Positions 1 to 64,000 of a DNA stretch of 64,000 nucleotides are shown one piece after another (positions within the stretch are counted from its first letter, which is position 1; each line of letters starts with the position of its first letter). Location of the stretch: assembly GCA_023819145.1 (NCBI GenBank), contig JAMWCW010000001.1, positions 2,400 through 66,399 of the forward strand, read 5' to 3'. The stretch is from Candidatus Omnitrophota bacterium. GTDB taxonomy: Bacteria; Omnitrophota; Gorgyraeia; DTHP01. The notes beneath the pieces were generated by a model. That model did no database searches. It saw only the letters and a list, made by a program, of their open reading frames with translations, and had not been told where the DNA came from. The position numbers and the translations under genes were made by a program.

Positions 1-63
1 ATCAAGGCTTTTTAGAGGAAATTACTCCGGAAGATTCTTGTAGCCAACATAGATGTCATTAAC

Positions 64-774
64 GTGCAGATAAAAGCAATAGCTTTAGGTTCAACAAGAT
101 GGCAGCGGTTCATTCGCAGATGGGGTGTTTCGTTTTTAATTGATGAAGATATCCTCTTTGATACATTAGGCAAGCCAAAAGTATCCTTAAACAATCTAAA
201 GAAGTTTAAAGTAAATCTTCCCAACATTAAACACATCATTATTTCCCACGATGATTGGGACCACATTTCAGGGTTGTGGTATCTGCTACCGAACCAAAAA
301 GATGTTACAGTTTATATTTGTTTCGGTTTTAAACAAGAAATAAAACAGAGAATCATTTCTTTTGGGGTAAAACTTATTGAAGTAAAAGATATGCTCCAGA
401 TTAAGGAAAAGGTTTATTCTACAGGTGAACTATATGCTGAGTCAGAAGGTAGAAAAATATACGAACAATCCCTTGTGATAGACACAGGTAAGGGGTTAGG
501 GCTGATATGCGGATGTGCGCACATGGGAATAGTAAATATAGTCAAATATGTCAGGAAACATTTTCAAAAAAATATTTACTGGCTTATCGGAGGTTTTCAT
601 TTAAAAAATAATACAGATGAAGAAAATAGCATTGTTATAAAACAGTTAAAAGAACTAGGCGTTTCTAAAATCGTTCCTACACACTGTACAGGAAAAAGAG
701 CAATTAGACAGATGTGCAAAATATTTGACTCTGATGTTATTCAAATAAAAGAAGGAGATATTATAGAATTGTGA
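64..774 (+). CDS. MBL-fold metallo-hydrolase (metallo-beta-lactamase superfamily)
   Basis: Begins with GTG. N-terminal '...FLIDEDILFDTLGK' followed by the metal-binding motif 'ISHDDWDH' (HxHxDH), characteristic of the MBL fold. A stop at 13-15 in the same frame shows the ORF does not continue from upstream. Confidence 0.6.
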   Translation: MQIKAIALGSTRWQRFIRRWGVSFLIDEDILFDTLGKPKVSLNNLKKFKVNLPNIKHIIISHDDWDHISGLWYLLPNQKDVTVYICFGFKQEIKQRIISFGVKLIEVKDMLQIKEKVYSTGELYAESEGRKIYEQSLVIDTGKGLGLICGCAHMGIVNIVKYVRKHFQKNIYWLIGGFHLKNNTDEENSIVIKQLKELGVSKIVPTHCTGKRAIRQMCKIFDSDVIQIKEGDIIEL

Positions 775-1113
775 AGATTAAAAATAAGTATAAAAGAATA
801 AAAAAATTTTTCTATTATGACAATCTTTGGAGGTCCATCTCAAAATTGTTGGAGTTATAGATGATTTTTATTCCTCATAAGAAGCCGTCTCTTCAATTTA
901 AGATAAGAAAGTTTTTTAATCAAACCCACAAAAATGACGAATTAAGTGAAATTGACGAACTTAACCTATTTAATTACTATAGACAACCTACCAAGTTAAG
1001 AGATATAATTACACCAATATTTACAGGATTAACCAGCCATAAGAAGTTAAAATTTATCTAAAGTGTACCCAACGGCGATAAATCCTGTTTTTACACTTAA
1101 TTATTAAGTTACG

Positions 1114-2281
1114 ATGAAAATAAAAGTAAAGCCAGAAGATTTTATTGTAGATGAGGAAGCAAAAATTGAATTTAAGAGAAACGGCAAGTTTAAAGTTTAT
1201 CTTTTGACTAAGAAAGGATTTAACACTATTGATGTGTTTATTAATTTGTCAAAAAAATTTAATATTCCCTTTAAGAAATTCGCCTACGGCGGAAGAAAGG
1301 ATAGATATGGGTTGACTACGCAGTACATTACTGTCGAAGGCATTAGATTAAAAGATGTAATAGAGAAATCATTTAAATTAAGTTATCTTGGAGACACAGA
1401 TAGGCCGATGGGGCCGGATTTAATTCTGGCAAATGAATTTAAAATAACCATACGTGACCTGCAAGAAGAAGAAATAGAGCATGCTCTACGACAATTAGAA
1501 TTTGTCAAAGAATACGGCTATCCTAATTACTTTGATGACCAGAGATTTGGTAATTATTCTCGGCAACAGGGTTTTTTTGCGGAGAGATTAGTAAAAGGCG
1601 AATTTAACGGGTCTTTAAAAGTTTATCTTACCGCTGTTCATCCCCAAGACAAAAAAGCAGAGAAATGGCGAAAGCAACTATTCTTCAATAACTGGAGGGA
1701 TTGGCATAAATGTTTGAATCTAGCAAAGACGAGTTTTGAGAAAGAAGTTTTTTTCGTTCTTTTGAAAGGGGGAAATAAATCTTTCTTAAGTGCTCTAAAT
1801 CTAATTCCTAAGGATGAATTGAGTATACTCATATCTTCTTATCAGGCTTATCTCTGGAATCAGTTGGTAGAAAGAGTGGTTAGGTTTTATAACAAGGATT
1901 TATTAGAATGCCGGGGAAATTACTGGAGTTATTTTTTTACAACTCTAATGAGAAATTTGACCATCTAAAGAATCTCGTTATTCCTCTGGCTTCACAAAAG
2001 TCAGAGATGCCCGATATCTTAACCGATAGGATATACAAAGAAATTCAATTCTTAAAGAGCGTGGATTAAAACCCGCCTCTTTCAATTTGAGAAAATTCAG
2101 AAAAGTGTATTTTAAACCTACAAAAAGAGAAAGCGTGGTTATCCCCCAGATAAAAAATGTTCTTGTTTCCAGTGATGAAATCTATGAAGGGAGAAAAACT
2201 TTATATCTTCATTTCAGACTACCGCGGGGAAGTTATGGTACAATGCTAATTAAACGTCTAATGGCCAAGGAGTGTCTATGA
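1114..2281 (+). pseudogene. truD: tRNA pseudouridine synthase TruD (Pus7 family), interrupted: fragments 1114-1968 and 2087-2281
   Basis: Fragment 1 carries TruD hallmarks: N-terminal 'KPEDFIVDE', 'GGRKDRYGLTTQYITVEG' and 'YPNYFDDQRFG'. Fragment 2 ('...LHFRLPRGSYGTMLIKRLM') resembles the TruD C-terminus. The two pieces are separated by ~118 nt containing stop codon(s), and by the ORF track's coordinates they are in different frames. Confidence 0.55.
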
Positions 2282-3393
2282 GATATAAAGCCATTACCTT
2301 ATTGGGCATTATTCTCATCTTCGTTTTGGCTCTTGTTCATTTACCATCTCTCCTTACTTATTTAGTAAAAAGAGAGATTCAGCGCAATTTTAAGGGTAGC
2401 GAGGTCAATTTAGAAAAATGTATCCTGAAGCCAAAAGAATTTCGTTTGGTTAATTTTGAGATTAAACAAGGAGATATTTTTAGTTTTAAGACAGAAGAGT
2501 TAAATATAGAATTTACCCCTCTTTCTCTTTTACAGAGAGAAATTAAAAAATGTGTTGCTAAAAAGGGGTTCTTTTTTCTAAATTTTGAGAGCTTCGGGAA
2601 GGGTTTTTCTGGGGGAGCACTTCCTTTTAAGATAAAAGCGTTAGAATTTAAGGATATAAATCTTAGTTTAAAAGCAAAAGATTTTGATTTAAAAGCTTAC
2701 TTATTTTATGCGGAATTAAATCCGAATGAAGAATTAGTCAATTTTCTTAATTTAGGGGTTAATTATTTTTCTTTCCATGGTCTTGAGTTGAAAGACGCTT
2801 TATTAAAGATAAACCGTGGAGCGCAAGGAAGTTTAGAGATTAAATTCATTTCTTATGGCAATTTAAAGGTAGAGGACGTTAGAGGGGTTATTCAGTATCA
2901 TCATAAAGATAAGTTAGCGCTAAAACCTTTATCAGCAAGGTTCTTAAAGGGCTATATCGACGGCGAAATAAATTTAGAACTGGGTCGTGAGTTAAAATAC
3001 AATAGCAATCTGCTTTTTTATCAGCTTGATATGAAAGGGATTGAAGAGGCGTTTAAACTGGATAATAAACTACAGTTAAGTGGATTGCTGGGAGGCAGGT
3101 TTGTTATAGAAGGCAGGGGTTATAATTTAGAGGTTATAAAAGGAGAATTTTCTTCTCTTGGGCATGGAGGGACTTTGATTATTAAGGACAAAAATTTGGT
3201 AAGAAATTTGGCGGAGAAATCAGGACAATCTTTTGATATAATATGGGAGAGTTTTAAGGATTACCATTTTGACGAGGGAGACATAAAGATATTTTCGGAG
3301 AATCGTGATTTAATTCTAAAGATTATTTTGGAAGGAAAGCGAGGGAAACGCGGTTTAGAAATAAGATTACATGAATTTGAATGGAGGAGGTGA
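2272..3393 (+). CDS. membrane-anchored protein, possibly YdbH-like (AsmA-family) short form
   Basis: GTG start overlapping the truD end. One N-terminal TM helix ('AITLLGIILIFVLALVHLP') then a ~340-aa soluble domain. It sits immediately upstream of a YnbE/YdbL-like lipoprotein gene, mirroring the E. coli ydbH-ynbE-ydbL order. No direct motif match recognised; the assignment rests on synteny. Confidence 0.3.
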   Translation: MSMRYKAITLLGIILIFVLALVHLPSLLTYLVKREIQRNFKGSEVNLEKCILKPKEFRLVNFEIKQGDIFSFKTEELNIEFTPLSLLQREIKKCVAKKGFFFLNFESFGKGFSGGALPFKIKALEFKDINLSLKAKDFDLKAYLFYAELNPNEELVNFLNLGVNYFSFHGLELKDALLKINRGAQGSLEIKFISYGNLKVEDVRGVIQYHHKDKLALKPLSARFLKGYIDGEINLELGRELKYNSNLLFYQLDMKGIEEAFKLDNKLQLSGLLGGRFVIEGRGYNLEVIKGEFSSLGHGGTLIIKDKNLVRNLAEKSGQSFDIIWESFKDYHFDEGDIKIFSENRDLILKIILEGKRGKRGLEIRLHEFEWRR

Positions 3394-3397
3394 TTAT

Positions 3398-3976
3398 ATG
3401 AAAAAGATGTTTTTGTTTCTATGCGTTATTTTTATCTTTGGCTGTGCCAGCGTTGCCGTAAAAGCACCGAAGGAGCCAATCAAAATAGATATTACCATGC
3501 GTCTGGACATATATCAACATGTACAGAAGGATATCAATATGATTGAGGATATGATTTCTGGAGGGAGCAGCAAGACTGATAAAATTAAAAATGAGACGAA
3601 ATCAAGCTTTTTCTTGGGAGTTGCTTTTGCCGAAGAGGAGTTCTTGACCCCTGAGGTAGCGGAGGCGGTTTCCCGAAGGCGTAGCAGGACAGAACAGTTG
3701 AATATCTTGAAGAGAGAAGGCATAATTGGTGAGAATCGTTTAGGGTTGTTGGATATAAGGGAGACAGGAAAAGCCGATAATAATTTAGGCAATTTAATCA
3801 AGGAAGAAAATAATGACCGGATGATTATCTATAAAGCGATTGCCAATAAAAACAATATTTCTATAGAAGAAGTGCAAAAATTGTATAGTGGGCGTCTGCA
3901 AAAAGATTCTCCTTCGGGCACACCCATTGAAATTTTTAATGCCTCAAAAGGTAGTTATGAATGGAGCATTAAGTAA
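3398..3976 (+). CDS. lipoprotein: YnbE-like N-terminal segment fused to a YdbL (DUF1318)-like domain
   Basis: Strong RBS (GGAGGAGGTGA) then ATG at 3398. Lipobox 'FIFGC|ASV'. 'KAPKEPIKIDITMRLDIY' resembles the E. coli YnbE core ('AAPKEPITINMNVKIEHEI', recalled from memory). 'LNILKREGIIGENRLGLL' matches the conserved YdbL/DUF1318 '...GxIGExxxGLL' motif as I recall it. Confidence 0.55.
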   Translation: MKKMFLFLCVIFIFGCASVAVKAPKEPIKIDITMRLDIYQHVQKDINMIEDMISGGSSKTDKIKNETKSSFFLGVAFAEEEFLTPEVAEAVSRRRSRTEQLNILKREGIIGENRLGLLDIRETGKADNNLGNLIKEENNDRMIIYKAIANKNNISIEEVQKLYSGRLQKDSPSGTPIEIFNASKGSYEWSIK

Positions 3977-3977
3977 T

Positions 3978-4006
3978 TTGCATTTTTCAGAATTTTAGGA
4001 TAAAAT
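3978..4006 (+). promoter_or_regulatory. sigma70-like promoter for tRNA-Leu (TTGCAT, 17 nt, TAAAAT)
   Basis: -35 TTGCAT (3978-3983), 17-nt spacer, -10 TAAAAT (4001-4006), 12 nt upstream of the tRNA 5' end. Confidence 0.4.
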
Positions 4007-4018
4007 AATTTTTCCTTT

Positions 4019-4101
4019 GCGAGGGTGGTGGAACTGGCATACACACAGGCCTAAGGAGCCTGGCTCTTTGGAGCGTGAGGGTTCAAATCCCTCCCCTCGC
4101 A
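4019..4101 (+). tRNA. tRNA-Leu (class II, long variable arm); anticodon read as AAG; no encoded CCA
   Basis: Acceptor GCGAGGG/CCCTCGC plus discriminator A. 3-bp D-stem (GTG/CAC). Anticodon stem CAGGC/GCCTG with loop CTAAGGA. Variable arm GCTC-TTTG-GAGC. T-arm GAGGG-TTCAAAT-CCCTC. Overall close to the E. coli tRNA-Leu architecture. Confidence 0.7.
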
Positions 4102-4142
4102 TTCGTTATTTGAGTTTCGAATTTTGAATAAAAGGAGTAGAA

Positions 4143-4238
4143 ATGGGGAAAGTTTTATTAGTGGTTTTGATTGTGGTCGTGTTTACGCTTCTTTCTAAAC
4201 GCTGTGTTTGTGGCAAGAAAAAGGAAGAGAAGAAGTAA
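4143..4238 (+). CDS. small hydrophobic peptide (31 aa, MGKVLLVVLIVVVFTLLSKRCVCGKKKEEKK)
   Basis: RBS AAAAGGAG 7 nt upstream of ATG. One predicted TM helix followed by a Lys/Glu-rich tail. Below the ORF-track size cut-off. Lies between tRNA-Leu and the convergent response-regulator gene. Confidence 0.35.
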   Translation: MGKVLLVVLIVVVFTLLSKRCVCGKKKEEKK

Positions 4239-4244
4239 TTTCAG

Positions 4245-5177
4245 TTATGTTCCTCTTCTTTCCTTTACATAGTTTGACCCTTCCAGAGATTTGGCATATT
4301 CTTTTAATTCTGCACCGATCTGGGCAATTTCTGCCACATGGGAGAGTTTGCGTTTTTCATTGGTTACTACCGCAATGGAAATCGTCATAAGGGGAGTTTG
4401 CAGAGGATTACCTTTTCTGTCTTTTCCTAAAATGTATCCCTTTGAGCGGTCTTCCTCATCATATAGTTCAGGGACCATCTTATCAAATTCCTTGATGATG
4501 TAAGGGCAAAGGGTATCAACTTTATCGGGAGTAGTAATGATTATAAAGTCATCTCCTCCAATATGCCCGATGAAATCTTCTTTATTTCCTCTGGCTTCTG
4601 TTCCTTTAATTAAGACTCTTGCAGTCTCCTGAATTGCCCTGTCTCCACGTTCAAAACCATAGCGGTCATTGAATACTTTGAATTTATCAAGGTCTATATA
4701 GCAAACCGCAAAATTTTTATTCTCTCTGATGCGATTTTCAAGCTCATTTTGTATTGAGACATTCCCCGGTAGATGAGTCAGAGGATTGGCATCTAAATCT
4801 ATCTCTGTCCTGCGCATAACCATCTTTACACGGGCTACCAATTCCATAGGTTCAAAGGGTTTGACAATATAATCATCCGCTCCTGAATCTATTCCTTTTA
4901 TTTTATCGGCTGTTTCTCCTCGTCCGGTAAGCATAATGATAGGGATATGTCTTAAGAGGATATCTTTTTTTATGGCACGGCAGACTTCCGGTCCGTTAAG
5001 TTTAGGCATCATGAAATCAATGATGATTAAATCCGGAGGTCTTTTCGATACCTTATCCAAACCCTCTTCGCCGTCACCTGCTTCGGTAACTTCATAACCT
5101 TCTGCTTCCAGCACTATTCTCAATACATCCCTGATATCTGGTTCGTCGTCAACAATAAGAATTCTTTTTTTAGCCAT
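4245..5177 (-). CDS. response regulator: REC receiver + GGDEF-like domain (GGDDF variant)
   Basis: 'RILIVDDEPDIRDVL...DLIIIDFMMPKLNG...KPF' is a receiver domain. C-terminal 'DLDKFKVFNDRYGFERGDRAI...IGHIGGDDFIIIT' is a GGDEF-type fold whose signature reads GGDDF. Confidence 0.75.
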   Translation of the reverse strand: MAKKRILIVDDEPDIRDVLRIVLEAEGYEVTEAGDGEEGLDKVSKRPPDLIIIDFMMPKLNGPEVCRAIKKDILLRHIPIIMLTGRGETADKIKGIDSGADDYIVKPFEPMELVARVKMVMRRTEIDLDANPLTHLPGNVSIQNELENRIRENKNFAVCYIDLDKFKVFNDRYGFERGDRAIQETARVLIKGTEARGNKEDFIGHIGGDDFIIITTPDKVDTLCPYIIKEFDKMVPELYDEEDRSKGYILGKDRKGNPLQTPLMTISIAVVTNEKRKLSHVAEIAQIGAELKEYAKSLEGSNYVKERRGT

Positions 5178-5179
5178 GT

Positions 5180-6763
5180 TTATTTAACCAAATTTGGTCT
5201 TTGTTTTTCGGGTATAGTAAAACTGAAGGTGGTTCCTTTTCCTAAAGTGGAATCTGCCCATATTTTTCCTTTATGCGCCTCAATGATTTTTTTACAAAGT
5301 GAAAGTCCCAATCCTGTTCCTTTCTTCTCCCGATTTATGGGATTATCTGCACGGAAGAATTCCGTAAACAGTTTTGGAAGGTCCTCAGGAGAGATTCCAA
5401 TTCCCGTATCGGAAATATCCGTTCTTATAAAGCCGTCTTCTCGCTTTATATTTATATATATCTTACCTTTAAGAGGCGTAAACTTTATTGCATTGCCCAG
5501 AATATTTATAAATACTCTTCTTAGATGGTCATAATCGGCGAAGATAGTATTGATGTTATCCTGAACTTCTAACTTTAATTCAATGTTTTTCTCTTCGATT
5601 TGAGGATTAATTAGTTCCAAAACATTGTTCAAAAGTTCTTTTAAGGGAATTTCTTTAATGTCCATCCCCACTTTACCTGCTTCAATGCGGGATATATCCA
5701 ATAGGTCATTGATTAACTTTGCCAGTTCCGAAGATTGTCGGTCAATTCTTTCCAGGCGTTCCTTCTGGACGGGAGCAATTTCACCTAACTTTCCTGTAGC
5801 AAGTATCGAGGCGTATCCTTTGATAGAGGTAAGGGGTGTGCGCAATTCATGGGCGACTGCTGCTACAAACTCCGATTTTATTTGGTTAAGTTTTTTTAGT
5901 TCCTCGTTTGCTTTTGCCAGTTCTTTTGTCCTTTCTTTTACCCGTACTTCCAATTCCTGATAAGAATGCCAGAGTTGTTCATAGAGGCGGGAGTTTTCTA
6001 TACCCTGTGCAATCTGGTTTGCTAAGATAGAGATAAGTTCTACATCTCCTTCTGTTACTCGGGAATAAAGCGATTCATTGCCCATGACTACTATACCGAT
6101 TACAATTTCTTTTAGATATATGGGCACAATGATTAAGGAACGAATTTTTAAGAGTTCTATCAATTCTTTTTCTTCAGAATTGGCAAGTTCCGGTCTTTCT
6201 ACGAGAATAGATTTACCTTCTCGGATAATATTTTTGAATTGGGAATGGTCTTCTATCTTTTTCTTAAATTGGGAAATGTCTTCTTCCACAAAGCCTATCC
6301 AATGTCTGCATTTTAACTTCTTTGTTTCTTCGTCTAATGTAATGATGAGGAATTTCTCAAAACCGAGTTTATGAATGAAATTTTCTTTAATAGAATTAAA
6401 AACCTCCTCTATATCAAAGGTCATATTTATGCTTCTTCCCAGCTCATGTAGCGTGTAGAGTCCGTTTATTTTCTTATCCAGTTCCTGTTGTATCTTGTTT
6501 AGCTGTAGGTCTGTTCTTACGATCAGTTTTGCCTGTTCATCCAATTCGTTATATGCCTGGCGCAACTTCTCAAAAGCGACTTCACTTACTTTTCTTTTTC
6601 TTTCCTCCGCTTCAATCATCCATAAGGCGGTAAGGAAAAATGCTACAAGGATTAAGATACGCATTATCTCTCCGGCATAGGGGCCAAAGATTTGATTGAG
6701 GAAAATACTGGCGATGATGCTGAGTACTGCGGTGATAAACAAAATGCTTGTCTTTACACCCAT
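5180..6763 (-). CDS. sensor histidine kinase (two N-terminal TM helices, HisKA + HATPase_c)
   Basis: H-box 'AAVAHELRTPLTSIKGY'. ATP-binding region 'DTGIGISPEDLPKLFTEFFR...GTGLGLSLCKKIIEAHKGKIWADS...GTTFSFTIP'. N-terminal hydrophobic helices. Confidence 0.8.
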   Translation of the reverse strand: MGVKTSILFITAVLSIIASIFLNQIFGPYAGEIMRILILVAFFLTALWMIEAEERKRKVSEVAFEKLRQAYNELDEQAKLIVRTDLQLNKIQQELDKKINGLYTLHELGRSINMTFDIEEVFNSIKENFIHKLGFEKFLIITLDEETKKLKCRHWIGFVEEDISQFKKKIEDHSQFKNIIREGKSILVERPELANSEEKELIELLKIRSLIIVPIYLKEIVIGIVVMGNESLYSRVTEGDVELISILANQIAQGIENSRLYEQLWHSYQELEVRVKERTKELAKANEELKKLNQIKSEFVAAVAHELRTPLTSIKGYASILATGKLGEIAPVQKERLERIDRQSSELAKLINDLLDISRIEAGKVGMDIKEIPLKELLNNVLELINPQIEEKNIELKLEVQDNINTIFADYDHLRRVFINILGNAIKFTPLKGKIYINIKREDGFIRTDISDTGIGISPEDLPKLFTEFFRADNPINREKKGTGLGLSLCKKIIEAHKGKIWADSTLGKGTTFSFTIPEKQRPNLVK

Positions 6764-7969
6764 TTATTCTCCTATGGCTAAAACAGTAAAGGAAGCGTTT
6801 TGAAAATAAGTCTGTCCGATATTTATCTCCGAAGTAAGAGGAGCCTGTTCACCGTATGTATAGAATCCGGCAAGCGGGGTATTTTTGCCAAAAACTTCTC
6901 CCACTACTTCTATCTCATTATACTTATATCTCCCTAAGAGTTTTTCACGGGATATGGAACTGAAGGCAATTACTATTTTAGGTTTAGCACCATGGAGGTT
7001 TTTAAGGGAAGTGAGCGCAGCGTGAGAAGCAGCCTCAAGGACTGAATCCTTATTCCCAATCATCAAACGAATTTCCTCTCCCTGAGGAACTTCCGCTCCA
7101 CAGACAAGGGCACCTTCTTCGGTAACCGTGTAGGGATTCCTTAATAAATACTCTTCCTCTCCGGCTATAGCCATACCCAAAGGATAGAGAATAGCTAAGC
7201 TCGCGAGCGGTTCGGTTTTTAATTCCATAACCTCTGTGCCGAAATATTCCTCATATATTTTTACTGCGGGTTGATTATCTATTTCATAGATGATATTAGC
7301 TATTGCTTTTGTTACCTTGTGGGGTTTTCCTAATGGCTTCCAACCATGGCGGGAACCTATGCCAAAACTTAAATCTCCCCCCATCAGTACCCCTACAACG
7401 CTTTCCGAGAGCACCAAACGGTGGCAATATTGATAGGTTTTTCTAAAAAGGAAGTCATCTCCCGAAGACCCGCCGACAATGGGAAAACTTCTTCCCAAGA
7501 TTTCTTGGATTCCTTTTAAAACATCTGCACAATTTCCTGTTAAGCCATCGGGAAAAATCACAAATAGCTTTCTTCTCAGTTCTCCTTGGGCACCGCTTTC
7601 AAGAAATTTACGATTGGCGCTTAAAGCAGACTTACGCCCAGCATCATGCGAGTTTCGGTTTATTCCTTCTCCCCAACCGAGAGCGAACTGGAGTTCATCA
7701 GATTTTAGCAGCACCACCGTTACCGAATGTCTTGCTACTCCCAAAGAGGTAAACTCTCCCGCCGTGCTTGAACCAACCAGAGGAGTTTCTTCTAAAATTG
7801 ATTTTATTCCCTCTATAGTTTTTTCCTGCTCATGCACTGCAGAGATAAAGGCAAAAGCCAAATGAGGATAATCTTCTTTTAAGTCTCTTAAAGCAATTTT
7901 TGCTGCTTCTTTACCTGCAGAAAAACCTGCGGGATTTTTACTTTGTCCTATGCCTACTTTTAAAGCCAT
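6764..7969 (-). CDS. FIST-domain sensory protein (FIST_N/FIST_C)
   Basis: N-terminus 'MALKVGIGQSKNPAGFSAGKEAAKIALRDL...AFAFISAVHE' and overall ~400-aa size and composition fit the FIST N/C architecture. Translationally coupled to the kinase: its stop abuts the start at 6763/6764. Confidence 0.55.
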   Translation of the reverse strand: MALKVGIGQSKNPAGFSAGKEAAKIALRDLKEDYPHLAFAFISAVHEQEKTIEGIKSILEETPLVGSSTAGEFTSLGVARHSVTVVLLKSDELQFALGWGEGINRNSHDAGRKSALSANRKFLESGAQGELRRKLFVIFPDGLTGNCADVLKGIQEILGRSFPIVGGSSGDDFLFRKTYQYCHRLVLSESVVGVLMGGDLSFGIGSRHGWKPLGKPHKVTKAIANIIYEIDNQPAVKIYEEYFGTEVMELKTEPLASLAILYPLGMAIAGEEEYLLRNPYTVTEEGALVCGAEVPQGEEIRLMIGNKDSVLEAASHAALTSLKNLHGAKPKIVIAFSSISREKLLGRYKYNEIEVVGEVFGKNTPLAGFYTYGEQAPLTSEINIGQTYFQNASFTVLAIGE

Positions 7970-8016
7970 AATTTACTAAATCATAGAATAATCGTTTGCA
8001 TATGTCAATAAATTTC

Positions 8017-8045
8017 TTGACATTAATACCTTAGCCTAATAAAAT
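8017..8045 (+). promoter_or_regulatory. sigma70-like promoter for tRNA-Glu (TTGACA, 17 nt, TAAAAT)
   Basis: -35 TTGACA 8017-8022, 17-nt spacer, -10 TAAAAT 8040-8045, ~45 nt upstream of the tRNA. Same -10 hexamer as the tRNA-Leu promoter. Confidence 0.35.
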
Positions 8046-8091
8046 AAAATACCTAATTTTACATTTTGATTTTCACACTTTTGGACTTTTT

Positions 8092-8166
8092 GGCCCCATC
8101 GTCTAGCCCGGTCTAGGACGGGAGATTCTCAGTCTTCAAACACCGGTTCAAATCCGGTTGGGGCTA
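8092..8166 (+). tRNA. tRNA-Glu, anticodon CUC
   Basis: Acceptor GGCCCCA/TGGGGCT (G1.U72) plus A73. 'TCGTCTAG' D-arm typical of tRNA-Glu. Anticodon stem GGAGA/TCTTC with loop TTCTCAG. 4-nt variable loop. T-arm ACCGG-TTCAAAT-CCGGT. Confidence 0.7.
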
Positions 8167-8179
8167 TTAGGAGGAACAA

Positions 8180-10633
8180 ATGTCAAAAATTGAGGGAGGA
8201 AACAAAATGAATGAGGTATTGGTAAAAGGAAAGAGGAAGGCTAAGTCAATGAAGGAAGAGGAGATGAGTTTAAAGACAGATTACGGATATTTTACAAATG
8301 ATGGTAAAGAATATGTAATTATTAACCCCCAGACTCCTATGCCTTGGATTAATGTGATTTCCAATGGAGATTACGGTTTTGTTCTTTCCCAGACGGGCTC
8401 AGGTTTCTCTTGGTACAAAAATGCAAATTTAAGCAGAATCAACCGCTGGGACCAGGACTTAATTACCGATACCTGGGGTAAATATATTTATATTCGTGAT
8501 GAAAAAACAAAAAAGTTTTGGTCGGTGTCTTGGAAACCTACATGTCCCTCCTTTAAAAATTATAGAGTAACCCATGGGATTGGCTATACGAAGATTTATT
8601 CTTTATACGAAAACATTGAACAAGAACTTCTGCTTTTTGTTCCGCTCGAAGAACCTTTGGAGATTTGGTGTCTTAAATTGAAAAATCTTTCCCGCCAGGC
8701 ACGCAAGTTGAATATTTTTTCTTATTTAGAGCTTCTTCTGGGAAATGCTATGGACCCCCACCGTGAATTTCAGAAGACATTTATTGAAACCGATTTTGAT
8801 AATAAAACAAAAATATTCTGGGGAAGAAAAAGAAAGATTCCTGTCCCTGACCATATCTCTACTGGACTTTCCGAATACCCCATTTCTTGCTTCCACAGTG
8901 TGAATATTGAACCCATTGCCTATGAAGGAGAAAAGCGTAATTTTATTGGGATGTATAGAAATCCTGCTTATCCGCTTGCCTTAGAAAGAAAGAAACTTAC
9001 CAATACAACGGGGAGATGGTTTGATTCCGTCGCCAGTTTACAGGTAGAGCTTAAACTTGCTTCTCAGGAAGAAAAGACTGTTGTCTTTATTTTAGGCTCT
9101 TGCGAAGATGAGAATTATGTTAAAGAATTGGTCAAAAAATACAGGAATGTAGAAAAAGTAGAAATGGCTTTTCAGAAAACAAAAGATTTTTGGGAGGGTT
9201 TACTTTCGGGAATAAAGGTAGAAACTCCTGACCCTGCCTTTAACTTTATGACCAATTACTGGTTAAAGTATCAGGCAATTTCCGGAAGGCTTTGGGCAAG
9301 AACCGCCTATTACCAGTCTTCAGGTGGCTTTGGTTTTCGTGACCAGTTACAGGATTCCTTAGCTTGTCTTCCTTTAGCACCCGAGCTTACCAAGAAACAG
9401 ATTATGCTCCATGCCGAGCATCAGTTTACGGATGGCACAGTTTATCATTGGTGGCATAACCTTTTGGAACGCGGTGCCCATACCAATATGTCCGATAATC
9501 TCTTATGGTTAGTCTATATTACTCTTCATTACCTGAATGAGACAGCGGATTTCTCTATCTTAGATGAAAAGGTGAAATACGTTGATGGAGAATCTGAGCC
9601 AATATATAATCATTGTATTAAAGCAGTGGATAAAGTTCTTTCTCGTTTTTCTCCACGCGGACTTCCTTTGATTGGAGCGGGAGATTGGAACGATGGACTT
9701 TCCAGTGTGGGTTTAGAGTGGAAAGGCGAAAGCATCTGGTTAGGACATTTTCTCTATGGGATATTGCAGCAATTCGCTCCCATTTGCGAAAAAAGAAACG
9801 ATTTTGAAAGAGCGGGTAATTATCGGAAACGCGCTGAGGAATTAAGGGAAAATATCAACAAATACGCTTGGGATGGTGCTTGGTATATAAGAGCAACCAA
9901 AGACAATGGAGAAGTTTTAGGTTCTTCATCCTCGAAAGAAGGAAAGATTTTCCTCAATGCTCAAACCTGGGCAGTGATTCATGGAACCGCTACGCCGGAA
10001 AGGGCCAAAGAATGTATGGACTCGGTAGAGAAACATCTTTTGCGTGAATACGGACCTTTACTGTTTTATCCAGGATACACTCAACCCGATAAAGAAATCG
10101 GTTATCTTTCTCGTTATGGTGAGGGCTTAAGGGAAAATGGGGGAGTCTATACCCATGCAGCCACCTGGACGATTATTGCGGAAGTGATTTTGAAGCGACC
10201 AGAGAAAGCTTATGAGGTTTATTCCAAGATTTGCCCCGCAAAAAGAGGGTTAAAACCAGAGATTTATATGGCAGAACCTTATGTTACACCGGGTAATATT
10301 GATGGCCCGCAATCTGCCTATTTTGGAAGAGGGGGCTGGACTTGGTATAGCGGTTCGGGTGCTTGGTTATTCAAGGTGTCCTGTGAGTGGATTTTAGGTA
10401 TCCGCCCCACATTAGAAGGTTTATTAATTGACCCCTGCATTCCCAAAGATTGGGCAGGTTTTAAGGTAGTCAAGAGATTCCGTGGGGCAACTTACGAGAT
10501 AGAGATAGAAAATCCCCAAAAGGTAAGTTTCGGAGTAAAAGAAATACTTCTTGATGAACGAAGGTTGGAACACTCCCTTATTCCTGCGCTTTCTGATGGC
10601 AAAACCCATCAGGTGAGAGTGGTTTTAGGATAG
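8180..10633 (+). CDS. GH94-family glycoside phosphorylase (cellobiose / beta-glucan phosphorylase-like)
   Basis: RBS AGGAGG. No signal peptide. N-terminus 'KEYVIINPQTPMPWINVISNGDYGFVLSQTGSGFSWYKNANLSRINRW' closely resembles the conserved N-terminus of cellobiose phosphorylases ('EYVIT.P.TP.PWINY...GGGYSFY.DA.L.RITR', recalled from memory). ~817 aa is the typical GH94 size. 'GDWNDGL' region is consistent with the (alpha/alpha)6 catalytic domain. Confidence 0.65.
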   Translation: MSKIEGGNKMNEVLVKGKRKAKSMKEEEMSLKTDYGYFTNDGKEYVIINPQTPMPWINVISNGDYGFVLSQTGSGFSWYKNANLSRINRWDQDLITDTWGKYIYIRDEKTKKFWSVSWKPTCPSFKNYRVTHGIGYTKIYSLYENIEQELLLFVPLEEPLEIWCLKLKNLSRQARKLNIFSYLELLLGNAMDPHREFQKTFIETDFDNKTKIFWGRKRKIPVPDHISTGLSEYPISCFHSVNIEPIAYEGEKRNFIGMYRNPAYPLALERKKLTNTTGRWFDSVASLQVELKLASQEEKTVVFILGSCEDENYVKELVKKYRNVEKVEMAFQKTKDFWEGLLSGIKVETPDPAFNFMTNYWLKYQAISGRLWARTAYYQSSGGFGFRDQLQDSLACLPLAPELTKKQIMLHAEHQFTDGTVYHWWHNLLERGAHTNMSDNLLWLVYITLHYLNETADFSILDEKVKYVDGESEPIYNHCIKAVDKVLSRFSPRGLPLIGAGDWNDGLSSVGLEWKGESIWLGHFLYGILQQFAPICEKRNDFERAGNYRKRAEELRENINKYAWDGAWYIRATKDNGEVLGSSSSKEGKIFLNAQTWAVIHGTATPERAKECMDSVEKHLLREYGPLLFYPGYTQPDKEIGYLSRYGEGLRENGGVYTHAATWTIIAEVILKRPEKAYEVYSKICPAKRGLKPEIYMAEPYVTPGNIDGPQSAYFGRGGWTWYSGSGAWLFKVSCEWILGIRPTLEGLLIDPCIPKDWAGFKVVKRFRGATYEIEIENPQKVSFGVKEILLDERRLEHSLIPALSDGKTHQVRVVLG

Positions 10634-10646
10634 ATATTTTTATCCC

Positions 10647-10675
10647 TTGACAAAATTCAAAAAGCGTGTTATACC
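10647..10675 (+). promoter_or_regulatory. extended -10 promoter (TTGACA, 17 nt, TGtTATACC)
   Basis: cccTTGACAaaattcaaaaagcgTGtTATACC. The motif is shared with promoters at 31908 and 54988. Confidence 0.45.
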
Positions 10676-10758
10676 TTTTAAAGAAAGTTTCTTACTTTAT
10701 AAAACGAAAAATAATTAACTTAAACAAAATCAGAGATTAGAAAAGGAGGTGAAAAACA

Positions 10759-11337
10759 ATGAGTAAAGTTTTAGGAGGTTTGTTTTTAGCAGTGCTGCTG
10801 TTGGTGACCTCTTCTGCTTCTGCCCAAGAGAAGCTGGTGATTGCCGATTTTGACAGCGGAGTAAAACCCAACAACATCGGTGGCGACTTTGGGGCTTGGG
10901 ATAAAGACCCTGCGGATTTTACCCAGATGTGTGTGGAGAGTTTTAATGTTACGGAAAGATATGGCGAATCTGGTTTTTGCATGGCCATTGATTATGATGT
11001 TGACTCTCCTAATCCTGCCTACAATGGTTTCTGGATGAAATTAAACGGCGCAGATTTTTCCAAGTATAAGAAACTATTGCTTAAGGTAAAAGGAGATGTC
11101 ACCAAAGGTTACACCAAAGTAGTTAAAATAGAATTGAAGAATAATAAAGGAGAAGTAGGGAAATACTATATTACGGAAGTAGCCGATAATTGGAAAACTT
11201 TAGAAATACCCTTCTTAAAATTCGCTGGAATTACCGACTTCTCTAATATGACTGAATTTGTTATTGTTTTTGAAGATTGGCGTTCGACTAAAAAAGAGGG
11301 AAGAATCTATATTGATGATTTGATGGTAAGCGAATAA
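10759..11337 (+). CDS. small secreted protein consisting of one beta-sandwich CBM/CIA30-like module
   Basis: RBS AAAGGAGGTGA. Signal peptide 'LFLAVLLLVTSSASA'. Motifs 'DFDSGVKPNNIGGDFGAWDKDP', 'NPAYNGFWMKLNG', 'KGEVGKYYITEV', 'EFVIVFED...KEGRIYIDDL' are shared with the 13424 paralog and with module copies in other proteins of the locus. Confidence 0.5.
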   Translation: MSKVLGGLFLAVLLLVTSSASAQEKLVIADFDSGVKPNNIGGDFGAWDKDPADFTQMCVESFNVTERYGESGFCMAIDYDVDSPNPAYNGFWMKLNGADFSKYKKLLLKVKGDVTKGYTKVVKIELKNNKGEVGKYYITEVADNWKTLEIPFLKFAGITDFSNMTEFVIVFEDWRSTKKEGRIYIDDLMVSE

Positions 11338-11355
11338 TCCTAAAAGTTAGGGAAA

Positions 11356-11387
11356 TTGGGCGCAGCAAATTTGCTGTGCCCAATTTT
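11356..11387 (+). terminator. intrinsic terminator-like hairpin + T-run
   Basis: ttgggcgcagcaaa/tttgctgtgcccaa near-palindrome (one G.U) followed by tttt. Confidence 0.45.
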
Positions 11388-11395
11388 AACCGCCA

Positions 11396-13324
11396 ATGAA
11401 AAAAGTTTTTATATTTTTTATAATTTTTTTATTATCAGTAGATTATGCTTTCCCCCAGGCAAAGAAATTGTCCCTTGTCCCCGAGAAACTTTTTACCACT
11501 AAATATATCGATGATTTTAATGATGGAGCTCTACCTAATCTTTTGGGAGGGGGGATGAAGGTTGAAGTAGAATCTCCTTCTGAACTTTCTTTTTCCCACG
11601 ATAGAGCACAAGCCTTGGAGAGTAAAGGATACAGTCTTAAATTAAAGTATCGTCTTTATCCTCAGAAAAAAGCAAACCTGATTATTGATTTAAATGAGAT
11701 TGATATCAGCCAGGCATATGGAATTTCTTTTTGGATAAAGTATTTAAAAAGGCCAAAACTGGAAATTTTCTTGGAGGATGGCAAGGGTAATCGGACAGGC
11801 GCGGCTTTAGAGAAATATCTTATTCCCCAAGAGAACTGGCAGAAGATTTCGCTAATGCGGGGAGATTTTCCTGATATTGATTTCAACTGTTTGAAAAACC
11901 TTACACTTACCATCTACGCTTCTGAGGTGGAGACGGGAGAATTTTTTCTGGATGAATTTTTATTTTTTGGTCCTTCCTATCTATTTTTTGAATCTATAAA
12001 GGATAATCTCTATGGCTTTCCTGTAAAAAAGAATTTAGACTCTAAATATTTACTAAATAAACCCGATGAATTTTTATTAAAAACCATTGCCCACGATACC
12101 TGGCTTTATTTTAAAAACTCGGTAGATAGAAAGACGCATTTACCAGTTGACTGGATTGATTTGGATGAAACTAAGGAATACCGCATTGGAGACTATACTT
12201 CGCCGACAAATATTGGGCTATATTTTCTTTGTTTAGTAGGTGCCTATGATTTAGGTTTAATTACTAAAGAAGAAGCAGTAGAGCGTATTGGGAATACCCT
12301 TGAGACTTTAAAAAAACTTTCCCGCTGGAAAGGTCTATATTACAATTGGTATTCCACGACGAACTTGCAGATTACCCGCAGATATATTTCGTCAGTAGAT
12401 AATGGTTGGTTAGCTGCCGGACTTATTGTTGTCAGACAGACATTCCCCGAACTATATATTCCCTGCAGTGCGCTTTTAAAAGAGATGGATTTCTCTATCC
12501 TTTATGACCCAGTAGAGGGAAAGTTATACTTAGGCTACGAGTTAAACCGTGAACCACCCGTGCCCACTCCCTATCATTATGGTCAAATTGCTACGGAGCC
12601 ACGGGTTACCTCTTTGGTGGCTATTGGGAAAGGTGATGTCCCTCCTGACCACTGGTTTAGAATCTTTCGGACTTTACCTATTTCTTGGAATTGGCAGAGG
12701 CAGAAACCACAAGGAAGATATCGGGAGTATTTAGAAATAGATGTTTTTGAGGGCTATTATGAATATAAAGGGTTTAAAATTGTTCCTTCTTGGGGTGGAA
12801 GCTTGTTTGAATTCCTGATGCCTTTGTTGGTTCTGAAAGAGAAAGAGCTTGCTCCTAGAGGTCTGGGATTAAATAATTTAAACGCCATAAAAGCACACAT
12901 CGATTATGCCTTAAATGAGCAAAAGTATCCTGTCTGGGGACTTTCTCCTTGCGCTACTCCCGAGGGAAGATATGGAGGGTATCATGAATACGGAGTAAAA
13001 GATTTGGGAGCTAAAGGATATTCCGATGAGGGTGTAATTACTCCCCATGCATCAATATTAGCCATTGATTATCTTCCTGAGGAGGTGGTGAAGAATATTC
13101 GCCAGTTGCTTAAAAATTTTGATTTATACGGTGAGTATGGAATGTATGATTCTGTGGATATTCATACCCAGAAAGTTGCTTCACGTTATCTTTGTCTTGA
13201 CCAGGGAATGATTTTTGTTTCTTTGGCAAATTACCTGACAAAAGGGAAAATTCGTGAGCGCTTTCACCAAGACCCGATAATTAACAGCGTGGAGTATTTG
13301 TTAGAAATAGAAGAATTTTTCTAA
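11396..13324 (+). CDS. secreted protein: N-terminal CBM-like module + (alpha/alpha)6 glycoside-hydrolase-like domain (glucoamylase/GH144-like, tentative)
   Basis: Signal peptide. N-terminal module ('...NWQKISLMRGDF...TGEFFLDEFLFFG') resembles the CBM-like modules elsewhere in the locus. The remainder ('GDYTSPTNIGLYFLCLVGAYDLG', 'WKGLYYNWYSTTN', 'SSVDNGWLAAGLIVV') has the feel of glucoamylase-like (alpha/alpha)6 barrels. Paralogs at 14479-15916 and in the 36259 ORF. Confidence 0.4.
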   Translation: MKKVFIFFIIFLLSVDYAFPQAKKLSLVPEKLFTTKYIDDFNDGALPNLLGGGMKVEVESPSELSFSHDRAQALESKGYSLKLKYRLYPQKKANLIIDLNEIDISQAYGISFWIKYLKRPKLEIFLEDGKGNRTGAALEKYLIPQENWQKISLMRGDFPDIDFNCLKNLTLTIYASEVETGEFFLDEFLFFGPSYLFFESIKDNLYGFPVKKNLDSKYLLNKPDEFLLKTIAHDTWLYFKNSVDRKTHLPVDWIDLDETKEYRIGDYTSPTNIGLYFLCLVGAYDLGLITKEEAVERIGNTLETLKKLSRWKGLYYNWYSTTNLQITRRYISSVDNGWLAAGLIVVRQTFPELYIPCSALLKEMDFSILYDPVEGKLYLGYELNREPPVPTPYHYGQIATEPRVTSLVAIGKGDVPPDHWFRIFRTLPISWNWQRQKPQGRYREYLEIDVFEGYYEYKGFKIVPSWGGSLFEFLMPLLVLKEKELAPRGLGLNNLNAIKAHIDYALNEQKYPVWGLSPCATPEGRYGGYHEYGVKDLGAKGYSDEGVITPHASILAIDYLPEEVVKNIRQLLKNFDLYGEYGMYDSVDIHTQKVASRYLCLDQGMIFVSLANYLTKGKIRERFHQDPIINSVEYLLEIEEFF

Positions 13325-13423
13325 TAAACTCTTAAACGCAAAACCCTAAACTCTAATTTAAGTTATTTTAGAGTTTGAAAATTTCGCGTCTTGGATTTTT
13401 AAATGAAAAGGAGGTGAGTTTTT

Positions 13424-14155
13424 ATGTTTAAAAGGTTTTTTTGGTCTTTGTTGGTTATTTTTCTCCTTCTGGGCATAAGTCTCTCCTTATATAGTTGCGC
13501 TCCCAAGAAGGAAGCAAGTAAACCCGAGGAGAAAAAAGAGGAGGCAAAAGGGGTAATTACTGAATCTGCTAAAGTAGAGGAGCCGGTACAGGAGATTGAG
13601 GTAACCGGTGAACTTGCTAAGCCCAAGCTTAAACTCACCCGCGAAGGTGCCTTAATCGCTGCTGACTTTGACACCTGCAAAAAACCTAATAATCTGGGAG
13701 GAGACTTTGGCGCCTGGAACAAAGACCCTAATGATTTTTCTCAAGGATGTTTTGACAGTTTTGTTTCTACTATTAAACGTGGAGACGATGGTTGTTCGAT
13801 GCAAATAATGTATGATGTGGATTCTGTGAATCCTGCCTACAATGGATTCTGGATGAGATTGGAAGGTGTTGACCTTTCTGCCTACAAGGCAATTTCTTTC
13901 TGGTTAAAGGGCGATGAGATGCGTGGATTTACAAAGGTATTTAAGGTAGAGTTGAAAAACACCAAGGGGCATTTAGGAAAATATTATGTAACCGAAGTGA
14001 CTAAAGACTGGAAAGAGATTGTTATCCCTCTGGATAAATTTGCCGGGTTAGAAGACAGGACTTCCATGCATGAATTTGTGATTGTTTTTGAGGACAGGGT
14101 CGCCACTAAAAAAGAGGGAGCAATCTATATTGACGATATTACATTCTTAAAATAG
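13424..14155 (+). CDS. secreted CBM/CIA30-like module protein (paralog of 10759 ORF) with Lys/Glu-rich N-terminal linker
   Basis: RBS AAAAGGAGGTGA. 'ADFDTCKKPNNLGGDFGAWNKDPNDFSQGC', 'NPAYNGFWMRLEG', 'KGHLGKYYVTEV', 'EFVIVFED...KEGAIYIDDI' align motif-for-motif with the 10759 ORF. Confidence 0.5.
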   Translation: MFKRFFWSLLVIFLLLGISLSLYSCAPKKEASKPEEKKEEAKGVITESAKVEEPVQEIEVTGELAKPKLKLTREGALIAADFDTCKKPNNLGGDFGAWNKDPNDFSQGCFDSFVSTIKRGDDGCSMQIMYDVDSVNPAYNGFWMRLEGVDLSAYKAISFWLKGDEMRGFTKVFKVELKNTKGHLGKYYVTEVTKDWKEIVIPLDKFAGLEDRTSMHEFVIVFEDRVATKKEGAIYIDDITFLK

Positions 14156-14211
14156 GAAAATAAGGCAAGCATTGCTTAAAATTCTGCCTTAAATTAAATT
14201 TCTGGTCCACC

Positions 14212-14240
14212 TTGACGATTCAGATTTTTCATGCTATACT
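14212..14240 (+). promoter_or_regulatory. extended -10 promoter (TTGACG, 17 nt, TGcTATACT)
   Basis: ccaccTTGACGattcagatttttcaTGcTATACT. 'cttgacgatt' also occurs in the promoter-like site at 20388. Confidence 0.4.
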
Positions 14241-14281
14241 TTTTGTAGATAAGGCACAATGCTGCGGGCGGTAAATAGGAA

Positions 14282-14312
14282 GGCGGAGTTAAAATTTTAG
14301 CTCCGCCTTTTT
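14282..14312 (+). terminator. rho-independent terminator (GGCGGAG...CTCCGCC + TTTTT)
   Basis: 7-bp GC-rich stem, 12-nt loop, then a U-run. Lies ~40 nt downstream of the 14212 promoter's predicted start site. Confidence 0.5.
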
Positions 14313-14478
14313 ATGTTTCTCTATTTGTATTTGTGGTTTTATACCGATTTCTTTCCTTCAAGAGATGGTTGTAAATTCGTGGCAGAGGGTTTAATTCTTG
14401 AAGTGCCTCTTGACACTGTCCTATTTATAAGCTACATTTTTAAAGAGAGTTTTTTATTTATAAAAGAGAGGGTTTAAA

Positions 14479-15916
14479 ATGTCATTAAAGCAAAAATTTA
14501 ATTATGTGTTTCTCTTTGTCTCGATATTGTTTTTTACTTTTTTTTCTACAAATTCAATAAGCGCATTTTTTTATTCCCAGAGTCTACCTCTTTTTAATCC
14601 CGATTTAAACACACCCCTTTTACAATCTTCCGAACAGCGGTCACAATTAAACATCCAGACCATTCAGCGCGAGCAGAGCAATTATTTTTTTATATAACAT
14701 TGGTATAGACCCTGATACTAACCTTCCGCATAACTATGTTTTTGTCAAAAGTGATGGTGAATTGGAAATAGGATTCTACAATACCCCCACGGATATTGGG
14801 TACTACCTAGCATGTCTGGTGGGAATAGCAAAGGGAGATATAAGAAATGATACCGTCAGTCAAACAGATGCCATCAACAGACTAATTCATGCCTTGGAGG
14901 TTCTTAAATCCGCTCCCAAAAAAGATGGTTTACTTTATTGGTATGATATTTTTTATCCTGAGATAAAAATCTCTCCTACAAATAGTTATGTCTCAGCAAT
15001 AGATAATGCATTTTATTCTGCAGCATTGGGTTTGATTATAGGGGCTTTTATTGACGACCAAAGCCAGTCGGCGCAGAGACTTGTAAATTTGGCTTTTGAA
15101 CTACTTGCTGAACAGAAAGAAGGTTGGTCTCAACTTTATGACCCAGAGAGAAAACTTTTGCTTGGAGGTTATTCAACAACTGGCGAAGACCCTTTGTACT
15201 ATATAGACCGGGCATACAACGAAGGACGTTTGGCAACGCTGATGGCAATAATTTTGGGAGATGTTCCGCGGGATGCTTGGGAGAATTTAGAAGAATTTTA
15301 TTTAGATTATACCTTATCTCATGGCAAAAAGATGAAAATTCTTGCCCCTTGGGAAAGCGCTTTCCAGGCATGGATGCCGTTGGTCTTTGTGCCCGAGATG
15401 GAATGGTCTCCTCAAGGATTTAAGATTGCCCACCAGAGATATTTAGAAGTACAGATTGACTGGGCTCAACGGGAAAATATGCCTGCTCTTTACGCCGAAT
15501 GTTCCGACCCTTTTACGAAAGATAAATATCAATATATTACAGGTATAGCCATACCTGGTGCCTCCGAGTCTTCTGCGTGGGGTGTGCCCATTCGCTCCGA
15601 TATAGGTTCAGTATATGCAATTGGACTTGCTTATATGGTAGATGAAAAAGTTGGAGAAGATTTTTTTGCCAAATTAATTACGAGGTTTCCTGAAATAAGT
15701 TCTACGCTAGGTTGGTTTGATTCAGTGGGAAGGAAAGGAACAGAACCAGAGGTTTTTTGGGCTACGAGTAGGGCTTATGTGGCCAAGAACCAATTTGTAT
15801 TACTTTCTGCCCTGAATTACCAAAATAACCATCGCTATTTTACACGATTTTTAGAGGTTATAGGAAAATTAGAGTATATAAGAAGTCTTTATAATAACAA
15901 ATCATTTAATTTTTAA
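14479..15916 (+). pseudogene. (alpha/alpha)6 GH-like paralog of 11396 ORF lacking the CBM module; reading frame broken at a T7 homopolymer (ORFs 14479-14697 and ~14651/14762-15916)
   Basis: Signal-peptide ORF 14479-14697 ends '...SNYFFI*' inside 'tattttttta'. The downstream frame reads 'IIFLYNIGIDPDTNLPHNYVFVKSDGELEIGFYNTPTDIGYYLACLVG', homologous to 'WLYFKNSVDRKTHLPVDWIDLDETKEYRIGDYTSPTNIGLYFLCLVG' of the 11396 ORF. Removing one T from the 7-T run fuses the two frames. Confidence 0.5.
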
Positions 15917-15920
15917 TATA

Positions 15921-18503
15921 ATGGATTATTTTTCTATAAAAAAAAGTAGTTTCTGGCTATGTTTAGTCTTCTTACTTTTGTCTCTAAAGGAATTAAGTGC
16001 CTTTATCGGCGTTGGTGATGATAATCTTTATAATATTTCTGCTACAAGTGGTGATTATTACCAAGTTGTAAGTCCTGCAGTTACTTCTTTGTTTCAACGG
16101 GCAAAAACAGAAATCTTTCCCCCTGTATTTAGTGATACTTTAGCTGCTTCCATTGGTATTATAACACAATACAGTTGGAAGAGTTTTCCCGATAATCCCA
16201 ATCAGAGTATTTCCGCAGTATACGACTATGACCCCTATTTTGGTGCGCTTCCTATTTTGCGTATTGATTATGATGTTTCTTCTTACTCCGCAGGAGTATT
16301 TAACGGTTATGCCTTAAAAATTAATACACAGGATTTTTCGCAAGATTTTTATAACCCTATTGTTTTCTATATTCGCGGTGACCCGACATTAGGGTTTACC
16401 CGGAGGTTGAAGATAGAATTTAAAAATAGCCGTGGCAAAGTAGGTTCATATATCATTGAGGGAATTAGTGAAAACTGGCAGAAGATTACTATTGATAAAA
16501 CCCGCGTAGGCAGAGATTTTTCCTTTAGAAGCGATTGGCAGGATATAGAAGAGATAGTTCTGGTATTTGAAGAATGGGGAGTTACTGCGCAGGAGGGAAG
16601 AATATATTTAGCAGGATTTACTTATCCTGAATCCTGGCAGGTTGCTTCTGCAGTAGAAAATATTTACGCAGAATTGAGCCTTCTTTCTCCTGATGAACAA
16701 CAAAGAGTGCTTTCGCAGATTGTTGGTCCGGGGGTAGCCTATAGTTTCAAACCTTTAGATATCGCATCCATAAAAAATTGGATTTTATCTTCTCAAGAGC
16801 ACATTGCTAACGATAGCGGAATTTACTCCTTGAACCAGATGCTTAGAAGTTTAGGTTCTCATACTCCTTCTTTTTCTGATTTAAGAATTGCGGGGGTAGT
16901 CTCTTCCCTGCTGGCAGGGAAAGAGGGAAGAGGAGGGTATAATTCTTCTTTATATGACTTATACCGTTCTGCACAGCTAAACGGTCATCCGATTTATGCA
17001 TTTAGACTTCCTAATTTTTCCGCCTTGGAAGATTTCTTTAACAAAACAGGTAAAATTCCCCTTGTTGCCGAGTTAAAGACTGGAGAGTTTGTCCTCTTAA
17101 ATGGATTTGAGAGAGGCGGGTTTCTCTGGCTAACCAAATTTGTCAAATTTGATTGCTTGGGTGAAGAGGTAACGATGAGCGAACAAGAGTTTACTCAACT
17201 CTGGACAGGTAACATTCTTAGTTTAAGAACTGCCTCTTCCTATCAGCCGTTAGCCAATGAAGAGGTTTTTCAAGGAACAAGTATAACTTCCTATATTGTA
17301 GAAGAAATGTTAGAGAGAGCAAAAGAACTTTCTAATACAGCATATCACCCTCCAGAGATAAAGCCCGTGAGTGTGCTTGACCCTCCTCTTTATGGTCGTC
17401 CTGAGGCAGAGGGTTTAGTTTATCAGGAATATCTGGCTATCGGAGGAGACAAATTTTATGATGATGGTTTGTGGTGGTTTCAAGCAAGACCGCGGGGAAG
17501 TCAAAATAAACTTCCGCTTAAGGTATTCTTGTATGACCCGAAAAGTCTTCGTTATAGTGAAGTTCCTTATGATTTTAATCGCTATAATTATTCTCGTGCT
17601 ACACCGCCAATTACCTATGTTCCTCCAGAAGGGAGGTATATTACTGCTTTAGATATTGGACACATTCTGGTATCAGGAAGTTTTCCCCAGTTTTTTACCA
17701 TTGGTGGGGATGGTTACATGCGTTTTGTGCCTTTGACAGAAGGTAGGGAAATGGGAGCATCTTTCCGAGTAGCTGGGCAAAACATTACCCACTCCCGGCA
17801 GGGAGGGGATCCTTACGATGAGAGTTTTCCTATTGTCAGGGAATTGTATGTGAAAAAGGTTTCGGAGAGCGTTATCAATCTCGTTGCCCTCGTGGATGCT
17901 GAGGGTTTTACCGGGGTTTTAGATATGTATCTCTATCCTCAGGAAATAACCCGTATGGAGGTAGATGCTCGGTTTTTTATGCGACGCGATATGCTAATTT
18001 CCCAGGAGCCAGATACAGGTTTTGCGGGGTTTAGCAGTATGTTTTTCTTGGGCGATGAAAAAAATGACGCAATGATTGGAGAAGTACGTCATACTCCTTG
18101 GAATCCTTATGATGAAGCCCATGATTCCGATTATTTAGTGGTGCATTTTGCGGATGGGAGTAGGGTTGAGCAACTAATTAATAGACCCTTCGAAGCAGGA
18201 AGGGTAGATAGATACGACTTTTCTAAGCCCGATACAGAAATTGTGGGGTTTTCTTTGCAACAGAGAGATAGAAATCCCAGCCACTACCGTGCTTTTCCTA
18301 CCTCTGATTATACTAATCGTCCATCTTTTGATTTAAGAGTGCCTTCCTCCAACATTCCTCTTAGTGTAAAACTCTATGAGATATCTACCGATAACGAGTA
18401 TGTAGATAATATAGTCGCTTTTTTGACCATGGGGAGGAGTTTATACCGTGGAGAAGAAGTACATATAAGATATGAGGTAACCGCTTATGATTACCCGGGA
18501 TAA
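15921..18503 (+). CDS. secreted 860-aa protein: N-terminal CBM/CIA30-like module + possible C39-like (papain-fold) domain
   Basis: Signal peptide 'FWLCLVFLLLSLKELSA'. Module 'FNGYALKINTQDF...KVGSYIIEGISENWQKITI...EEIVLVFEEW...QEGRIYLAGF'. Mid-region 'GEFVLLNGFERGGFLWLTKF...EVTMSEQEFTQLWTGNILSL' resembles the C39-like pattern seen in the ORFs at 60918 and 62579. Confidence 0.4.
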   Translation: MDYFSIKKSSFWLCLVFLLLSLKELSAFIGVGDDNLYNISATSGDYYQVVSPAVTSLFQRAKTEIFPPVFSDTLAASIGIITQYSWKSFPDNPNQSISAVYDYDPYFGALPILRIDYDVSSYSAGVFNGYALKINTQDFSQDFYNPIVFYIRGDPTLGFTRRLKIEFKNSRGKVGSYIIEGISENWQKITIDKTRVGRDFSFRSDWQDIEEIVLVFEEWGVTAQEGRIYLAGFTYPESWQVASAVENIYAELSLLSPDEQQRVLSQIVGPGVAYSFKPLDIASIKNWILSSQEHIANDSGIYSLNQMLRSLGSHTPSFSDLRIAGVVSSLLAGKEGRGGYNSSLYDLYRSAQLNGHPIYAFRLPNFSALEDFFNKTGKIPLVAELKTGEFVLLNGFERGGFLWLTKFVKFDCLGEEVTMSEQEFTQLWTGNILSLRTASSYQPLANEEVFQGTSITSYIVEEMLERAKELSNTAYHPPEIKPVSVLDPPLYGRPEAEGLVYQEYLAIGGDKFYDDGLWWFQARPRGSQNKLPLKVFLYDPKSLRYSEVPYDFNRYNYSRATPPITYVPPEGRYITALDIGHILVSGSFPQFFTIGGDGYMRFVPLTEGREMGASFRVAGQNITHSRQGGDPYDESFPIVRELYVKKVSESVINLVALVDAEGFTGVLDMYLYPQEITRMEVDARFFMRRDMLISQEPDTGFAGFSSMFFLGDEKNDAMIGEVRHTPWNPYDEAHDSDYLVVHFADGSRVEQLINRPFEAGRVDRYDFSKPDTEIVGFSLQQRDRNPSHYRAFPTSDYTNRPSFDLRVPSSNIPLSVKLYEISTDNEYVDNIVAFLTMGRSLYRGEEVHIRYEVTAYDYPG

Positions 18504-20355
18504 ATTGGGGATTGTGGTCTTAATTTTTGGTCTGTTAGTCGGAGAGGGTGAGGCTTTTTATCTGGGAAAGAGTAATGATTATAATCTTCCTCCCGCAGGG
18601 GAGACTACGACTTTTATGCAGGCTAAGAGTGAAATACCGGCGATAACAAATGCCGCCTTACCTGATGTCTTAACCGATACAGATGGTTCCTTGGGGATTG
18701 ATGCTCCTTACTGCAAATATATTTTAATTTATAACCTTACTCCTTTTTACATTGCGTTGGACGATAATTTAAGCCGAATAATTGATAGTGCTTTAACGAA
18801 TTTTGGCATTGAGGACATAAGGTCCTATCTTTCTGCTTATAACTTAGAAATAATAGATTTAAGGTCAGCAATATTCCTCCTTTTAAAATCTCCATACTAC
18901 GTTAACGGTAACCTTGCCCTTCCCGATGAGGCACTTTCTGGTTTAGATTCAAGAACAAGTGCACTCTTTTTGCTTGCCCAAGAATTATCACAAATGATTC
19001 CTTATGCGGATAAAGAATATATTCGTAATTTTAATGTTTCTATTGTTGAACCTGATATAAAATTAGGGCTATCTTATGAGAAGATAAAAAGCGTATTTCT
19101 TCAAGTCCGTCAACAGAAGATATTAGAGGGAAAAGTTGATTATGGTGTGTTTTATAAATATAAAGATGAGATAGAGCGAGCAGTAGTTTCCGCAATTGCC
19201 GGTTTTAATTATTCATCAGATCGTTTTCATCTCCTCTCTGAAGAGATTACGCCTCAGGCAAAAAATGATTTTTATAATCGGATTAGATTCTGGTTAAAGA
19301 CGCAGGAATACATTCCACCTGAGATATTTTCTCTTGTTGAGGATAAGGCAAAGGAATTATTTGATTCTCTTCGAATTAAGAAAGGGCTATTTCCTACAAG
19401 CCCCTGGCAGGGAGAGATTGCCCAGATCTATCGCCTTTTTGGAGGCGAGATTCCCAATCAACTTGAGCGGGGGAAACTCTCTCCTTTTGCTGACTGGGGT
19501 GAGGATATTTATAAGCGTCTCTGGGATATTTCCAGTAATATTGAAAAAGCGTATTCTTCCTTTGGCGTTTTGCTTAAAGGTCCAGATATGACTTTGGAGC
19601 AGTTAAAGACAAAAATAGATTCTCTTGGTCCTGCAATTGTCGGTATAAATAGGGAAGGTAGAAAAGATTTTGTCAAGGTTTTAGAAATTTTCTCGCCGGA
19701 TAAAGGGGAAGGCACAGTAACTTGTCAAGATGCAAATGGAAATGTTTTTGCTCTATTGCTTGGTGAATTTTTTACTTATTGGGACAGGTTTGTTTACATT
19801 CCTGAAGAAAAAAGTATTTCGGCTTCGGTAATTTCTGATTTTGATTTTTCAAATGATAGATTTGGTTTAATTAAAGGTTATGGCCAGTGGACGATTAATG
19901 AATTTGATGATTTAAAGGCAAAAATTGGTATAAACACAAATATTCCTTTATCATCCACTTTACCTTATTTTTATACCCAATATCAGATTGGGGGAGAGAA
20001 AACTTACAAATATGCTGGCTATTTCCAGACTGGCATATGGCTTACTTTTAAAGAAGACATAAAGTCGCTATTATTACGGGGCAGTGCCTTAAGTTTTGAT
20101 GCTTATGTTTCCGCTTATCCAGGAATTAAGTATGTAAGGATAGAACTGAAAGAAGATGAAACAGGAAGAATAATTAGTGAATTCATCATCCCCCGCGAAC
20201 GCCTCAATTTAGCAAACTGGAATACTTTTAAGATTCCCATTCACTATTATCCTGCGGGAACATTAGTGCTTACTTTGGGGGTAATCGGAACCTATCCCGG
20301 TCTTTACGCCCCCCAGAACCATTTTCTGGCGATTGACCGCCTTTATATTGAATAG
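18487..20355 (+). CDS. secreted 622-aa protein with C-terminal CBM/CIA30-like module
   Basis: Start overlaps the previous stop by 17 nt. Signal peptide 'LGIVVLIFGLLVGEGEA'. C-terminal module '...YVRIELKEDETGRIISEFIIP...NWNTFKIPI...LVLTLGV...HFLAIDRLYIE'. Confidence 0.4.
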   Translation: MITRDKLGIVVLIFGLLVGEGEAFYLGKSNDYNLPPAGETTTFMQAKSEIPAITNAALPDVLTDTDGSLGIDAPYCKYILIYNLTPFYIALDDNLSRIIDSALTNFGIEDIRSYLSAYNLEIIDLRSAIFLLLKSPYYVNGNLALPDEALSGLDSRTSALFLLAQELSQMIPYADKEYIRNFNVSIVEPDIKLGLSYEKIKSVFLQVRQQKILEGKVDYGVFYKYKDEIERAVVSAIAGFNYSSDRFHLLSEEITPQAKNDFYNRIRFWLKTQEYIPPEIFSLVEDKAKELFDSLRIKKGLFPTSPWQGEIAQIYRLFGGEIPNQLERGKLSPFADWGEDIYKRLWDISSNIEKAYSSFGVLLKGPDMTLEQLKTKIDSLGPAIVGINREGRKDFVKVLEIFSPDKGEGTVTCQDANGNVFALLLGEFFTYWDRFVYIPEEKSISASVISDFDFSNDRFGLIKGYGQWTINEFDDLKAKIGINTNIPLSSTLPYFYTQYQIGGEKTYKYAGYFQTGIWLTFKEDIKSLLLRGSALSFDAYVSAYPGIKYVRIELKEDETGRIISEFIIPRERLNLANWNTFKIPIHYYPAGTLVLTLGVIGTYPGLYAPQNHFLAIDRLYIE

Positions 20356-20387
20356 AAAAACAAAAGCGAAAAAAAATCTTCCCTCCC

Positions 20388-20416
20388 TTGACGATTGGCA
20401 AAAAATATGCTACATC
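20388..20416 (+). promoter_or_regulatory. possible promoter upstream of giant gene (TTGACG, 17 nt, TGcTACATC)
   Basis: Good -35, weak -10. Confidence 0.3.
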
Positions 20417-20557
20417 TTATATGGAAAATAAAAAATTAAAAACATACATAATTATTACCTTATGGCTAAAAGGTAGAAAATGAAATATTTATTTTATATA
20501 AAAATTGCACTAGACAATTCCCTAGCGTATTTAAGGGAGGAAAGGGAGGAAAAACGG

Positions 20558-23500
20558 ATGAAAAATTTGGCAAAGAAAATAATTAGCTTACTACTCGTGG
20601 AATTATTCTTATTTTCTCAGACAAATTTTGGACTTACAACTCTTTTATCACCTCCACCACAACATTTATCAGTAAATAATAATCAAGATAATCAAACTCT
20701 CTTATTACCACCACCTCTTTGTGTTGATCAACAGTCATCTTTTCCCTCTTCTGTGGTGAATATACCTGAGGAGAGGATTAGAGCAGAACTTAAACCTTTG
20801 ATTGAAAAATATCTTGAAGATACCAATAGATCGTTGAATGATTTGAATACTGTAGTTAATAATTTCAGCTATTTAGTAATAGGAGGAGATGATGGTTTAG
20901 ACCTTTTCGCCTTAGAGGAAGTAAAAGCCATATTAGAAGACTCTCTTACACGACAACTAGAAACCCCTTTAGCTCAGTTTTTAGGAAAAGCTGTGCTTGA
21001 TTTAAGCCAGCGCGAAGCGGTAGTTAAACTTTCTGCCTGGAGTGGTTTATATAAAGCGGTAGGAGGATTTTTAAACAGGGACTTAAAATTAGAAGATATA
21101 AAAGACCAAAAAGCGCTCAATGATTTTGCTTTGCTGATAGCAGAAAAAGGCTATGCTTTGGGGGGTATAAAAAGGGTTTTGGGAGATGAGAAGGTAAAAG
21201 CACTTTATAGTTTAGAGGAAATATGCAATCTGCTTTCCCAGTTGCGCGGAGGCGAAACAACCTTGACCTTATTACAGGCGTTAAACGGAAATTTGCCCTC
21301 AATAAACAATTTTACTCCTTTTTCAGCAATCCCAACTGGTTATGAAGGAGGATTCAGTTTATCAGGTAGCCGGCGTAGTCCAGCTGATGCGGAGATTGGA
21401 TTTATTGTGCCTTCCCTGGAGTTAACAAATATTGCCTTCAAGATAAAGATAGATTTAGAAGAAGGTAGTGTTATGCCCGCAGTTAAATTAGAACTGGTTG
21501 ATGCCCAGGGTAATAAAGCGACTACTACCTTAGATGAGGTTACAGATTCGGGTAAGGAATATACAATAAGTAGAGACAGAGATGATTTTAAAATAGATCT
21601 AATAACTACAGCATTTGACTGGAGTAAGATAGAACGAGTTAGCTTATTTTTAGTTACCGGTGGAAGTTCTCAAGGAAAAATAACCTTGAGTGGATTGGAC
21701 GCTTTTTTACTTAGAGAAAAAAAAGAAGAGGTGTTATCAGCCGAGAAAATAAACTTTTTACTTAATTATGGGCTTTTGGGACTTAAGAAATGGGAGTTAC
21801 CTCTGGATATAGAGTTTATCAAATACATCGGTCAACTTTTAGACCATGAAACTACACGGAAAATGGTGGCTAACTGGATGGCGGTTCTACCTTATGCTCC
21901 TCAGCTCATTTGGCGTGATTTGTTTATGGAGGGTTGGAATATTAAGGATGAAGGCATCTTGGGCTATCTTACACTTACTGCCTTAGAGAGGACCGGGAAG
22001 AATAAACTCAGTCCCGCAGAGATATTGGCGACCATTCAATCCCTCGTAAGTGAATTTGAAAAGGGTGATTTTGGGATAAGCGAGGATAGGGTCTTGGTGC
22101 AATTAATGGAGAATGCTTTGGGAAGAAAACTTGATTTTAAATCTTATATGGATGTTATGGCATACCGCTACTGGAGTAAATTAAGAGATTTATTGGGTCA
22201 GGAATTTGTTAGCGAAAAATTAAACAGCCGTAGTTTGGCTAAGAGCTTTCCAAAACTTGGAGATAAAATCGAACTCATAAGAAGATTAGCTTCGGCAATA
22301 GGATTTGATATAAAACTTATGACATCTAATCCTGATACTTGGGATTGGTTCTGGAAAGAAATGGCAATAGGCACCTCCCCAGATATGATTGTGGATATAA
22401 TTTGGGGAGGTTTTGTCTTTAAAGAATTACTCGAAGGAACTCTCTGGATAGGCGAAATAGATGTGCACCATCATATCGAACAGCCTTTCTGGAGATATTT
22501 TGTGGAATATCTTCCTTATTCCGGAGCTTCCAAAGAGCAGGTAGTGAAATTTATTTTAGAAAAATACCGAAATTTACCTTATGATTCGGTAGCAGTGGGT
22601 TTCCCGGAAGTAGCTTCCTACGGAATTACTACTGCAGGTAGAACTTCCTATAATGTAGAGGCGCAAGGTCATCCTTTTACCGCGGATGAAACTAAGAGAA
22701 TGCTTTTGCTTTATCCAGCGATAAACCAGTTACTTTCCCAATTAATCGGTCTTCCTCAGCAAACCGCGCCTGTTTTGAGCATTAGAAGTTTCTTCACCGA
22801 TGAGCTTGATAGGTTGTTAAATTATTTTCTGGAAGCGCGGGATTTCTCCAGCGGAGCGATGGCTGATGCCTTGAGTGGAGTAGATAATTCTACGGCTGCC
22901 GGAGGATTTTTAGTGATGGCGGCAATCATTGCTGCAGAAGTGGGGAAGATATCAAAAGATGAGGCTAATAAGATTATTGGTAATTTCGTAAAATTTATCT
23001 CCGTGACCCAGAAGATGCATGGTTTGCTTTCCCATTATACACGGGGAGGAACAGCAGAGCGTGCAGGAAATTCAGAGTTTTCACTTATTGATACTTATTT
23101 AGCAGTTTCCGCACTCATTGCTTACCGAAATTGGCAAGGTGCAGAACCTGAAGTAGTAAAAGCAATTAACGCTTTTTTAGGTGCGGTTCAACTGGAAGCA
23201 TTGCAGGTACAGGCTAGAACGACAGGACTAATGGCCCGGGGTGGTATTTTGAACTTTGGGGTTACACCCGAAAGGGGTTTTACCGGAGGAATAGTAGATT
23301 TTTATAACGAATATATTCTCTGCTATCTTATTGCCATTGGTCAGACAGATAATCCAAATTTTGCCAGAGATATGGCTTTTTGGTTCTATAAAGGCATCAC
23401 CCGTAAACAGGGAAGCGGTGTTTCGGAAGAAGCATTTACTTATCCCTTTGAGAACTCGCTGTTTCAGTTTCAATATCCTTTGGTTTTTCTGCCGATGATG

Positions 23501-26500
23501 TTTTTAAGCGACATTGGTAGTGAATTCGGCACAACTGACTTGAATCATTTTCGTAACGCCGTAAGCGCCTTTTTAAATACCCATGCCACTGCGGTTAAGG
23601 AAGGAGATAAATTTCGCTCTTTTAACTATCATTCTTGGGCGATGAATGCTTCCGCTGCTTTAGCGAGTTATTATTCAATGGTTATAGGGATGCCTCCCCG
23701 GGATAAAGATGGAGGGAAGAGTTATTATGATGGTACTATTTCTCCCAATGCTACCTTTGGCGGTTTGCCGTTTATGCCTTATCTTTCTTACCAATCTCTG
23801 CGCTATTTGACACTTGCTTTTCCCCAGGCACAGGGTAGATATGGGTTTGTGGATTCGCTAAATCCCGAAAGAAACTGGTTTTCTCCCACCTATTTCAGTT
23901 TAGGTCAGGGGCTTGCTTTAATGGGTATCTGGGATACGCTTAATTACGGAAGATTAGACCGGGAATCTGCCTGGAGCCTAAATTTAAGAGATAAATTCTA
24001 CCTAAAATCTTTGTTTGAATTAGGATTTAGAGAAGATTTAAGCCCGCAGTTTAGTGCAGTATATCAAGAGCTAATAAACGGTGCTTTAGGGATAGAGGAA
24101 GCAGTCAAGGCGATAGTTACGGAAAAGGATTATGCTGTTCTTCGGGAATATCTTACCAGTAAAGGATTAGATACTACTGTTTTGCTTCAGAAATGGCAGG
24201 AAATTGGTCCTTGGGGTTCAAGTTTAGAAAGAGGGGCAGTTATTTCCTTTATTCGGTCTAAAATCGCCGATGGCAGATTGGATAATGCCGAGATTCAGGA
24301 AATTCTGAGGCAAGCAAGGAGTATTGCTGATTACAACCTCATTGCCGAAGTGCTTTTGGGTGACCCTCAAAAAAACAATGGTTTAATGCAATGGGCATAT
24401 GATAAAGAGAGGAATATCTATAAATTAAAATCCGATGAAGGTAGCCCTAACTATCTTCTGTTTCCGCTTCTAATGCAGTTGAGAATAGAACAGACCAAAT
24501 TGACTTTGAGTAATGTTTTCTCCGAACCGGAGATAGTTGGCAAACAAGGCCTTGACCTTGCTCAAGCCTATCTGGATAAGGTAGAAGAAATTGCTCGCGC
24601 TGCCCAATTACCTGATGAACGGGCAATTTTTGCTTTTCAACATTTTACAGAGAAGGCAGAAGGATATTATGCAAAAGCGATTGAGATATTGCAGGGTTTA
24701 ATTGATGGTAAGATTGATTCTTTAGAGGAAGTTAGAGCCCAAGCACTATTATTTACCGCTTACAAGAAAAACTGGCAATATGACCAGCAGAAAGAAGCAT
24801 TTAAACTCTTAGCCCAGGCAGTAGAGGGTAATGTTACTTTTAGGACAGAGGCAATAGATATTATCGCCTCTTATTTTGGTAGAGAAATTCTTGCTGATTA
24901 TTACCAAGCATGGGTCCATCCCCAAAAAGCTCTTACTTCAGAACAGGAGACAAAAGTAAAGGAGGCGATAGCCACTGCTCTGCAATATCCTGACCCCGAT
25001 AATCCTCCTGCTGGGAAAAGTTATGTAGATGTTTTGCTTAATAATAAGATTTCCCTTATCTTTTTTAGGGAAAAATACTTAAGGCAGCCGGTAGTTATCA
25101 ATCCTTATGATGCTACGCAGGCCGGGCAGATAGGCTATTTTGTAACTCAATTGTTCACCAAAGGGGCAAGCGAAGAGCAAATAGTGGGAATGTTGACCGA
25201 GATGCTCAGGTATAAACCTTTGGTAGAATCTGTTTTGGGAAGGGAATTAGACCTTCAGAATAACCGCAATGATTTATATTTGCTTTCCTTAGCGGTTGCA
25301 CTTTCTCTACAAAATCTTCCTGAAGCGCGCATTGCAGAAATTATCGGAGGGACTATAGTTTCTCCAGAGAATTTAGAAACGGCAATTGCAGCGGTTCAGA
25401 ATTTTATGCTTGCCCGAGATTTAAGGGCTTTTGTGGATAAAACCTTACAGCTTTCTCGCTATCTGAGAAATAAAGAAAATGTTCAGATTGCTTTTGATCC
25501 TCTATTAGGAAAGTTTTTGGGACAGGATTTGCCCACAGAAAAATGGACCGATTTTCTTATAGATATCTTGACTGTAGATAATATAGAGGAATATTTGACT
25601 TACAAGGTCATTGGGGAATTAAATAAGATTGAAAAGATAAATATTGAAAAAAACGCTTTTTATGAAAGGAGGACAACCCGCTATCGCTATAAAGATGCCT
25701 ATTTTGGTGACAATACCAATCTGGATTTGGAAAATGAAAGGGTAAGAGAAATACTTGATAAGGCTTTTATTATTAAAGCGGAATTAGAGGCTATCTATCA
25801 AACTATAATAAATGTAGAAGAATCATCTCTTGACCATCTTTTACTTACTTCTTTGGTACGGCTATCTTTAGATTCAAAAGTGAATATAGAGGAGTTATTA
25901 GGCTCATTTACTGCTACATTGAGAAGTAAAGGTATGGTTGAGGAAAAAGCGCAGAAAATCTTTCTTACCTTTATTTTACCCAATATGCCTTTGAGTTTAA
26001 TAAGCAGAGAAGGTTTTGAACAGTATGTAGCAGATGTTGTTCAATTGGCAGGAGAACTGCGTCTTTCTCTTTCAACTGCAAAAGATTTAGCCGTGGTTTC
26101 AAGTATAGTTAATCTTAAATATGCGGGGATAGAGAGTATTCCTCAAGATATAAAAGAATTATCAGTCCACTACCAAGCCCTTTTGCGGAGTCCGAAATTA
26201 GCCGATTTAAGAACTGCCCTTGGCCCTTGGGCAGGAGTAGTTTTGCCCGAGTTAGAGCGGATATTGGGCATAGATTTAACCCTTGCTACTGGAGAACAAA
26301 TTTCCCAAGCAAAGCAGTGGCTTAATGTTTTAACCCTGCCTGAATTTTCTCAAGTAGCTTCTGCGGATATAGATTTTCTTAAGGTCTGGGCGAATATTGC
26401 GAAAGAAGCAAAAATTATTGCCCAACTAAGAAAAGAATTAGAAGGATTTAAAGATTCTGCCATTAGGTTCTTGGAACAATATGTTCTCGGTGAAACCTTC

Positions 26501-29500
26501 AATTCTTCTAATCCACAACATCAGGAGAAATATTGGGAATGGATAGGATATAGAATGCCTTATGTAATGGAATGCATGCATAAGTTTATGAAATTAGATA
26601 CTGTTGAAGAGCAGAAGAAGATGTTTGTTCTGGGAAGTTCAGTTGATGCCACCATATTCAAACTTTCTACTCCTCAAACGCTTACTGTTTTGAGGCGTAG
26701 AGAGATTAGCCCTGTGGTTCAGGCATTGTATGGTGAAGGGGATATAAGAGAAGCCTACCGTTTTGGGGATAGCCCGATTACTGAGGACAATTATGCCTAT
26801 CGAGCACTGTTAAGCTATTATGCGGAATTGACTGACAAAGAAGGCAATTACCTTCCCTTATCTTTACTGGCGACTACTCTTCTTTTAGAAAAGGAACTGG
26901 TGCGTGATGCAGGATTAGAAGCGCTTTATCAGGCACATTTTAATCTTGTTACCGGGCTTCCCACAAGAGAGGGAGTTCCGCTTACCGGAGCGATAGATGT
27001 TTCGGGAATTAGCGGTTTCTATGTGAGCCAGATGGAACAATGGGCGGGTTTAGGTGCATTAGATTATCTTTTGGCATATTTAATGAAAACAGTTTCTCTT
27101 AGCGAGGCGGAGAGGTTTGTGAATATGGGAGTTGCTTCGGCTATTGATGTATTTTTAACTACCGGTCAATTACCACCAATCCAAGGATTACCTTCAGGAA
27201 TTATGGAGATATTCGCACCAGCGTTTGGAGACTGGCTGTTGTGGATTAAGGAAAATTATGCTAAGGCACTGCTCGGATTTTCAGAAGAAGATGTAAGGAG
27301 GATAATTAAAAATGATACTTTTGGCTTTATTACCAAAGCGCTTAACCAGGCATATGCCTTAAAAGAGAGCCTTGCCAGCGGAGATTCGGCAAACATAGAA
27401 TCTGTTTTAGTAAAATTATTTAATTTAGATGGCAATCCTGCGTTAATGGAACATTTAAGAAAATTGTTGGAAGAAGATTATAATCCAGAAGACTCAGTAA
27501 AGGGATTTGATTCCTTGCGCTTACTTGCTCAGATTGCCCAGATTTCTACAATAGTACGACCCTCTGAGGACGGGAAGTTCCAGAATACAAGTATAGGAAG
27601 AGTGGGGTTGAGAAAGGAACTGGAGATTTTAAGCGCCGTAAGGGGAATTGTAGAAAAAGAATTCGGCACACTTGATTTATTAAGGAGAATAGATGCAGTT
27701 TGGGTTATTTCTGGTTTTGCCACTCCGGTTATCTATGGAGAGAAGACCATTGGTCAAATAGAAACCGAGATTAAAAAGATAGCCACTGCTTACCGTATGC
27801 TGAGAACGGTTTTACCTCAGGAGGTTTTTGCAAGTACTGACCCCTTGAGTTTACTCTCCAGTCCCTTTATGTCAGGGGTGCTTTCTTTTATTAGCCAGAG
27901 ATTGCCAAGTCCTGCATTTAACATTACTTTTGATGTGGACTTAGAATACATTGTTGCTTACTTAACCGATGCTCAAGAAAAGCAGAGAATCGATAGGTTA
28001 TATAAGGCAATAGTTGATGATAAAGAAGGAGTTTTAAAGTCTTTCTTGATAAATCCTGTAAATACCAAGGATGTAAACCAGGCAGGCTTTGTCAGCGCTC
28101 TGGTAAATCGTGCTTGGAGACTGATAAAGGATAAAGGTTTAACTGAAGAACAGGCAATTGGAGAAGTAAACAAATGGCTTGAAGGAATTAGAGAATTTTT
28201 GGTATCCGCAGGGCTTCATACCGCGGATTATGTGGCAGAAATCATTGCTGATTATCGTAAGATGGGGCTCTGGTCGTATTACTTGTCGTTCATTAATCCC
28301 GTGGCTGAACAGGAATTAGCCCATGCACAATTTTCACCCACTTTTCCTGATTTTGTTTCCCGTTACAATTATTCCTTAGATGCTTATCTTCAGACGCTTC
28401 CTAATTACTCAAGGATACCTGAGGCACAGCGCACAGAATTAAAAAGTTTATGGGATAAGGTGTTAAGTAATCCTACAAATAGTGGGGCTCTGGAACGCTT
28501 TAGAGATGTCCATGAGAGGATTACGGGTTATTCTGCGCGTGTTTTTGTGGAAAATTTTGTAATTGACCAAGTTTTAAAAGGGAAAGATGTAAGTAGTTTA
28601 ATTGCTGTGGCTAATGGACTCTGGAGTGATTTTAGAATTAAAGATTCACGAGATTTAGAGAAAATTATCTGGCAATTGGGTTATAAACCTGATTGGTCGG
28701 ATAGTGATTGGCAGAAATTTAAGGCGCTTTATGAAAGATACTTAGAAACCACACTTTTTACCTCACAAGCTTATGTTTTGCCCACAGGAGAAGAAGCGCA
28801 AGCCTTAGAACTCTTCCTTAGTTATTATCTCTCTTCTCGTTTAGGAGAAAACCGCATGAGTTCTTTAGAGGCAATGCGTTTCCATCAATGGGCGGTTTTG
28901 GTAAATACTTTCGGGAAAGGAACTACTATTGAAGAAAAATGGGAAAACTTCTTTAAAGAAGTTGTTTTGCCCATGCGTCAGGAAATTGAAGCTTTAATGC
29001 CTGATTATTTTGGACGTGACCCAGTAACTGGAAAAACCTATTTTGATAAATACAATCCCGTGCATGGAGGGGTAGTAGCTTACTTTATTGAGCAGGCACT
29101 GTTTAAGATGTTTATGAATAGAGAACAGGTGAACAAACAATGGAGTCAAATGCCTGCACAAAGAGGATGGCTGGTAGGCCCACGTTTTGACCAAAAAGGG
29201 AATAGAATCGCTCAGAAGGTTTCTAATCCATATAACAATCCTCAAGAATTCTTAAGACTTGTTTTGGATGAGGTTTTAGCAGACTTAAAAGTGGCGGTTG
29301 AACTTAAACCCTATGTAGAAAAAGCAAGGATGGCCTTTATTGATGTTACTGACCCAAGAATGGCAGGAATCTTATGGTTCCATGTAAATACGCTTAAAGA
29401 CCCGCCACGCGACTGGACGCAGTTTAGTTCCTTGGGCACTTTGAAATCTCACTTAGAAAAAGAAGCGCGCATCATGCTTACGCTTGCCCAGCAAGGGCGA

Positions 29501-31891
29501 TACTTGGATATCTTTAGTCCCGAAGATATGGGAGAGCTATCCTATTATGCTCAAGAAGGAGGAATGCCTTTAGGAAAATCTCTACGTTTAGAAAAGTTGA
29601 CTCCGGAAAATGCCTTTGTCTATTTTGCCTATCCACAATGGTCCAAACTTCTTTTAGGGCAAACAGATAGTGCCTACGCCAGGATAAATGAACTTGCCCC
29701 AACCATTAAGAGATTAATCGCTTCTAATCCCTACTGGAGAGATGGGCTAACACACTGGGTTACTGATGGTTATGGTTTTGACTATGCGTTTCTTCTTCAG
29801 ATTAAAGAAGAATTAGGTATTGCTTATTTATTGCAAGCTGAGGTAGCAAAGTTCTTTGGGGTGGAAAAACTTGATTTCAATAACCAAGAACATTTGGCAA
29901 TGCTCTGGGAATATACGCAGCGCACCTACTTGAAAGCAAAAGGAAAACTAGAGGAAGAAATCCGTGCCGGAAGAGTAGCCAATGTGGATTCCGAACGAGG
30001 CTGGTCAATGCTTGTAGGTGATACAGGGAAGAATGTTTCTAAGATTGTTTTAGAAAAATATGGTCTGGACTTAACCTCCCCTGGCTGGGATAAGTATTCT
30101 CCTCTTCGGTTCTGGATTTTAGAGATGGCAAGCGCAGTCATACCTGAAGTTAGTTATGAACTTCGGGTTTTAAAGGCGGTAAGACCTATTGTAGAGACTA
30201 TTGAAAAAAGAGCCCTTAAGTTAAACGATAGCTTAGATATGCGACTTTTAGAGAATTATAAAGAGATTGCGCTTGCTTTGGGAAGAGAAATTGTGTTGAA
30301 TGCACATCGTGAAGAAATAGAAAATTTAGGTAAAGAGGCAATTTTAAGAACTTATGAGAAGGTAGTGCGTGGATTAATCCAGAAGGGAGATACCAAGGAA
30401 AAAGCAGAGGCCAGAGTACTTTTTGCTTATCGTGACCAAAGAGAAGCATTAGGAAAAACTGTCCTGTTTGCTAAATATCGAGAAGAAGCAGTTAATTTAG
30501 GAGTTCAAGAATTGGCAAGAAGGGCAGGTTTAATTACTCAACAGGCACCACCTACTCAACAAGCACCTGTAGAAGTAAAGCCTATTGAGCCTCCTAAACC
30601 ACCGGAAGTTCCCCAACCACCTGAGACCCCCAGACCACCGGAAGTTCCCCAACCACTAATTCCTCCTGAGCCTGAGCCTGAGCCTGAGCCGTTTGCACCG
30701 CAAACTCTTCCTACCGTACCAACGGTAACCATTACTCAGACGCCTTCTATCACTTTAGCTTTTGAAATCAGCAACGGCTTAAGCCTGACCTGGTCAAGGA
30801 TAAAAGATTCACAAAACAGAGAAGTTTCTAATTATCAGTGGGAAATTTTGGACGCAAAAGGAAATGTTGTGCGTAGTGGAGAAACATCAGCTTTAAGCAC
30901 TTGGATAAAATATGAGGGACTACTCAGTGGAAATTATCTTTTCCGTGTAAGAGGAGTAATAAGAGAAAAAGGCATATTTATTGAAGGCGAATGGAGTGAA
31001 CACAGTTTTAGTGTAGAAGGAGCACGAGAGCAAACTACTGAAACACCAGCTGCGGAAGGCAAGTTAAGTCCTGTGGTATTGGCTCCTTTTGTTTTTAAAG
31101 GAACAATTAGTGGAGGAGGAAATCTCAACGTTGGAGAGGAGAGTATCTTTAATCTTTGGGGGAATTATAATGAATTAGATAGTGGGTATATAATAATAAG
31201 AGAGAAAAATACAGGGAGAGAAATAGAAAGAATTGTCGTAAATAGCGGAGACAATCGTTATCGTTATTCCTGGACTAATGCCGGACAATATGTGATTCAG
31301 TTGGTAGGTACGAAAGCAGGTGCAACTTATAATTCTAATGAAATAGAGGTTTGGGTAAAACAACCAACTAGTGCAACGAGTGTAACCAGCGCAACGACTA
31401 CTTCTCGTGTACCCGTAGCAGTTAATTGGTCAGCTTATCAATCACCCGAAATAAATCCCCGTGTAAGTGATTCTGAGAATGTCCGCCAGCGAGTTAGCCA
31501 TTATCAAGGAACTACTTCCAAGGATTCCACAGCCCGTTTCTGGAGCGAAAAAGTTTTTGCGTCTATTTTGGCTACCGTAAGAGATAGACAAAAAGCATTT
31601 GTTTTAACCGATATGACAATGTTTGCTTTCACATCTGTTTTTGGAACTTTGCCCAATATGACTGAAAAAGGAGCAGGAATCTGGCACAATGAGATAATTA
31701 GAGCACCAACACAACAACAGTATATCAGTGCAGGTGTTTTTGCTCAGAATTTAGTTATTGATTGGACAACTAAAGCTACAAATTATTTCCGCATGAATTA
31801 TTACTCTGGTTGCAACGCGGATAATTTAATTAAAAAGGCAATTGAAGAGGCAAACCGCTTTGTCTGGGAACGTCAGCATTTATATTTCTAA
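20558..31891 (+). CDS. giant secreted protein (~3777 aa), largely alpha-helical, with a beta-sandwich cassette near the N-terminus, a Pro/Glu-rich linker and an Fn3-like C-terminal region
   Basis: Uninterrupted 11.3-kb ORF. Strong RBS GGGAGGAAAGGGAGG before the ATG at 20558 (the track ORF begins at an upstream in-frame ATG at 20480). Signal peptide 'LLLVELFLFSQTNFG'. No catalytic motif recognised. Confidence 0.7.
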   Translation: MKNLAKKIISLLLVELFLFSQTNFGLTTLLSPPPQHLSVNNNQDNQTLLLPPPLCVDQQSSFPSSVVNIPEERIRAELKPLIEKYLEDTNRSLNDLNTVVNNFSYLVIGGDDGLDLFALEEVKAILEDSLTRQLETPLAQFLGKAVLDLSQREAVVKLSAWSGLYKAVGGFLNRDLKLEDIKDQKALNDFALLIAEKGYALGGIKRVLGDEKVKALYSLEEICNLLSQLRGGETTLTLLQALNGNLPSINNFTPFSAIPTGYEGGFSLSGSRRSPADAEIGFIVPSLELTNIAFKIKIDLEEGSVMPAVKLELVDAQGNKATTTLDEVTDSGKEYTISRDRDDFKIDLITTAFDWSKIERVSLFLVTGGSSQGKITLSGLDAFLLREKKEEVLSAEKINFLLNYGLLGLKKWELPLDIEFIKYIGQLLDHETTRKMVANWMAVLPYAPQLIWRDLFMEGWNIKDEGILGYLTLTALERTGKNKLSPAEILATIQSLVSEFEKGDFGISEDRVLVQLMENALGRKLDFKSYMDVMAYRYWSKLRDLLGQEFVSEKLNSRSLAKSFPKLGDKIELIRRLASAIGFDIKLMTSNPDTWDWFWKEMAIGTSPDMIVDIIWGGFVFKELLEGTLWIGEIDVHHHIEQPFWRYFVEYLPYSGASKEQVVKFILEKYRNLPYDSVAVGFPEVASYGITTAGRTSYNVEAQGHPFTADETKRMLLLYPAINQLLSQLIGLPQQTAPVLSIRSFFTDELDRLLNYFLEARDFSSGAMADALSGVDNSTAAGGFLVMAAIIAAEVGKISKDEANKIIGNFVKFISVTQKMHGLLSHYTRGGTAERAGNSEFSLIDTYLAVSALIAYRNWQGAEPEVVKAINAFLGAVQLEALQVQARTTGLMARGGILNFGVTPERGFTGGIVDFYNEYILCYLIAIGQTDNPNFARDMAFWFYKGITRKQGSGVSEEAFTYPFENSLFQFQYPLVFLPMMFLSDIGSEFGTTDLNHFRNAVSAFLNTHATAVKEGDKFRSFNYHSWAMNASAALASYYSMVIGMPPRDKDGGKSYYDGTISPNATFGGLPFMPYLSYQSLRYLTLAFPQAQGRYGFVDSLNPERNWFSPTYFSLGQGLALMGIWDTLNYGRLDRESAWSLNLRDKFYLKSLFELGFREDLSPQFSAVYQELINGALGIEEAVKAIVTEKDYAVLREYLTSKGLDTTVLLQKWQEIGPWGSSLERGAVISFIRSKIADGRLDNAEIQEILRQARSIADYNLIAEVLLGDPQKNNGLMQWAYDKERNIYKLKSDEGSPNYLLFPLLMQLRIEQTKLTLSNVFSEPEIVGKQGLDLAQAYLDKVEEIARAAQLPDERAIFAFQHFTEKAEGYYAKAIEILQGLIDGKIDSLEEVRAQALLFTAYKKNWQYDQQKEAFKLLAQAVEGNVTFRTEAIDIIASYFGREILADYYQAWVHPQKALTSEQETKVKEAIATALQYPDPDNPPAGKSYVDVLLNNKISLIFFREKYLRQPVVINPYDATQAGQIGYFVTQLFTKGASEEQIVGMLTEMLRYKPLVESVLGRELDLQNNRNDLYLLSLAVALSLQNLPEARIAEIIGGTIVSPENLETAIAAVQNFMLARDLRAFVDKTLQLSRYLRNKENVQIAFDPLLGKFLGQDLPTEKWTDFLIDILTVDNIEEYLTYKVIGELNKIEKINIEKNAFYERRTTRYRYKDAYFGDNTNLDLENERVREILDKAFIIKAELEAIYQTIINVEESSLDHLLLTSLVRLSLDSKVNIEELLGSFTATLRSKGMVEEKAQKIFLTFILPNMPLSLISREGFEQYVADVVQLAGELRLSLSTAKDLAVVSSIVNLKYAGIESIPQDIKELSVHYQALLRSPKLADLRTALGPWAGVVLPELERILGIDLTLATGEQISQAKQWLNVLTLPEFSQVASADIDFLKVWANIAKEAKIIAQLRKELEGFKDSAIRFLEQYVLGETFNSSNPQHQEKYWEWIGYRMPYVMECMHKFMKLDTVEEQKKMFVLGSSVDATIFKLSTPQTLTVLRRREISPVVQALYGEGDIREAYRFGDSPITEDNYAYRALLSYYAELTDKEGNYLPLSLLATTLLLEKELVRDAGLEALYQAHFNLVTGLPTREGVPLTGAIDVSGISGFYVSQMEQWAGLGALDYLLAYLMKTVSLSEAERFVNMGVASAIDVFLTTGQLPPIQGLPSGIMEIFAPAFGDWLLWIKENYAKALLGFSEEDVRRIIKNDTFGFITKALNQAYALKESLASGDSANIESVLVKLFNLDGNPALMEHLRKLLEEDYNPEDSVKGFDSLRLLAQIAQISTIVRPSEDGKFQNTSIGRVGLRKELEILSAVRGIVEKEFGTLDLLRRIDAVWVISGFATPVIYGEKTIGQIETEIKKIATAYRMLRTVLPQEVFASTDPLSLLSSPFMSGVLSFISQRLPSPAFNITFDVDLEYIVAYLTDAQEKQRIDRLYKAIVDDKEGVLKSFLINPVNTKDVNQAGFVSALVNRAWRLIKDKGLTEEQAIGEVNKWLEGIREFLVSAGLHTADYVAEIIADYRKMGLWSYYLSFINPVAEQELAHAQFSPTFPDFVSRYNYSLDAYLQTLPNYSRIPEAQRTELKSLWDKVLSNPTNSGALERFRDVHERITGYSARVFVENFVIDQVLKGKDVSSLIAVANGLWSDFRIKDSRDLEKIIWQLGYKPDWSDSDWQKFKALYERYLETTLFTSQAYVLPTGEEAQALELFLSYYLSSRLGENRMSSLEAMRFHQWAVLVNTFGKGTTIEEKWENFFKEVVLPMRQEIEALMPDYFGRDPVTGKTYFDKYNPVHGGVVAYFIEQALFKMFMNREQVNKQWSQMPAQRGWLVGPRFDQKGNRIAQKVSNPYNNPQEFLRLVLDEVLADLKVAVELKPYVEKARMAFIDVTDPRMAGILWFHVNTLKDPPRDWTQFSSLGTLKSHLEKEARIMLTLAQQGRYLDIFSPEDMGELSYYAQEGGMPLGKSLRLEKLTPENAFVYFAYPQWSKLLLGQTDSAYARINELAPTIKRLIASNPYWRDGLTHWVTDGYGFDYAFLLQIKEELGIAYLLQAEVAKFFGVEKLDFNNQEHLAMLWEYTQRTYLKAKGKLEEEIRAGRVANVDSERGWSMLVGDTGKNVSKIVLEKYGLDLTSPGWDKYSPLRFWILEMASAVIPEVSYELRVLKAVRPIVETIEKRALKLNDSLDMRLLENYKEIALALGREIVLNAHREEIENLGKEAILRTYEKVVRGLIQKGDTKEKAEARVLFAYRDQREALGKTVLFAKYREEAVNLGVQELARRAGLITQQAPPTQQAPVEVKPIEPPKPPEVPQPPETPRPPEVPQPLIPPEPEPEPEPFAPQTLPTVPTVTITQTPSITLAFEISNGLSLTWSRIKDSQNREVSNYQWEILDAKGNVVRSGETSALSTWIKYEGLLSGNYLFRVRGVIREKGIFIEGEWSEHSFSVEGAREQTTETPAAEGKLSPVVLAPFVFKGTISGGGNLNVGEESIFNLWGNYNELDSGYIIIREKNTGREIERIVVNSGDNRYRYSWTNAGQYVIQLVGTKAGATYNSNEIEVWVKQPTSATSVTSATTTSRVPVAVNWSAYQSPEINPRVSDSENVRQRVSHYQGTTSKDSTARFWSEKVFASILATVRDRQKAFVLTDMTMFAFTSVFGTLPNMTEKGAGIWHNEIIRAPTQQQYISAGVFAQNLVIDWTTKATNYFRMNYYSGCNADNLIKKAIEEANRFVWERQHLYF
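30599..30688 (+). repeat. in-frame tandem repeats in the Pro-rich linker of the giant protein: 22-nt direct repeat x2 and (CCTGAG)x4 encoding (PE)4
   Basis: 'ccaccggaagttccccaaccac' at 30599-30620 and 30635-30656. 'cctgag' x4 at 30665-30688. Protein reads 'KPPEVPQPPETPRPPEVPQPLIPPEPEPEPEPF'. Confidence 0.6.
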
Positions 31892-31907
31892 AATTTGGGA
31901 TGGGGGA

Positions 31908-31936
31908 TTGACAAAAGGTGAAAAGCATGTTATATT
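31908..31936 (+). promoter_or_regulatory. extended -10 promoter (TTGACA, 17 nt, TGtTATATT)
   Basis: gattgacaaaaggtgaaaagcaTGtTATATTttat. Shares 'TTGACAAAA...AAAAGCATGTTATAT' with the 54988 promoter. Confidence 0.45.
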
Positions 31937-32123
31937 TTATTAGGGAATAAGCAGCGAAGCGGATTAATGCTTGAGAGAAGGTATAAGAGAAAATTAACGG
32001 GTAGCAACAAAAAGAAATGGATTATATATATTAATATTAAGTTTCACCTTTATTGTGTGCATGAGAGTGTTTACATAAATTTAACTTTTAACCATTAAAC
32101 CGAGGAAAGAAAGGAGGGATAAG

Positions 32124-34355
32124 ATGATGTACAAGAAGATTTTGATGGTAATAGCAGTAGCGGTGATGTTAGTTTCCATCTGTGGCATTAGAGAAATAGA
32201 AGCATGCGGTAGAGGGCCAACGCAATCTCCGATTATGATTGCTTTAAAATATCTTGTAGAGATTTGTGAGGCTAATAAAATAGACGCTTCTATAGGCAAT
32301 ATTTTATCGGCTGATGAAACTATTAGATATCTTGATGCTATTATTCCTTCTATAAGAGATGATTTTACTGCTATTGCCAAAGACGTAGATTTATATTTTA
32401 GATTAGTACGAGGATCTTGGGTTCCTGAACAGGTAATAAGCGTTGTAGAAGCATATTTGAGGCATAGAGGATACGGCGGTATGCTGGATAATGCTTTGAG
32501 TTATTTTGCAGAGGACTGGAGTTTTTTACCTGAAGAAGGCATAGATTTAACTGCCCTATTTGGTGGTCTTGAGAATTTAGAGAAAAAATCCACAATGGAG
32601 ACTTTGACTGTTACTACTAACATAAATCCTTCAGGGGTTATTAGTCTTACCACAACGAGACAAATGACCGAGAAGAGTCTTATTGATTGGCTTCGTGATT
32701 GGTTTATTTTTAACCGAAAGATGGGAATTGGGTATAATTCTTTTGTTGATATGTTTAAAAACCATCTTCCCATCATAGTTAATTCCCCCGATTTAGACAA
32801 TTTTTTCAGGGCAGCAGGCTATACTGGCGGGTTTGATAAAGGAAATTGGTTCCATGTTTCTGAGGCATTGTACTGGGCAGGTACCCTACAGATTTTATCA
32901 TCGAACACTCCTGATACTTACCAGCGCGAAGGCTTAAATTTATTAAAAGAACAGGCAGAGGCTATTCTTGGCAAAACACTGGGTAAGGGTTCCCGATTTA
33001 GTACGCAAGAGGCAATAGAGGTGACCAGTAAGATGATTCGGGCAGGAACAGAATTAATTTCTTACGTAGAGAAATATATCGGGAGAAAAATTGATTTAGC
33101 CCAGAGTTACGACAAAGGATTGCTTTCTTCATATGTGGATGGGATTTTTGGCAGGATAAGGAATTTATACTATAATCCCGCCACGAAAACTTGGAAACCA
33201 GTAGATTACAACAGCGTCTTTACCAAGGCGATAAATGATATGAAAAAGGTAATAGATATTGGAGTGAATAAGATTGGGAATAGCGTTTATCTTGCCTTCT
33301 TTAAAGACAAAGGCGGTTCTGATTATATGGCGAAGATGAGGGCTTACAATGTGGTTATGGGATCGCAATGGGATGAAGCCCAGCACGTGAGGGCAATTCT
33401 AAATTCCTGGTCGTATCATGTTATAAATATAGAAGACTATACCGGAAATCCTACAGGAGCGCTTAACCTTGTAAAAACACTACTTGAATATGATAAAGGC
33501 GAAGGCAAAGTGTTTAAGGATAAAGTTGATACCTTTTTGGGGATTAAACTCAATCTGCTTAGAGAATTCAGGCATCAACAGGCATATAGTAATATGGTCT
33601 CTTTAATTGGCGAGGTGCTTTCGCGAGCAGATTATTTTAAGATTAGCCAAGGTAATATAGACCAAGCATATAACGCAGTTAAGGAGATGCTCGATTTAGC
33701 CCAAGGAAAAGACACCGGAGGAAAGACGTTGTTAGATAAAATAGCTGGATATCTATTTCCAAGTATTTCAGGTGCGCGTAGAGATAGTTTAGAGATGACT
33801 TCAACTCTCTACGGAGGCACAATCTCGGGTATAGCCACCTTCTGGACGCAGGTGCTTTACGCCCGGACAAAACAACTGGGAGATTTTAACAAGGCCATGG
33901 CTTATGTTGATGCCCAACTATCCGCAAGAAAAGAAATAAGGCAAGCGTTAGAGAAGAAATTCGGTATACCTTTAATGATAAATCCTGCGGAAATTAAATA
34001 CGAAGATTTAAGACTACTCAATTTGTTTGAATCTGTTTTGGATGGAGATTTGGCTAATTTGGAGAATACTAAAAGGTGGGTAATAGATTATATTAATTCG
34101 GATAAAGTGAGATTTGCGAATTTTATCTTGCAGAACGCTCAACAAGTAGAGCTTGACCTCGAGGCTTATAAGAAGGCAAATGTAAGACAGCCACTTTATC
34201 CGGAATATCCTACCGCGCCTATCTTGACCGCGGATGTAGGCTTAAGTGGTTATGCCTTTGAGCTTCCGTTGCCTGTTTTAGAAGATAACAATGACAATAG
34301 TGGTTTGGCTACTGCACCACCGTATTTAGGGGATTTTTCATCAATTTTTAATTAA
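32124..34355 (+). CDS. secreted protein, 743 aa, unknown function
   Basis: RBS AGGAGGG. Signal peptide 'ILMVIAVAVMLVSICG'. No recognisable domain. Confidence 0.5.
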   Translation: MMYKKILMVIAVAVMLVSICGIREIEACGRGPTQSPIMIALKYLVEICEANKIDASIGNILSADETIRYLDAIIPSIRDDFTAIAKDVDLYFRLVRGSWVPEQVISVVEAYLRHRGYGGMLDNALSYFAEDWSFLPEEGIDLTALFGGLENLEKKSTMETLTVTTNINPSGVISLTTTRQMTEKSLIDWLRDWFIFNRKMGIGYNSFVDMFKNHLPIIVNSPDLDNFFRAAGYTGGFDKGNWFHVSEALYWAGTLQILSSNTPDTYQREGLNLLKEQAEAILGKTLGKGSRFSTQEAIEVTSKMIRAGTELISYVEKYIGRKIDLAQSYDKGLLSSYVDGIFGRIRNLYYNPATKTWKPVDYNSVFTKAINDMKKVIDIGVNKIGNSVYLAFFKDKGGSDYMAKMRAYNVVMGSQWDEAQHVRAILNSWSYHVINIEDYTGNPTGALNLVKTLLEYDKGEGKVFKDKVDTFLGIKLNLLREFRHQQAYSNMVSLIGEVLSRADYFKISQGNIDQAYNAVKEMLDLAQGKDTGGKTLLDKIAGYLFPSISGARRDSLEMTSTLYGGTISGIATFWTQVLYARTKQLGDFNKAMAYVDAQLSARKEIRQALEKKFGIPLMINPAEIKYEDLRLLNLFESVLDGDLANLENTKRWVIDYINSDKVRFANFILQNAQQVELDLEAYKKANVRQPLYPEYPTAPILTADVGLSGYAFELPLPVLEDNNDNSGLATAPPYLGDFSSIFN

Positions 34356-34431
34356 TATCAGCATATTTACTTCCCTCTTCAAGAGGGAAGTAAATTGAGG
34401 GCTTATTAATAATTTTTTAAAAGGGGGTATA

Positions 34432-36243
34432 ATGAAAAGAGGGGGATTAAATATTCTTTGTGCAGTGCTTTTTTTCCTTCCGGCAGGATATTGGGGAGAT
34501 AATTTGAAAATTTCTGTTCTTTCTTCACAACAGACTCAAGATGCCCAGAAAGTGGCTGCGATAGCTTCTCCATCATTAAGCGAAATGGTTTCAGGACGTC
34601 CCACTGTTGAGACACCTTTTTTGGCTGGACCAGAGTATTATCTACCTTTTATTACTTTGCGCAAAAATTTGGATAAAAAGCACATTTGTTCTTGGGTTCC
34701 TCGGCAGTCCTTTTGGACGGGATGGCTCGAACCTAACAATTACTGGACAAGAATTGGTGACTTTATCAATCTCGATTATTTGTTGGAAGAGTCGGAAATA
34801 AATAGCGGAAAATTCATTCTTTATAATTTAGAAATCATTGATAGACTTTTACAAATGGACGTTAAACAAATCGCCGGCAAAAGGGTAAAGAAGATTGAAG
34901 AAATTTCTCCACTTAAAACTATTGGGATTGGCAGTCGCTTTCCCGAGGACAAAGATAAAATTTACCTTGACCAATTACCGGGGATAAAGGGAGTAAAATT
35001 TATTTTAGAAGATAATTCCGAGATTGTAGTCTTACCATCTTTTTACCAACAGCCCACTTTGGCAATCTTAACTTACGGCGGTAATAATAGAGACAAGAAT
35101 GTTTCGGTTGCCATAACCCAGAAATTGGAAGAGAGCTTTCTGGATACGGTGCTTAACCAGGTAATAATCTCAGCTAAGGAGGAGATTAGAACCCAGACCT
35201 TGGAAGATGTGGTGAAGAAATATCTCTTTGGGGAGATACCTGCACAACTTAATTATGTCCAGTGGAAACGCTTGGTAGAGGAGATGGAGAGAGTAGAAAC
35301 TGAATTAAAGGAAGTGACGGTTACTACCTCTTTAAGAGAGCTTTTAGGAAATGTTTTGCCCTCAATAAACAATTTTACTTCTTTTTCAGCAATCCCAACT
35401 GGTTATGAAGGAGGATTCAGGTTATCAGGTAGCCGGCGTAGTCCAGCTAATGCGGAGATTGGATTTATTGTGCCTTCCCTGGAGTTAACAAATATTGCCT
35501 TCAAGATAAAGATAGATTTAGAAGAAGGTAGTGTTATGCCCGCAGTTAAATTAGAACTGGTTGATGCCCAGGGTAATAAAGCGACTACTACCTTAGATGA
35601 GGTTACAGATTCGGGTAAGGAGTATACAATAAGTAGAGACAGAGATGATTTTAAAATAGATCTAATAACTGGAACGGCATTTGACTGGAGGAAGATAGAA
35701 CGAGTTAAATTATCTTTAGTTACCGGTGGGAGTTCTCAAGGAAAAATAACCTTAGAGGATATCGATTTAAAAAAGGAATCTCCTGCTTCTGTTTCTTTAG
35801 GGACGATGATGGCAGAATATAAGTTACGGGCATACCTTAAACCTTATGTTGCCAAATTCTTTGACCTGCCTGTTTATTCTCCCTATTTTGACACCAAACC
35901 CATCGTTAAAAAATGGTTTGATTGCTTTGCCAATGCTACCTCTGCTGGCGTAGTCAAAGGAGATTTTTCTGTAGCGGAGGTACTTGGGTCTATAGGTTAC
36001 TGGGGTATGCTTAAAGCATTTCTTACCTCTCTTCGTCAGATTATAACCTTGCCTTCTAATCCTGTAGAGGAAAAAATACTTTTAGATTTTGGTGGAGATA
36101 TTTATTCTTTTGTGCAGGGACTTGACTTGTCTTCGGCAGTTCCCGAGGGAGTGGAGATAGAGTCATTGACTTTTGAAACAAAATTGCTATTATTACCCGA
36201 GGATATTTTGCTTTTTATAATGCGGGAGGCTTATGAAATATAA
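34432..36243 (+). CDS. secreted protein, 603 aa, carrying the same ~130-aa beta-sandwich cassette as the giant protein
   Basis: RBS AAGGGGG. Signal peptide 'LNILCAVLFFLPAGYWG'. Residues ~310-440 ('LPSINNFTSFSAIPTGYEGGF...GSSQGKITL') are near-identical to giant-protein residues ~245-375. Confidence 0.5.
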   Translation: MKRGGLNILCAVLFFLPAGYWGDNLKISVLSSQQTQDAQKVAAIASPSLSEMVSGRPTVETPFLAGPEYYLPFITLRKNLDKKHICSWVPRQSFWTGWLEPNNYWTRIGDFINLDYLLEESEINSGKFILYNLEIIDRLLQMDVKQIAGKRVKKIEEISPLKTIGIGSRFPEDKDKIYLDQLPGIKGVKFILEDNSEIVVLPSFYQQPTLAILTYGGNNRDKNVSVAITQKLEESFLDTVLNQVIISAKEEIRTQTLEDVVKKYLFGEIPAQLNYVQWKRLVEEMERVETELKEVTVTTSLRELLGNVLPSINNFTSFSAIPTGYEGGFRLSGSRRSPANAEIGFIVPSLELTNIAFKIKIDLEEGSVMPAVKLELVDAQGNKATTTLDEVTDSGKEYTISRDRDDFKIDLITGTAFDWRKIERVKLSLVTGGSSQGKITLEDIDLKKESPASVSLGTMMAEYKLRAYLKPYVAKFFDLPVYSPYFDTKPIVKKWFDCFANATSAGVVKGDFSVAEVLGSIGYWGMLKAFLTSLRQIITLPSNPVEEKILLDFGGDIYSFVQGLDLSSAVPEGVEIESLTFETKLLLLPEDILLFIMREAYEI

Positions 36244-36258
36244 TAAAAGGAGGGACTT

Positions 36259-39200
36259 ATGTCGAAGAAATTGTTAATTATATGTTTTTTAATTATTTTC
36301 ACTAAAGTTACTTCTGCGCTGGATTTAAGTTTGGGAGAATTTTCCTTAGGGCTTTCTGGTAACCAACTTTCTCCGCAAGGGGGAATTATTACTCCTTCAC
36401 GGCAAACTGTTCTTCCAGAACCAGCGATAAGGGATAGGGATATATCGTATATTGAAGCATTATTGCCTTATATTGCTGCGTATTTAGGGGTGGACGAAAT
36501 ACCAAAAGATTCAGAAGGCAGTTATTTTTATAATACCCTTTATTGGCTTACCTTGCCGTTAGTGGATAGATTTAGTTTTGATGCCCGGGAAGTAGGGAAA
36601 GAGGTAGAGCGCAGAATAGAAAACTGGAAACGTCAGGGAATTGAAGTTTCTTCCTCCTGGAAGGAGATAATTCGAGGCGATGTCAGGCGAGATTTTGCTG
36701 CCAGGCAGATTATTCAGGAGATGTTAGATAATGGTTTAGTACCCACTATTAGTTCGGTGATTAGCTGGATGTCTGATCCGCAACGAGCACAGACCTACCT
36801 TTCACCAGCGGATATAAGCTTCCTTATAGAAGAACTCCAGATGCGTATCTTCCTAAAGGAGAAATATCCTGATGTTTTGGGTGAACCCGGCTTAACCTAT
36901 CAACGCGAGAATTTAAGTGAAAAAGAGTTTTTATTAAGGATTATGAAAGATAAATTCAAGTTTGTTTTAGATATGTACACAGAATATAGCCGAGATGGTA
37001 AAACATATGGATTTATTTTAGATTCCAATGGGGGTATGGATACAAACATCGCAGCAATGGGCATGGGTTTAGTGGCTTTGACGCTTTTAGAACAGAAGAT
37101 AAAAGAGGGGGTATGGAGTTATGATGATTTCGGTATAAAGAGCGGTACCATAGAAAGAATGATAGGTAACTGTCTTAATACGATGGAAGAAATCTTAAAC
37201 AGACAGCCACAGGGTGAATGGGTGGAATATCTGCTAAAGAGATTTCCTTATCCTATAGTGAAGGCATTGGCGGCAAAAACGAAAGAGGAACTTGTTAGTG
37301 TTAATCTTCTGGATATATATACAGAATTACTGGCACGAGGTGATTTAAAAGATGAACAAGGAGTAATTGGAAATGATTTGAAGGACAAGGTTTTAACAGA
37401 AGAGGATATAGAAAACATTCTTAAAATTGCTGATACCCCCGAGATAAGAATTAGGGAGCTTGAGAAAATAGAGAAATATGGTTGGGGAGGATTGTGGTAC
37501 CACTTTATCAGCCCTGATCCTAAAAAAGACCTTGCTCGTAGTAAGAAAGATGTAGAGATTTCTACTATGGATAGTGCTCTTCTTCTTCTCTATGCCAAGT
37601 ATGCGGGGGTATACTTTGGAGGTTCAATAAAGGACACTATAGAGAGCATGCTAAAGAGATTTCCTGTTTCCGATAACTCTCCTTTTTATATTTCCCGAGA
37701 ACGTGGTTATTGCCATGGTTGGAGAGTGGTCCCCGTGCAGGGTGATACCCCCACGGGATTCCTACCTTATGACTACCATGGAGATGAGCGTTTAATTTTA
37801 GACATTCTGAGACTCTCTCTGCTTTCGGAAGGGGAGATTACGTCAGAGGATTGCAAAATATACGTAAATCGCGTTATGGTCCGCAAAACACGGGAAGGTG
37901 ATTCAGTTCCACCTGCAGTTGGTTTCTGGGGAAGTTACCAAGGAGCAAGCTGGACCTCGGAATACTTTAAAAATTTAGTGGATGTGAGTTCAAAGGAAGA
38001 GGTTTGGTTAAGTACGAACTGGTTTGGCAACGCTGTCAAAGCGCTTATGGCTAACAGGCATTATGCCTTGCAGAGAGGATATAATCCTTATGGGGCAGTT
38101 ATTGGTTCTCAGGAGCTTCCTAAATATGGGTATAAAATGGACAGAGGTTCTGTACCTTCTATAATCTATGAAAAAACAGGGAAACCCCCCGATGATGGGG
38201 AAAGAAACTTTGCTCCTTCCCAAGTAGGAGTCTCTTATTTACCCTTTGAATCTACAGAGTCGCTTTGGGTGCAGTATATCTCCAATCCTAAATTGGCAAG
38301 AGGTCTATATGGGTTTCGAGAATCCTATACTCCGGGGACGGAGTTTGTGTCTCCCAGTAATTACACTTTGAACGAAGTAGGGTTGTTGTTAAAAATTGAA
38401 AATGCCCTTACCGGCCTTGTCTGGAAAACAATGATGGAAGATGAAGGAACGCAGTTAGCGCTACGGAGAGCAGGATTTAATAGAACTGATTACAATCACA
38501 TTAATCGTTCAGGGAACTTAGAGAATACTTTAAGAGAGGTTATGGGGAATGGTAGAACTCTAGAAGATGCGGAGAAATTAGTCCAAGCAGTGACAGATGA
38601 GGTAAGAAATATGGTTTTATCTCAAGATGAGTCCAAATTAAGTTATTTCCGAGAGTATGTAGAATATAATGACCAGTTATATGAAAAGGCATTAAATATT
38701 CTCCAAGGTCTTTCTATAACCAGCGCCCCACAGTTGGCAGTAAAGGTTGCTGCTTTGAAATTTGTCATCTATAAGAATCAGAAGTTTGCCGATGAAATGC
38801 TCGAAGCAGCAAAAGATTTAATTAAAGCAATTAAGTATTATGGATGTATAGAAGAAGCCACTTCTATTATTAGTAGTTACGATTATGAGGCGGTAGCAAT
38901 GTGGAAAGATTGGCGAAAAGATAAGGAATATATTTATATATTGGATGAAAATTCTGATGGAAATGTTTGGGATGATGTAAGTCAGAAATTAAGCAAAGCA
39001 GTGGCTACGGATAATCATTTTCTTCTCGTGCATTCCCAGTTGGAAGAGTATCTGACTACAACACAGAAATTATATACTATCCTTCCCTCAGATTCCGGAG
39101 TAATTTCTGCCCTTCTTAATGGTGCGGACTACCCCGGTGGCCATGTGAAGGGACTGCGAGAATTAAGAAATCAGTATGGGCTTTATAAAGCAATGGAGAT

Positions 39201-40494
39201 AATGGCGGAGGAATTTAAGATTCAAGCATCCCTCAGGCCTTATGCAGAGAGATTGCTGGGTCGTAAACTTGACCTTACCAACCCTGACGGAAAAGATGCA
39301 GGATTCTTATCTGCGTTAGCACATGAGGTTAAAGGAGGGTTAGAAAATCCTAAAGCGGGAGAATTGACCATTGAACAAATGATTTGGAAGATGGAATTTA
39401 CGCAGCAGTTAATGAATTTATTCCAGAGAGGTTCGGGGCATAAATTCTTAGATCTTATGGAAGAAGATAGTCAGGATGCAAGGTGGTATTATTATTGGCA
39501 GAGTAATTTATGGCATGACATTGCGCGTAGCGCAGGTTTACCCGGTTTTCATCCTCCCGGAACATATCATCCGCGCTACTATATATGGAATATCCAGCGG
39601 ACCAGTGGTGTAGGTTATCCTGCAAATTATTTGGTTTCTCCAGCTCAATTACCTCTTTCGGGAGAGGAAAGCATTGAAGTTAGAGGAGAATTAAGAATAC
39701 CGCTTTTGTATGGAGATTTAACTGCTATTGATAGAATTAATTTACAATTAAAAGCCGGTAGCGGGCAATTTGACGAGATAGAAATTAGAGATAGAAGTGG
39801 CAGAAGGGTTGTTTTTAAAATGGGAGGACTGTCGATGGAGAAATGGTATAATATAACCTTGCCCGTATATGGTATTTATTATGGCAGTGCAGATGACCCT
39901 ACAAAACCCACATGGCTACAAGATTCAACCTGGGCGAGGTGGTTGACGCTTAATAAATCTAACGATGCCAATGAAAAAGAAGGTTTCTTCTGGAGACTTA
40001 GGCAAGATGGATATTTAGGTCTAAAAGAAGAGTTTTCTGCAGGTGGTGATATTTATGTGGCATTAGATGAACATGTTGATTGGGGTAACATTAGTGAAAT
40101 TGTTTTTAGAACCTTTGGAACAATGTATGTAAAAGGGATTTATCAGTATACCGATGAGAGAATAGATATTTCTAACTTTACGAACTTAGTAGGGCATTTG
40201 GGAAAAGGAGGAGCGATATTATTTCGTATGAAGCCAGGAGTAACGATAAGCGTTCCCGGAACCGATAATCCCGGTTATAGTCATGCCTATAGACCAGGAT
40301 TAAACCTTGTTACAGAAGGAGGGGATGCCTTAATCATAGATATGAAAGGAAACAAGGTGAGATTTGTAATCCCTGCGATTGGCCCCAATATTTTTGAAAT
40401 AGATTACTATAAGTTTATAAATGAAATAATGGCTGGTTCTGTAGGATATAAACTCCTGCTTTGGGGACCAAAGGAGTGTAGAAAAAATATATAA
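36259..40494 (+). CDS. secreted 1411-aa protein with an N-terminal glucoamylase-like (alpha/alpha)6 region (tentative)
   Basis: RBS AAGGAGGG. Signal peptide 'LLIICFLIIFTKVTSA'. 'MDTNIAAMGMGLVALTLLEQ', 'GWGGLWYHFISPD', 'TMDSALLLLYAKYAG' parallel 'SPTNIGLYFLCLVGAYDLG', 'WKGLYYNWYSTTN', 'SSVDNGWLAAGLIVV' of the 11396 ORF. Confidence 0.4.
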   Translation: MSKKLLIICFLIIFTKVTSALDLSLGEFSLGLSGNQLSPQGGIITPSRQTVLPEPAIRDRDISYIEALLPYIAAYLGVDEIPKDSEGSYFYNTLYWLTLPLVDRFSFDAREVGKEVERRIENWKRQGIEVSSSWKEIIRGDVRRDFAARQIIQEMLDNGLVPTISSVISWMSDPQRAQTYLSPADISFLIEELQMRIFLKEKYPDVLGEPGLTYQRENLSEKEFLLRIMKDKFKFVLDMYTEYSRDGKTYGFILDSNGGMDTNIAAMGMGLVALTLLEQKIKEGVWSYDDFGIKSGTIERMIGNCLNTMEEILNRQPQGEWVEYLLKRFPYPIVKALAAKTKEELVSVNLLDIYTELLARGDLKDEQGVIGNDLKDKVLTEEDIENILKIADTPEIRIRELEKIEKYGWGGLWYHFISPDPKKDLARSKKDVEISTMDSALLLLYAKYAGVYFGGSIKDTIESMLKRFPVSDNSPFYISRERGYCHGWRVVPVQGDTPTGFLPYDYHGDERLILDILRLSLLSEGEITSEDCKIYVNRVMVRKTREGDSVPPAVGFWGSYQGASWTSEYFKNLVDVSSKEEVWLSTNWFGNAVKALMANRHYALQRGYNPYGAVIGSQELPKYGYKMDRGSVPSIIYEKTGKPPDDGERNFAPSQVGVSYLPFESTESLWVQYISNPKLARGLYGFRESYTPGTEFVSPSNYTLNEVGLLLKIENALTGLVWKTMMEDEGTQLALRRAGFNRTDYNHINRSGNLENTLREVMGNGRTLEDAEKLVQAVTDEVRNMVLSQDESKLSYFREYVEYNDQLYEKALNILQGLSITSAPQLAVKVAALKFVIYKNQKFADEMLEAAKDLIKAIKYYGCIEEATSIISSYDYEAVAMWKDWRKDKEYIYILDENSDGNVWDDVSQKLSKAVATDNHFLLVHSQLEEYLTTTQKLYTILPSDSGVISALLNGADYPGGHVKGLRELRNQYGLYKAMEIMAEEFKIQASLRPYAERLLGRKLDLTNPDGKDAGFLSALAHEVKGGLENPKAGELTIEQMIWKMEFTQQLMNLFQRGSGHKFLDLMEEDSQDARWYYYWQSNLWHDIARSAGLPGFHPPGTYHPRYYIWNIQRTSGVGYPANYLVSPAQLPLSGEESIEVRGELRIPLLYGDLTAIDRINLQLKAGSGQFDEIEIRDRSGRRVVFKMGGLSMEKWYNITLPVYGIYYGSADDPTKPTWLQDSTWARWLTLNKSNDANEKEGFFWRLRQDGYLGLKEEFSAGGDIYVALDEHVDWGNISEIVFRTFGTMYVKGIYQYTDERIDISNFTNLVGHLGKGGAILFRMKPGVTISVPGTDNPGYSHAYRPGLNLVTEGGDALIIDMKGNKVRFVIPAIGPNIFEIDYYKFINEIMAGSVGYKLLLWGPKECRKNI

Positions 40495-40529
40495 ATTATG
40501 TGTTTATAATAAGAAAGGAGTGGTTAAAA

Positions 40530-43500
40530 ATGTTTAAGAAAAACACTCCCCGAGGAAAAATCTATAAGTATATTTGTGTGGTTGTGATTGAAATATTTAT
40601 TTTTACATCCATTGTTTCTTCTTGCCCGTCTTTTCCTGCCTTTAATGATATTTTTTTGTTAAGAAGAATCAGAGGAGGAGTTTCTGTGCCGGGAGTGACA
40701 GGATTTAGTCCTGCAAGTGAAAGTGAATTGTTAGCATACCTTTCTTCTTTAGGCATTACTCAAGAAACGGTCCGCGGTTTAGGTGCCACCAGTATGGAGA
40801 TTAGTGTTATTGATGCAAATTCTGATGGAATTCCAGAGGTTATAAAAATTGGAGATTATGTGACGATAGAATCCTCAATAGAAGGTTGGAAAGTTACTAC
40901 TACCTTGAATTCTGGAGAAGAAGTTCCTTTTAGGTTTGTGGGAGATACCCTCCATATTAAAAATCCTAATGGTTCAACAGCATTGATAAACTCCCAGTAT
41001 GTTGAGCAGGTTGACGAAGATTCTGTATCTGGTATAACCTATGATTTCAATGCCTTGCCGGACTTCTTTAGTTCCACTGATTCTGGACAATCACTTCAGG
41101 GATATCTCCAGGCAGGCTTAGAAGAAGATGGGCCAACTTATGGACTTGACGCGATGAAAGATGTAGGTATTGCTACGCTTGTATACGATAAAAGTGGAAA
41201 TCCTACTACCGTAGTCGTTAGATATGACGAAAAAACTTCTACCATGCAGTCATTATTCTATAGAGGACGTCAAGTGCTTGAGTGGATTAGAAGTAGAATT
41301 AAATCTGGTAAGTCTGCTATTGAAGCGGTAGATGAAGCGGTAGATTCAGGTTATGGAAGGACAACAAAGGTCGGTGAAGGTGGAGAATTCGTAGATAAAA
41401 GTAAAAGGGGCTGGATTTTATTAGGACTGTCTTCAGCAATAGCCGCAGGGTTAGCGGTTTTATATACGTATGCCTTTATGAGTGTAGATGTCAGCTCTGT
41501 ACTCACCCAGGTTCTCAATTATGTGTGTGCTACCGTTACGGGAATGTTAACTTATTCTATGTTTAGGCCGGCGGTAGCTCGAACCCTTAAGGGACTGGCC
41601 CTTCCTTTTTTAAATGTTCAAGATTTGGTTCATGAAGTGAAAGAAGACCCGGAAGTTTTAGAAAAAGGACTGCAGAGAGATGCAATGTATGTAATTTCCC
41701 ATTATAGGAATTTCGATGTTTTAGAGAAGGCTTTAGAAGCCACAATTCAAAAGAACGCAGAAGATATATTTGTTAGGGGTCTTATGAATGGTAAATTTCA
41801 TGTTGCATTGATGGGTATGGACAGTCTTAATCCCGCAAGTGTTGTGCGGGAAATAGAACTAATCAGAGATTTTACAGAAAGGACTTTTGAATATCAAGGT
41901 AAGAGGTATAGATATGGTGATTTTATAACTTTCTCATATTTCTTACGTAATCCTGCACATTTTATGCCTGAACAGGCAAGTGCTAAAGGATGGAAATGGC
42001 TTACTTTTATGTATTTAATAGACCTTGTCCAGAACGGGAATAGACTTCCTACCGCATATACTGAGTCTGAATTTGGAAGATACCAGGTTCCTGGTGACCA
42101 GCCTTCGTTCGCCGGGAGTCATCAAATAGTAGATGCTTTACTTGCTAAGGGTATAATCGATAGGGCAAAAGCAGAGCAACTGCTTAAAGAAGGGTTTATT
42201 ACTTTTAATCAACCGGGCTATGTTGACTTGGCTAGTTTCTTAGGTATTCCTGAGGCCGGTGGTAAGGGTAAAGGGAGGATAAACGACTTTCTTATTGTTG
42301 ATGAAGGGAATATCGTGGAAGGTCCTCATGATGGCAATATACATGGTGACCTTTTACGCTGGGCGGCAAAGGTTGCTTGGTCAGAGGAACATCTTACAAG
42401 ACAAGACGGAAGTCCCTTTTACGATATGTATGTTCCTCGTTTAATAATTCCTGAATCGGGAGAATTAAAGGAGTATACAAGGACTTTATTAGAACAGTTG
42501 AATGCTCTTGATGATAAACAAAACTTAGGATACGTAATTGCTGAACAATGGTTTTATAATCTTTTTATGTCCTCTGGCAAGGCTTGGATTAAAGGGGATA
42601 GATTTATTGAGCACGTTTTCCATCCAATTCAACAAACCGCAGACCTTCCCCCCCTGAGACAATTTGCCCAGAGAGTTGCTGATTTGGGAAAAACCCATCC
42701 CGAAATAGCAAAGATTTTCAGACCCCTTGTATTTTTAGCAGAAAGATATGCTGCTACAGAATATCTTCCTGGCTTAGGAGCGATGGTTGGACCGAATATG
42801 ACCTCGCACGACCATTGGGAGTCTTTTGTTAGTGCTTGCATGAGGATGTTAGATATAATTGTTCTTGATGATAGGCCAGAAACTATTCCTAAATCGGTTG
42901 ACCAAAGTTCCAGATTTGTGTATGGAGATGCTACTAAATGGTACCAAAAAGATTTACCTGCTTCGCCTTTCGGAGATTTCTTAAGAAAAGTTTTAGGACT
43001 GGGTAAAGTCGATGTTACTCGTCCTTCCGCTCCAGAACATCATTTAGAGCACAAAGCAGCAGCTGTAGAATATGCTTTTGGAGATGCGAGATTCTTGGGA
43101 TTTATAGCCTGGCAAATGCTCATGGCATATTTACCGGGATATATGGATTTACAGAATTTACCACTGGCTCTCGGAGTCGGTGCTTTTACCGCCCTCTTTG
43201 CGCATTCCATTATGCCTAAGTTGATTGTTCCTTTGATTACCGATTGGAAAACACAAATTAGCCCTCGTCTTGAGACAGCTTTTGCTAGTGGTGAAGCAGG
43301 AGAAATTTTAAAGGCAATAGGGAGTGGATTTTGGGCTTTAGGCAAGGATACGGCTTTGGATTTTCCCTTGAGTTTATTGGGAGACTGGTTTGTTTATATG
43401 CCGATGGTTTTGATTAAACCTTATCTGTTGGCAAAGAATATAATATACAATAAAGTATGGAAAGAATTTATAGGTGGAGAAAGAACTTGGTGGATTAAAC

Positions 43501-43754
43501 CTGTGCATATTGCTTTAGAAGGTGCTGCAAAGGAATGGAAGAAGATGCATCTTGACACTGATAGGATTTTTAGTAATGTAGTTGTGCCTTTAATGGGTTA
43601 TGGGCTCTTCCATTTATTGAGTGAACTCTTAGGCCCTGATTGGAGATGGATGGGAGCACCTCTGTTTGTTTCTTGGATGGCATGGCCAATGGTTTCTAAT
43701 GCCGAATGGGGGGTAAGAAAAATTACGCAATTAATAGAAGCGTTCTTTAGGTAA
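40530..43754 (+). CDS. polytopic integral membrane protein (~1074 aa) with large soluble loops
   Basis: RBS AAAGGAG before the ATG at 40530 (the track ORF starts 30 nt upstream). Signal-anchor 'YICVVVIEIFIFTSIVSS'. At least 7 further hydrophobic helices, e.g. 'GWILLGLSSAIAAGLAVLYTYAF', 'LALGVGAFTALFAHSIMPKLIVPLI', 'PLFVSWMAWPMV'. Confidence 0.45.
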   Translation: MFKKNTPRGKIYKYICVVVIEIFIFTSIVSSCPSFPAFNDIFLLRRIRGGVSVPGVTGFSPASESELLAYLSSLGITQETVRGLGATSMEISVIDANSDGIPEVIKIGDYVTIESSIEGWKVTTTLNSGEEVPFRFVGDTLHIKNPNGSTALINSQYVEQVDEDSVSGITYDFNALPDFFSSTDSGQSLQGYLQAGLEEDGPTYGLDAMKDVGIATLVYDKSGNPTTVVVRYDEKTSTMQSLFYRGRQVLEWIRSRIKSGKSAIEAVDEAVDSGYGRTTKVGEGGEFVDKSKRGWILLGLSSAIAAGLAVLYTYAFMSVDVSSVLTQVLNYVCATVTGMLTYSMFRPAVARTLKGLALPFLNVQDLVHEVKEDPEVLEKGLQRDAMYVISHYRNFDVLEKALEATIQKNAEDIFVRGLMNGKFHVALMGMDSLNPASVVREIELIRDFTERTFEYQGKRYRYGDFITFSYFLRNPAHFMPEQASAKGWKWLTFMYLIDLVQNGNRLPTAYTESEFGRYQVPGDQPSFAGSHQIVDALLAKGIIDRAKAEQLLKEGFITFNQPGYVDLASFLGIPEAGGKGKGRINDFLIVDEGNIVEGPHDGNIHGDLLRWAAKVAWSEEHLTRQDGSPFYDMYVPRLIIPESGELKEYTRTLLEQLNALDDKQNLGYVIAEQWFYNLFMSSGKAWIKGDRFIEHVFHPIQQTADLPPLRQFAQRVADLGKTHPEIAKIFRPLVFLAERYAATEYLPGLGAMVGPNMTSHDHWESFVSACMRMLDIIVLDDRPETIPKSVDQSSRFVYGDATKWYQKDLPASPFGDFLRKVLGLGKVDVTRPSAPEHHLEHKAAAVEYAFGDARFLGFIAWQMLMAYLPGYMDLQNLPLALGVGAFTALFAHSIMPKLIVPLITDWKTQISPRLETAFASGEAGEILKAIGSGFWALGKDTALDFPLSLLGDWFVYMPMVLIKPYLLAKNIIYNKVWKEFIGGERTWWIKPVHIALEGAAKEWKKMHLDTDRIFSNVVVPLMGYGLFHLLSELLGPDWRWMGAPLFVSWMAWPMVSNAEWGVRKITQLIEAFFR

Positions 43755-43766
43755 AAAGGAGCAATA

Positions 43767-46397
43767 ATGAGAACTGTTCGTATGAAAAAATTGAAAATTT
43801 GGATAACAATTTTCTTGCTTTTATCTTTCACAGAACACAGTTTATTTAATGTTTCTCTACCAAATAGCGCAGAAGGATATTTATTAAGAAGGATTAAAGG
43901 TGAGAGTTTCTCACCGACGGTCGTACTGAAAGGTTTAGGTTTTAAGGACGCACTTGAATTAAGAGTTGTAAAAAGCATTGATTCCTTAGCGAGTTTTAAA
44001 GATGGTGTTATTGAAATCTCCGAATCTTTACTTAATTCGGATTATCTCCTTCTTTTGGAAACAGAAAGAGTAGTAAATGAAAGAAAATATGCCCAAGAAT
44101 TTAGGAGCAGTTTAAACTTAACTGAACAAGAGATAAGAGCTTTAGCAAGGGCAAGAGAAGTTGGTCGTTTTCTCAGTTTATCTCCTCAACAACAGGAGCA
44201 TACTTTAGAAGCCCTAAGAGACATAGGAACTTCCGAAGCGCAACAGCTTCTGGTTTTATTTTCTAGAGCAAAAGAAAATGGTTTAGGGAGTGTTTTTGGT
44301 GAGATTTTTGCAGGGATGGGCTCAGTGCGAAACCGAGAAGTTTTTCTAAAGACTAATCCCAATTACAGATTTTTTATAGAGCGGTATGGACAAGGAGATG
44401 AACAAAGATGTCGAGAAGAATTAGAGAAGATTCTGGGAAGAAATATAACGGAGGATGAGTTTTTTAGAATTGTATTGGGAACTGTAGGTAGAGATGCTTT
44501 ATTAAGGCCATCTCAAATAGCACTTATCAGACATTCTGCCCGTGCACCTCCTTCAGAAAAACCAGATATTACGGTTATCGGAGGAAGCACGTGGCCTAAT
44601 TTATTAGCAGATAAATTGCGGGATGAAATACAACAAAACAACGGAGAAGTAACCAGAACAATAACCGTTGTTGTCTCTACCACCGATGATGGCGGTAGTT
44701 CTCGTATTATACAGAATATGTTAAGAGCTACCGATGCTTATCGGGTTTACATATTTTCTCCCGGAGATGCCATTAATGATTGGAAAGGATTTTCCGAACC
44801 AGCAATTCAAGCATTGATGGAGATACGTTTTAAGGGAGGTCGATATAAAAGTATGAGTTTTGAAGAAGCAGTTAAAGAAGCAATTGACCAGGTAGAGTCG
44901 GCATATCGAGGAGGATTTAAAGTAAATGTCAACGGCGAAGAAAAAATACTTTATTTACCCAAAAATTGGCTTGAATTTGTTTCGGATTTATTAAATGTCG
45001 CCCGGCATGTTGACGAAAGGTTTATTGCCACAGGCATTTTGTCTTTGGAGGGTCAGAGTTTAAGAAATCTCTTCTATATTGGCCTTTTAGATTATGCTGG
45101 TTATTTAGATGCAGGAGTAGTAAAAGGTGGAATGGAGAGAGGAAAACTTATAAGAGGAGCGAGCCTTTTAGCTCAAGCCCGTATAAACAAAGGATTTATT
45201 GATCAGGCTAATAAATTAGTGGCTAACATCCTAGGTGTAGGAGATATGGGATGGGTTGTTCCCAGTACCCATGATGAAGGAGTTGTTGTTGCCCGTCTCA
45301 GAAACGGAAATGTTGTGACCGAACAAACAGACATTTCTCGGCCTGCTCCTCGAAATGGAAGAGAACCATCGCGGGTTATAGGGGTCGATGGCAATCCAGT
45401 TTATAATCACGATGCTTTCACTAATCCTTCCCCTATTGACCATATGGAAATATGGTCTCCTGTTCGTAATCCAGATGGTAGAGAAACTTTATTAGATGAA
45501 TATAATGAAGATGGAAGTCGAAAAAGAAAATATCAACAGGTAGCCGGTTATTTCTTACAAGCGGTAGCAGAAACGATAGAAGCTATTAGAAATGCTCAAG
45601 GTGCTATTTTTATAACCTGTGGAAGTATTTTAACCAGTGTGGGAGCGAATTTGGTAGTCAAAGGGATTGTGGAAGCGTTGAGGATAAAGAAAGCAGAGGG
45701 AAAAGTTCCTATTATTTTATCTTTAAAACCACTTACTTCTAATGAGGATTGGGGTATGGAAGAAGATGGTTCTCATATTATAGGCGTGCTCTCTGCGCTT
45801 GAAAAATCCATTCAAATAGCCTTAGGTGATCCAAGTATAAAATTGAGTGATTTTATAACTCACGTCGTTCTCTTTGATACTCAAGATGGAAGCGCTATTA
45901 CTCCTACGATGGCAACTCAGATTAAATCAGGAATGTTACAATTTCCCGATGGTTCATTTGTCTTAGGTGAATATTCACATTTGGATCGAAGACCAAGAGG
46001 AGTGATGGGGGTAGCAGATAATCCCGATTGTTTACCTCAACGCCTTGGACAAATTGGCACAGAGGTAATAAAACATTTAGAAGAACTTACAAGTTCTAAA
46101 GATCCCCAAAAACCTCCACAAGTGATTCCTGGGTTATGGTATACGCACCTGAGCGCAATAAAGAAAGCGTGTGAAGTAAGAAGCCTCAGAGATTTGGGAG
46201 TGGAAAGCAAGAGCGAGGTGGAAGCAAGAATTAGAGCGCGATGGGGAAATTTGGGAATTGTTTATTGTTCCGAGATAGAAGAAGTCATAGAAGATTGGCG
46301 TTGGTATTTGCCCCCGACTTTACATGCCAAAGATTTGGAATATACCTATCGGTTTAGCTTAGAGGCTATATGGAGATTAATAACCGGAGGTATATAA
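43767..46397 (+). CDS. signal-peptide protein (876 aa) containing a YvcK/CofD-family (UPF0052, gluconeogenesis factor / 2-phospho-L-lactate transferase-like) domain
   Basis: RBS AAAAGGAG. Signal peptide 'KKLKIWITIFLLLSFTEHS'. 'PDITVIGGSTWPNLL...TVVVSTTDDGGSSRIIQNML...SPGDA' matches the YvcK 'VVIGGGTGL...AIVTVADDGGSSGRLR...PPGD' motifs. Later 'IFITCGSILTSVGANLVV' matches 'IIGPGSLYTSVLPNLLV' (B. subtilis YvcK recalled from memory). Confidence 0.6.
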   Translation: MRTVRMKKLKIWITIFLLLSFTEHSLFNVSLPNSAEGYLLRRIKGESFSPTVVLKGLGFKDALELRVVKSIDSLASFKDGVIEISESLLNSDYLLLLETERVVNERKYAQEFRSSLNLTEQEIRALARAREVGRFLSLSPQQQEHTLEALRDIGTSEAQQLLVLFSRAKENGLGSVFGEIFAGMGSVRNREVFLKTNPNYRFFIERYGQGDEQRCREELEKILGRNITEDEFFRIVLGTVGRDALLRPSQIALIRHSARAPPSEKPDITVIGGSTWPNLLADKLRDEIQQNNGEVTRTITVVVSTTDDGGSSRIIQNMLRATDAYRVYIFSPGDAINDWKGFSEPAIQALMEIRFKGGRYKSMSFEEAVKEAIDQVESAYRGGFKVNVNGEEKILYLPKNWLEFVSDLLNVARHVDERFIATGILSLEGQSLRNLFYIGLLDYAGYLDAGVVKGGMERGKLIRGASLLAQARINKGFIDQANKLVANILGVGDMGWVVPSTHDEGVVVARLRNGNVVTEQTDISRPAPRNGREPSRVIGVDGNPVYNHDAFTNPSPIDHMEIWSPVRNPDGRETLLDEYNEDGSRKRKYQQVAGYFLQAVAETIEAIRNAQGAIFITCGSILTSVGANLVVKGIVEALRIKKAEGKVPIILSLKPLTSNEDWGMEEDGSHIIGVLSALEKSIQIALGDPSIKLSDFITHVVLFDTQDGSAITPTMATQIKSGMLQFPDGSFVLGEYSHLDRRPRGVMGVADNPDCLPQRLGQIGTEVIKHLEELTSSKDPQKPPQVIPGLWYTHLSAIKKACEVRSLRDLGVESKSEVEARIRARWGNLGIVYCSEIEEVIEDWRWYLPPTLHAKDLEYTYRFSLEAIWRLITGGI

Positions 46398-46415
46398 AAA
46401 TAATGAGGGATTTTT

Positions 46416-48245
46416 ATGGTGAAAGAAGTTTCTAACAAATATGTAGAGATAAAACGTGGACTTTCTCGATTGGAAAAGTCTAAATTAGGACTTTTCTTTC
46501 TTTCATTGTCCTTTGTTTACTCATTATTTATCTTCACCATTAATTTTGACTTTGATAAAGTTAATATTACCCGAAGGATAAAGAGTCCTCTTCTAGATTT
46601 AGCTTCCTTGCGTGATGGAACAGATTTTTTCCCTTTTATGCTCTGGGAGGGGAAATTTACTGAGATTGTTTCTCGTAAAGAAGTTGCCAAGGAAAGAGTG
46701 GCTATTTATATTTGTAGAGGAGAGGGGAGGGTTTTAAAATTTTTAGTGGAGGTTCCCCAGGTTGAGGCATTGTCTAAGGATGACTTTGAAACAGTCTCTA
46801 ACTATGTTGCCCTTAAGATTTATCACGCCCTTACTTTATTTGGTGGAGAAAGTTTAGTTATTAATGGAAGCCCTAAGCTTTATGAGTCGGTCAAAGATAG
46901 GATTTTAAACTCTCTTTCCAAACAGGGAATGGATATAGGAAGTTTCTTAAAAATGGTCAGGGAAATTGACTCTTTTGATATTAACAGATATGCAAATTTA
47001 GAGGATACAGAAAAAACTCAATTAGAAAGACTTGCCAAGCCCATCGAATCACTTTTTGATTGTGAAGAAGATAGCCGTATTGCAATTATTCCTCGTTCAG
47101 AAATGCAGGGGACGGTGATTGGTTTAGATTTTGGTGGATCAGATATTAAAATTTCTGTTTTAATAAATGGAGATTCTAAATTTGAGAAGAAATTAAAATG
47201 GGATTCAAGTCATTTTTCATCTCTTGAAGAGCATAAAAGATATGCCAAAGCTCTTTTAAATTTCGCTCGATATTATGTTTCTTTAGAAGCTGTTAAATCA
47301 AAATATTCTGAATTATTTAAAGAATTTAGAGAAGCGAAGGAAAGATACGAAATTAGCCCTGCAGAGTTAGAAGATTTAGTTGAACTAGCTAAATCTTTGG
47401 GTATTAAGCCGTTGGAAGTAAAAGGGTTGGGTATTAGTATTGCTTGTGCGGTGCATAATGGCAGAATTACTGGGCCCGCACCAATGGTGGGAGGCCTGAA
47501 TATAAATGACCCAACGATAAAAGAGGAGGTGGCAGAATTCGGTTTTTGGATAGGTGAAAAATTATTGGGTTTACAACGTGAAAGAATAAAGATAATTAAT
47601 GATGGTGATGCGGGAGCAGTATATTCTTCAGCCAATCTTGGTTTAAGAAATGTTTTAACTTGGAGTTTAGGAACCGGATTGGCTACAGGATACGTGGATA
47701 GAAATGGGAGGATTGCTACAGATTTACTTACCGAAGGAGGAAATATTGTGCTGGATATGTCTCAGTTTTATAGAGACGATCCCATTGGTCATTCCGTTAC
47801 TGGGGTTCCTGGAGCCCTTCAGCAGTATCTCTCGCAACGCCCAGTGGTGAGAATGGTGATAGAGAAAGGAATTATTGACATTACTAATCCAGAATTCCGC
47901 AACCAGAGAGGAGATATAGACCAGAGAAAGATTCTTATCAGGATTCAAGAGATGTATAGCGATCCTGCAGTAGATAATATAGTAAAAAATCAGATAAAAG
48001 AAATATTTGAGACTATTGGTGTCTATCTTGCCCATGCTGTTGCTCAGGTTCAACCTTTATTAGGGATAGAAAATCTAATTATTTTTGGACAAGTGGTAGT
48101 GGGTGAGTTTGGAAGAATTGTCAAAGAAAAGGCAGAAGAGGTTTTAAGAGAACAATATCCGCAATTGAAAATAACAATTCATTCCGTAGAAAATCCTGAT
48201 TTTGCTCAGGCAATTGGAGCTGGTTATCTTGGATATTCTCCATAA
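46416..48245 (+). CDS. membrane-anchored ASKHA-superfamily sugar kinase (ROK/glucokinase-like) with ~220-aa N-terminal extension
   Basis: RBS GAGGGA. TM 'LGLFFLSLSFVYSLFIFTINF'. Phosphate-1 motif 'VIGLDFGGSDIKISV'. 'IINDGDAGAVYSS' resembles the ROK/glucokinase 'ENDANAAALGE' region. C-terminal 'LIIFGQVVVGEFG'. Confidence 0.5.
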   Translation: MVKEVSNKYVEIKRGLSRLEKSKLGLFFLSLSFVYSLFIFTINFDFDKVNITRRIKSPLLDLASLRDGTDFFPFMLWEGKFTEIVSRKEVAKERVAIYICRGEGRVLKFLVEVPQVEALSKDDFETVSNYVALKIYHALTLFGGESLVINGSPKLYESVKDRILNSLSKQGMDIGSFLKMVREIDSFDINRYANLEDTEKTQLERLAKPIESLFDCEEDSRIAIIPRSEMQGTVIGLDFGGSDIKISVLINGDSKFEKKLKWDSSHFSSLEEHKRYAKALLNFARYYVSLEAVKSKYSELFKEFREAKERYEISPAELEDLVELAKSLGIKPLEVKGLGISIACAVHNGRITGPAPMVGGLNINDPTIKEEVAEFGFWIGEKLLGLQRERIKIINDGDAGAVYSSANLGLRNVLTWSLGTGLATGYVDRNGRIATDLLTEGGNIVLDMSQFYRDDPIGHSVTGVPGALQQYLSQRPVVRMVIEKGIIDITNPEFRNQRGDIDQRKILIRIQEMYSDPAVDNIVKNQIKEIFETIGVYLAHAVAQVQPLLGIENLIIFGQVVVGEFGRIVKEKAEEVLREQYPQLKITIHSVENPDFAQAIGAGYLGYSP

Positions 48246-48501
48246 AAACAAAAGATAAAATAAATTTAATCACTAAATTCAAACTCTAAATATCAAAATG
48301 CGTAGCACAAAATAGGTTTCTAAGACAAATCGTAAAGACAAATGTTCGTAACTCAATAGAAAATGTTTTAATATAGAGGATATTGCTCATACGAAGTAAT
48401 TTTATAGAGAATGTCCTTAGTGGGAAAGATTGGCAATCTGAAGTTAATAAGAGATGAATGTAGTATTTTAAAAAATTTTTTAATTTATGATTCAGCTACT
48501 C

Positions 48502-48529
48502 TTGACACTTTTATAAATTATGCTATCCT
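48502..48529 (+). promoter_or_regulatory. possible promoter upstream of pgi (TTGACA, 16 nt, TGcTATCCT)
   Basis: ctcTTGACActtttataaattaTGcTATCCT; weaker -10. Confidence 0.3.
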
Positions 48530-48594
48530 TTTTAAGGATGCATTAATTTTTTTAACTTTATTAAAATAAAAATAATTAACTTAAGGGGGGAAAG

Positions 48595-50445
48595 ATGAAA
48601 AAGAATTTTGAAGGAATAGTTCTTTTTAGTTTTGTATTTTTGGGCATTTTTGTTATACTATTGAAAATGGACCTTAGCAGTGATTCTATCTTCAGAAGAT
48701 TAAAAATCCCATTTCAATCTACACAAACCAATATGTCCGTGCGTGAGGAACGGTTCCCTTTAGACCCCAATAAAGGAGCTTGGCGAGAAAATCCTACGCA
48801 GGATACCCACTGGCTTACTTTACCTCTTGATTGTCAGGGTATGCTTGAGAAAATCGTTGATTTTGCCCAGAGGCATAAAGGAGAATACACCCATATTGTG
48901 GTTATTGGTATGGGTGGTTCATCTCGTCCGGCAGATGTAATTCGAGGAGTTTTGGGGACAGAAGAAGGTTGGGCAGAAATCCATGTAATGGAAAACCTTG
49001 ACGAAGCAGATATTCAGAAAATTAAAGGAGAAATTGACCCTACGCGCACTTTGTTTATCTCTATTTCTAAATCAGGGACAACTGCGGAAACCAATGCCTT
49101 AACCAGAATTGCTTATGATTGGATTATTCAGGCAGGACTTGACCCCTCAAAACACTTTATTGCCATCACCACTACTTCCCGAGATAGTTTCTTGATGAAA
49201 TTTTTGAAAGATAATAATGTTCCTTTAGAAAATATTTTTGAACATCCTGACCAGGTAGGAGGAAGATACACAATTTTTTCGGTTATTGGGATGCTCCCTG
49301 CAGCCCTTGCTGGTCATGATATAAACACCATTCTTTCCTTCGCGCGGCAAGCAATGGAATCTCAGGTTAAGTATGATTTAGGTGAGTTTTTAGCAAAGAT
49401 GGAGTCAGAAGGAAGAATCTATATGCGCGTAGTTCTACCTGAGGAACTGGCTTCATTAGGCCCTTGGATTGAACAGCTGGTAGCAGAAAGTTTGGGTAAA
49501 ATAGACGTGGTGGGAAGGAATAGAGGCATTGTCCCTGTGTTGGAACGCGATTATGATGAAGGGATTTATAATGAGGGTACCTTTTGTTTAAGAATAAAGT
49601 TGGGCAGTTCTGATGCTCGGGATGGTTTTACTGAGAGAGTAAAGGCAAAAGGAGTACCTGTTTGGGAGATTCAGGTAAATAGTCCTGAAGAGGCAATTGG
49701 TGGGCTCTATTTATTAGAATTTGCTACCGGTATGGCAGGAGTTCTTATGGGAATAGACCCCTTTGATCAGCCCGGAGTAGAAGAAGGGAAGAAAGCTACT
49801 AACAGGATGAAAGAAGAGATCCTTGCCCAGATTAATCAGGGCAAAACTTTAGAAGAGGCCTATGGTGATTTTCTTGAAAGCCAAAGGAGTATTTATCGTG
49901 TGGAGATTGCTCCAGGTGTAACCTTGGATTTTGGAGCCTTAATGCAAGTGGCACGGGATGAGTTTTTTGAATTTATCTGGGAAAAGAAAAAAGATTTAGA
50001 TAATTTAACTGCCCAAGAGATTTATGCACTCGTTCTAGAATTTGCTAAAAGTAAGGGTAAAACTTATGGCGCAATCTTACCCTATGCACAGGAAACAACC
50101 GAAAGAGCAGTTACCTGGAGTCAGGCACGGGGAGTTTTAAGAAGGTTTGGATTGCAAGATATCTATGGAATTGGTCCAGTATATGAGCATTCATTAAGAC
50201 AATATTTACAACAGGGACCTGATAAAGGAATTCCTACTTTTATTGTGGTTAATGACATTGGTACACAGGTGATTCCCGGGGAAAAGATTCCTGGTTTTAC
50301 CACCGGAATGCAGAATGTCTTACAGGCATTAGGTACACAGCAGGCTCTAACTAATGCCGGTAGATATACCATAAGAATAGAAATTGAAGGACCACTTACC
50401 CTCGATAAACTGCGTGTTTTAGAATCATTTTTCAGCGGCATCTAA
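48595..50445 (+). CDS. pgi: glucose-6-phosphate isomerase with N-terminal TM/signal extension
   Basis: RBS AAGGGGGG. PGI signatures 'HIVVIGMGGSSRPADVIRGVLG', 'FISISKSGTTAETNALT', 'DQVGGRYTIFSVIGMLPAALAG' (GGRYS motif). N-terminal hydrophobic helix 'IVLFSFVFLGIFVILL', which canonical PGIs lack. Confidence 0.8.
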   Translation: MKKNFEGIVLFSFVFLGIFVILLKMDLSSDSIFRRLKIPFQSTQTNMSVREERFPLDPNKGAWRENPTQDTHWLTLPLDCQGMLEKIVDFAQRHKGEYTHIVVIGMGGSSRPADVIRGVLGTEEGWAEIHVMENLDEADIQKIKGEIDPTRTLFISISKSGTTAETNALTRIAYDWIIQAGLDPSKHFIAITTTSRDSFLMKFLKDNNVPLENIFEHPDQVGGRYTIFSVIGMLPAALAGHDINTILSFARQAMESQVKYDLGEFLAKMESEGRIYMRVVLPEELASLGPWIEQLVAESLGKIDVVGRNRGIVPVLERDYDEGIYNEGTFCLRIKLGSSDARDGFTERVKAKGVPVWEIQVNSPEEAIGGLYLLEFATGMAGVLMGIDPFDQPGVEEGKKATNRMKEEILAQINQGKTLEEAYGDFLESQRSIYRVEIAPGVTLDFGALMQVARDEFFEFIWEKKKDLDNLTAQEIYALVLEFAKSKGKTYGAILPYAQETTERAVTWSQARGVLRRFGLQDIYGIGPVYEHSLRQYLQQGPDKGIPTFIVVNDIGTQVIPGEKIPGFTTGMQNVLQALGTQQALTNAGRYTIRIEIEGPLTLDKLRVLESFFSGI

Positions 50446-50458
50446 CCGCTAACCTCAT

Positions 50459-50504
50459 CCACCTCGTAGGTGGCCCCCTTGCCCACCTACGAGGTGGGCA
50501 AGGG
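50459..50504. other. GC-rich palindromic element with two mutually exclusive stem-loops, between pgi and the nagB-like gene
   Basis: ccacctcgtaggtgg (50459-50473) is the reverse complement of ccacctacgaggtgg (50483-50497). A perfect 13-bp hairpin cccttgcccacct-acg-aggtgggcaaggg spans 50476-50504. No U-tract follows. ~70% GC in a ~38% GC context. Confidence 0.6.
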
Positions 50505-50515
50505 TCTAAACGAAG

Positions 50516-51370
50516 ATGTTTTCTAAAAATATAGTTCTAAAGACAATTCTAACTTTTATCTTTTTCTCTGCAAATTTTCTCTCTTCTCTAAATCACAATT
50601 TAGCTTTCCGTAGACAAAAAACTTATGCTTATAGTGAACTTTATATTGGAAAAAATAGAGTAATAGTTTCTGCTGATTATGAAGAAATGTCGCAGACTGC
50701 CTGCCGGATGCTCATGGCAAGAGTTCATCAGTTGGCTAAAGAAAAGGAAGAAATAGTTATTGGACTTCCTACGGGAAATACTCCCAAAAGACTTTATGAA
50801 ATCTTAAGGACAGAGTATAAAGATGACCCTGTTTGGAAGAAGGTTATTTTAATACAGCTTGATGAGTATGTGGGAATAGGACCAGATTCATCTTTGAGTT
50901 TTCGCCAAGAATTAGAAGAACAACTTTTAAAATATCTTCCCTTTAAGCGATTCGTAGGTATTGTTGGCGGAGCTTCGGATATAGAAGAAGAAAGAGTGCG
51001 TTACGCAAGAGAAATAGAAGCTTTAGGAGAGATAGATATTTTGGTTTTAGGAATTGGACAAAATGGCCATTTGGCTTTCAATGAGCCAGGTTTTATTACG
51101 GGAAACTCAGTGGGAGTAGTGGAATTAACTCCCCAGACAAAAGAGGTAAACGATGTAGATTTTACCCATGCTTATACCTTAAGTCTTAAAACCATCCTTA
51201 GCGCAAAAGAAGTTATCCTTCTTGCTTCCGGAGAGAAAAAGAAAGAGATTATAGAAAAAACGATTTTCGGGATAGTTACTCCTTTTGTTCCTGCTTCTTT
51301 TCTTCAGAATCATCCTCAAACTACCTTTATACTTGACCGCTCTGCAACATCTGATAAGATATTGAAGTAA
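50516..51370 (+). CDS. nagB: glucosamine-6-phosphate deaminase/isomerase (NagB family) with ~45-aa N-terminal hydrophobic extension
   Basis: 'EIVIGLPTGNTPKRLYEIL' matches NagB 'FVLGLPTGGTP'. 'ILVLGIGQNGHLAFNEPG' matches NagB 'GVGNDGHIAFNEP'. N-terminus 'IVLKTILTFIFFSANFLSS' is signal-peptide-like. No internal start candidate near the canonical NagB N-terminus. Confidence 0.7.
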   Translation: MFSKNIVLKTILTFIFFSANFLSSLNHNLAFRRQKTYAYSELYIGKNRVIVSADYEEMSQTACRMLMARVHQLAKEKEEIVIGLPTGNTPKRLYEILRTEYKDDPVWKKVILIQLDEYVGIGPDSSLSFRQELEEQLLKYLPFKRFVGIVGGASDIEEERVRYAREIEALGEIDILVLGIGQNGHLAFNEPGFITGNSVGVVELTPQTKEVNDVDFTHAYTLSLKTILSAKEVILLASGEKKKEIIEKTIFGIVTPFVPASFLQNHPQTTFILDRSATSDKILK

Positions 51371-51373
51371 AAA

Positions 51374-52933
51374 ATGTTAAAGAAATTTATTATCTTACTG
51401 ATTTTTATTCCTCTGCTTTCACAAAATTCTTTTTTAAAGCGTGATTTCTCTTATAGAAGAATCCTCGCTCCCAGAGCTTCTTTCTATTTGGCTACAAGTG
51501 ATGGCCGACCAATTAGTTTAGAATATGGGCAATTCCCTGATAAAGAACTCTACTTGCGTTTTCTTAACCCCCAAGAAATAAAAGAGGCTGCAATTAATTT
51601 CGCTGCTCGTATTGGTTCCGCAGATGACTTTTTAAAAATTCTTCTTACCTTAGGGGCCTTAAGGCAGTACCAAGCGAGAGAAATTACTCTTATCCTTGAA
51701 GACTGGACTCCGTTTTCTGAAGAAGACTACTTGTTGATTTCTATCTTCAGGATATTTGCGGATAAAGTTTGTCTTGCCTATACCCAAACCAAAGAGACTT
51801 ATTTTTTGCCGATAAAGCCGATCACTCTCCAAGAAAAAGTAACCGGTCCAATACATATTGACTATGTTACATATCTTACACCACGCTTTAAACCGACCGT
51901 AGAGGAGGCAGTTTCCCGTTTGCAAGATGCAGAAAGCGCATTTATTAAAGTAAGCCAAGATTTTAGCGGGCACTGGGAAGTTTCTTTACCTTTTAATTTA
52001 GTAGGGAAAAATGTCGTCATTATTCACTCTACAGAAAACTCAGAAAATATTTTGTCTTTAATTTTAACCAGCGCTTTAATGAGATTAAAAGGGGTAAAGA
52101 CAGTTTCTCTGATTAATACCTATCAGGGCTATAGTCGTCAGGATAAAGAGTTTAAAGAGGGAGAGTGTATCTCGAGCTACATTTTACTTAAAGTATTAAA
52201 TTCCCTTTTAGACCATAACTTTACGGTAAATGTTCACTATGGAAAAAAGAGCGGTTTAATTGATCTTTCTCCAGAGGTCTGGATAACTGATGATGAGGCT
52301 AATCGCCAAACCCTAAACGTCCTCACCCCCCAGGCGGTTTACAACCTCAATGGTTTTGTGCAGTTGGCAGAAGGCTTATTAGGCATCATTAAGAAGGAAC
52401 AGGGTATAACTGATTTGAGAAGTTTGCCCCTTCTTCTTATTTCTCCCGATGACGGAAGTTTCTTTTATGTAAAGGAAGCAGTTAGTGTACTTAGAGACCG
52501 TTATGGAATAGAAGCAATTTCTGGATATTTAAACAAAGAAAGGCTTGGTTCTAGCGAAGTAGTAATTACGGGAGAAATTCTGGAAAATGATGGAAGACCA
52601 CTTACTTTTCCTTATAGTTTAAAAGATTATTATATCTTTATCCTTGATGATGAAACCTCAACTGGTTCTACCATAAAATCTGCAGTTTATCATTTGGTAG
52701 AAAAATTGGGAATAGACTATAATAAGATTTATGCGGGAGTAGTCCATGGAAAATTTTCTTTAGGGACAGAGGAGTTTTATAAACTAAAAGATAAAGAAAT
52801 GCTTCCTCAAGTTTTAGTCACTTTAGACACTTTAGAAGTCCCTGAGGGAATAAAAACAATTTCTTCTTCAGCACTCATCGCGTATTGCATCAAGCGCATT
52901 TTGGGATTAACTGAGCCTATTCGTAGTCCGTAA
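51374..52933 (+). CDS. ribose-phosphate pyrophosphokinase (PRPP synthetase)-like protein with ~160-aa N-terminal extension including a signal-peptide-like segment
   Basis: 'VVIIHSTENSENILSLILTSALMRLKGVKTVSLINTYQGYSRQDK' matches Prs '[45 protein letters not shown]'. PRTase motif 'IFILDDETSTGSTIKSA' matches 'VLVDDMIDTGGT'. Start 3 nt after the nagB-like stop. Confidence 0.55.
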   Translation: MLKKFIILLIFIPLLSQNSFLKRDFSYRRILAPRASFYLATSDGRPISLEYGQFPDKELYLRFLNPQEIKEAAINFAARIGSADDFLKILLTLGALRQYQAREITLILEDWTPFSEEDYLLISIFRIFADKVCLAYTQTKETYFLPIKPITLQEKVTGPIHIDYVTYLTPRFKPTVEEAVSRLQDAESAFIKVSQDFSGHWEVSLPFNLVGKNVVIIHSTENSENILSLILTSALMRLKGVKTVSLINTYQGYSRQDKEFKEGECISSYILLKVLNSLLDHNFTVNVHYGKKSGLIDLSPEVWITDDEANRQTLNVLTPQAVYNLNGFVQLAEGLLGIIKKEQGITDLRSLPLLLISPDDGSFFYVKEAVSVLRDRYGIEAISGYLNKERLGSSEVVITGEILENDGRPLTFPYSLKDYYIFILDDETSTGSTIKSAVYHLVEKLGIDYNKIYAGVVHGKFSLGTEEFYKLKDKEMLPQVLVTLDTLEVPEGIKTISSSALIAYCIKRILGLTEPIRSP

Positions 52934-52969
52934 TCCGTAATTGGTAATCGGTAATTCGTAATTGATAAT
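52921..52969 (+). repeat. degenerate heptamer tandem array (NNGTAAT x7) overlapping the 3' end of the prs-like gene
   Basis: tcgtagt ccgtaat ccgtaat tggtaat cggtaat tcgtaat tgataat. Confidence 0.6.
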
Positions 52970-52996
52970 CAAATGAAATTATGATATAAGAAAAAT

Positions 52997-53488
52997 ATGC
53001 TTGATTACTTAGGGATATTTAGAGAACTTAATAAAGAAAAGATTAACTATATCTTAGTTGGTGGTTTGGCAGTCAACTTTTGGGGTATTCCCCGCATGAC
53101 CTACGATATTGATTTACTCCTTTATTTAGAGGATAAAAACTTAAAAAGATTTTTCCAATTGGTAAAAAAATGGGGGTTTAAACCAAAAGCGCCTGTAGAA
53201 TTAGAAGATTTCTTAGATAAGAAAAAAAGAGATTTCTGGATTAGAGATAAAAATATGAAAGCCTTTACCTTGGTTAATTCCCGATGGGCAATTTCTGAGA
53301 TTGATATAATCATTAATACTCCACTGGATTACAAGAAAGCAATTAAGAAAGTAAAAAAATTTGTTCTAAAAACAATACCCATACCTGTCATTTCTCTTGA
53401 GGATTTAATCAAGATGAAAGAGGGCTCAACGCGGCTTCAGGATAAAAATGATGTAAAGAATCTCAAAAAAATTTTAAGTAAAAGATGA
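52997..53488 (+). CDS. nucleotidyltransferase-fold protein (minimal Pol-beta-like NTase; possible toxin/antitoxin component)
   Basis: 'ILVGGLAVNFWGIPRMTYDIDLLL' fits the hG[GS]x9-13Dh[DE]h NTase signature. Basic, 163 aa. Confidence 0.45.
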   Translation: MLDYLGIFRELNKEKINYILVGGLAVNFWGIPRMTYDIDLLLYLEDKNLKRFFQLVKKWGFKPKAPVELEDFLDKKKRDFWIRDKNMKAFTLVNSRWAISEIDIIINTPLDYKKAIKKVKKFVLKTIPIPVISLEDLIKMKEGSTRLQDKNDVKNLKKILSKR

Positions 53489-53658
53489 AAATTGTAGGTT
53501 TTGGTTATCACTTAAGTCACAGAAAAATAAAAGAATACCAAAAAATGCCTTTAGAAAAAAGACTCCTCTGGCTTTACCAGGGAAATCTCTTGCGTAGGGC
53601 ATATCCTAAGCGTATTATTAAGATGCAGGATAAATTTCGCAAAGGAGAGATTTCGTAA
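53485..53658 (+). CDS. small basic protein (57 aa) overlapping the NTase gene by ATGA
   Basis: The ATG overlaps the TGA of the upstream gene (aagATGAaa). 'MKIVGFGYHLSHRKIKEYQKMPLEKRLLWLYQGNLLRRAYPKRIIKMQDKFRKGEIS'. Below the track size cut-off; no homology recognised. Confidence 0.25.
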   Translation: MKIVGFGYHLSHRKIKEYQKMPLEKRLLWLYQGNLLRRAYPKRIIKMQDKFRKGEIS

Positions 53659-53830
53659 TTTGTAACTCGTAATCCGCAATCGGTAATTAAGAAGCACAAA
53701 ACGAAATTAACAAGCTAAACGAAAATAACGAACATAACGAGTAAAACGGGATTTCGTAATTCGTAATTCGGCTGATTCGATATTTGTAAATTCGGGAAGT
53801 TCGTTAGTTCCGTAATCTGTCCCTAATGCA
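53651..53830. repeat. heptamer tandem arrays in alternating orientation (TTCGTAA-type, then AACGAA-type, then TTCGTAA-type)
   Basis: ttcgtaa tttgtaa ctcgtaa tccgcaa tcggtaa; then cgaaattaacaagctaaacgaaaataacgaacataacgag; then ttcgtaattcgtaattcggctgattcga...ccgtaat. Confidence 0.55.
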
Positions 53831-53908
53831 GTAACTACTTCTGTAGAACATCGGGATCCCGAAGCGATTATTAAATAAGCGAATTCATTTTGGATAAACT
53901 GTAATTTC

Positions 53909-53939
53909 TTGATAGTCGCATAATTTTGTGGTATATAAT
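53909..53939 (+). promoter_or_regulatory. promoter of the MNT/HEPN operon (TTGATA, 17 nt, TATATAAT)
   Basis: ttcTTGATAgtcgcataattttgtggTATATAATaataag. RBS AAGGAGG precedes the MNT start. Confidence 0.45.
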
Positions 53940-53968
53940 AATAAGCCAACCCAAGGAGGCTTTTAAGA

Positions 53969-54238
53969 ATGATATCCGATAAAGACAAAAACATAATTTT
54001 ACAAAATGCCAAGAAATATAAAGTTTCTCAGGTTATCTTATTTGGCTCATCTATTGCGGAGGGTATTGATGCTAATGATATAGATGTTGCTATAAAAGGT
54101 ATTGAGCGCCGCAAATTTTTCAAATTTTATGCCGAATTATTCAAAGCGCTATCAAAACCCGTAGACCTGATAGATTTATCAGAAAAATCCCTGTTTAACA
54201 AAATCATAGAAGAAACGGGAGTCAAGATTTATGGCTAA
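53969..54238 (+). CDS. MNT-type minimal nucleotidyltransferase (MntA-like antitoxin)
   Basis: 'VILFGSSIAEGIDANDIDVAIKG' is the GSx9-11DxD NTase motif. 89 aa. Overlaps the downstream HEPN gene by 8 nt. Confidence 0.7.
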   Translation: MISDKDKNIILQNAKKYKVSQVILFGSSIAEGIDANDIDVAIKGIERRKFFKFYAELFKALSKPVDLIDLSEKSLFNKIIEETGVKIYG

Positions 54239-54656
54239 TCTACCGAGACAGATTATCGCCGAGAAAGAGAATGTAGAGGAAGTGCTCAAGAATCTTAAGA
54301 TTGTTTTGTCAAGAAAGGATAAATCCATAGTTGAATTGGCTGCTCTTGCTACGTTTCTGCATAATATTTATAATGGCATAGAGAACATCTTAAAACAGAC
54401 CCTAAAGACAAAAGGTATTGATATTTCTAAATCGGAAACATGGCATAAAGAATTACTGAATATCTCGGTAAAATCTAAAATCATTACTCAAGCGCTTGCC
54501 GATAAATTGTTCGAGTACCTTACTTTTAGGCACTTCTTCATCCATTCCTATAGTTTGATGCTTGAGGAGGAAAAATTGGCAGATTTGACCAGTAATATGT
54601 CTTCTGTCTGGTTGGAGTTTATGCAGGAGATAGAGCAGTTTTTCCCTCTTCCTTAA
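54231..54656 (+). CDS. HEPN-domain protein (HepT-like toxin) with Rx4-6H motif
   Basis: 'LTFRHFFIHSY' contains R-x4-H. 141 aa, helical. Immediately follows and overlaps the MNT gene, the usual HepT/MntA arrangement. Confidence 0.6.
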   Translation: MANLPRQIIAEKENVEEVLKNLKIVLSRKDKSIVELAALATFLHNIYNGIENILKQTLKTKGIDISKSETWHKELLNISVKSKIITQALADKLFEYLTFRHFFIHSYSLMLEEEKLADLTSNMSSVWLEFMQEIEQFFPLP

Positions 54657-54960
54657 TTCGACTAATTCGTTGGTTGTAAATTTGAGAAATTCGTTAATTC
54701 CGTAATCGGTAAACTGTAATCGGTAATCCGTAATCAAAAAAGTGTAAAGTTTAAAGTGCAAAGCGTAAAACAAGCTCAACAAAATTAACTAACCAAACGA
54801 AAATAACGAAATTAACGAACCAACGAACCCAACGAAATTAACGAACCTAACGAGCCCAACGAACACAACGTCACCACCCCTTGAATATTTAAGGGAATCG
54901 TGTTATATTTAATATAGGGATTGAGAATTTGGAATTGGTAATTCGTAAAACTGACGATTG
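54654..54960. repeat. ~300-bp low-complexity region of heptamer tandem arrays: TTCGTAA/CGGTAAT-type (54654-54736), inverted TAACGAA-type (54795-54870), then TTCGTAA-type (54931-54960)
   Basis: aattcgactaattcgttggttgtaaatttgagaaattcgttaattccgtaatcggtaaactgtaatcggtaatccgtaatc; then aaacgaaaataacgaaattaacgaaccaacgaacccaacgaaattaacgaacctaacgagcccaacgaacacaacg. Confidence 0.55.
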
Positions 54961-54987
54961 ATAACTAAAAAAATAATTTTTGAGCCC

Positions 54988-55016
54988 TTGACAAAACTTA
55001 AAAAGCATGTTATATT
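54988..55016 (+). promoter_or_regulatory. extended -10 promoter (TTGACA, 17 nt, TGtTATATT)
   Basis: gagcccTTGACAaaacttaaaaagcaTGtTATATTtaat. Near-identical to the core of the 31908 promoter. Confidence 0.45.
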
Positions 55017-55195
55017 TAATTATAGAGAGGGAAATAAGCGTTCTTTGAAAAAGAGTTTATAAGGGGGTGAGAAAAAAATAAAAATTAAATATCAAAGATT
55101 TTAAATTCCATACTCGTGCATCGGCTGTTCCGACGCATTAAAATAAATTCTTAAAAATCGTTACCATTCGTGAATAAAAAAGAAGGAGGGAGAAG

Positions 55196-55660
55196 ATGAA
55201 AAAGATAATAGGAGGAGTGATCGTTGCAACAATAATATTAATTCCCCTGAATGTTTTAGCAGTTGAGGTAAGCAATACACAGTTTGGCGCGATGGTACAA
55301 GATAGCATTACAGAAACTACGATTCAAGGAATGCGAATAAGCGGTCCTCAATTAAGGGATCTGATTGTTCAGCCGCCAGCTTTTCTGCAGGCCGAAATTA
55401 ATGCTATCGTTGGAATATTTAATGCGATTGATATAGAGGGGCTTGCAAGCTCCGGTAAAACGGTCTCGGAGATAGTTAGTGAAAATCAGGCAGCATTAGA
55501 AGCAATAGTTAGACGATTACTAATAGCTCATGTCTTAAAGACAAAAGGTATCGCAAACCAAGCTGCTAAGCAAGAGGCAGAATTGGTTGTTAATGGGATT
55601 CTTCGAAGTGAAGCTGGCAGAGCTTTTCTCAATCAAACAATAACGAATTTAGTGGATTAG
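55196..55660 (+). CDS. small secreted alpha-helical protein (154 aa)
   Basis: RBS GAAGGAGGGAG. Signal peptide 'IIGGVIVATIILIPLNVLAVEV'. Confidence 0.45.
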   Translation: MKKIIGGVIVATIILIPLNVLAVEVSNTQFGAMVQDSITETTIQGMRISGPQLRDLIVQPPAFLQAEINAIVGIFNAIDIEGLASSGKTVSEIVSENQAALEAIVRRLLIAHVLKTKGIANQAAKQEAELVVNGILRSEAGRAFLNQTITNLVD

Positions 55661-55680
55661 ATTAGTTAATAAGAAGGGGG

Positions 55681-58600
55681 ATGTTTCCCTGTAAGAGGAT
55701 ATATCCCCTTTGCGTATGGACGATATTAATAAAATTTAAAAAGTTATTAATATTAATTAAGATGAAAACAATAGCTGTAAAAAGAAAACTGGTAGCCTTA
55801 GTCATTCTAGAAATTCTTCTATATAATCAGTTTGCTTTTGCATATGACCCAATAAAAGGATTTGTCCCATTTGAGCCGGTTATATCGGAAGGGAGAATTA
55901 ATGCAGGTGGTATAGATTATATAACGCAACCCTTTCTTCTTACTTTTCCTTACGTTCCAGCACCTGCTCAAGGTCCAAGCTACACAATAGGGGGAACTTT
56001 CGTCCTCCCATCTGTCGAACAACCTTATTCAATGATAGAGTTTGCAAAAATCATTGAACCGTCTTTTATCCCAGATTTATCATTTCTAAATTCATTAGGA
56101 AATAATCCAGATGTCTGGAAAGATGTTTTTAATTATGATGGCGGTCAATACCTCAATATGATTAATACTGCCCGAAGGTTATTTACAATGGATAAAGATT
56201 ATATTCCGATATTCCTATTTGAAGATTCTAGAAGAGTGAAAAACGTTTCCGAGTGGAAAAGTATGGTTTCGCGAGATGAGGCCTATTTACCCCACGAATT
56301 TTTTGGAGGCATTGTGGATTATGATGGTTTTTCGGCTGGATGGGAAAGAACCATAGAGATGGATAATGGTATGGTTCTCCAACAGCGAAAAACATTATTT
56401 CAGAAAGACAAGAAAAAATGGGATATATACGGATTTACCGATTTAGGAAATGGAGAAGAATTCTTTCTTATAATAGAACAAAATAATTTTGAATCATCTA
56501 TAACTTCTTATATTGCGGCCAGAACTCCCGGGAATGGGCTTACGCCAATATATGAATTCTGCAGGAAGAATTTCCAATTGAATAAACGCACATCCGGATA
56601 TGTAAATAGCTATGATACAGAGATCTTTATCAGGCCTCGCGGAGGAGGAAGACAAAATATTGGCTTGAAGGTTACCGTAGAAGGAAATGTTAATAAGAGG
56701 AGAACAGACGGTTCTATTTCCGAGTTTGATTACAGATTATTGACTGAAGGTAGCATATCTATTGATGGTAATAAAATCCCAATTAATAGCGTGGTAGAAT
56801 ACAGAGACGTATGTTTGGACGAGAGATTTTCCGTGCCATTTTCTTATAGGCAGTCCGGTTATTCAGAAGGGAATATGGGTTTAGATTTTGCGACCTATTT
56901 CAAAAGAATAAGTCTCAGCGAGGAATTATTTGTTGATTTTAAGATAGATGGTATAGTTGCTTCTGATCAAAGCCAGAAATCTATTACTTATGTTAGACAC
57001 TTTTCTGATTGGGATTTAATATTGGATATTTCCAACGTAGATCTTGATATGAAAACTATTTACAGTCTATCGCGCCAAGATTTACATGATATTTTTAATT
57101 CAAGTGCAAAAACCAATCTGAACCTGCGGAGTTCTTCAGGCGATAAGGCATATTCCCTTAGTTGGTACGGAACGTCATCTAGCATAAGCATGACGGGACA
57201 AAGTACCAAGATGATTGATCTAGGTTACAAAGCCACTTTGTCCAACTATACCATTTCTGTTGCCCAAAGAGCATCATTGTCTCTGGGTAATTTATTTAAT
57301 GAGGATTTTATGATAGATAGCTTTATAGCTAATTTAGAAAAAAATGTGCCTAATTTTAGCACAAATACACACACTGAGGTCATAAGCCAGACATTTAAGT
57401 CGGGGAATAAAGTAATTAGTATTAAAACGGCCTATCTAATTGATTTTAAAAATGGCCTTACGACAGTTCAGACTACAACAACAGAGATAGAAGCAAATGA
57501 TGAAGCTGAATATTTGAATAACCTGCTATCAGGCAATGGTGTAGTTAAAAGGATTTTATTGAAGAAATATTCCCAGTTGCCGACTAAGGTAGCGAATGGC
57601 ACATATCAGTACAATCAACTATCATCCAATAACGTAGTTTTATATGCTAACTATGTTGATAATGATGGAATTATTGACGGGGTATTACTTGATTATAATA
57701 AACAAACAGCGGAAATTCTCAGTTCTAAAGGCGAGGGTAACATTGGTTTTAGGCAATATAGTCGTTTACCTTTGAAATCCATATTGGGCGACAGCCTTTA
57801 TGAATTAAAACAATTAAAACAGTTTATAGAATCCTCCCCCGCGGGGATGGAGAAAGCGGGAATTTATAAATATGACCAGGATAACTACGCATTCCAGAAA
57901 CTGTGGGAAATAACCAAAGGAGAGGATGGCAGTTATACTTACTCTGTCCTGCCGGTACTTAATTTTCAGGAAGAAACCCCGTATTTGTATAATCTTCTAA
58001 AATATACGGGACAACTGGAAAAGTTTCTGAACGGTGAAGAAGTTACAATAGACCTCGTAAAAGAATTAAATGATAGAGCAAAAGAAATTGGAGCAGGCAG
58101 AGATAAGGCAAACGGATTTATTCATAGTCTCATCGAATTCTGGGGTAACTATAGGAGAGTTTTATTCAACGAAATGAGTCTTTTGGGAGCCAGCGTTGTT
58201 AATGGTTACAACGGATCTGATTCCCGGGATTTTGTTCTTAAGATAAAATTAGGAGATGTAAGTACTTTAAGTAGCTTAAGGGAGAAGAAAAGGATAACCG
58301 TCATGCCACTATTCGAGGAGGTGAGCGGAATAACTATTATTGAACAGGGGACGGAGATGGGTTCGGTATTAAAGAGAATAGTCCTCAAATCCTCAATGCC
58401 ACCCCAACCTAAAGATTACTTTGACTTCCTATATAATTATTACTTAACCCATACCGTGGAACGGGAAAGGTGGCAAGAAGGTTACGTTATAAATAACGGG
58501 ATTGAGGAAGTTTATGATTCCCAAAACAGACTGAGGATTCGTCTGCGAATACAAGATGGAAGGGTTGTTGATATAGAATATCCAAATCCAAATATAGAAT

Positions 58601-60909
58601 CATCCCCAGTTTTGAAGTTTATCAATGGTGATATCGTGCAGCCGGGATGGAATTCAATCTATGCTTTGTTAGGGAAAGAATATATAATGGGTGCTTTGAG
58701 GCATTTAGATGAAGAAATAGGAAAATTTACAGGAAAATATAGAGGCGTAGAAGGCTTAAAATTAGCCGAGGAAGAAGGCGTAATTTCGGATTACATAGTT
58801 CCGTTATTTGGCCCTGCGGGGAAAATTATGAAGATTAGTCCGGAAACCCTGTTAATAATTTTAGGGAACGCAATAATCATTAATAGGATAGGAAAGATGA
58901 TAGCATTTGAACTTGTTGAAGAGGATGGTAAATATAGAGTAAATATTACATTGAGAGATTCTAACAGAATTATAGAGGCAAAAAGCGGTTTATTACCACC
59001 CGCTATGCTAGACCCCGAAGCTTGGGGCCCCTCGGTTTATAGATTTATGGGTTGTACCCGTGGTTTTGTAGATATGCTCAGCAAAGGATCCGATGTATAC
59101 TTAAGCAACATAAAAGATATGTTAGTTTTTCTGCAAAGTTTTGTTACCGAAGGTGGTCCGGGAGGAGACAACCCATTTTCTTCATGCAATATGTTAGAAT
59201 ACCCCAATGATGATTATTTCAGGTTTCAGGAATATGGTTTAAACGAGAGCACGATGGCATTGGGGATTTCGGAGCAGTTTTTTAATAAAATAAGTGAATT
59301 CAACTATTATTGCAATATTTCAAAAGTTGCAGACCAAATAAAGGATAAGAGGAATGAGTGGATTACCCTTCCTTCCGCTGGTAGCCTTTCGGATATATTA
59401 GGAAGTTATTCCTTAGAAGGTTTTAGGATATTAAATGATTGTATTTCCGGTTTAGTATTGGGGGGTAAAGGAACTGGTTCTGCCGCTTTTAGAGTGGGCG
59501 CTTCAAAAATTTATATGGTTGATTCTGCAATAGCATACGATGAAAACGGCATCGGAGATTTGACTTACATAAATCCATATACAACAGAATTTGAATTCGG
59601 TGATGATAAACCACATCCTCCAGACATGTATCGTCCCGCAAACAAAGATGGTTTCATACAGTGGGTTAACTCAATACTTTCAAAAGAGCTTCAACGGGAG
59701 GACGAGGTCACGAGAAGCAGGATTTTTGATGCTTTATGGGAAGTTTATCAGTTTGCCAAAAGAGAACATAATATGGGTATATTTTATTATTATTTGAGGG
59801 GGGCAGGCAATAGTGGATATGAAAGCGGAACAGAGATGTCCAGGTTGATGGTTGCGGCCGATGCCGAAGGCCAAGAAGGGCCTTTGCACGATGTTGCAAC
59901 TATTATGACTATCAGGGATGGCAGACATACCAGCAAGCCAAATATTGCAAAATATTTTGGCATCTGGAGAGATTATTTTAAATATCTAGTGTTTCCAGAA
60001 ATGGGAGATAGCTGGGAACCTGCAAGCGGACAGCTTGTTCTTAAATCTAATGAAATAAAGGTGAGCTGGGATTTAATTGGGGCAGTTGCTGCTACGGTGG
60101 CAGTGTACATTTTGGATAGAACAGGAGTATTGGATCACACAATTCTTCCATGGATTAGTGCAAAGCTAGCATCAGCCGGCTTGGGCGGGGTTGCCAAAGT
60201 AATTGGATGGGGTGTTAAAGCAGGCGTGGGTGGCATAAGAGGCAGTAGCATATTTACTTTTTTCTGGGGTTTACCCCTTATGTTTGGCCAGTCAGGAAGC
60301 GTAAATTTTACAACTTGGTTTAATTCACTAGGCGCTCAATTCTGGACTGGTTTTATGTATTCAGTGCTGTTCGGTTTGTTTTTTACGCCTGCGCAGTTGG
60401 GCATTGGAGACATGGCTCCACTTATAAGCTGGGTGGGAAGGCCTTTTTCATGGGCATTAGAACGCATAGGAGGTAGCATATCACCATATAGCTCTGCGTT
60501 AGGCAGTATGTTTAATTTTGGGGCTAAGAGTATCAGGGCTCTGCTCAGCTACGGAAACGCTTTACAAGGCCTTATTCAAGGACCCAGAGGCGCTAGTTTA
60601 ACTAACTGGAGGTATATATTATACTATCATCCCACTGAACTAATGGAAGAAACACTAATACCTGCCGCTATTAAAACCATGTTTAGAGATGGCTCACAAA
60701 ATCTATTGTTTGCCTCCTCGCCCATGGTTAGAACAATTAGAAATCTCGCTATCGCGAACTTGATTAATACCGAGACATTTGGTGGCATGGCCGAGATGCT
60801 CGATTTTTTTGAGAATCCCTTGGGCTTAGTTCTACTTCCTGGAATAATGAAGATTTTTAGAAATTATGGATGGTCAGGAGTTGTGGGTCTTCGAGTTCCA
60901 ACTGATTAG
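55681..60909 (+). CDS. very large protein (1742 aa; alternative start ~55762 gives 1715 aa) with C-terminal Gly-rich hydrophobic/TM segments
   Basis: Uninterrupted 5.2-kb ORF. Signal/TM-like 'LVALVILEILLYNQFAFA' after the internal Met at 55762. C-terminal 'LASAGLGGVAKVIGWGVKAGVGGIRGSSIFTFFWGLPLMFG...' suggests membrane insertion. Confidence 0.55.
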   Translation: MFPCKRIYPLCVWTILIKFKKLLILIKMKTIAVKRKLVALVILEILLYNQFAFAYDPIKGFVPFEPVISEGRINAGGIDYITQPFLLTFPYVPAPAQGPSYTIGGTFVLPSVEQPYSMIEFAKIIEPSFIPDLSFLNSLGNNPDVWKDVFNYDGGQYLNMINTARRLFTMDKDYIPIFLFEDSRRVKNVSEWKSMVSRDEAYLPHEFFGGIVDYDGFSAGWERTIEMDNGMVLQQRKTLFQKDKKKWDIYGFTDLGNGEEFFLIIEQNNFESSITSYIAARTPGNGLTPIYEFCRKNFQLNKRTSGYVNSYDTEIFIRPRGGGRQNIGLKVTVEGNVNKRRTDGSISEFDYRLLTEGSISIDGNKIPINSVVEYRDVCLDERFSVPFSYRQSGYSEGNMGLDFATYFKRISLSEELFVDFKIDGIVASDQSQKSITYVRHFSDWDLILDISNVDLDMKTIYSLSRQDLHDIFNSSAKTNLNLRSSSGDKAYSLSWYGTSSSISMTGQSTKMIDLGYKATLSNYTISVAQRASLSLGNLFNEDFMIDSFIANLEKNVPNFSTNTHTEVISQTFKSGNKVISIKTAYLIDFKNGLTTVQTTTTEIEANDEAEYLNNLLSGNGVVKRILLKKYSQLPTKVANGTYQYNQLSSNNVVLYANYVDNDGIIDGVLLDYNKQTAEILSSKGEGNIGFRQYSRLPLKSILGDSLYELKQLKQFIESSPAGMEKAGIYKYDQDNYAFQKLWEITKGEDGSYTYSVLPVLNFQEETPYLYNLLKYTGQLEKFLNGEEVTIDLVKELNDRAKEIGAGRDKANGFIHSLIEFWGNYRRVLFNEMSLLGASVVNGYNGSDSRDFVLKIKLGDVSTLSSLREKKRITVMPLFEEVSGITIIEQGTEMGSVLKRIVLKSSMPPQPKDYFDFLYNYYLTHTVERERWQEGYVINNGIEEVYDSQNRLRIRLRIQDGRVVDIEYPNPNIESSPVLKFINGDIVQPGWNSIYALLGKEYIMGALRHLDEEIGKFTGKYRGVEGLKLAEEEGVISDYIVPLFGPAGKIMKISPETLLIILGNAIIINRIGKMIAFELVEEDGKYRVNITLRDSNRIIEAKSGLLPPAMLDPEAWGPSVYRFMGCTRGFVDMLSKGSDVYLSNIKDMLVFLQSFVTEGGPGGDNPFSSCNMLEYPNDDYFRFQEYGLNESTMALGISEQFFNKISEFNYYCNISKVADQIKDKRNEWITLPSAGSLSDILGSYSLEGFRILNDCISGLVLGGKGTGSAAFRVGASKIYMVDSAIAYDENGIGDLTYINPYTTEFEFGDDKPHPPDMYRPANKDGFIQWVNSILSKELQREDEVTRSRIFDALWEVYQFAKREHNMGIFYYYLRGAGNSGYESGTEMSRLMVAADAEGQEGPLHDVATIMTIRDGRHTSKPNIAKYFGIWRDYFKYLVFPEMGDSWEPASGQLVLKSNEIKVSWDLIGAVAATVAVYILDRTGVLDHTILPWISAKLASAGLGGVAKVIGWGVKAGVGGIRGSSIFTFFWGLPLMFGQSGSVNFTTWFNSLGAQFWTGFMYSVLFGLFFTPAQLGIGDMAPLISWVGRPFSWALERIGGSISPYSSALGSMFNFGAKSIRALLSYGNALQGLIQGPRGASLTNWRYILYYHPTELMEETLIPAAIKTMFRDGSQNLLFASSPMVRTIRNLAIANLINTETFGGMAEMLDFFENPLGLVLLPGIMKIFRNYGWSGVVGLRVPTD

Positions 60910-60917
60910 GTAAACCT

Positions 60918-62393
60918 ATGAAAATAAAGCTTCTTATTCCAGCCTTATCTTTAATATTATTATTTATTACCAGCAGTCCTTCTTCTGCGGAGACGGAACG
61001 GGTGGCACATGAAGATGCGGACTTATTAAACAAATACATTCATATAATGCAAGAAAAATCTCTTTATTTAAAGGGAATTCCTTCCTCTGATATCAACATA
61101 AAATTACCCGTTGATGTAAATTGTGAATATTTAAATTCTTTCTTAGGTGAAATTAGGAGAAAAGGATTACCAATAGGAGCATATAAATTGGATAAAACAA
61201 ATGATATTGAGAAATTGCCTCCTCCTTTTTTAACGTATTTAAATGGTTCTGGCTGGGTTATTGTAGTAGATAAATCGTTATCCGGCTATATCATCAAAGA
61301 TAATAAAACAGGCGTAAGTCGAGAGATTTCACAGAGTAAATTTATAAGCAGTTGGGTTAATATTATTTTATCTCCCTTGTTGTGTGGTACATGGTTGTGG
61401 CAGTACTGCCAAACAGAAAAAGAGGCAAACGATTTTTATATTATTTATTCCTATCATGATGAAGATTTTGATAGTATTAGGAAAGCCTTAGATGAGATTA
61501 TGGACTTAGCAACAAAGAAAGGCAGAAGGTTAGTATATATAGACGAATTGGGTTTGATTCCGCTTGATACAGTAAATAACTATATAAAAATTTATGGCTT
61601 ATCCGAAAAGGAAGCATTTGATAAGATAAAAATCGCCATATCAGAAGAGAATAAGAATATAGAGAAAGGTATCCCGCTCTATGATTCTTTAGATACTTAC
61701 AGTAAAATTTATAACTATTTAGCGGAACATAAAATAAAAGTAATTACAGAAGATTTAGAATATATTAATTGGCGTAAGATAGTTTTGCTAGATTATTTAA
61801 ATAATCTGCAGTTTGCGGTTCGTTCATTCTTTTGCGGGAACATAGACCTTTATCTAGATTTTATTAAAGACTACAATTATGGTTACTGGGAGTATAACAT
61901 AAAAGAGAGAGACAACAATTTTATCCAACAAATAGAGGCTGTTATAAAAGATAATCCTGAGGACTTATTTTTTACTATTAGAGGAATTGGACATTCTGGT
62001 TTAGAAGAGATGTTGACCAAAAGAGGGTTTCAAGTCAAGTTTATTGTCCTTGGAGAAGGATTTACAATCAATAATCTTACATATAAACATTTTATTCAAT
62101 TGTGCAATAATATAAATGTATATCTTGGCGATGATAAACAGCTATATATCTTTAGCCTTGTTCAAGAATATTTACGGAACTATTTCTTCATATTTAGGAA
62201 ATTGAATTCTAGAATTGCAGTAATAGAGGCCAATAAGCTAATTGAGAAAATAAATGTAGATGATATCTTAGCTTTAAGCAAAGCTATTTATGAAAGCATT
62301 AAAGATTCCGGATTGTTACAGGATGAGCAGAAAGTTTCCAAATATATATATGATTGGGTTGTTTCAAAGATCGGAATTATAAATAAAGAATGA
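60918..62393 (+). CDS. secreted protein (491 aa), paralog A of a tandem pair; C39-like papain-fold domain apparently lacking catalytic Cys/His (tentative)
   Basis: Signal peptide 'LLIPALSLILLFITSSPSSA'. Shares 'YIDELGLIP', 'EKEAFDKI', 'INWRKIV', 'GYWEYNIKERDNNF', 'RGIGHSGLEE' with the next ORF. Confidence 0.45.
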   Translation: MKIKLLIPALSLILLFITSSPSSAETERVAHEDADLLNKYIHIMQEKSLYLKGIPSSDINIKLPVDVNCEYLNSFLGEIRRKGLPIGAYKLDKTNDIEKLPPPFLTYLNGSGWVIVVDKSLSGYIIKDNKTGVSREISQSKFISSWVNIILSPLLCGTWLWQYCQTEKEANDFYIIYSYHDEDFDSIRKALDEIMDLATKKGRRLVYIDELGLIPLDTVNNYIKIYGLSEKEAFDKIKIAISEENKNIEKGIPLYDSLDTYSKIYNYLAEHKIKVITEDLEYINWRKIVLLDYLNNLQFAVRSFFCGNIDLYLDFIKDYNYGYWEYNIKERDNNFIQQIEAVIKDNPEDLFFTIRGIGHSGLEEMLTKRGFQVKFIVLGEGFTINNLTYKHFIQLCNNINVYLGDDKQLYIFSLVQEYLRNYFFIFRKLNSRIAVIEANKLIEKINVDDILALSKAIYESIKDSGLLQDEQKVSKYIYDWVVSKIGIINKE

Positions 62394-62578
62394 GAATAGA
62401 GGAATAAATACTATTGATTGGTTAATTAACAAAGAAAGAGTAGTATTTCTACCTCGTAGGTGGACACGATGGTCACTTGCGAAGTGGCGAGGTTTATCTT
62501 CCCCGAAGATTCAAAACAACTTTCTTTATAAAAACCAAGTTTATGGTATAATAAAAAATTAAAAATAAAAAATAAAAA

Positions 62579-64000
62579 ATGAGACGGTTTTACTTAACTT
62601 TTATTTTTTTAATCAGTGTTCTATTTAATTTTAATTCTTTAGCTCTTTCTGCAATTTCTCCTTCCGAGGAAGTAAGAGAGATTTCTTTTCAGAAAAATCT
62701 CTCTTTTCTTTTCTCAGAGTTTAGCAAGTCTCTGGGCAAAGAAATAGAATCTCTCTATTTTGAAAGTCAGTTAGGTTCACTTCCTAACAGCGTTATTTAT
62801 GAGCCGTATATTAAGCATATACTTGAAGTTTTTAGAAAGAAAGGGATATTCTTACATGCTTTTAAAATTACTCCAGAAGAAGAAAATATCTCGGTTCTTA
62901 AAAAAAATGGTTCGCCGTTTATTGCCTATTTAAAAGATAAGGGATATGTTTTAGTAAGAGAGATTTCTGCTGAAGGAATTGTTTTATGGATTGAGGGTGA
63001 AAAGCTGCTTATTCCTGAGAAGGAATTCTTAGAATCTTGGTCAGGTTATATTTTATCTTTACCTTTAGTAAATATAATGGCCGAAAGGGTAAGGGATGAG
63101 CGGGTTAGAGGTGGTCGGTTTATTATTGCCTATGCATACCATAAGGAAAACTTTGAGAAATTAAGGCCAATTTTAGATAAGTTGCGCCAAGAGGCAGATT
63201 TTTCCGGCAAGAAACTTATCTACATTGATGAATTGGGGCTTATTCCCAAAGAGTCAATAAGAAAGACCCAAAAGACTTATAAAATAGAAGAGAAAGAAGC
63301 ATTTGAACGTGCAAGCAAAGCTTTGGCCGAAGAAGTAGAGCGTTTTTCTCGGGGGGTTTCTACCTATGACGAAAATCCTTTCTATCAGGCACAATATTCA
63401 TATTTAGCAAAGTATAAAATTATCTCCTATATGGAAGAACTTGATTATGCTAATTGGCGCCATATTGTGCGTTTTGACGAGTTAAATATCCATAATAAGG
63501 CAATAAATGCCTTTTGTCGGGGAGACCCTAGAGGGTATGTTAAGAAACTTAAAGAATACAATCAGGGTTTTTGGCTCTATAATGTTAAGGAGCGTGATGA
63601 AAATTTCCGCCGGCAAATTAAAAGAATTGCTCAGGGAAACCCTCAAAGTATTATCTTTACCTTGAGGGGAATAGGTCATTACGGCCTGGAAGAAAAACTT
63701 GATTTAGAGGATTTTACCATTGAGACTTATGTAATTAGTGAACGGGGTTTTGAAGAAAGTTTTATTTCTGACCAATTGTGCCAAGTTCTTGATAACAATG
63801 GGGTAGAAATTTCTCCTGAGGAAGAAAGAATCTTAATTTTAAGGAGTTTTCCTGAAGAAGCCTTGCGCACCTATTTAAATAAAGAGGTGGAAGATTTGAC
63901 TGTTACTACTTCTCTTGCCAAAAAAATCGTAGGGAGATTAAAGGAAAAGGAGATTAAGATTCTCTCCCGCGATATCTCTTATGCTTTTGCCAAAGAAAAG
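62579..64000 (+). CDS. secreted protein, paralog B (3'-truncated by window end)
   Basis: ATG at 62579; I translated the frame as open to the window end (>=474 codons). Signal peptide 'FYLTFIFLISVLFNFNSLALSA'. Motifs 'LIYIDELGLIP', 'EKEAFERA', 'ANWRHIV', 'GFWLYNVKERDENF', 'RGIGHYGLEE' parallel paralog A. Not in the ORF track because no stop falls within the window. Confidence 0.5.
   Translation, partial: MRRFYLTFIFLISVLFNFNSLALSAISPSEEVREISFQKNLSFLFSEFSKSLGKEIESLYFESQLGSLPNSVIYEPYIKHILEVFRKKGIFLHAFKITPEEENISVLKKNGSPFIAYLKDKGYVLVREISAEGIVLWIEGEKLLIPEKEFLESWSGYILSLPLVNIMAERVRDERVRGGRFIIAYAYHKENFEKLRPILDKLRQEADFSGKKLIYIDELGLIPKESIRKTQKTYKIEEKEAFERASKALAEEVERFSRGVSTYDENPFYQAQYSYLAKYKIISYMEELDYANWRHIVRFDELNIHNKAINAFCRGDPRGYVKKLKEYNQGFWLYNVKERDENFRRQIKRIAQGNPQSIIFTLRGIGHYGLEEKLDLEDFTIETYVISERGFEESFISDQLCQVLDNNGVEISPEEERILILRSFPEEALRTYLNKEVEDLTVTTSLAKKIVGRLKEKEIKILSRDISYAFAKEK

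Follow-up and report, generated by a model that had tools for sequence, protein, structure and literature searches.

A probable beta-1,2-glucan utilisation gene cluster in an Omnitrophota bacterium

The phosphorylase gene

The window, by which is meant the whole 64-kb stretch of Omnitrophota DNA that was analysed, carries on its forward strand a gene for a stand-alone, cytoplasmic phosphorylase of family GH94 (8207-10633, 808 aa), of the type found as the C-terminal domain of the synthase Cgs. Both GH94 domains are matched in Pfam (PF17167, E 3.5e-122; PF06165, E 1e-79) and the N-terminus is not hydrophobic, in agreement with an earlier, sequence-only reading that had seen a signal-less GH94-type phosphorylase in the mechanical ORF that starts at 8180. 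The real start is probably 8207, because the alignment with the closest homologue (P0001, 808 aa) begins at the second Met, with GGGAGG in front of it, and because a tRNA-Glu gene (anticodon CTC; 8091-8167, forward strand; ARAGORN, Rfam RF00005 at 52.8 bits) lies directly upstream. The catalytic Asp (codon 9692-9694) is present within the motif GDWNDG and equals D2528 of RrCGS (PMC11842490).

Which glucan would such an enzyme act upon? The top PDB sequence match is Cgs (8rf9/8rf0, E 2e-166), ahead of cellobiose phosphorylase (CBP), and over the catalytic part the enzyme is 40.8% identical to AtCgs but only 35.2% to CtCBP, although 41% versus 35% is no decisive margin. The whole 121-sequence clade to which the enzyme belongs shares with Cgs a Tyr in place of Glu649 of CBP and the motif ENGGxYTHA and, as in Cgs, lacks both a 3-aa insert before FRD and a 15-aa loop after DWND. 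When genomes were scanned, the C-terminal domains of true Cgs proteins came out as the next-closest relatives. By score and by active-site motifs and indels the enzyme is thus closer in sequence to the phosphorylase domain of Cgs than to cellobiose phosphorylase, and it is predicted to be a beta-1,2-glucooligosaccharide phosphorylase.

A rival reading makes it an ordinary phosphorylase of cellobiose, cellodextrin or another beta-glucoside, whose glucanase neighbours would be no sign of a common substrate. Clade members are indeed labelled 'cellobiose phosphorylase' by JGI, the length and domain order are those of CBP, the alignment to CtCBP is full-length (E 7.5e-144), and the CBM11 family, to which modules encoded downstream are related, binds where its ligands are known beta-1,4 and mixed-linkage (beta-1,3-1,4) glucans, not beta-1,2-glucan. 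Yet the score is better against Cgs, the clade has neither the loop nor the insert of CBP and has Tyr in place of Glu649 of the CBP +1 subsite, the window yielded no domain of a cellulase family, and the pairing of this GH94 with beta-1,2-glucanase genes is repeated across phyla, all of which makes a cellobiose-type enzyme improbable.

The proposed first transcription unit

The sequence-only reading had placed secreted proteins with CBM-like modules and (alpha/alpha)6 domains downstream on the same strand, and such exported proteins do follow there, their CBM-like modules being beta-sandwiches that resemble CBM11. The first (10759-11337, 192 aa) consists of a CBM11-like beta-sandwich only (Pfam CBM_11, E 1.1e-9, 39 bits against a cut-off of 27) behind a signal-like N-terminus, is 61% identical to the product of ORF 13424 and 39% identical to the N-terminal module of ORF 15921, has orthologues at the equal position in the related loci L001, L003 and L007, and is a predicted glucan-binding protein. 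Its exported 243-aa paralog (13424-14155; CBM_11, E 1.1e-7, 32.6 bits, cut-off 27) is possibly lipid-anchored through LSLYSC, a lipobox read by eye. Neither CBM-only gene had been mentioned previously.

Between these two lies a gene for an exported GH193 enzyme (11396-13324), a member of Group 2 of the SGL (beta-1,2-glucanase) clan. An AF2 model of the protein (pLDDT 91.3), which has a signal-peptide-like N-terminus, contains a beta-sandwich at aa 34-192 that Foldseek matches to CBM11 (nt 11495-11971), and an (alpha/alpha)6 catalytic barrel at aa 224-640 (nt 12065-13318). In blastp the identity to GH193 references is 36.6-40% over the whole domain, with 36.6% over 476 aa (E 3e-93) to the characterised SkSGL, and the top 20 Foldseek matches are without exception beta-1,2-glucan enzymes. 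Three residues, D335 (base candidate), E401 (acid) and F471, do not vary among 116 homologues, and in 113 of the 116 the position of the GH189 nucleophile is occupied by Pro. Assignments of this ORF to GH144 or GH189 were rejected in favour of GH193. The protein is a predicted inverting endo-beta-1,2-glucanase; the characterised GH193 member is an inverting hydrolase (PMC12102758).

A terminator-like hairpin at 14275-14314 (forward strand; an 18-pair stem followed by a T-run), the strongest such site in 7800-20600, would close a first transcription unit comprising the GH94, CBM, GH193 and CBM genes, a module that has an equivalent end point in L001 and L003.

Genes beyond the hairpin

The region 14479-15916 on the forward strand encodes a GH192 (SGL-clan Group 1) beta-1,2-glucanase, identified with phmmer and blastp. 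It had been taken for a single ORF but is split between two frames, as the fragments 14479-14697 and 14762-15916, owing to a +1-nt frameshift in the T7 run at 14685-14691. Deletion of one T from this run gives a fused 478-aa protein with a signal-like N-terminus, which matches EeSGL1 (PDB 8XUJ; phmmer E 4.3e-38, 29% identity) and the Omnitrophica GH192 reference HDL10154.1 (34.6% identity), and in which D175 and E248 correspond to D149 and E221 of EeSGL1. The frameshift reflects either a pseudogene or a sequencing error; a close intact orthologue was sought for comparison and not found. Both of these observations could be read as signs of a partly decayed locus in which GH192, and perhaps other genes, are pseudogenes and the pathway no longer works. 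Such decay is very improbable: the remaining genes are long intact ORFs with conserved catalytic residues, a change of one base within a homopolymer is what assembly or sequencing errors typically look like, and the core four-gene module is kept in relatives.

The next gene, overlooked by the sequence-only reading, encodes an exported 860-aa three-part protein (15921-18503, forward strand; Pfam MdoG, E 8e-32), with a CBM11/30-like module at about nt 16161-16613, a helical middle region of low confidence in the AF2 model (pLDDT 79.5), and a catalytic domain of the GH186 (OpgG/OpgD) type at about nt 17298-18494. Its top 9 Foldseek matches are only OpgG and OpgD (E 6e-26, for OpgG, to 1e-23). D273, R332 and D361 of OpgG (PMC10514313) are all kept, as D735, R800 and D829, and among 40 family members the equivalents of these are kept in 90% or more. 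The protein is predicted to be a beta-1,2-glucan hydrolase or transglycosylase; since proteobacterial OpgG and OpgD are biosynthesis factors for periplasmic glucans (OPG) and XcOpgD is a cyclising transglycosylase (PMC10514313, PMC11228985), it need not be degradative. The start of the following gene (18487-20355, forward strand) overlaps its end and belongs to a 622-aa protein with a hydrophobic N-terminus, without a Pfam or NCBIfam match, which has only 5 homologues, all from Omnitrophota and one of them 100% identical to the NCBI protein NC818_00105. Its position suggests that it may be part of the system.

Two very large exported proteins are encoded further along the same strand. The first, of 3803 aa (20480-31891), has a single recognisable module, of GH144 type (aa 771-1160, nt 22790-23959; PF10091, E 5e-24), which likewise had gone unmentioned. 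Its best PDB match is CpSGL (5gzh, E 4e-11), whose E211 and E142 are equivalent to the conserved E944 and D871, and it is 25.7% identical (E 4e-28) to a Caldiserica GH144 reference. The second, of 1411 aa (36259-40494), does contain the GH144-like (alpha/alpha)6 domain proposed earlier, although this is divergent (PF10091, E 2.3e-9, 37.5 bits, cut-off 27; about aa 217-747, nt 36907-38499), with weak matches to 4gl3 (E 1.5e-6) and to GH144 references.

The long ORFs with very strong family matches are not a product of chance. The sequence-only reading was right that the secreted paralogs downstream are glycoside hydrolases, but ORF 11396 and 14479-15916 belong to GH193 and GH192 rather than to GH144. 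Signal-like N-termini, judged by hydrophobicity and not with a dedicated predictor, are present on the hydrolases and the CBM proteins and absent from the GH94. The characterised members of GH144, GH192, GH193 and GH186 all act on beta-1,2-glucan (PMC12102758, PMC10514313). Of the two substrates put forward at the outset, beta-1,2-glucan is supported by these families and by the Cgs-like GH94, and cellodextrin is much less likely.

Related loci and the upstream region

An SGL-clan gene lies within the fetched flanks of 14 of 21 loci of the stand-alone GH94 clade, the other seven being short or cut contigs. The loci come from Omnitrophota, Anaerolineae, Ignavibacteriaceae, Neomarinimicrobiota, Melioribacteraceae and Acidobacteriota, and their conserved synteny supports, at the level of sequence, the proposal of depolymerisation outside the cell followed by phosphorolysis within it. 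In five of them (L002, L004, L005, L006 and L007) an SBP_bac_1 solute-binding protein gene adjoins the GH94 gene, L006 has two ABC permeases and L004 a ROK kinase. A Pfam search of the window found no transporter, beta-glucosidase or phosphoglucomutase gene. The missing transporter, noted earlier as unusual, is therefore real in the window but is not a trait of the system, since related loci carry ABC solute-binding and permease genes; the gap is specific to the window.

Upstream, on the reverse strand, lies a divergent regulatory trio (4245-7969; Pfam) of a FIST protein (6764-7969), a GAF-histidine kinase (5180-6763) and a REC-GGDEF response regulator (4245-5177). The trio may regulate the locus; in L003 it recurs upstream of the GH94 gene, with its placement and orientation unchanged. 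A promoter-like site (TTGACA-17-TAAAAT, 11/12 consensus matches; 8017-8045, forward strand) precedes the tRNA-Glu and GH94 genes and is mirrored by another (8008-7980, reverse strand) for the divergent operon, both being consensus matches only and their number in the region not above the shuffled expectation.

A c-di-GMP-type regulator next door is more typical of polysaccharide production. Could the locus then make or remodel the cell's own periplasmic beta-1,2-glucans, of OPG or cyclic-glucan-like type, with the GH94 forming primers or controlling length as in Cgs and the GH186 and SGL-clan proteins processing the chains? This is consistent with (i) the closest solved relative of the GH94 being the length-control domain of a synthase, (ii) the biosynthetic role of OpgG/OpgD and the cyclising activity of XcOpgD, (iii) the conserved trio beside the locus, and (iv) the absence of an importer from the window. 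Against it, no ORF in the 64 kb yielded a GT2 (OpgH) or GT84 (Cgs) synthase domain or an exporter, the GH193 protein lacks the GH189 nucleophile and belongs to a family whose characterised member hydrolyses, related loci contain ABC uptake components and a ROK kinase, and several exported CBM-only proteins suit the capture of an external polymer. A biosynthetic locus is thus unlikely, if the least unlikely of the alternatives weighed here.

A proposed two-compartment pathway

The preferred reading, to which we give a probability of roughly 0.7, is that of a beta-1,2-glucan utilisation gene cluster in which the polymer is cut outside the cytoplasm and phosphorolysed within it. In the periplasm or on the cell surface, beta-1,2-glucan, whether linear or cyclic, would be captured and cut by exported binding proteins and endo-glucanases: the CBM11-like proteins, the CBM-GH193 and CBM-GH186 proteins, GH192 (if its gene is intact) and the GH144 modules of the very large proteins. 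The families to which the proteins belong, the conservation of catalytic residues and the signal-like N-termini point to this step. Uptake of the resulting beta-1,2-glucooligosaccharides would depend on a transporter with its genes at another place in the genome, as is suggested by the ABC solute-binding protein beside GH94 in related loci and by the permeases in one of these. In the cytoplasm the GH94 would use phosphate to strip glucose from the non-reducing end, yielding alpha-glucose 1-phosphate that could enter glycolysis with no ATP spent. The first four genes, up to the terminator-like hairpin, form a conserved module, to which the GH192, GH186 and GH144-giant genes are additions particular to this genome. 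If this is correct, the phosphorylase step saves energy in the use of a rare bacterial sugar polymer.

Comparison with known systems

A cluster equivalent to the Omnitrophota locus is known earlier from Ignavibacterium album, with IALB_1177 (GH94), IALB_1179 and a second GH144, IaSGT (GH35), and IALB_1187, a homologue of the Sop-n-binding protein with an ABC transporter, and for which a two-compartment role in degradation was proposed, only speculatively (Kobayashi et al. 2022, PMC8861115). The model is alike, both GH94s are known by sequence, and that of an I. album MAG (L014) is 48% identical to the GH94 described here. The window differs in adding GH193, GH192 and GH186 to GH144, together with CBM11-like modules and CBM-only proteins, in embedding its GH144 in a 3803-aa protein, and in having no ABC transporter, TonB-dependent transporter or GH35 transferase. 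The Listeria innocua cluster comprises the phosphorylase (SOGP) Lin1839, a GH3 beta-glucosidase and a Sop-n-binding ABC protein (PMC3960220); there, as is proposed here, a cytoplasmic GH94 phosphorolyses imported beta-1,2-glucooligosaccharides, but exported glucanases are absent and the GH3 enzyme is missing from the window. Lin1839 and LpSOGP form a distant GH94 clade with an additional N-terminal domain (PMC10901819), and no LpSOGP chain appears among the PDB sequence matches of the window GH94, even at E <= 10.

Cgs provides the closest solved relatives of both the GH94, with active-site motifs in common, and the GH193 domain, the latter being its GH189 domain. In the window the two are made as separate proteins, of which the first is cytoplasmic and the second exported, without a GT domain or membrane helices, and the GH193 lacks the nucleophile Glu (Pro instead), the His-His pair and the alpha4-alpha5 insertion of about 170 aa of GH189. 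Whereas Cgs is a synthase, degradation is the most likely role of the window locus. E. coli OpgG/OpgD and Xanthomonas OpgD (GH186; PDB 1TXK, 8IP1, 8X18) share with ORF 15921 the beta-sandwich catalytic fold and the Asp/Arg/Asp set, at a sequence identity of about 20%; ORF 15921 has in addition an N-terminal CBM-like module and the helical middle region, and its match covers only positions 57-365 of the 478 of the MdoG profile, so that the C-terminal domain of OpgG/D appears to be absent, as is the partner OpgH from the window.

Finally, the window domains fall into the families of SkSGL (GH193), EeSGL1 (GH192) and CpSGL/XcSGL (GH144), with the acid Glu and the base-candidate Asp/Glu conserved, ORF 36259 being a family match only; 'Candidatus Omnitrophica' members of Groups 1 and 2 are already in the sequence sets of Nakajima et al. 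2025 (PMC12102758). Compared with the characterised SGL-clan glucanases, the versions in the window, known from sequence, bear CBM11-like modules or sit within giant proteins. The enzyme families are thus all known already, and the locus is a new and well-equipped member of a kind of system already described.

Organisation of the locus

The window has a G+C content of ~38% and carries nearly all of its genes on the + strand from 8.2 kb onward, and the best homologues of its proteins all come from 'Candidatus Omnitrophica/Omnitrophota' MAGs. The locus opens with the GH94 gene (8180-10633, +, likely start 8207), which is followed on the same strand by a CBM11-like exported protein of 192 aa (10759), an exported CBM-GH193 protein of 642 aa (11396), a CBM11-like protein of 243 aa (13424), a GH192 gene in two frames (14479-15916), a CBM-GH186 protein of 860 aa (15921-18503), a 3803-aa protein with a GH144 domain at aa 771-1160 (20480-31891) and a divergent GH144-like module in ORF 36259. 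The sequence-only reading, which saw a cytoplasmic phosphorylase next to secreted (alpha/alpha)6 hydrolase-like paralogs, holds as a description once it is corrected for the frameshift at 14479-15916 and extended by ORF 15921, the GH144 domain of the 3803-aa ORF and the CBM-only proteins.

A strong terminator-like hairpin lies 3' of the fourth gene (14275-14314) and a promoter-like site is found upstream of ORF 14479, so that the first four genes (GH94, CBM11, GH193, CBM), which form a conserved module, are probably a single transcription unit. The GH192, GH186 and giant-protein genes probably belong to a second, genome-specific unit. A tRNA-Glu(CTC) at 8091-8167 follows a near-consensus promoter-like site and precedes the start of GH94, so the tRNA and the module may share a transcript. 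The Rfam scan returned only this tRNA and a tRNA-Leu(AAG) at 4018-4102, with no riboswitch near the locus, and the NCBIfam scan of ten ORFs gave no usable match. Divergent from GH94, at 4245-7969 (-), are genes for a FIST protein, a GAF-histidine kinase and a REC-GGDEF response regulator, a trio that is kept in the same arrangement upstream of the GH94 of a related locus from another genome (L003, 5858-9592), which hints at c-di-GMP-linked control.

Further downstream, at 43767-52933 (+), five consecutive ORFs have as their sole Pfam matches enzymes that are normally cytoplasmic, namely CofD, a weak ROK, a partial PGI, 6-phosphogluconolactonase/GlcN6P isomerase and the N-terminal domain of PRPP synthetase. 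Each of the five opens with a hydrophobic segment resembling a signal or anchor, and most are far longer than the canonical enzymes; L005, a related locus, encodes proteins of >3000 aa in which GPI and ROK domains occur.

The GH94 phosphorylase

The presence of a signal-less GH94 enzyme, as proposed from the sequence, is borne out by the Pfam matches of ORF 8180-10633, in which PF17167 (profile 1-420/420, E 3.5e-122) and PF06165 (1-251/251, E 1e-79) are covered end to end, such that both the N-terminal supersandwich and the (alpha/alpha)6 catalytic domain of GH94 are present, and no hydrophobic N-terminus was found in the protein. Translation probably starts at 8207, because the alignment with the closest homologue (808 aa, 86% identity) begins at the second Met, which is preceded by GGGAGG. 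The motifs FGFRDQLQD and ENGGVYTHA, whose Arg (FRD) and His (THA) we take, from cellobiose phosphorylase (CBP) structures, to form the phosphate site, are kept in at least 90% of 121 clade members. The predicted catalytic Asp is also in place, as GDWNDG aligns with D2528 of RrCGS, the Agrobacterium synthase (Cgs) that makes cyclic beta-1,2-glucan (PMC11842490).

Which branch of GH94 does this protein resemble? In the PDB the C-terminal GH94 domain of Agrobacterium Cgs ranks first (E 2e-166), ahead of the cellobiose phosphorylases (7.5e-144) and of chitobiose phosphorylase. Over the catalytic part, ORF 8207 is 40.8% identical to Cgs and 35.2% to the CBP of C. thermocellum, with Cgs and CBP sharing 29.6%, a margin that on its own is not decisive between a Cgs-type and a CBP-type enzyme. 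The active-site regions are more telling. ORF 8207, at least 90% of the 121 clade members and Cgs have in common the motif ENGGxYTHA and a Tyr at the position of CBP Glu649 (C. gilvus numbering), and all are without the 3-residue insert before FRD and the 15-residue loop after the catalytic DWND. In CBP this loop closes the acceptor (+1) site, and Glu649 sits at the +1 subsite. These differences rule against the cellobiose phosphorylase subgroup (EC 2.4.1.20) and, together with the absence of cellulase families from the window, leave little probability that the enzyme is a plain cellobiose or cellodextrin phosphorylase.

Two other known types were also considered. No LpSOGP chain appears among the PDB sequence matches at E <= 10, and ORF 8207 is therefore placed by its matches outside the Listeria/Lachnoclostridium SOGP clade (Lin1839/LpSOGP, EC 2.4.1.333), although it may work like an SOGP despite this. 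A Cgs as such is a single membrane polypeptide that combines GT84/GT2, GH189 and GH94, whereas ORF 8207 encodes a soluble protein of 808 aa that matches only Cgs 2029-2784, and no GT domain was found in the window. The preferred reading is a stand-alone Cgs-type GH94, for which the substrate would be beta-1,2-glucooligosaccharides (Sop-n). The GH94 library paper (PMC9052796) and the LpSOGP paper hold no information on this stand-alone clade.

The exported glucanases and binding modules

The downstream genes had been read as secreted proteins in which CBM-like modules are combined with glucoamylase/GH144-like (alpha/alpha)6 domains. For ORF 11396 this architecture is confirmed, as its AlphaFold model (from 41 sequences, pLDDT 91.3, pTM 0.87) consists of a signal helix, a beta-sandwich at aa 34-192, which superposes on CtCBM11 with a TM of 0.67-0.70, and an (alpha/alpha)6 barrel. 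The family is a different one. Pfam reports PF10091/DUF3131, and blastp against SGL-clan references in the supplementary data of Nakajima et al. 2025 (PMC12102758) gives 36.6% identity over 476 aa to the characterised GH193 enzyme SkSGL (E 3e-93) and 38-40% to the Sulfobacillus and Haladaptatus GH193 references, with the GH189 reference aligning in two pieces only. Across 116 homologues E401 (acid), D335 (base candidate) and F471 (the clan Phe near the nucleophilic water) are invariant, as is the neighbouring E472; the SkSGL counterparts of the acid and the base candidate are E246 and D160. The motifs SSVDNG, SE(T/P)R and GGS(L/M)FE are common to both proteins, and Y529, a candidate for the clan Tyr of subsite -3, is also invariant.

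The best PDB match of ORF 11396, by sequence and by fold, is the GH189 structure 8WY1, a ranking that is biased because no GH193 structure is deposited. Of the GH189 catalytic residues, the acid/base Glu (E401) and the Glu beside it (E472) are retained. With the catalytic residues of GH189 taken from PMC10834661 and the family criteria also from PMC12102758, membership of GH189 is rejected: the position of the nucleophile (TiCGS E1442) is P518, with Pro in 113 of the 116 homologues, the His1536/His1537 pair is replaced by Leu-Asp, the ~170-residue GH189-specific alpha4-alpha5 insertion is absent, and the GH193 references match far better. The top 20 Foldseek matches of the model in the PDB are all beta-1,2-glucan enzymes. 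From the references and the fold matches, ORF 11396 is a CBM-GH193 protein, which most likely acts as an inverting endo-beta-1,2-glucanase.

ORF 14479-15916 belongs to GH192. Among the paralogs taken to be GH144-like it is ORF 36259 that keeps this assignment, with weak similarity only and greater divergence than the domain of ORF 20480. As sequenced, the GH192 gene is split into two frames by a frameshift in a T7 run at 14685-14691, which may be either real or a sequencing error; deletion of one T yields a 478-aa protein with a signal-like N-terminus. The repaired product matches the characterised EeSGL1 (8XUJ) at E 4.3e-38, its D175 and E248 align with EeSGL1 D149 and E221, and it is 29-35% identical to the Group 1 (GH192) references, including 34.6% to an Omnitrophica GH192 sequence in the tree of PMC12102758. 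Scans of genome and metagenome contigs found no intact GH192 orthologue, and in the fetched loci there were cross-matches to GH193 genes only.

ORF 15921 is built of an N-terminal CBM11/30-like module, a helical middle and a C-terminal GH186 domain, the last matched by Pfam MdoG (E 8e-32). Its D735, R800 and D829 correspond to OpgG D273 (base), R332 and D361 (general acid) (PMC10514313) and are conserved in at least 90% of 40 relatives. The best nine Foldseek matches are all OpgG/OpgD (E 6e-26, TM ~0.62-0.66 on the target), in agreement with the beta-sandwich catalytic fold of GH186. The MdoG profile match ends at position 365 of 478, at the C-terminus of the protein, and the C-terminal domain of OpgG/OpgD appears to be missing. 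The helical middle (aa ~240-455) is poorly predicted and without matches. By eye, ORF 15921 and ORF 18487 each have a stretch reminiscent of papain/C39-like modules; the latter, a 622-aa ORF (18487-20355) overlapping the end of the GH186 gene, is 100% identical to the NCBI protein NC818_00105 of an Omnitrophota MAG, and the only homologues it has are five Omnitrophota proteins.

The N-terminal module of ORF 15921 is related to the two small CBM proteins, ORFs 10759 and 13424, which are 61% identical to each other and both above the Pfam CBM11 gathering cut-off. The founding member of CBM11 binds beta-1,4 and beta-1,3-1,4 glucan; for the CBM-like modules of this locus the genomic context suggests beta-1,2-glucan as the ligand.

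Within the 3803-aa ORF 20480, the GH144 domain (PF10091 E 5e-24; E 4e-28 to a GH144 reference) has E944 and D871 aligned with CpSGL E211 (acid) and E142 (base candidate). No other domain is recognisable in this protein, but residues 223-407 align at 75% identity with residues 262-445 of ORF 34432 (34432-36243, 603 aa), suggesting that a domain was recently duplicated.

Related loci in other genomes

The protein database led to seven loci (L001-L007), in every one of which GH94 has a PF10091 gene within 1-3 genes of it, and in two of them (L001 and L003) the order GH94, CBM11, GH193, CBM is that of the window. The lack of an evident transporter, remarked upon in the sequence-only reading, extends to the whole window, which also holds no beta-glucosidase, but the related loci do contain uptake genes: an ABC solute-binding protein gene adjoins GH94 in five of the seven (L002, L004, L005, L006 and L007), with two ABC permeases in addition in L006 and a ROK kinase in L004.

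A genome scan with the clade alignment as query and one genome per species places stand-alone relatives of at least 43% identity in Omnitrophota, Anaerolineae, Ignavibacteriaceae (including I. album), Neomarinimicrobiota, Melioribacteraceae, Acidobacteriota and Phycisphaerae. An SGL-clan gene lies inside the fetched flanks of 14 of 21 loci of the stand-alone clade, the remaining seven being short or truncated contigs. Most matches of 35-40% identity are C-terminal domains of genuine Cgs, with a GH189 domain ~3.3 kb upstream. In five loci from Alphaproteobacteria, Gammaproteobacteria, Acidobacteriota and Massilia/Pseudoduganella (L021, L024, L052, L053 and L057), a GH94 of ~37-39% identity adjoins XcSGL-like GH144 genes and not GH189 domains. 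There is probably a second clade, then, in which a stand-alone Cgs-type GH94 is paired with beta-1,2-glucanases. The related Omnitrophota loci L002 (17084-22373) and L007 (17558-18397) encode, a few genes beyond the stand-alone GH94 on its downstream side, a second and far larger GH94-domain protein (1825 aa and 2049 aa), which is not a canonical Cgs because no GT or GH189 domain is recognisable in it.

A proposed route for beta-1,2-glucan

Beta-1,2-glucan is the substrate of every enzyme characterised in GH144, GH192, GH193 and GH186 (PMC12102758, PMC10514313), which narrows the substrate beyond the range of beta-glucans first considered. The earlier proposal of extracellular depolymerisation followed by intracellular phosphorolysis is thereby supported and sharpened: beta-1,2-glucan would be captured and endo-cleaved outside the cytoplasm, the oligosaccharides would be imported, and GH94 would release glucose 1-phosphate from them by phosphorolysis. 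The scheme is built upon family membership, conserved catalytic residues, synteny and N-termini that resemble signals. We infer the substrate of GH94, the ligand of the CBM-like modules, the uptake of the oligosaccharides and the direction of flux.

It is this direction that a biosynthetic or remodelling role would change, and the ancestry shared with Cgs and OpgG and the neighbouring GGDEF regulator would suit such a role, which loses weight because no synthase or exporter was found in the 64 kb, because GH193 bears the signature of a hydrolase and because related loci have uptake genes. A bolder version of the scavenging route, which we regard as improbable, is that the locus is a host-dependent or predatory tool with which periplasmic (osmoregulated or cyclic) beta-1,2-glucans of Gram-negative neighbours are harvested through exported glucanases, the 3803-aa surface protein among them, and that the stand-alone GH94 has an activity undescribed so far, possibly phosphorolysis down to sophorose. 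If true, the latter would explain why no beta-glucosidase accompanies the enzyme here or in I. album.

Comparison with known systems

Many Gram-negative bacteria produce beta-1,2-glucans, which serve as osmoprotectants in the periplasm and as host-interaction factors; to our knowledge, the natural consumers of these glucans are poorly known. Omnitrophota are an uncultured phylum of very small cells; no literature specifically linking them to beta-1,2-glucan was found. The locus shows a heavy investment in these glucans, with five enzyme families, several binding modules and a phosphorylase, and the stand-alone Cgs-type GH94 clade, widespread across phyla, is a concrete target for characterisation. 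The value of the locus is for annotation and for the choice of targets for biochemistry, with no new principle involved.

The same pathway has been speculated for the I. album cluster by Kobayashi et al. (PMC8861115), and 'Candidatus Omnitrophica' sequences are already present in the GH192- and GH193-type groups of Nakajima et al. 2025 (PMC12102758). The locus is therefore a new and unusually rich example of a known cluster type, whose role is predicted. What sets the window apart is the absence of a transporter and a beta-glucosidase, the gathering of five beta-1,2-glucan enzyme families, the occurrence of CBM11-like modules both fused and free-standing, and a GH144 module housed inside a 3803-aa protein.

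Follow-up and report, generated by a model that had tools for sequence, protein, structure and literature searches.

Modules and genes at the locus

The DNA considered here, hereafter the window, is a whole stretch of 64,000 nt from a Candidatus Omnitrophota bacterium (GCA_023819145.1, contig JAMWCW010000001.1, positions 2,400-66,399 of the forward strand), and all coordinates and ORF names used below are positions within it. A sequence-only reading of this DNA had described at least seven copies of one diverged beta-sandwich module. Judged by sequence comparison, four of these copies are secure (10759, 13424, 15921 and 11396), two more, which are one duplicated cassette in a giant protein and in 34432, are probable, and the C-terminus of 18487 is unsupported by sequence and resembles the others at the level of the fold only (Table 1). 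As had been stated, two copies are stand-alone exported proteins (10759 and 13424) and the other copies lie in enzymes or large proteins. No additional module copy was found in the remaining 22 ORFs, and a scan of nine locus proteins against NCBIfam returned zero family matches.

Kinship was controlled by hhalign against 150 column shuffles for 11396, the cassette and 18487, and jackhmmer E values were taken before inclusion of the copy in the profile. HMMs made from two or three in-window copies left the cassette and 11396 ambiguous, and both were settled by means of external homologues and the shuffle controls. The Pfam thresholds used were 27 bits for CBM_11 (PF03425), 24 for CIA30 (PF08547) and 28.9 for CBM_6 (PF03422). 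Export signals of the locus proteins were called from hydropathy and inspection by eye.

Table 1. Modules and context genes of the locus, in window coordinates
Feature	Position	Strand	Basis
GH94 phosphorylase, signal peptide absent (context gene)	8180..10633	+	Pfam GH94 catalytic and supersandwich domains
Stand-alone CBM11-like module, aa 23-192 of protein 10759-11337	10825..11334	+	Pfam CBM_11, AlphaFold, Foldseek
Diverged CBM11-like module, N-terminus (aa 35-190) of 642-aa exported protein 11396-13324	11498..11965	+	hhalign, jackhmmer
Stand-alone CBM11-like module, aa 74-243 of protein 13424-14155	13643..14152	+	Pfam CBM_11, identity to 10759
Paralogue of the 11396 catalytic domain, CBM module absent (context gene)	14479..15916	+	Identity to 11396
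CBM11-like module, N-terminus (aa 62-237) of 860-aa exported protein 15921-18503	16104..16631	+	HMM, hhalign
All-beta CBM-like sandwich, aa ~445-622 of protein 18487-20355	19819..20352	+	AlphaFold, Foldseek
Cassette copy 1, aa 271-407 of 3803-aa protein 20480-31891	21290..21700	+	hhalign, shuffles, DNA repeat
Cassette copy 2, aa 309-446 of 603-aa protein 34432-36243	35356..35769	+	Identity to copy 1, jackhmmer

The stand-alone modules are diverged CBM11 domains

The protein 10759 has a cleavable-looking signal peptide (...SSASA/QEK) ahead of its module and is predicted to be a soluble exported form. In 13424, a lipobox-like signal (LSLYSC, noted by eye) is followed by a Lys/Glu/Pro-rich linker and then by the module, so that this protein is probably the membrane-tethered form; of 119 family members, about 10, P0064 among them, share this combination of lipoprotein signal and linker. 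The two modules are 61% identical (10759 aa 23-192 against 13424 aa 74-243), and both exceed the Pfam cutoff for CBM_11, which is the family they match best, with 39.0 bits for 10759 and 32.6 bits for 13424. Their similarity to CIA30, which extends over residues 93-156, stays below the cutoff in both cases (19.3 and 14.6 bits, respectively). The AlphaFold model of 10759 (pLDDT 90) is an 11-strand beta-sandwich, and a Foldseek search with this one copy placed CtCBM11, the module of Clostridium thermocellum Lic26A-Cel5E, at ranks 1-4 (1v0a, 6r31, 6r3m and 2lro; E 2e-11 to 2.5e-9), with TM 0.63-0.73, rmsd 3.0-3.4 Å and 20% identity. Rank 5 was CIA30/NDUFAF1 (7zkq_A, E 2e-7). In a profile search of PDB sequences, too, CtCBM11 came first (E 1.5e-3). 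Thus the guess of a CBM11/CIA30-like beta-sandwich in the sequence-only reading was correct, and structure prediction of a stand-alone copy led to CtCBM11 as its closest known fold. On the predicted model and the profile matches, the module belongs to CBM11 as one of its diverged members, with a beta-jelly-roll lectin domain of ~170 residues, and the idea of a new lineage-specific fold is rejected in favour of the Pfam CBM_11 and CtCBM11 fold matches.

For the free module protein of ~190 aa, homologues make up 1469 protein clusters and lie on 273 genomic stretches, nearly all from Omnitrophota, where it is a large and well-conserved family already labelled as carbohydrate-binding: its existing public names are "carbohydrate binding domain-containing protein" and "CIA30 family protein". 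The description of the module as a lineage-specific family needs a qualifier: the module forms a subfamily within an established Pfam/CAZy family and already has a name in public records.

The aromatic and polar residues of the ligand cleft of CtCBM11 include Tyr22, Tyr53, Tyr129, Asp99, Arg126 and Asp128, and H102 is ligand-binding as well. These positions were mapped on the module through an HMM alignment that spans just ~100 residues and leaves Tyr22 outside, and were counted over 120 family members. Y53 corresponds to Y88, which is Tyr in 114/120 members and Trp or Phe in the rest, so that the position is aromatic in 120/120; H102 corresponds to Y136 (Tyr or Phe in 114/120), D128 to D160 (kept in 112/120) and Y129 to F161 (Phe, Leu or Tyr). 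R126 is replaced by Ile, and D99 is not conserved.

Modules fused to exported enzymes

The N-terminal module of 15921 is recognised by a two-sequence HMM (E 5e-26) and by hhalign (P 8e-44). That of 11396 is more diverged: hhalign gave 96.6% with P 6e-10 and z = 20.5 against the 150 column shuffles, jackhmmer gave E 2e-21 prior to inclusion, and its residue aligned with Y88 is not aromatic. When the two N-termini were scanned as isolated segments, neither had any Pfam match, CBM_11 included, even at E 10, and both enter CBM11 solely via profiles of the stand-alone subfamily.

The cassette of the giant protein and of 34432

A DNA repeat of 404 nt (21292-21695 against 35355-35760) is 96.3% identical between the gene of the giant protein and 34432, and the encoded copies are 88% identical across 145 aa. 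Copy 1 lies ~370 aa upstream of the GH144-like domain of the giant protein (aa ~780-1150), and 34432 has no other recognisable domains. Narrow profiles gave the cassette just 5-10 bits. With the controls, 0/150 shuffles matched the observed hhalign score (z = 6.7), jackhmmer reached copy 2 with E 9e-5 and 19.3 bits before inclusion, and a broadened profile from which the cassette itself had been left out aligned with it over 122 columns (hhalign 92.4%, P 5e-7), although the alignment begins only at about position 37 of the module. The cassette is thus probably an N-terminally shorter relative of the CBM11-like modules, copied between both genes. As isolated segments it had zero Pfam matches even at E 10, and a word-indexed homologue search gave none either. 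Full HMMER over 1.84 billion representatives found as its sole outside homologue the orthologous giant protein P0126; the other matches were multi-stretch ones in proteins with many Big_1/invasin Ig repeats and were judged spurious, since they apparently come from a short motif resembling VDAQGN of the cassette.

The C-terminus of 18487

The last copy on the list is a different case. Its hhalign probability against the module is 0.9-1.8%, with z = 1.7 and 9/150 shuffles scoring equally. Attempts to connect it through an alignment of five sequences, through a broadened profile and by way of the cassette all failed. Profile-profile comparison thus supports common ancestry with the stand-alone modules for 15921, 11396 and the cassette pair, but not for 18487. 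The AlphaFold model is all-beta (pLDDT 64 overall, 70-89 across the last ~100 residues) and has weak Foldseek matches to CBM44, CBM4 and CBM61 (E 5e-5 to 2e-4, TM 0.3-0.44); CBM11 appears only at ranks 23 and 49. Its likeness to the module, as far as the model tells, would be that of a generic CBM-type beta-sandwich fold only. Assignment to CBM6 was also rejected (Pfam CBM_6 17.2 bits, E 0.0066, below the cutoff), and a PDB profile search with the 18487 family gave zero matches. Parts of the written pattern, a DFD towards the N-terminus and an IDD-like C-terminal end, may be common to many jelly-roll CBM families, in which case the apparent fit of this copy by eye would follow.

Enzyme partners and conserved gene linkage

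Immediately upstream of the first stand-alone module gene lies the GH94 gene, whose nearest relative is the phosphorylase domain of cyclic glucan synthase (Cgs). The catalytic domain of 11396 matches 8wy1 (E 8e-55) and Cgs 8rf9 (E 3e-53) and is aligned over the entire cyclisation domain of TiCGS. In TiCGS, the GH189 catalytic pair consists of E1356 as acid/base and E1442 as nucleophile (PMC10834661). With a numbering offset of 1003 between the 8wy1 chain and TiCGS, inferred from the fact that both Glu residues match, E353 of the chain (= E1356) is aligned to the Glu of ATEPR in 11396, and E439 (= E1442, in WGISES) to the Pro of WGLSPC. Having Pro at the nucleophile position, 11396 is not a canonical GH189 and its predicted activity is uncertain. 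The paralogue at 14479-15916, which is 26% identical to 11396 aa 264-635, has GASES (by eye, in ORF 14762) at the nucleophile motif; a T7 run (14685-14691) contains a 1-nt frameshift that splits it in two, and its ortholog in locus L063 is one unbroken ORF of 478 aa. The C-terminus of 15921 (aa ~520-855) is OpgG/MdoG-like (GH186), with 111 bits for Pfam MdoG and E 4e-11 against OpgG 1txk, OpgD being matched as well. The GH144-like domain of the giant protein matches CpSGL 5gzh (E 4e-11). As far as sequence comparison identifies them, all enzymes around the modules belong to beta-1,2-glucan-related families, to which such activity has been assigned (PMC12102758, PMC10514313, PMC10834661). Several of these domains are situated within or beside very large exported proteins. 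This enzyme context had escaped the sequence-only reading.

Compared with Cgs and other beta-1,2-glucan enzymes, the window has GH94-like and GH189-like proteins, at least three GH144/SGL-clan-like domains and one OpgG-like domain. Unlike in Cgs, they are in separate and mostly exported proteins, CBM11-like modules are attached to them, GT84 was not found, and the GH189-like 11396 has the Pro mentioned above. PGI-like and 6-phosphogluconolactonase-like genes lie downstream, and a c-di-GMP two-component set adjoins the locus here and in the related loci L003 and L005.

The linkage is conserved. Among related loci of >=12 kb, a GH189/GH144-like gene is present in 36/42 and GH94 in 25/42 (raw co-occurrence counts), and GH94 adjoins the module gene in many of them. 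A GH189/GH144-like catalytic domain starts <=3 kb downstream on the same strand in 34/74 cases, again as a raw count. The gene order is the same in L001-L004, sugar ABC permeases are also present in L004, and in several genomes the module gene is near giant genes. In our literature search, neither a link between CBM11 and beta-1,2-glucan, nor this locus in Omnitrophota, nor attachment of CBM11-like modules to these enzyme families was found described; '1 2-glucan' and 'CBM11' occur together in zero relevant papers, and the term 'CBM' is absent from PMC12102758.

What does the module bind?

The sequence-only reading proposed modules that organise an extracellular system. Family membership, fold and gene linkage point to the ordinary role of a CBM, with substrate targeting and capture. 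The reading we moderately favour as a whole is a glycan-binding module which targets enzymes and captures substrate, with beta-1,2-glucan as its most likely ligand. Of its parts, glycan binding itself is quite likely, and beta-1,2-glucan as the ligand is a tentative assignment that we hold with some reserve. It is the likeliest ligand since the family of every identifiable catalytic partner has characterised members that act on it. The genome uses the module in four ways: 10759 is free and exported, 13424 is probably a lipoprotein with a flexible linker, two exported enzymes carry it at the N-terminus (the GH189-like 11396 and the OpgG/GH186-like 15921), and a further diverged cassette, probably related, is found in the GH144-like-bearing 3803-aa protein and the 603-aa protein. 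A beta-glucan chain would most likely be held along its cleft; fused copies would keep the enzymes on their substrate, and those that are free or tethered would catch the glycan, or keep it, in the periplasm or on the cell surface. The beta-1,2-glucan in question could be linear or cyclic, of the kind that Gram-negatives have in the periplasm, and the released oligosaccharides would be imported and then phosphorolysed by the cytoplasmic GH94. We infer a catabolic direction for this pathway.

It is to be noted that CtCBM11 (PDB 1V0A, 6R31, 2LRO; PF03425), the best structural match, is in the same Pfam family and has the same jelly-roll fold, is likewise fused to glycoside-hydrolase-type domains, and has its Y53, D128 and Y129 aligned with the conserved Y88, D160 and F161 in the HMM alignment of ~100 residues. 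To our knowledge, the sole characterised CBM11 binds beta-1,4 and mixed beta-1,3-1,4 glucans, not beta-1,2-glucan, and as the nearest solved relative with aligned aromatics it lends some weight to the alternative that the Omnitrophota module retains the classical specificity, or binds another non-beta-1,2 polysaccharide such as a surface polymer of another organism, in which case it would serve as an adhesin or anchor and would not recognise what the neighbouring enzymes act on. Yet identity to CtCBM11 is just ~20%, none of the ORFs scanned with Pfam in the 64-kb window belongs to a cellulase or lichenase family, and the tight, conserved linkage is with beta-1,2-glucan enzyme families, so that we consider this alternative unlikely. 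The Omnitrophota module differs further from CtCBM11 in having free exported and lipoprotein forms, in its GH189-, GH186- and GH144-like instead of GH26/GH5 partners, and in its host, a diderm candidate phylum and not a cellulosome-forming Firmicute; its ligand is probably different, too.

Could the locus instead make or remodel periplasmic beta-1,2-glucans of the cell itself, in the manner of OPG, with modules that bind the nascent endogenous glucan and not an external substrate? OpgG and OpgD are periplasmic and required for OPG synthesis (PMC10514313), GH94 and the 11396 domain are closest to two domains of a cyclic glucan synthase, a Sec signal in a diderm means the periplasm by default, and the adjoining c-di-GMP set would be in keeping with this. 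However, no glycosyltransferase of the GT84 or OpgH-type GT2 kind was recognised within the window, a related locus has sugar ABC permeases, and the downstream PGI-like and 6-phosphogluconolactonase-like genes suit catabolism, which makes endogenous synthesis distinctly improbable. A role in protein-protein assembly, in which the module would bind no glycan but assist the folding or docking of the giant exported proteins, recalls CIA30/NDUFAF1 (PF08547; 7ZKQ chain A), a complex I assembly factor with a related beta-sandwich fold. Its rank as fifth-best fold match, the weak Pfam similarity, the location near giant genes in several genomes and the very high conservation of the stand-alone protein, with ~30 invariant residues of 170, many of them charged, all speak for it; such strictness is unusual for a CBM and could mean a more specific role. 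Nevertheless, CIA30 falls below its Pfam cutoff while CBM_11 passes, NDUFAF1 is a mitochondrial factor whereas the module is exported, attachment to domains that resemble glycoside hydrolases is a classic CBM layout, and aromatics are conserved at positions that align with ligand positions of CtCBM11. We therefore regard this as very improbable.

For a glycan-binding module that serves the neighbouring enzymes, a likely analogy for 10759 and 13424 is provided by the surface glycan-binding proteins (SGBPs) from polysaccharide utilisation loci of Bacteroidota, which likewise bind glycans without being catalytic, are lipid-anchored or secreted, and are encoded beside hydrolases of the same pathway; they are unrelated to the Omnitrophota module in sequence, and a SusC/SusD pair is absent here.

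Significance

The domain is ordinary, and the noteworthy part is its enzyme company. In annotation, CBM11-family domain is a suitable name for the modules, and the corrected count is six related copies plus one apparently unrelated beta-sandwich. A conserved Omnitrophota cluster, present in most of the related loci examined, pairs the module with families so far known only from beta-1,2-glucan metabolism. Beta-1,2-glucans are rare and occur chiefly in the Gram-negative periplasm, and enzymes for them have been recognised only recently; a CAZy CBM family with beta-1,2-glucan as its defining specificity is not known to us. A far-reaching picture, which we regard as speculative and somewhat unlikely, is that a beta-1,2-glucan-specific subfamily, exported GH189-, GH144- and GH186-like enzymes and multi-thousand-residue proteins together form a conserved apparatus with which ultra-small, putatively predatory or epibiotic Omnitrophota harvest periplasmic or cyclic beta-1,2-glucans of their Gram-negative hosts. 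If the module binds ordinary beta-glucans, the finding would be routine; if it binds beta-1,2-glucan, glycobiology would gain a new probe, and the host-dependent lifestyle proposed for Omnitrophota would gain a concrete substrate that can be tested.

Fold and family of the module

The small exported protein starting at 10759 (ORFs are named here by their start coordinates) was modelled with AlphaFold from a 36-sequence alignment, as the sequence-only reading had suggested for one stand-alone copy of its recurrent module. With a pLDDT of 90 the model is a confident one; it shows a signal helix and, after it, eleven strands. In Foldseek, the four leading PDB entries are structures of CtCBM11, the family 11 module of Clostridium thermocellum Lic26A-Cel5E (E 2e-11 to 2.5e-9, TM 0.63-0.73, 20% identity), followed by the complex I assembly factor CIA30/NDUFAF1 and then by CBM4, CBM22, CBM27 and similar folds. 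CtCBM11 is also first in a PDB sequence-profile search (E 1.5e-3), and Pfam CBM_11 (cutoff 27 bits) is passed by 10759 (39.0 bits) and by the second stand-alone protein, 13424 (32.6 bits). Since Pfam, fold and profile all match CBM11, the module is a member of an established family, and its assignment to CBM11 is nearly certain; the earlier guess of a CBM11/CIA30-like domain was thus correct. About 30 residues are invariant in the module family. In the alignment of the profile search, Y53, H102, D128 and Y129 of CtCBM11, which we take to be ligand-contacting, correspond to Y88, Y136, D160 and F161, all four of which are conserved (Tyr22 is unmapped); Y88 is aromatic in 120 of 120 homologues.

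Copies in the window

At least seven ORFs had been proposed to carry a lineage-specific module. The ORFs are present as described and a shared module is real, but it is of a known family and one copy, the C-terminus of 18487, is unsupported. Four copies are secure by sequence comparison. 10759 and 13424 are 61% identical over 163 residues, and the N-terminus of the enzyme-like fusion 15921 (aa 62-237) is clearly related (two-sequence HMM, E 5e-26; hhalign P 8e-44). That of the second fusion, 11396 (aa 35-190), is more distant (hhalign 96.6%, P 6e-10; z = 20.5 when compared with 150 controls made by column shuffling) and reached E 2e-21 before its inclusion in the profile in an iterative search of ORFs from related loci.

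A second tier is formed by the cassette, a probable, N-terminally shorter relative in the 3803-aa giant protein and in 34432. It obtains only 5-10 bits from narrow profiles; nevertheless it outscores all 150 shuffles (z = 6.7), had E 9e-5 before inclusion in the same iterative search, and matches a broadened profile purged of its own rows at 92.4% (P 5e-7, 122 columns). The alignment reaches as far as the module's C-terminus, and the first ~36 positions have no match. The two cassettes are a module-sized DNA repeat and are therefore counted as a single diverged lineage that was copied recently. The edges of the repeat coincide with the cassette boundaries and its flanks are diverged, which suggests that gene conversion or duplication of one domain's length took place recently. 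A word-indexed protein search with the 140-aa cassette of 34432 returned no match, not even the window's own proteins, although the same database contains the 18487 protein at 100% identity; a full HMMER search recovered the orthologous giant protein (P0126).

Features of the window
Feature	Position	Strand	Remark
FIST sensor, GAF histidine kinase, response regulator with GGDEF domain	4245-7969	-	divergent from GH94
GH94 gene	8180-10633	+
Split paralogue of 11396 catalytic domain	14479-14697; 14762-15916	+	signal-peptide ORF; TTG-started ORF in other frame
Giant protein	20480-31891
Cassette	giant protein aa 271-407; 34432 aa 309-446		second support tier
Direct DNA repeat	21292-21695; 35355-35760		404-407 nt, 96.3% identical, two genes 14 kb apart

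For the C-terminus of 18487, hhalign with a five-sequence alignment gave the module a probability of 0.9-1.8%, equalled by 9 of 150 shuffles. Its all-beta AlphaFold model is mediocre (pLDDT 64 overall, 70-89 over the last ~100 residues); Foldseek returns mixed CBM jelly rolls (CBM44, CBM4, CBM61; TM 0.3-0.44) and lists CBM11 no higher than ranks 23 and 49. A CBM_6 Pfam match is sub-threshold. It is best described as a probable further CBM-type beta-sandwich. By eye, 15921 aa 240-515 (16640-17465) and 18487 aa ~380-440 resemble one another and papain/C39-like peptidase folds (stretches such as GEFVLLNGF and FVKVLEIF); these regions have no match in Pfam, NCBIfam or PDB sequences, and three related loci (L036, L057, L063) share the middle region of 15921. 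No other ORF of the window matched the module.

Neighbouring enzymes

ORFs from 8180 to about 62400 form a single long run on the + strand, and the database proteins nearest to them are from metagenome-assembled genomes of Candidatus Omnitrophota. By hydropathy and reading by eye, most large proteins from 10759 on have a hydrophobic signal-like N-terminal segment, and GH94 has none. The strand that encodes the exported glucan enzymes also carries CofD-like, ROK-like, phosphoglucose isomerase, 6-phosphogluconolactonase-like and PRPP synthetase N-domain homologues (43767-52933). Each of them has a hydrophobic N-terminus resembling a signal or anchor, which is odd for these sugar-phosphate enzyme families, normally cytoplasmic.

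The C-terminal domain of 11396 aligns with the entire cyclisation domain of Thermoanaerobacter italicus cyclic glucan synthase, TiCGS (8wy1; E 8e-55), minus a ~170-residue insert absent from 11396. Glu is kept opposite the acid/base E1356 and Pro (WGLSPC) stands opposite the nucleophile E1442, so that 11396 is not classifiable as a canonical GH189. The paralogue at 14762-15916 appears to keep an SES motif (GASES), unlike 11396; the pair may use different mechanisms, or one member may lack activity. The split of this paralogue lies in a seven-T run (14685-14691), and its L063 ortholog (728-2164) is one intact 478-aa ORF. Thus, a 1-nt indel is responsible, whether through an error of assembly, in a pseudogene or by phase variation. 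The split gene and 36259 are further relatives of SGL-clan/GH189 enzymes, 15921 ends in an OpgG/OpgD-like domain, and giant protein aa ~780-1150 match GH144 endo-beta-1,2-glucanase. GH189, GH144 and OpgG-type families have been assigned to beta-1,2-glucan biochemically (PMC12102758, PMC10514313, PMC10834661).

Distribution and linkage

At E <= 1e-3, 1469 clusters are homologous to the 192-aa protein 10759; among the matches listed, most are 190-200 aa long, 54-66% identical and already assigned PF03425, and some bear the name "carbohydrate binding domain-containing protein" or "CIA30 family protein". Scanning species-representative genomes confirmed 273 stretches, nearly all in Omnitrophota and often several per genome. 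The lipobox Cys and low-complexity linker of 13424 recur in about 10 of the 119 full-length members.

Linkage was examined in 73 related loci. Among the 42 of at least 12 kb, a GH189/GH144-like gene is present in 36 and GH94 in 25. Of 74 strong module copies, 34 are followed on their own strand, within 3 kb, by the start of a GH189/GH144-like catalytic domain. This domain often has another, weaker module match in front of it, reproducing the pair of free module and module-enzyme fusion seen in 10759/11396. Gene order in L001-L004 is that of the window; L003 runs from FIST-kinase-GGDEF through GH94 and module to a Glycoamylase-domain gene and, farther downstream, includes a 4135-aa ORF; L004 has sugar ABC permeases. 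In L003 and L005 the FIST/GAF kinase/GGDEF trio likewise precedes the GH94-module pair, and kinase and regulator matches adjoin module genes in several further loci.

Possible role

The module probably binds a glycan. The neighbouring enzymes point to its likely ligand, and beta-1,2-glucan is the leading candidate, if a tentative one. Fused copies would be classical substrate-targeting CBMs, free and lipid-anchored copies would capture glycan, in a role like that of the surface glycan-binding proteins of Bacteroidota, and GH94 would phosphorolyse the imported products. A rival is that the module keeps the classical CBM11 specificity or adheres to another polymer. The locus might instead serve endogenous periplasmic-glucan synthesis; among the domains recognised in the 64-kb window, none is a GT84-like synthase. 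A third rival is a protein-assembly role like that of CIA30; the CIA30 Pfam matches of 10759 and 13424 are below threshold.

The literature searched yielded no description of the pairing of this module with beta-1,2-glucan enzyme families, nor any of the conserved Omnitrophota locus, which is also absent from the main paper on Omnitrophota genomics and from the two on giant proteins. The module itself represents a new and diverged subfamily within a known family, already so annotated in public records, and its genomic context is moderately interesting.

Follow-up and report, generated by a model that had tools for sequence, protein, structure and literature searches.

The window, a 64-kb stretch of an Omnitrophota contig, contains between positions 8180 and 40494 genes for enzymes of the β-1,2-glucan type in a dense cluster, which also holds genes for two CBM11-like small secreted proteins. 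The cluster opens with a GH94 gene (8180-10633), which is followed by a CBM11-like protein (10759-11337), a PF10091/GH189-like protein of 642 aa (11396-13324), and the second CBM11-like protein (13424-14155). Next come the GH192-like gene that is the subject of this report (14479-15916, forward strand), which is frameshifted in this assembly, and, beginning only 4 nt past its stop codon, a gene for an MdoG/OpgG-like protein of the GH186 type (15921-18503, forward strand; 860 aa). A 622-aa protein to which no function is assigned (18487-20355), a 3803-aa protein with one PF10091 domain at residues 940-1150 (20480-31891), and a 1411-aa protein that also carries a PF10091 domain (36259-40494) complete the cluster. 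PF10091 or SGL-clan domains are also encoded by the genes that begin at 11396, 20480, and 36259, in addition to the GH186-type gene at 15921. The order GH94, CBM11-like, PF10091, CBM11-like, GH192-like, MdoG-like, and a protein of about 625 aa is conserved in the contigs that harbor orthologs of the frameshifted gene, and the core of this order is kept in the Omnitrophota contigs L003, L004, L006, and L011. The cluster is common to this Omnitrophota lineage and to related contigs from other sequencing runs and MAGs, and its content (GH94, GH189-like, GH192-like, GH186-like, and giant PF10091 proteins) bears on the diet or the products of these uncultivated bacteria.

A divergent group of genes on the reverse strand (4245-7969), encoding a FIST-domain protein, a GAF histidine kinase, and a GGDEF response regulator, adjoins the GH94 gene. 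A FIST gene lies beside GH94 in contig L003 as well, and the set may represent a dedicated regulator of the glucan locus. In the protein encoded at 15921-18503 the MdoG-like domain is confined to residues ~519-855; part of the N-terminal extension of about 500 aa resembles, by eye, the CBM11-like small proteins (ILRIDYDVSS...FNGYALKIN...IEFKNSRGKVGSYII). Farther downstream, among large unannotated ORFs (40500-48245), an 876-aa protein (43767-46397) contains a CofD-like domain of the 2-phospho-L-lactate transferase family.

The GH192-like gene is divided between two reading frames. Its 5' fragment (14479-14697, forward strand) comprises 72 codons, which encode a signal-peptide-like segment and the start of the conserved domain (IQTIQREQSNYF), and it ends in a premature TAA; the last codons read AGC AAT TAT TTT TTT ATA TAA. 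The T run in this sequence is exactly 7 nt long (14685-14691). The 3' part (14651-15916, forward strand) lies in the +1 frame (positions 2 mod 3), which is open from 14651, directly after a TAA at 14648-14650, to the stop codon at 15914-15916. The (α/α)6 GH192-like catalytic domain, including D175 and E248 (numbering of the fused protein), is encoded in this part, whose C-terminal end coincides with the C-terminal position of the orthologs. Deletion of a single T produces a continuous protein of 478 aa. The T7 run and the geometry of the two frames are as described in the initial annotation of this DNA, and its proposal that the removal of one T restores a secreted glycoside hydrolase-like protein of about 478 aa is borne out: a single gene was split, and its orthologs align across the break.

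Alignment to the orthologs also fixes the position of the lesion. In the window the conserved residues NYF end at 14688 in the upstream frame, and the conserved residues LYN begin at 14690 in the downstream frame, whereas in every ortholog exactly one residue separates the F and the Y. The lesion is thus exactly one surplus nucleotide inside the T run. In the ortholog alignment the surplus base is 14689, and the reconstructed intact or ancestral sequence is TAT TTT TTA (T6, encoding Y-F-L). The conserved motif I..IQRENSxYFxYN(I/V/L)GIDPDT runs across the break.

In the public record of this MAG, the NCBI annotation of the 221-kb contig lists only a 384-aa ORF (NC818_00095, protein MCM8783169.1; 14762-15916, forward strand), which begins at TTG 14762, the first start codon in the downstream frame. 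The fused protein and intact orthologs of 472-487 aa can be aligned over their entire lengths. Residues 59-467 of the fused protein also align, across the break, with the 642-aa protein encoded at 11396-13324 (26% identity, E 8e-28). The initial annotation had named this protein as a paralog, and the homology across the break holds; the protein is, however, only a distant relative that is closest to GH189-type domains. Its best match among solved structures is 8WY1, the GH189 domain of a cyclic β-1,2-glucan synthase (E 1e-53), and it belongs to another branch of the same SGL clan. Judged from these alignments, the match of the two gene pieces to one family is not due to chance.

The signals at the 5' end of the gene appear undisturbed. 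The 5' ORF encodes MSLKQKFNYVFLFVSILFFTFFSTNSISAFF..., which has Lys in its N-terminus, a hydrophobic core at residues 7-24 (Kyte-Doolittle about 2.1-2.3), and an SISA|F motif; by these features the N-terminus has the shape typical of a Sec signal peptide. A Shine-Dalgarno-like element, AGAGAGGG (14465-14472, forward strand), lies 6 nt upstream of ATG 14479, and a promoter-like site, TTGACA-17-TACATT (14410-14438, forward strand), matches the consensus only. The 323-nt spacer 5' of the broken gene also contains a terminator-like hairpin (14275-14314, forward strand; 18-pair stem, 4-nt loop, and a T tail), the sole one in a scan of 14000-16100, in which 1.7 would be expected by chance. The hairpin closes the upstream CBM11-like gene, which suggests that the broken gene starts a new transcription unit; this unit probably continues into the MdoG-like gene, and the premature stop codon is possibly polar on the downstream genes. 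The hairpin, the promoter-like site, and the Shine-Dalgarno-like element together suggest that the native start and the expression signals are still in place.

A homolog search across 5.8 billion proteins retrieved seven relatives: the window's own 384-aa fragment, five full-length orthologs (472-487 aa, 50-69% identical), and one fragment at a contig end. Genomes in GTDB added two more intact orthologs, one from a Tibetan hot-spring MAG (71% identical, 469-478 aa with alternative start codons) and one of 475 aa from MAG CA_2019_NHSR_50. The seven intact orthologs, which are 50-71% identical to the fused protein and 469-487 aa long, stem from further Omnitrophota contigs and MAGs in which the gene order is the same. 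At the site of the break the ortholog codons are TAT TTC CGC, TAC TTT ACC, TAT TTT CTC, TAT TTT AGG, TAC ACA ATT, and TTT TTT CAA. The T run at this site is at most six nucleotides long in all seven intact orthologs (T2-T6 are found), which indicates that the T7 tract is specific to this lineage. The initial annotation had allowed for a fixed pseudogene with orthologs that are split as well, but all seven orthologs are intact and encoded in a single frame.

Apart from the surplus T, the broken gene shows no decay. A pseudogene in decay would be expected to have several lesions or relaxed conservation; here there is a single lesion, and no further stop codons or frame shifts were found in the gene. 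As a measure of conservation we used a leave-one-out count of invariant positions and left dN/dS aside, synonymous sites being saturated at about 70% protein identity. Of 150 alignment columns with no variation among the other five full-length orthologs, the broken gene retains 145 (96.7%), the top score of any member. The absence of a second lesion and the retention of the conserved residues suggest that, if the gene is a pseudogene, it is a very young one.

No Pfam model matches the fused protein, and the family assignment is therefore drawn from sequence and fold searches against the PDB. The top sequence match is 8XUJ, with an E value of 4e-38 for the single sequence and 1.8e-54 for a profile of the orthologs; the next-best solved structure is the GH189 structure 8WY1 (E 1e-11), and GH144, GH162, and GH194 were not matched in the sequence search of solved structures. 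The structure 8XUJ is that of EeSGL1, a β-1,2-glucanase from Endozoicomonas elysicola and the structural representative of "Group 1", now GH192 (Nakajima et al., Protein Sci 2025, PMC12102758). Mutagenesis of EeSGL1 identified E221, the general acid, and D149, the candidate general base, as required for activity (PMC12102758). In a HMMER alignment their counterparts in the fused protein are E248 and D175, both of which are invariant in all orthologs. An AlphaFold2 model calculated from a shallow alignment reached a pLDDT of 63 and a pTM of 0.74, a moderate quality. The fold search with this model returned 8XUJ as best match (TM 0.59-0.66), followed by the (α/α)6 barrels of the SGL-clan families GH189, GH144, and GH162; the predicted fold is thus the (α/α)6 barrel of GH192. 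By sequence and fold the protein belongs to GH192 (SGL clan, or clan GH-S), and we predict that the gene encodes a secreted β-1,2-glucanase. The label "surface-protein gene" in the initial annotation is not justified: the gene appears to encode a secreted glycoside hydrolase, and nothing indicates a surface antigen.

We consider a recent and real change from T6 to T7, which created a null allele in the dominant population, to be the best explanation, with a probability of about one half. In this lineage only, the T6 tract (TAT TTT TTA) would have gained one T, and the likely cause would be ordinary slipped-strand mispairing at replication, a non-programmed, one-off event. Translation from the native ATG at 14479 would stop at 14697, after 72 codons, and the catalytic domain would be left without the signal peptide and the conserved N-terminal segment. 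The null allele could be a very young pseudogene or a variant within the population that dominates the assembly. The 72-aa product consists of the putative signal peptide and about 45 additional residues. Besides the signal peptide, the 384-aa ORF is missing 11 residues that do not vary in the family, 10 of them in the aligned domain at residues 62-93 (I62, S67, Y72, G75, D77, T80, L82, P83, F88, and G93) in addition to P37. Given these missing parts, a functional secreted enzyme translated from TTG 14762 is unlikely, and the function of the gene would have been lost. The locus holds several other genes of the β-1,2-glucanase type, which may make this loss tolerable, and the other SGL-clan and GH186-type genes could compensate for it.

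The interpretation as a null allele presumes a real extra T in the DNA, not one confined to the assembly. It is quite possible that this is not the case, and that the true sequence is T6 with an intact gene, the surplus T having resulted from a homopolymer miscall, from low local coverage, or from a chimeric strain consensus. The location of the lesion in a homopolymer would fit an artefact, as would the integrity of all orthologs and of the whole locus. The conservation of the remainder of the gene (145 of 150 invariant positions, and both catalytic residues) fits an artefact and a very recent mutation equally. The genome is known from a single MAG, and none of our searches recovered a second copy of the genome or strain. 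In exact look-ups, the fused protein and the 72-aa ORF were absent and the neighboring proteins were found from this MAG only; a single-protein scan of the GTDB species representatives and scans of JGI metagenomes with conserved peptides and with the exact DNA pattern, allowing T6-T8, returned no second copy. MAGs with neighboring accession prefixes include contigs with a k-mer coverage of only ~1-2. Furthermore, singleton frameshifts validated by homology are expected to be mostly sequencing errors, according to a survey of older sequencing technologies (PMC3711429).

Several observations argue against an artefact. The window contains 38 homopolymer runs of at least 7 nt, 33 of which are located in ORFs, and 8-nt runs also occur in frame. 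The reading frame is broken at only one of these 33 coding runs, and the 83 runs of 6 nt all leave it intact. ORFs of 3803, 1742, and 1411 aa (up to 11.4 kb) are uninterrupted. This suggests that the homopolymer error rate of the assembly is low. MAGs with neighboring WGS prefixes (JAMWCG, JAMWCM) have contigs with SPAdes NODE_ names, which points to a short-read assembly for the window's own MAG as well; its platform would then be Illumina, for which consensus indels in a T7 run are rare. The length of the contig, 221 kb, also suggests good coverage. The same neighboring MAGs carry the isolate labels JZ-2 and QZM4_1...Tibet, which we take to denote hot-spring sites in Tengchong and Tibet. Since these relatives, which apparently belong to the same submission, are from hot springs, the MAG that contains the window is probably from a hot spring, too.

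A second region of the window had been suspected of containing a frameshift, at 3371/3393, where two ORFs (2272-3393 and 3371-3976) overlap by 23 nt. This overlap is an artefact of start-codon choice and ORF calling: the second ORF, which encodes a DUF1318 protein, really begins downstream of GGAGGAGG, with an ATG at about 3400.

The initial annotation raised phase variation alongside a pseudogene and a sequencing error, with no preference among the three. Under phase variation the T tract would be a reversible switch that toggles secretion of the glucanase through slippage between T6 and T7, with the MAG caught in the OFF state; by polarity, such a switch might also toggle the downstream GH186-type gene and the gene for the 622-aa protein. 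The homopolymer with the break does lie close to the 5' end of the gene, which encodes an exported protein and heads a probable operon, and an undecayed gene is what one would expect with a regular return to ON. The gene also has four runs of at least 7 nt in 1.4 kb, whereas the window average predicts 0.85 (Poisson P about 0.01). Three of these four runs, however, fall within the first 215 nt of the gene, and two of those three encode the Phe-rich signal peptide, so that the mild excess is attributable to Phe-rich signal-peptide codons. The T runs in this gene and its neighbors are mostly Phe codons of signal peptides, and the codon UUU is very common here (39 per 1000; AUA is used at 25.6 per 1000). 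T runs of 7-8 nt likewise occur at 11424, 13436, 14538, 14566, 34469, and 62604, in each case within the first ~100 nt of a gene for a secreted protein, where they encode Phe-rich signal peptides; genes for exported proteins here have many slippage-prone sites in frame.

Comparative data lend phase variation no support. The long T tract is missing at the site from all seven orthologs, which have different codons there, and without a conserved variable tract an evolved switch is unsupported. The tract is not unusually long for the genome, as a phase-variable tract would be, and a T7 run is short for an A/T switch, seven nucleotides being at the low end for slippage. The look-ups and the scans of GTDB representatives and JGI metagenomes described above did not reveal a copy with a different tract length either. 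We therefore regard an evolved switch as improbable. If it were real, no contingency locus would have been described in Omnitrophota before it, and it would control polysaccharide foraging rather than immune evasion.

Even less probable, and in our view very unlikely, is that the T7 allele still gives rise to the full-length enzyme, either by +1 ribosomal frameshifting on UUU_U or through an RNA polymerase that drops one U. A +1 slip of tRNA-Phe from UUU (14686-14688) to UUU (14687-14689) would allow perfect re-pairing and would yield exactly the conserved NYFLYN (the full-length product would contain ...EQSNYFLYNIGIDPDTNLPH..., with the junction NYFLYNIG); A/T runs are known sites of RNA polymerase slippage (PMC1088944), and the downstream frame is undecayed. 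However, each ortholog has one continuous reading frame, no GGAGG-like motif that could act as an upstream Shine-Dalgarno-like stimulator is present in 14640-14684, and the next codons, UUU and AUA, are too common here for either to be a slow A-site codon. The lineage-specific T7 run also is below the length of about 9 nt at which slippage becomes prevalent in many bacteria (PMC1088944). Rescue of the frame would require a deletion of 1 nt or an insertion of 2 nt, whereas transcriptional slippage on homopolymers mainly adds nucleotides, and homopolymers are seldom associated with deletions (PMC5574713). We rejected a programmed +1 frameshift of the prfB type, which is neither conserved nor accompanied by stimulators, and programmed transcriptional slippage, for which the run is too short (7 nt versus about 8-9), lineage-specific, and in need of a slip in the unfavored direction. 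At best, a low-level and accidental leaky rescue of the null allele is plausible, with no programmed mechanism behind it.

The characterized enzyme most similar to the predicted product is EeSGL1. The homology extends over nearly the whole domain, and the catalytic residues E221 and D149 are matched by the invariant E248 and D175. We also count as a likeness that the neighbors of the gene described here are other enzymes of the β-1,2-glucan type (GH94, GH186-type, and GH189-type). The Omnitrophota protein is, however, only about 25% identical to EeSGL1 and escapes detection by Pfam. EeSGL1 is from a marine gammaproteobacterium, whereas the present gene is from Omnitrophota, its copy is frameshifted, and its activity is a prediction. 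For the public record this means that the 384-aa "hypothetical protein" NC818_00095 is better described as a frameshifted 478-aa β-1,2-glucanase of the GH192 type.

The frameshift itself can be compared to three known situations. In genes rescued by transcriptional slippage (in endosymbionts, in IS elements, and in dnaX of T. thermophilus; PMC1088944), an A/T run at the frame change is likewise followed by an undecayed downstream ORF; in those cases, however, the runs are about 8-9 nt or longer and conserved, and the present gene would need the deletion of a nucleotide. With the homopolymer contingency loci of bacterial pathogens, as treated in the reviews on slipped-strand mispairing to which PMC3711429 refers, the present gene shares a frameshift in a mononucleotide run that lies near the 5' end of an exported-protein gene, and a slippage by ±1 that is reversible in principle. 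It differs in that its tract is short (7 A/T), unconserved, and not unusual for the genome. The closest counterpart is the class of singleton frameshifts in the GeneTack survey, in which one genome is broken while its homologs are intact and homology is found on both sides of the break; we see no material difference between these and the present gene. In that survey, such frameshifts are explained by a sequencing error or a recent indel (PMC3711429). Unless the switching of tract length is real, the frameshift teaches nothing new, and the value of its description is mostly one of annotation hygiene. The lesion is an ordinary singleton homopolymer frameshift, and what is new is only the family to which the gene is assigned and the context of the locus in which it resides.

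Follow-up and report, generated by a model that had tools for sequence, protein, structure and literature searches.

Two otherwise unrelated genes in the genome of a Candidatus Omnitrophota bacterium share an in-frame segment of about 400 bp, and this segment, called the cassette below, is predicted to encode one complete all-beta domain. The two copies are nearly identical, also at synonymous sites, which argues for a recent exchange of DNA between the genes. It is fairly likely that a CBM-like module native to the larger gene was recently copied in frame into the smaller gene, or that a copy already present there was re-homogenised, by intrachromosomal recombination. The analysis covers a window of 64,000 nucleotides, by which we mean the whole stretch of DNA studied. 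By exact protein look-up, the window was traced to a 221-kb contig of a Candidatus Omnitrophota MAG with NC818_ locus tags. The two host genes and the parts of the repeat are as follows.

20480..31891, + strand: giant ORF of 3803 aa; the NCBI start is the second Met at 20558, giving 3777 aa (MCM8783172.1 / NC818_00110)
34432..36243, + strand: 603-aa orphan ORF with an N-terminal signal-like segment (MCM8783174.1 / NC818_00120)
21292..21690, + strand: copy A of the cassette, at aa 272-403 of the giant ORF (numbered from 20480); module LPSINNFT...GKITL
35355..35756, + strand: copy B of the cassette, at aa 309-441 of the 603-aa ORF; it differs from copy A at 10 nt and by an additional Gly codon
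21292..21607, + strand: core tract of high identity, paired with 35355-35670; 316 nt with 4 differences and an exact run of up to 172 nt
21608..21687, + strand: 3' tract after the codon indel, older or faster-diverging, partner 35674-35753; 6 differences in 80 nt

According to MAFFT, a scripted alignment and a repeat search, copies A and B are identical at 389 of 399 nt and differ in addition by one codon indel. They lie in direct orientation on one strand, their starts 14,063 nt apart, and the repeat search found no other long near-identical repeats in the 64-kb window. The preliminary description had noticed a near-identical segment of about 400 bp in the giant gene and the gene at 34432, and had suggested a pairwise alignment of both regions; the segment was recovered by all three methods, and the alignment confirmed its identity. 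That description had also assigned 98-99% identity to the first ~330 bp and divergence to the rest. The high identity stands (98.7%), but the core is 316 nt long, and the 3' part does not simply diverge: it continues for 80 nt at 92.5%. The 3-nt indel noted there near the end was found directly after the 316-nt core, as a GGA (Gly) insertion in copy B. Divergence between the copies is arranged in two tiers, 4/316 (1.3%) vs 6/80 (7.5%), with p=0.006 in Fisher's test. This suggests more than one event. Alternatively, the last strands of the domain may change faster, and ten substitutions do not separate the two readings.

The repeat has sharp edges. Outside both ends, identity in 20-nt windows drops at once to 20-35%, which is the random level. 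Gapped alignment of flanking "shoulders" of 15-90 nt gave no significant similarity against shuffles, and the protein flanks showed none except for a marginal p=0.046 for the 50 aa upstream. The host proteins have nothing in common outside the cassette, and their earlier characterisation as otherwise unrelated proteins holds for the flanks in both DNA and protein. By eye, only a GGAAAT hexamer and a 3-nt indel were seen just 5' of 21292. An origin as old paralogs with an internal conversion tract, which would appear as decayed shoulders of homology, was considered and rejected, since the nucleotide flank tests were not significant. The codon phase at the start is equal in the two copies, and both are in frame within intact ORFs. 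Their protein identity is ~93% (7 substitutions and 1 indel over 133 aa). Seven of the 10 nucleotide differences are nonsynonymous. Between the copies, dS amounts to 0.046 over the full length and to about 0.014 over the 316-nt core, and dN/dS is ~0.5. Near-identity at synonymous as well as nonsynonymous sites, combined with an abrupt return to unrelated flanks, is the pattern by which gene conversion or segmental duplication is recognised. Since the synonymous sites are nearly identical, the likeness reflects recent DNA exchange and not selection on the protein. This genetic part of the explanation is well supported, and recombination is the mechanism that we infer for it.

Both host genes lie among genes for glycan metabolism. 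The giant protein has an N-terminal hydrophobic signal or anchor, followed by the cassette, a GH144-type domain, a long and mostly unannotated region, a Pro-rich linker and C-terminal beta domains. The GH144-type domain resembles endo-beta-1,2-glucanases (at about 22892-23929; match to PDB 5gzh, E 1e-11). The 603-aa protein has no Pfam or NCBIfam match, and a whole-protein search detected no homolog of the parts outside the cassette. A 52-aa protein placed in one cluster with it (P0012) was discarded as an unrelated MoaA-like fragment, a clustering glitch. Other genes of the locus are listed here.

8180-10633: GH94
10759..11337, + strand: small secreted CBM11-like protein (PF03425, E 1e-9, 39.0 bits), an apparent remote relative of the cassette family
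11396: PF10091/DUF3131 protein
13424..14155, + strand: second CBM11-like protein (PF03425, E 1e-7, 32.6 bits), 61% identical to the 10759 protein
14762: paralog of the C-terminal part of the 11396 PF10091/DUF3131 protein
15921-18503, + strand: ORF of an MdoG/OpgG-like protein with an N-terminal CBM11-like module at 16200..16640
36259: second PF10091 protein

GH144, GH94 and OpgG/GH186 are families tied to beta-1,2-glucan metabolism (PMC12102758, PMC10514313, PMC11842490). Judged from its gene content, the region around the cassette appears to be a glycan-metabolism block, a putative beta-1,2-glucan-type locus. A hydrophobic signal- or anchor-like segment was seen by eye at the N-terminus of nearly every protein of the block. 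Close relatives, in which GH94 is at least 90% identical, share 76% nucleotide identity over positions 3413-10633 of the window. In those relatives, synteny ends exactly at the GH94 stop codon and dprA-topA-xerC follows. Therefore, the whole block downstream of GH94 is variable between related species. A promoter and terminator scan of 31.8-36.4 kb found nothing notable.

The product of the cassette is predicted to be one complete all-beta domain of ~133 aa. An AF2 model of 156 aa, built on both copies, has 9 beta strands arranged as a jelly-roll beta-sandwich and is of moderate quality (pLDDT 63, pTM 0.59). In this model, the identity region starts ~6 residues before the first strand and leaves out ~1 residue (at most ~4) at the end of the last strand. 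An AF2 model of the complete 603-aa protein is poor (pLDDT 39) but shows an all-beta island between helical regions. The idea that both proteins contain the same beta-sandwich cassette of ~130 aa, put forward at the outset, agrees well with the length of the domain, its modelled jelly-roll and the protein identity of ~93%. In hmmscan, neither copy has a Pfam match at E<=10, and a 3-sequence profile gave no meaningful sequence match in the PDB. No close relatives of the cassette were found in a word-indexed database of 5.8 billion proteins, in genome contigs, in JGI metagenome contigs or in viral contigs, and a scan of metagenomes with conserved stretches of the giant C-terminus gave no match. 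An exhaustive phmmer search of 1.84 billion representative proteins returned the giant protein itself and nine weak matches. Most of the weak matches are Big_1/invasin-type tandem Ig proteins, aligned only at a "PAVxVxVxDAxGNxV" hairpin. An identity as bacterial Ig-like Big_1 or invasin D3 domain was rejected, since no profile match extends over the ~90-aa Ig domain and the resemblance is at the level of a motif.

The cassette has a remote relative in P0004 (JGI 3300031576, Ga0247727_10000594), a metagenomic protein of 4,024 aa whose gene adjoins polysaccharide-export genes. P0004 carries 19 tandem repeats of ~180 aa, which align collinearly along the entire cassette (phmmer E 1e-6, whole library), at an identity of about 20-30%. 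Like the cassette, these repeats occur in a giant, presumably surface-located protein without Pfam annotation, and the two are collinear over nearly the whole cassette. In contrast to the 19 tandem copies, each with a Cys-containing N-terminal extension, the cassette is present as a single ~133-aa copy per protein. In profile-profile comparison by hhalign, the cassette matched the P0004 repeats with Prob 84% (E 7e-6), the P0004 repeats matched the CBM11-like domains of the window with Prob 79% (E 1.5e-5), and a profile merged from the cassette and the repeats matched the CBM11-like domains with Prob 89% (E 2e-6); reversed-sequence controls gave 0.2% (E about 0.3). Compared directly, the cassette and the CBM11-like domains gave a weak collinear match (Prob 9%, E 0.004).

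Several points make the cassette resemble CBM11 (PF03425; C. thermocellum Lic26A-Cel5E, PDB 1v0a/6r31). CBM11 is characterised by a beta-jelly-roll fold of about 130-180 aa, which holds beta-glucan chains within a cleft on its concave face; the cassette is of similar size and is modelled as a jelly-roll too. The hhalign alignments contain the collinear motifs xIxFxxKG..., VK[IL]E[LF]x[DN]xxG, W/Y-K-x-I-x-I, D-[WF]-x-x-[MI] and G-x-I-x-[IL]. Both 1v0a and 6r31 are among the Foldseek matches of the cassette model, which also include phage tailspike C-terminal domains. True CBM11-like proteins are encoded in the same locus, and the CBM11-like ORFs are the top non-self matches of the cassette in tblastn and hmmsearch. 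The best non-self tblastn match in the window is the CBM11-like module at 16200..16640 of the MdoG/OpgG-like protein (E 0.008). However, the link between the cassette and CBM11-like modules needs the P0004 repeat family as an intermediate. Moreover, the ORFs at 10759 and 13424 exceed the gathering score of PF03425 (27 bits), whereas the cassette does not reach it and has no CBM_11 match at E<=10. Membership of the cassette in CBM11 was thus rejected by the family's own criterion. From these sequence comparisons, the cassette appears to represent an unannotated beta-sandwich family that is remotely related to CBM11-like modules, with kinship at the level of the superfamily. The module is most likely a CBM-like ligand-binding or targeting domain, and its ligand is probably a sugar.

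The history of the domain can be followed in relatives of the giant gene. A distant relative is encoded in another Omnitrophota MAG (L005, GCA_026387065.1), where the first, 5'-truncated ORF has one HSP with aa 315-954 of the giant protein at 42% identity. This HSP begins inside the cassette, crosses its 3' edge and runs on into giant-specific sequence. The motifs PxKLELVDxxG, DF, FDW and SxxGxI are common to L005 and the giant cassette. Since the domain stands at the same position in the L005 ortholog, it is ancestral, that is, native to the lineage of the giant GH144-like gene. The domain is only ~30% identical between the giant protein and L005, vs ~93% between the two copies in one genome; the alignment with L005 as a whole is at 42%, above the value of the domain. 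The relative L004 is closer to the giant gene (66% identity), and the gene downstream of it is unrelated to those at 32124 and 34432. No ortholog of the 603-aa gene was found in genome contigs, in metagenome contigs or in the whole-protein search. As its product is an orphan and L004 has an unrelated gene in the downstream position, the 603-aa gene is the probable recipient, and transfer probably proceeded from the giant gene to the 603-aa gene. The preliminary description had recommended a search of related genomes for the cassette; the same-position domain of the L005 ortholog was found in this way, and the P0004 repeats were found among the representative proteins.

Other explanations of the near-identity have to be weighed against recent copying. 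One of them is an assembly artefact, in which the second copy or the near-identity results from a collapsed or cross-strain consensus or from a chimeric join. In its favor, the contig comes from a MAG, and common assembler k-mers are shorter than the 172-nt exact run, so that SNP phasing across this run rests on read pairs; moreover, the 603-aa protein occurs in no independent assembly. With these points taken into account, we consider an artefact improbable, and a mis-join in particular is an unlikely source of the repeat. Strong purifying selection is the least probable explanation of all: it would have held ancient paralogous domains identical with no recent exchange, and it could appeal to the age of the domain in the giant lineage. 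However, synonymous sites are almost unchanged in the core (dS 0.014), which effectively refutes it; in addition, dN/dS of ~0.5 is not far below 1, and identity falls to random at sharp edges. Nor is the domain under high constraint, for it has only ~30% identity in orthologs whose overall identity is 42%.

Programmed variation deserves consideration because both hosts look secreted or surface-located and 7/10 nucleotide differences are nonsynonymous. The copies would then be donor and acceptor cassettes, as in conversion of the antigenic-variation type, or the TR/VR pair of a DGR by which a surface-binding domain is varied. In uncultured lineages with small cells, DGRs are common. However, the mismatches are not adenine-specific (C/T, T/G, G/A, A/G and C/A, in both directions), no reverse transcriptase was found among the scanned window ORFs of at least 150 aa, and the 400-bp tract covers the whole domain instead of a C-terminal variable loop region. 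Only two copies exist, both in intact, expressed-looking ORFs, so that neither looks silent. Such a system is very improbable here. Hardly more credible than selection is the idea that the two genes took up the module independently from external mobile DNA, such as a phage, a plasmid or an IS-borne cassette. Close relatives lack the whole block that follows GH94, which marks the region as dynamic, and the fold matches to phage tailspike C-terminal domains would fit a viral origin. Against this, viral, genome and JGI metagenome contigs and the 1.84 billion representative proteins yielded no close relative of the cassette. Terminal repeats, inverted or direct, are missing around the copies, and the scanned ORFs beside them were found to include neither a transposase nor an integrase. 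In addition, the same position of the domain in the giant ortholog of 42% identity indicates vertical inheritance there.

Recent copying between the two genes can be pictured in the following way. A segment of about 400 bp, carrying one complete, predicted jelly-roll module native to the giant GH144-like secreted protein, would have been copied in frame and non-reciprocally, very recently, into the orphan gene 14 kb downstream, or a copy already there would have been re-homogenised. Such an event would duplicate a domain-coding segment and would then be followed by gene conversion between the co-oriented genes, or amount to it. The two tiers of divergence may mean that an older copy had its 5' 316 nt overwritten again recently. 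Its reading frame and the intact module that it supplies may explain why the copied segment was kept. If the module acts as a CBM-like targeting domain, both proteins would be sent to the same glycan or surface. The initial proposals fit this picture: "recent duplication, gene conversion or cassette exchange" accords with the sharp edges, the unrelated flanks and the dS of 0.014 in the core, and [quoted passage not shown] accords with a complete domain of presumably CBM-like role in two secreted-looking hosts.

It is well known that binding modules spread between modular secreted proteins by domain shuffling and gene conversion, for example the CBM and dockerin modules of cellulosomal enzymes or the repeat domains of adhesins. 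As in those systems, a discrete, domain-edged module of binding type is near-identical in otherwise unrelated secreted proteins of one genome, synonymous sites are homogenised, and the copies are close and in direct orientation. Unlike the known cases, there are only two copies here, the module is outside described families and known from the sequence of an uncultured Omnitrophota member, and the hosts are a GH144-like giant of 3.8 kaa and an orphan. Giant proteins of Omnitrophota have been described as rich in duplicated CBM-like modules, with domain duplication as the rule (10.1101/2023.11.21.568195; 10.64898/2026.06.07.730766). The present case shares with them the phylum, very long secreted or membrane-anchored proteins, repeated CBM-like beta modules and a glycoside-hydrolase context. 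However, the described giants are of 10-30 kaa or larger, whereas this protein has 3.8 kaa and no HEAT/TPR or dockerin signature, and the duplication is between two genes and not in tandem within one.

In practical terms, the 14-kb interval could be lost or duplicated through the 400-bp direct repeats, and caution is needed when the contig is used. The event itself is ordinary domain shuffling or gene conversion, which extends a known class of events and leaves current understanding unchanged. What is new, modestly, is an unannotated domain family together with a very recent copy between genes in a putative beta-1,2-glucan-type locus. The family so far consists of the two window copies, the L005 copy and the 19 tandem copies of P0004, and it is a reasonable candidate for binding studies. 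There is an outside chance that the cassette and the P0004-type repeats form a new CBM family for beta-1,2-glucan or for a glycan of the prey or host envelope, kept identical by ongoing gene conversion. If this were true, the giant glucanase and its orphan neighbor would target the same ligand, and their module would be a "shared address tag" under concerted evolution in an Omnitrophota surface-attack locus. On the reading of a recent copy, the pair offers a clean, datable case of domain gain by modular secreted proteins in an uncultured phylum that is rich in giant genes.

The region downstream of the GH94 gene varies between lineages. Three loci from related species (L001-L003) show 76% nucleotide identity to window positions 3413-10633. 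In these loci, dprA-topA-xerC directly follow GH94, and the block of glucan and giant-gene ORFs that occupies the window from 10634 onward is missing at this position. Thus, the block is a lineage-variable island, which starts exactly past the GH94 stop codon. No right-hand end of the island was located inside the window.

The giant gene on this island is organized differently in L005, a locus from a distantly related member of the Omnitrophota. There, the counterpart of the single ORF for the 3.8-kaa protein (window 20480-31891) is split over a series of at least four separate ORFs, one directly after the other, at 1-9591, as follows.

L005 1-2131, corresponding to aa 315-954 of the giant protein
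L005 2133-4778, corresponding to aa 994-1836
L005 4787-6970, corresponding to aa 2033-2426
L005 6906-9591, corresponding to aa 2455-3268

One ORF against several reflects either gene fusion in the window, or fission or frameshifts in L005. Downstream of the gene for the 603-aa protein, the window also encodes a 1411-aa protein (36259-40494) that is paralogous to part of the giant one. Its PF10091 region and an adjoining segment of ~100 aa show 30-34% identity to the corresponding parts of the giant protein, and it does not contain the cassette, the beta-sandwich domain shared by the giant and 603-aa proteins.

Homologs of the cassette are found as 19 tandem repeats of ~180 aa each in P0004, an unannotated metagenomic protein of 4,024 aa (JGI 3300031576, Ga0247727_10000594; contig L006, 8001-20075). 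On this contig, P0004 is followed by an unannotated 1,735-aa protein and exopolysaccharide-export genes (BBP2_2, Poly_export/SLBB and Wzz/GNVR). As for the 603-aa protein itself (window 34432-36240), its representative in the public 90% clustering is P0012, an unrelated MoaA-like fragment of 52 aa. This is a database artefact, because of which word-indexed searches cannot retrieve the 603-aa protein.

An older round of module duplication at the same locus is recorded in a conserved 72-nt segment, which codes for the strands that close the CBM11-like modules ('EFVIVFEDW..TKKEGRIYIDD'). The nucleotide identities among its three copies are 81% and 61%.

11248-11319, in gene 10759
14066-14137, in gene 13424
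16545-16616, in gene 15921

Between the two large-gene clusters lies a small toxin-antitoxin-like gene block, flanked by degenerate 9-nt periodic repeats (AACGAANNN) and adjoining 7-nt arrays of GTAATCG and AAAGTGT. Two copies of a palindromic, GC-rich element of 40 nt (TCCACCTCGTAGGTGG...CCACCTACGAGGTGG) are also present, 75% identical to each other and each located just past a gene end. The element resembles a hairpin or a repeat of the terminator type.

52997-53488, DUF6036/AbiEii-like gene of the block
53969-54238, nucleotidyltransferase-like ORF of the block, labeled by eye
54231-54656, HEPN-like ORF of the block, labeled by eye
53696-53770 and 54691-54870, 9-nt repeats
50458-50497, palindromic copy past gene 48595
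62448-62487, palindromic copy past gene 60918

Six consecutive proteins are encoded at 40500-52933 (ORFs 40500, 43767, 46416, 48595, 50516 and 51374), and they include CofD-like, ROK-like, PGI, 6PGL/GlcN6P-isomerase-like and PRPP-synthetase-N-like enzymes. Enzymes of these types are cytosolic as a rule. All six proteins carry an N-terminal hydrophobic helix and, 10-20 aa further on, an invariant RR within the motif [FLIY]-x-RR-[ILQ]-[KRL] (LLRRIR, LLRRIK, ITRRIK, IFRRLK, AFRRQK and SYRRIL). With a strict regular expression, four of these proteins gave a match near the N terminus, at positions 32-53, and the only match elsewhere was an internal one, FTRRLK at aa 159 of the MdoG/OpgG-like ORF 15921. 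The helix and the RR motif together may constitute a common N-terminal anchor or sorting signal of these proteins.
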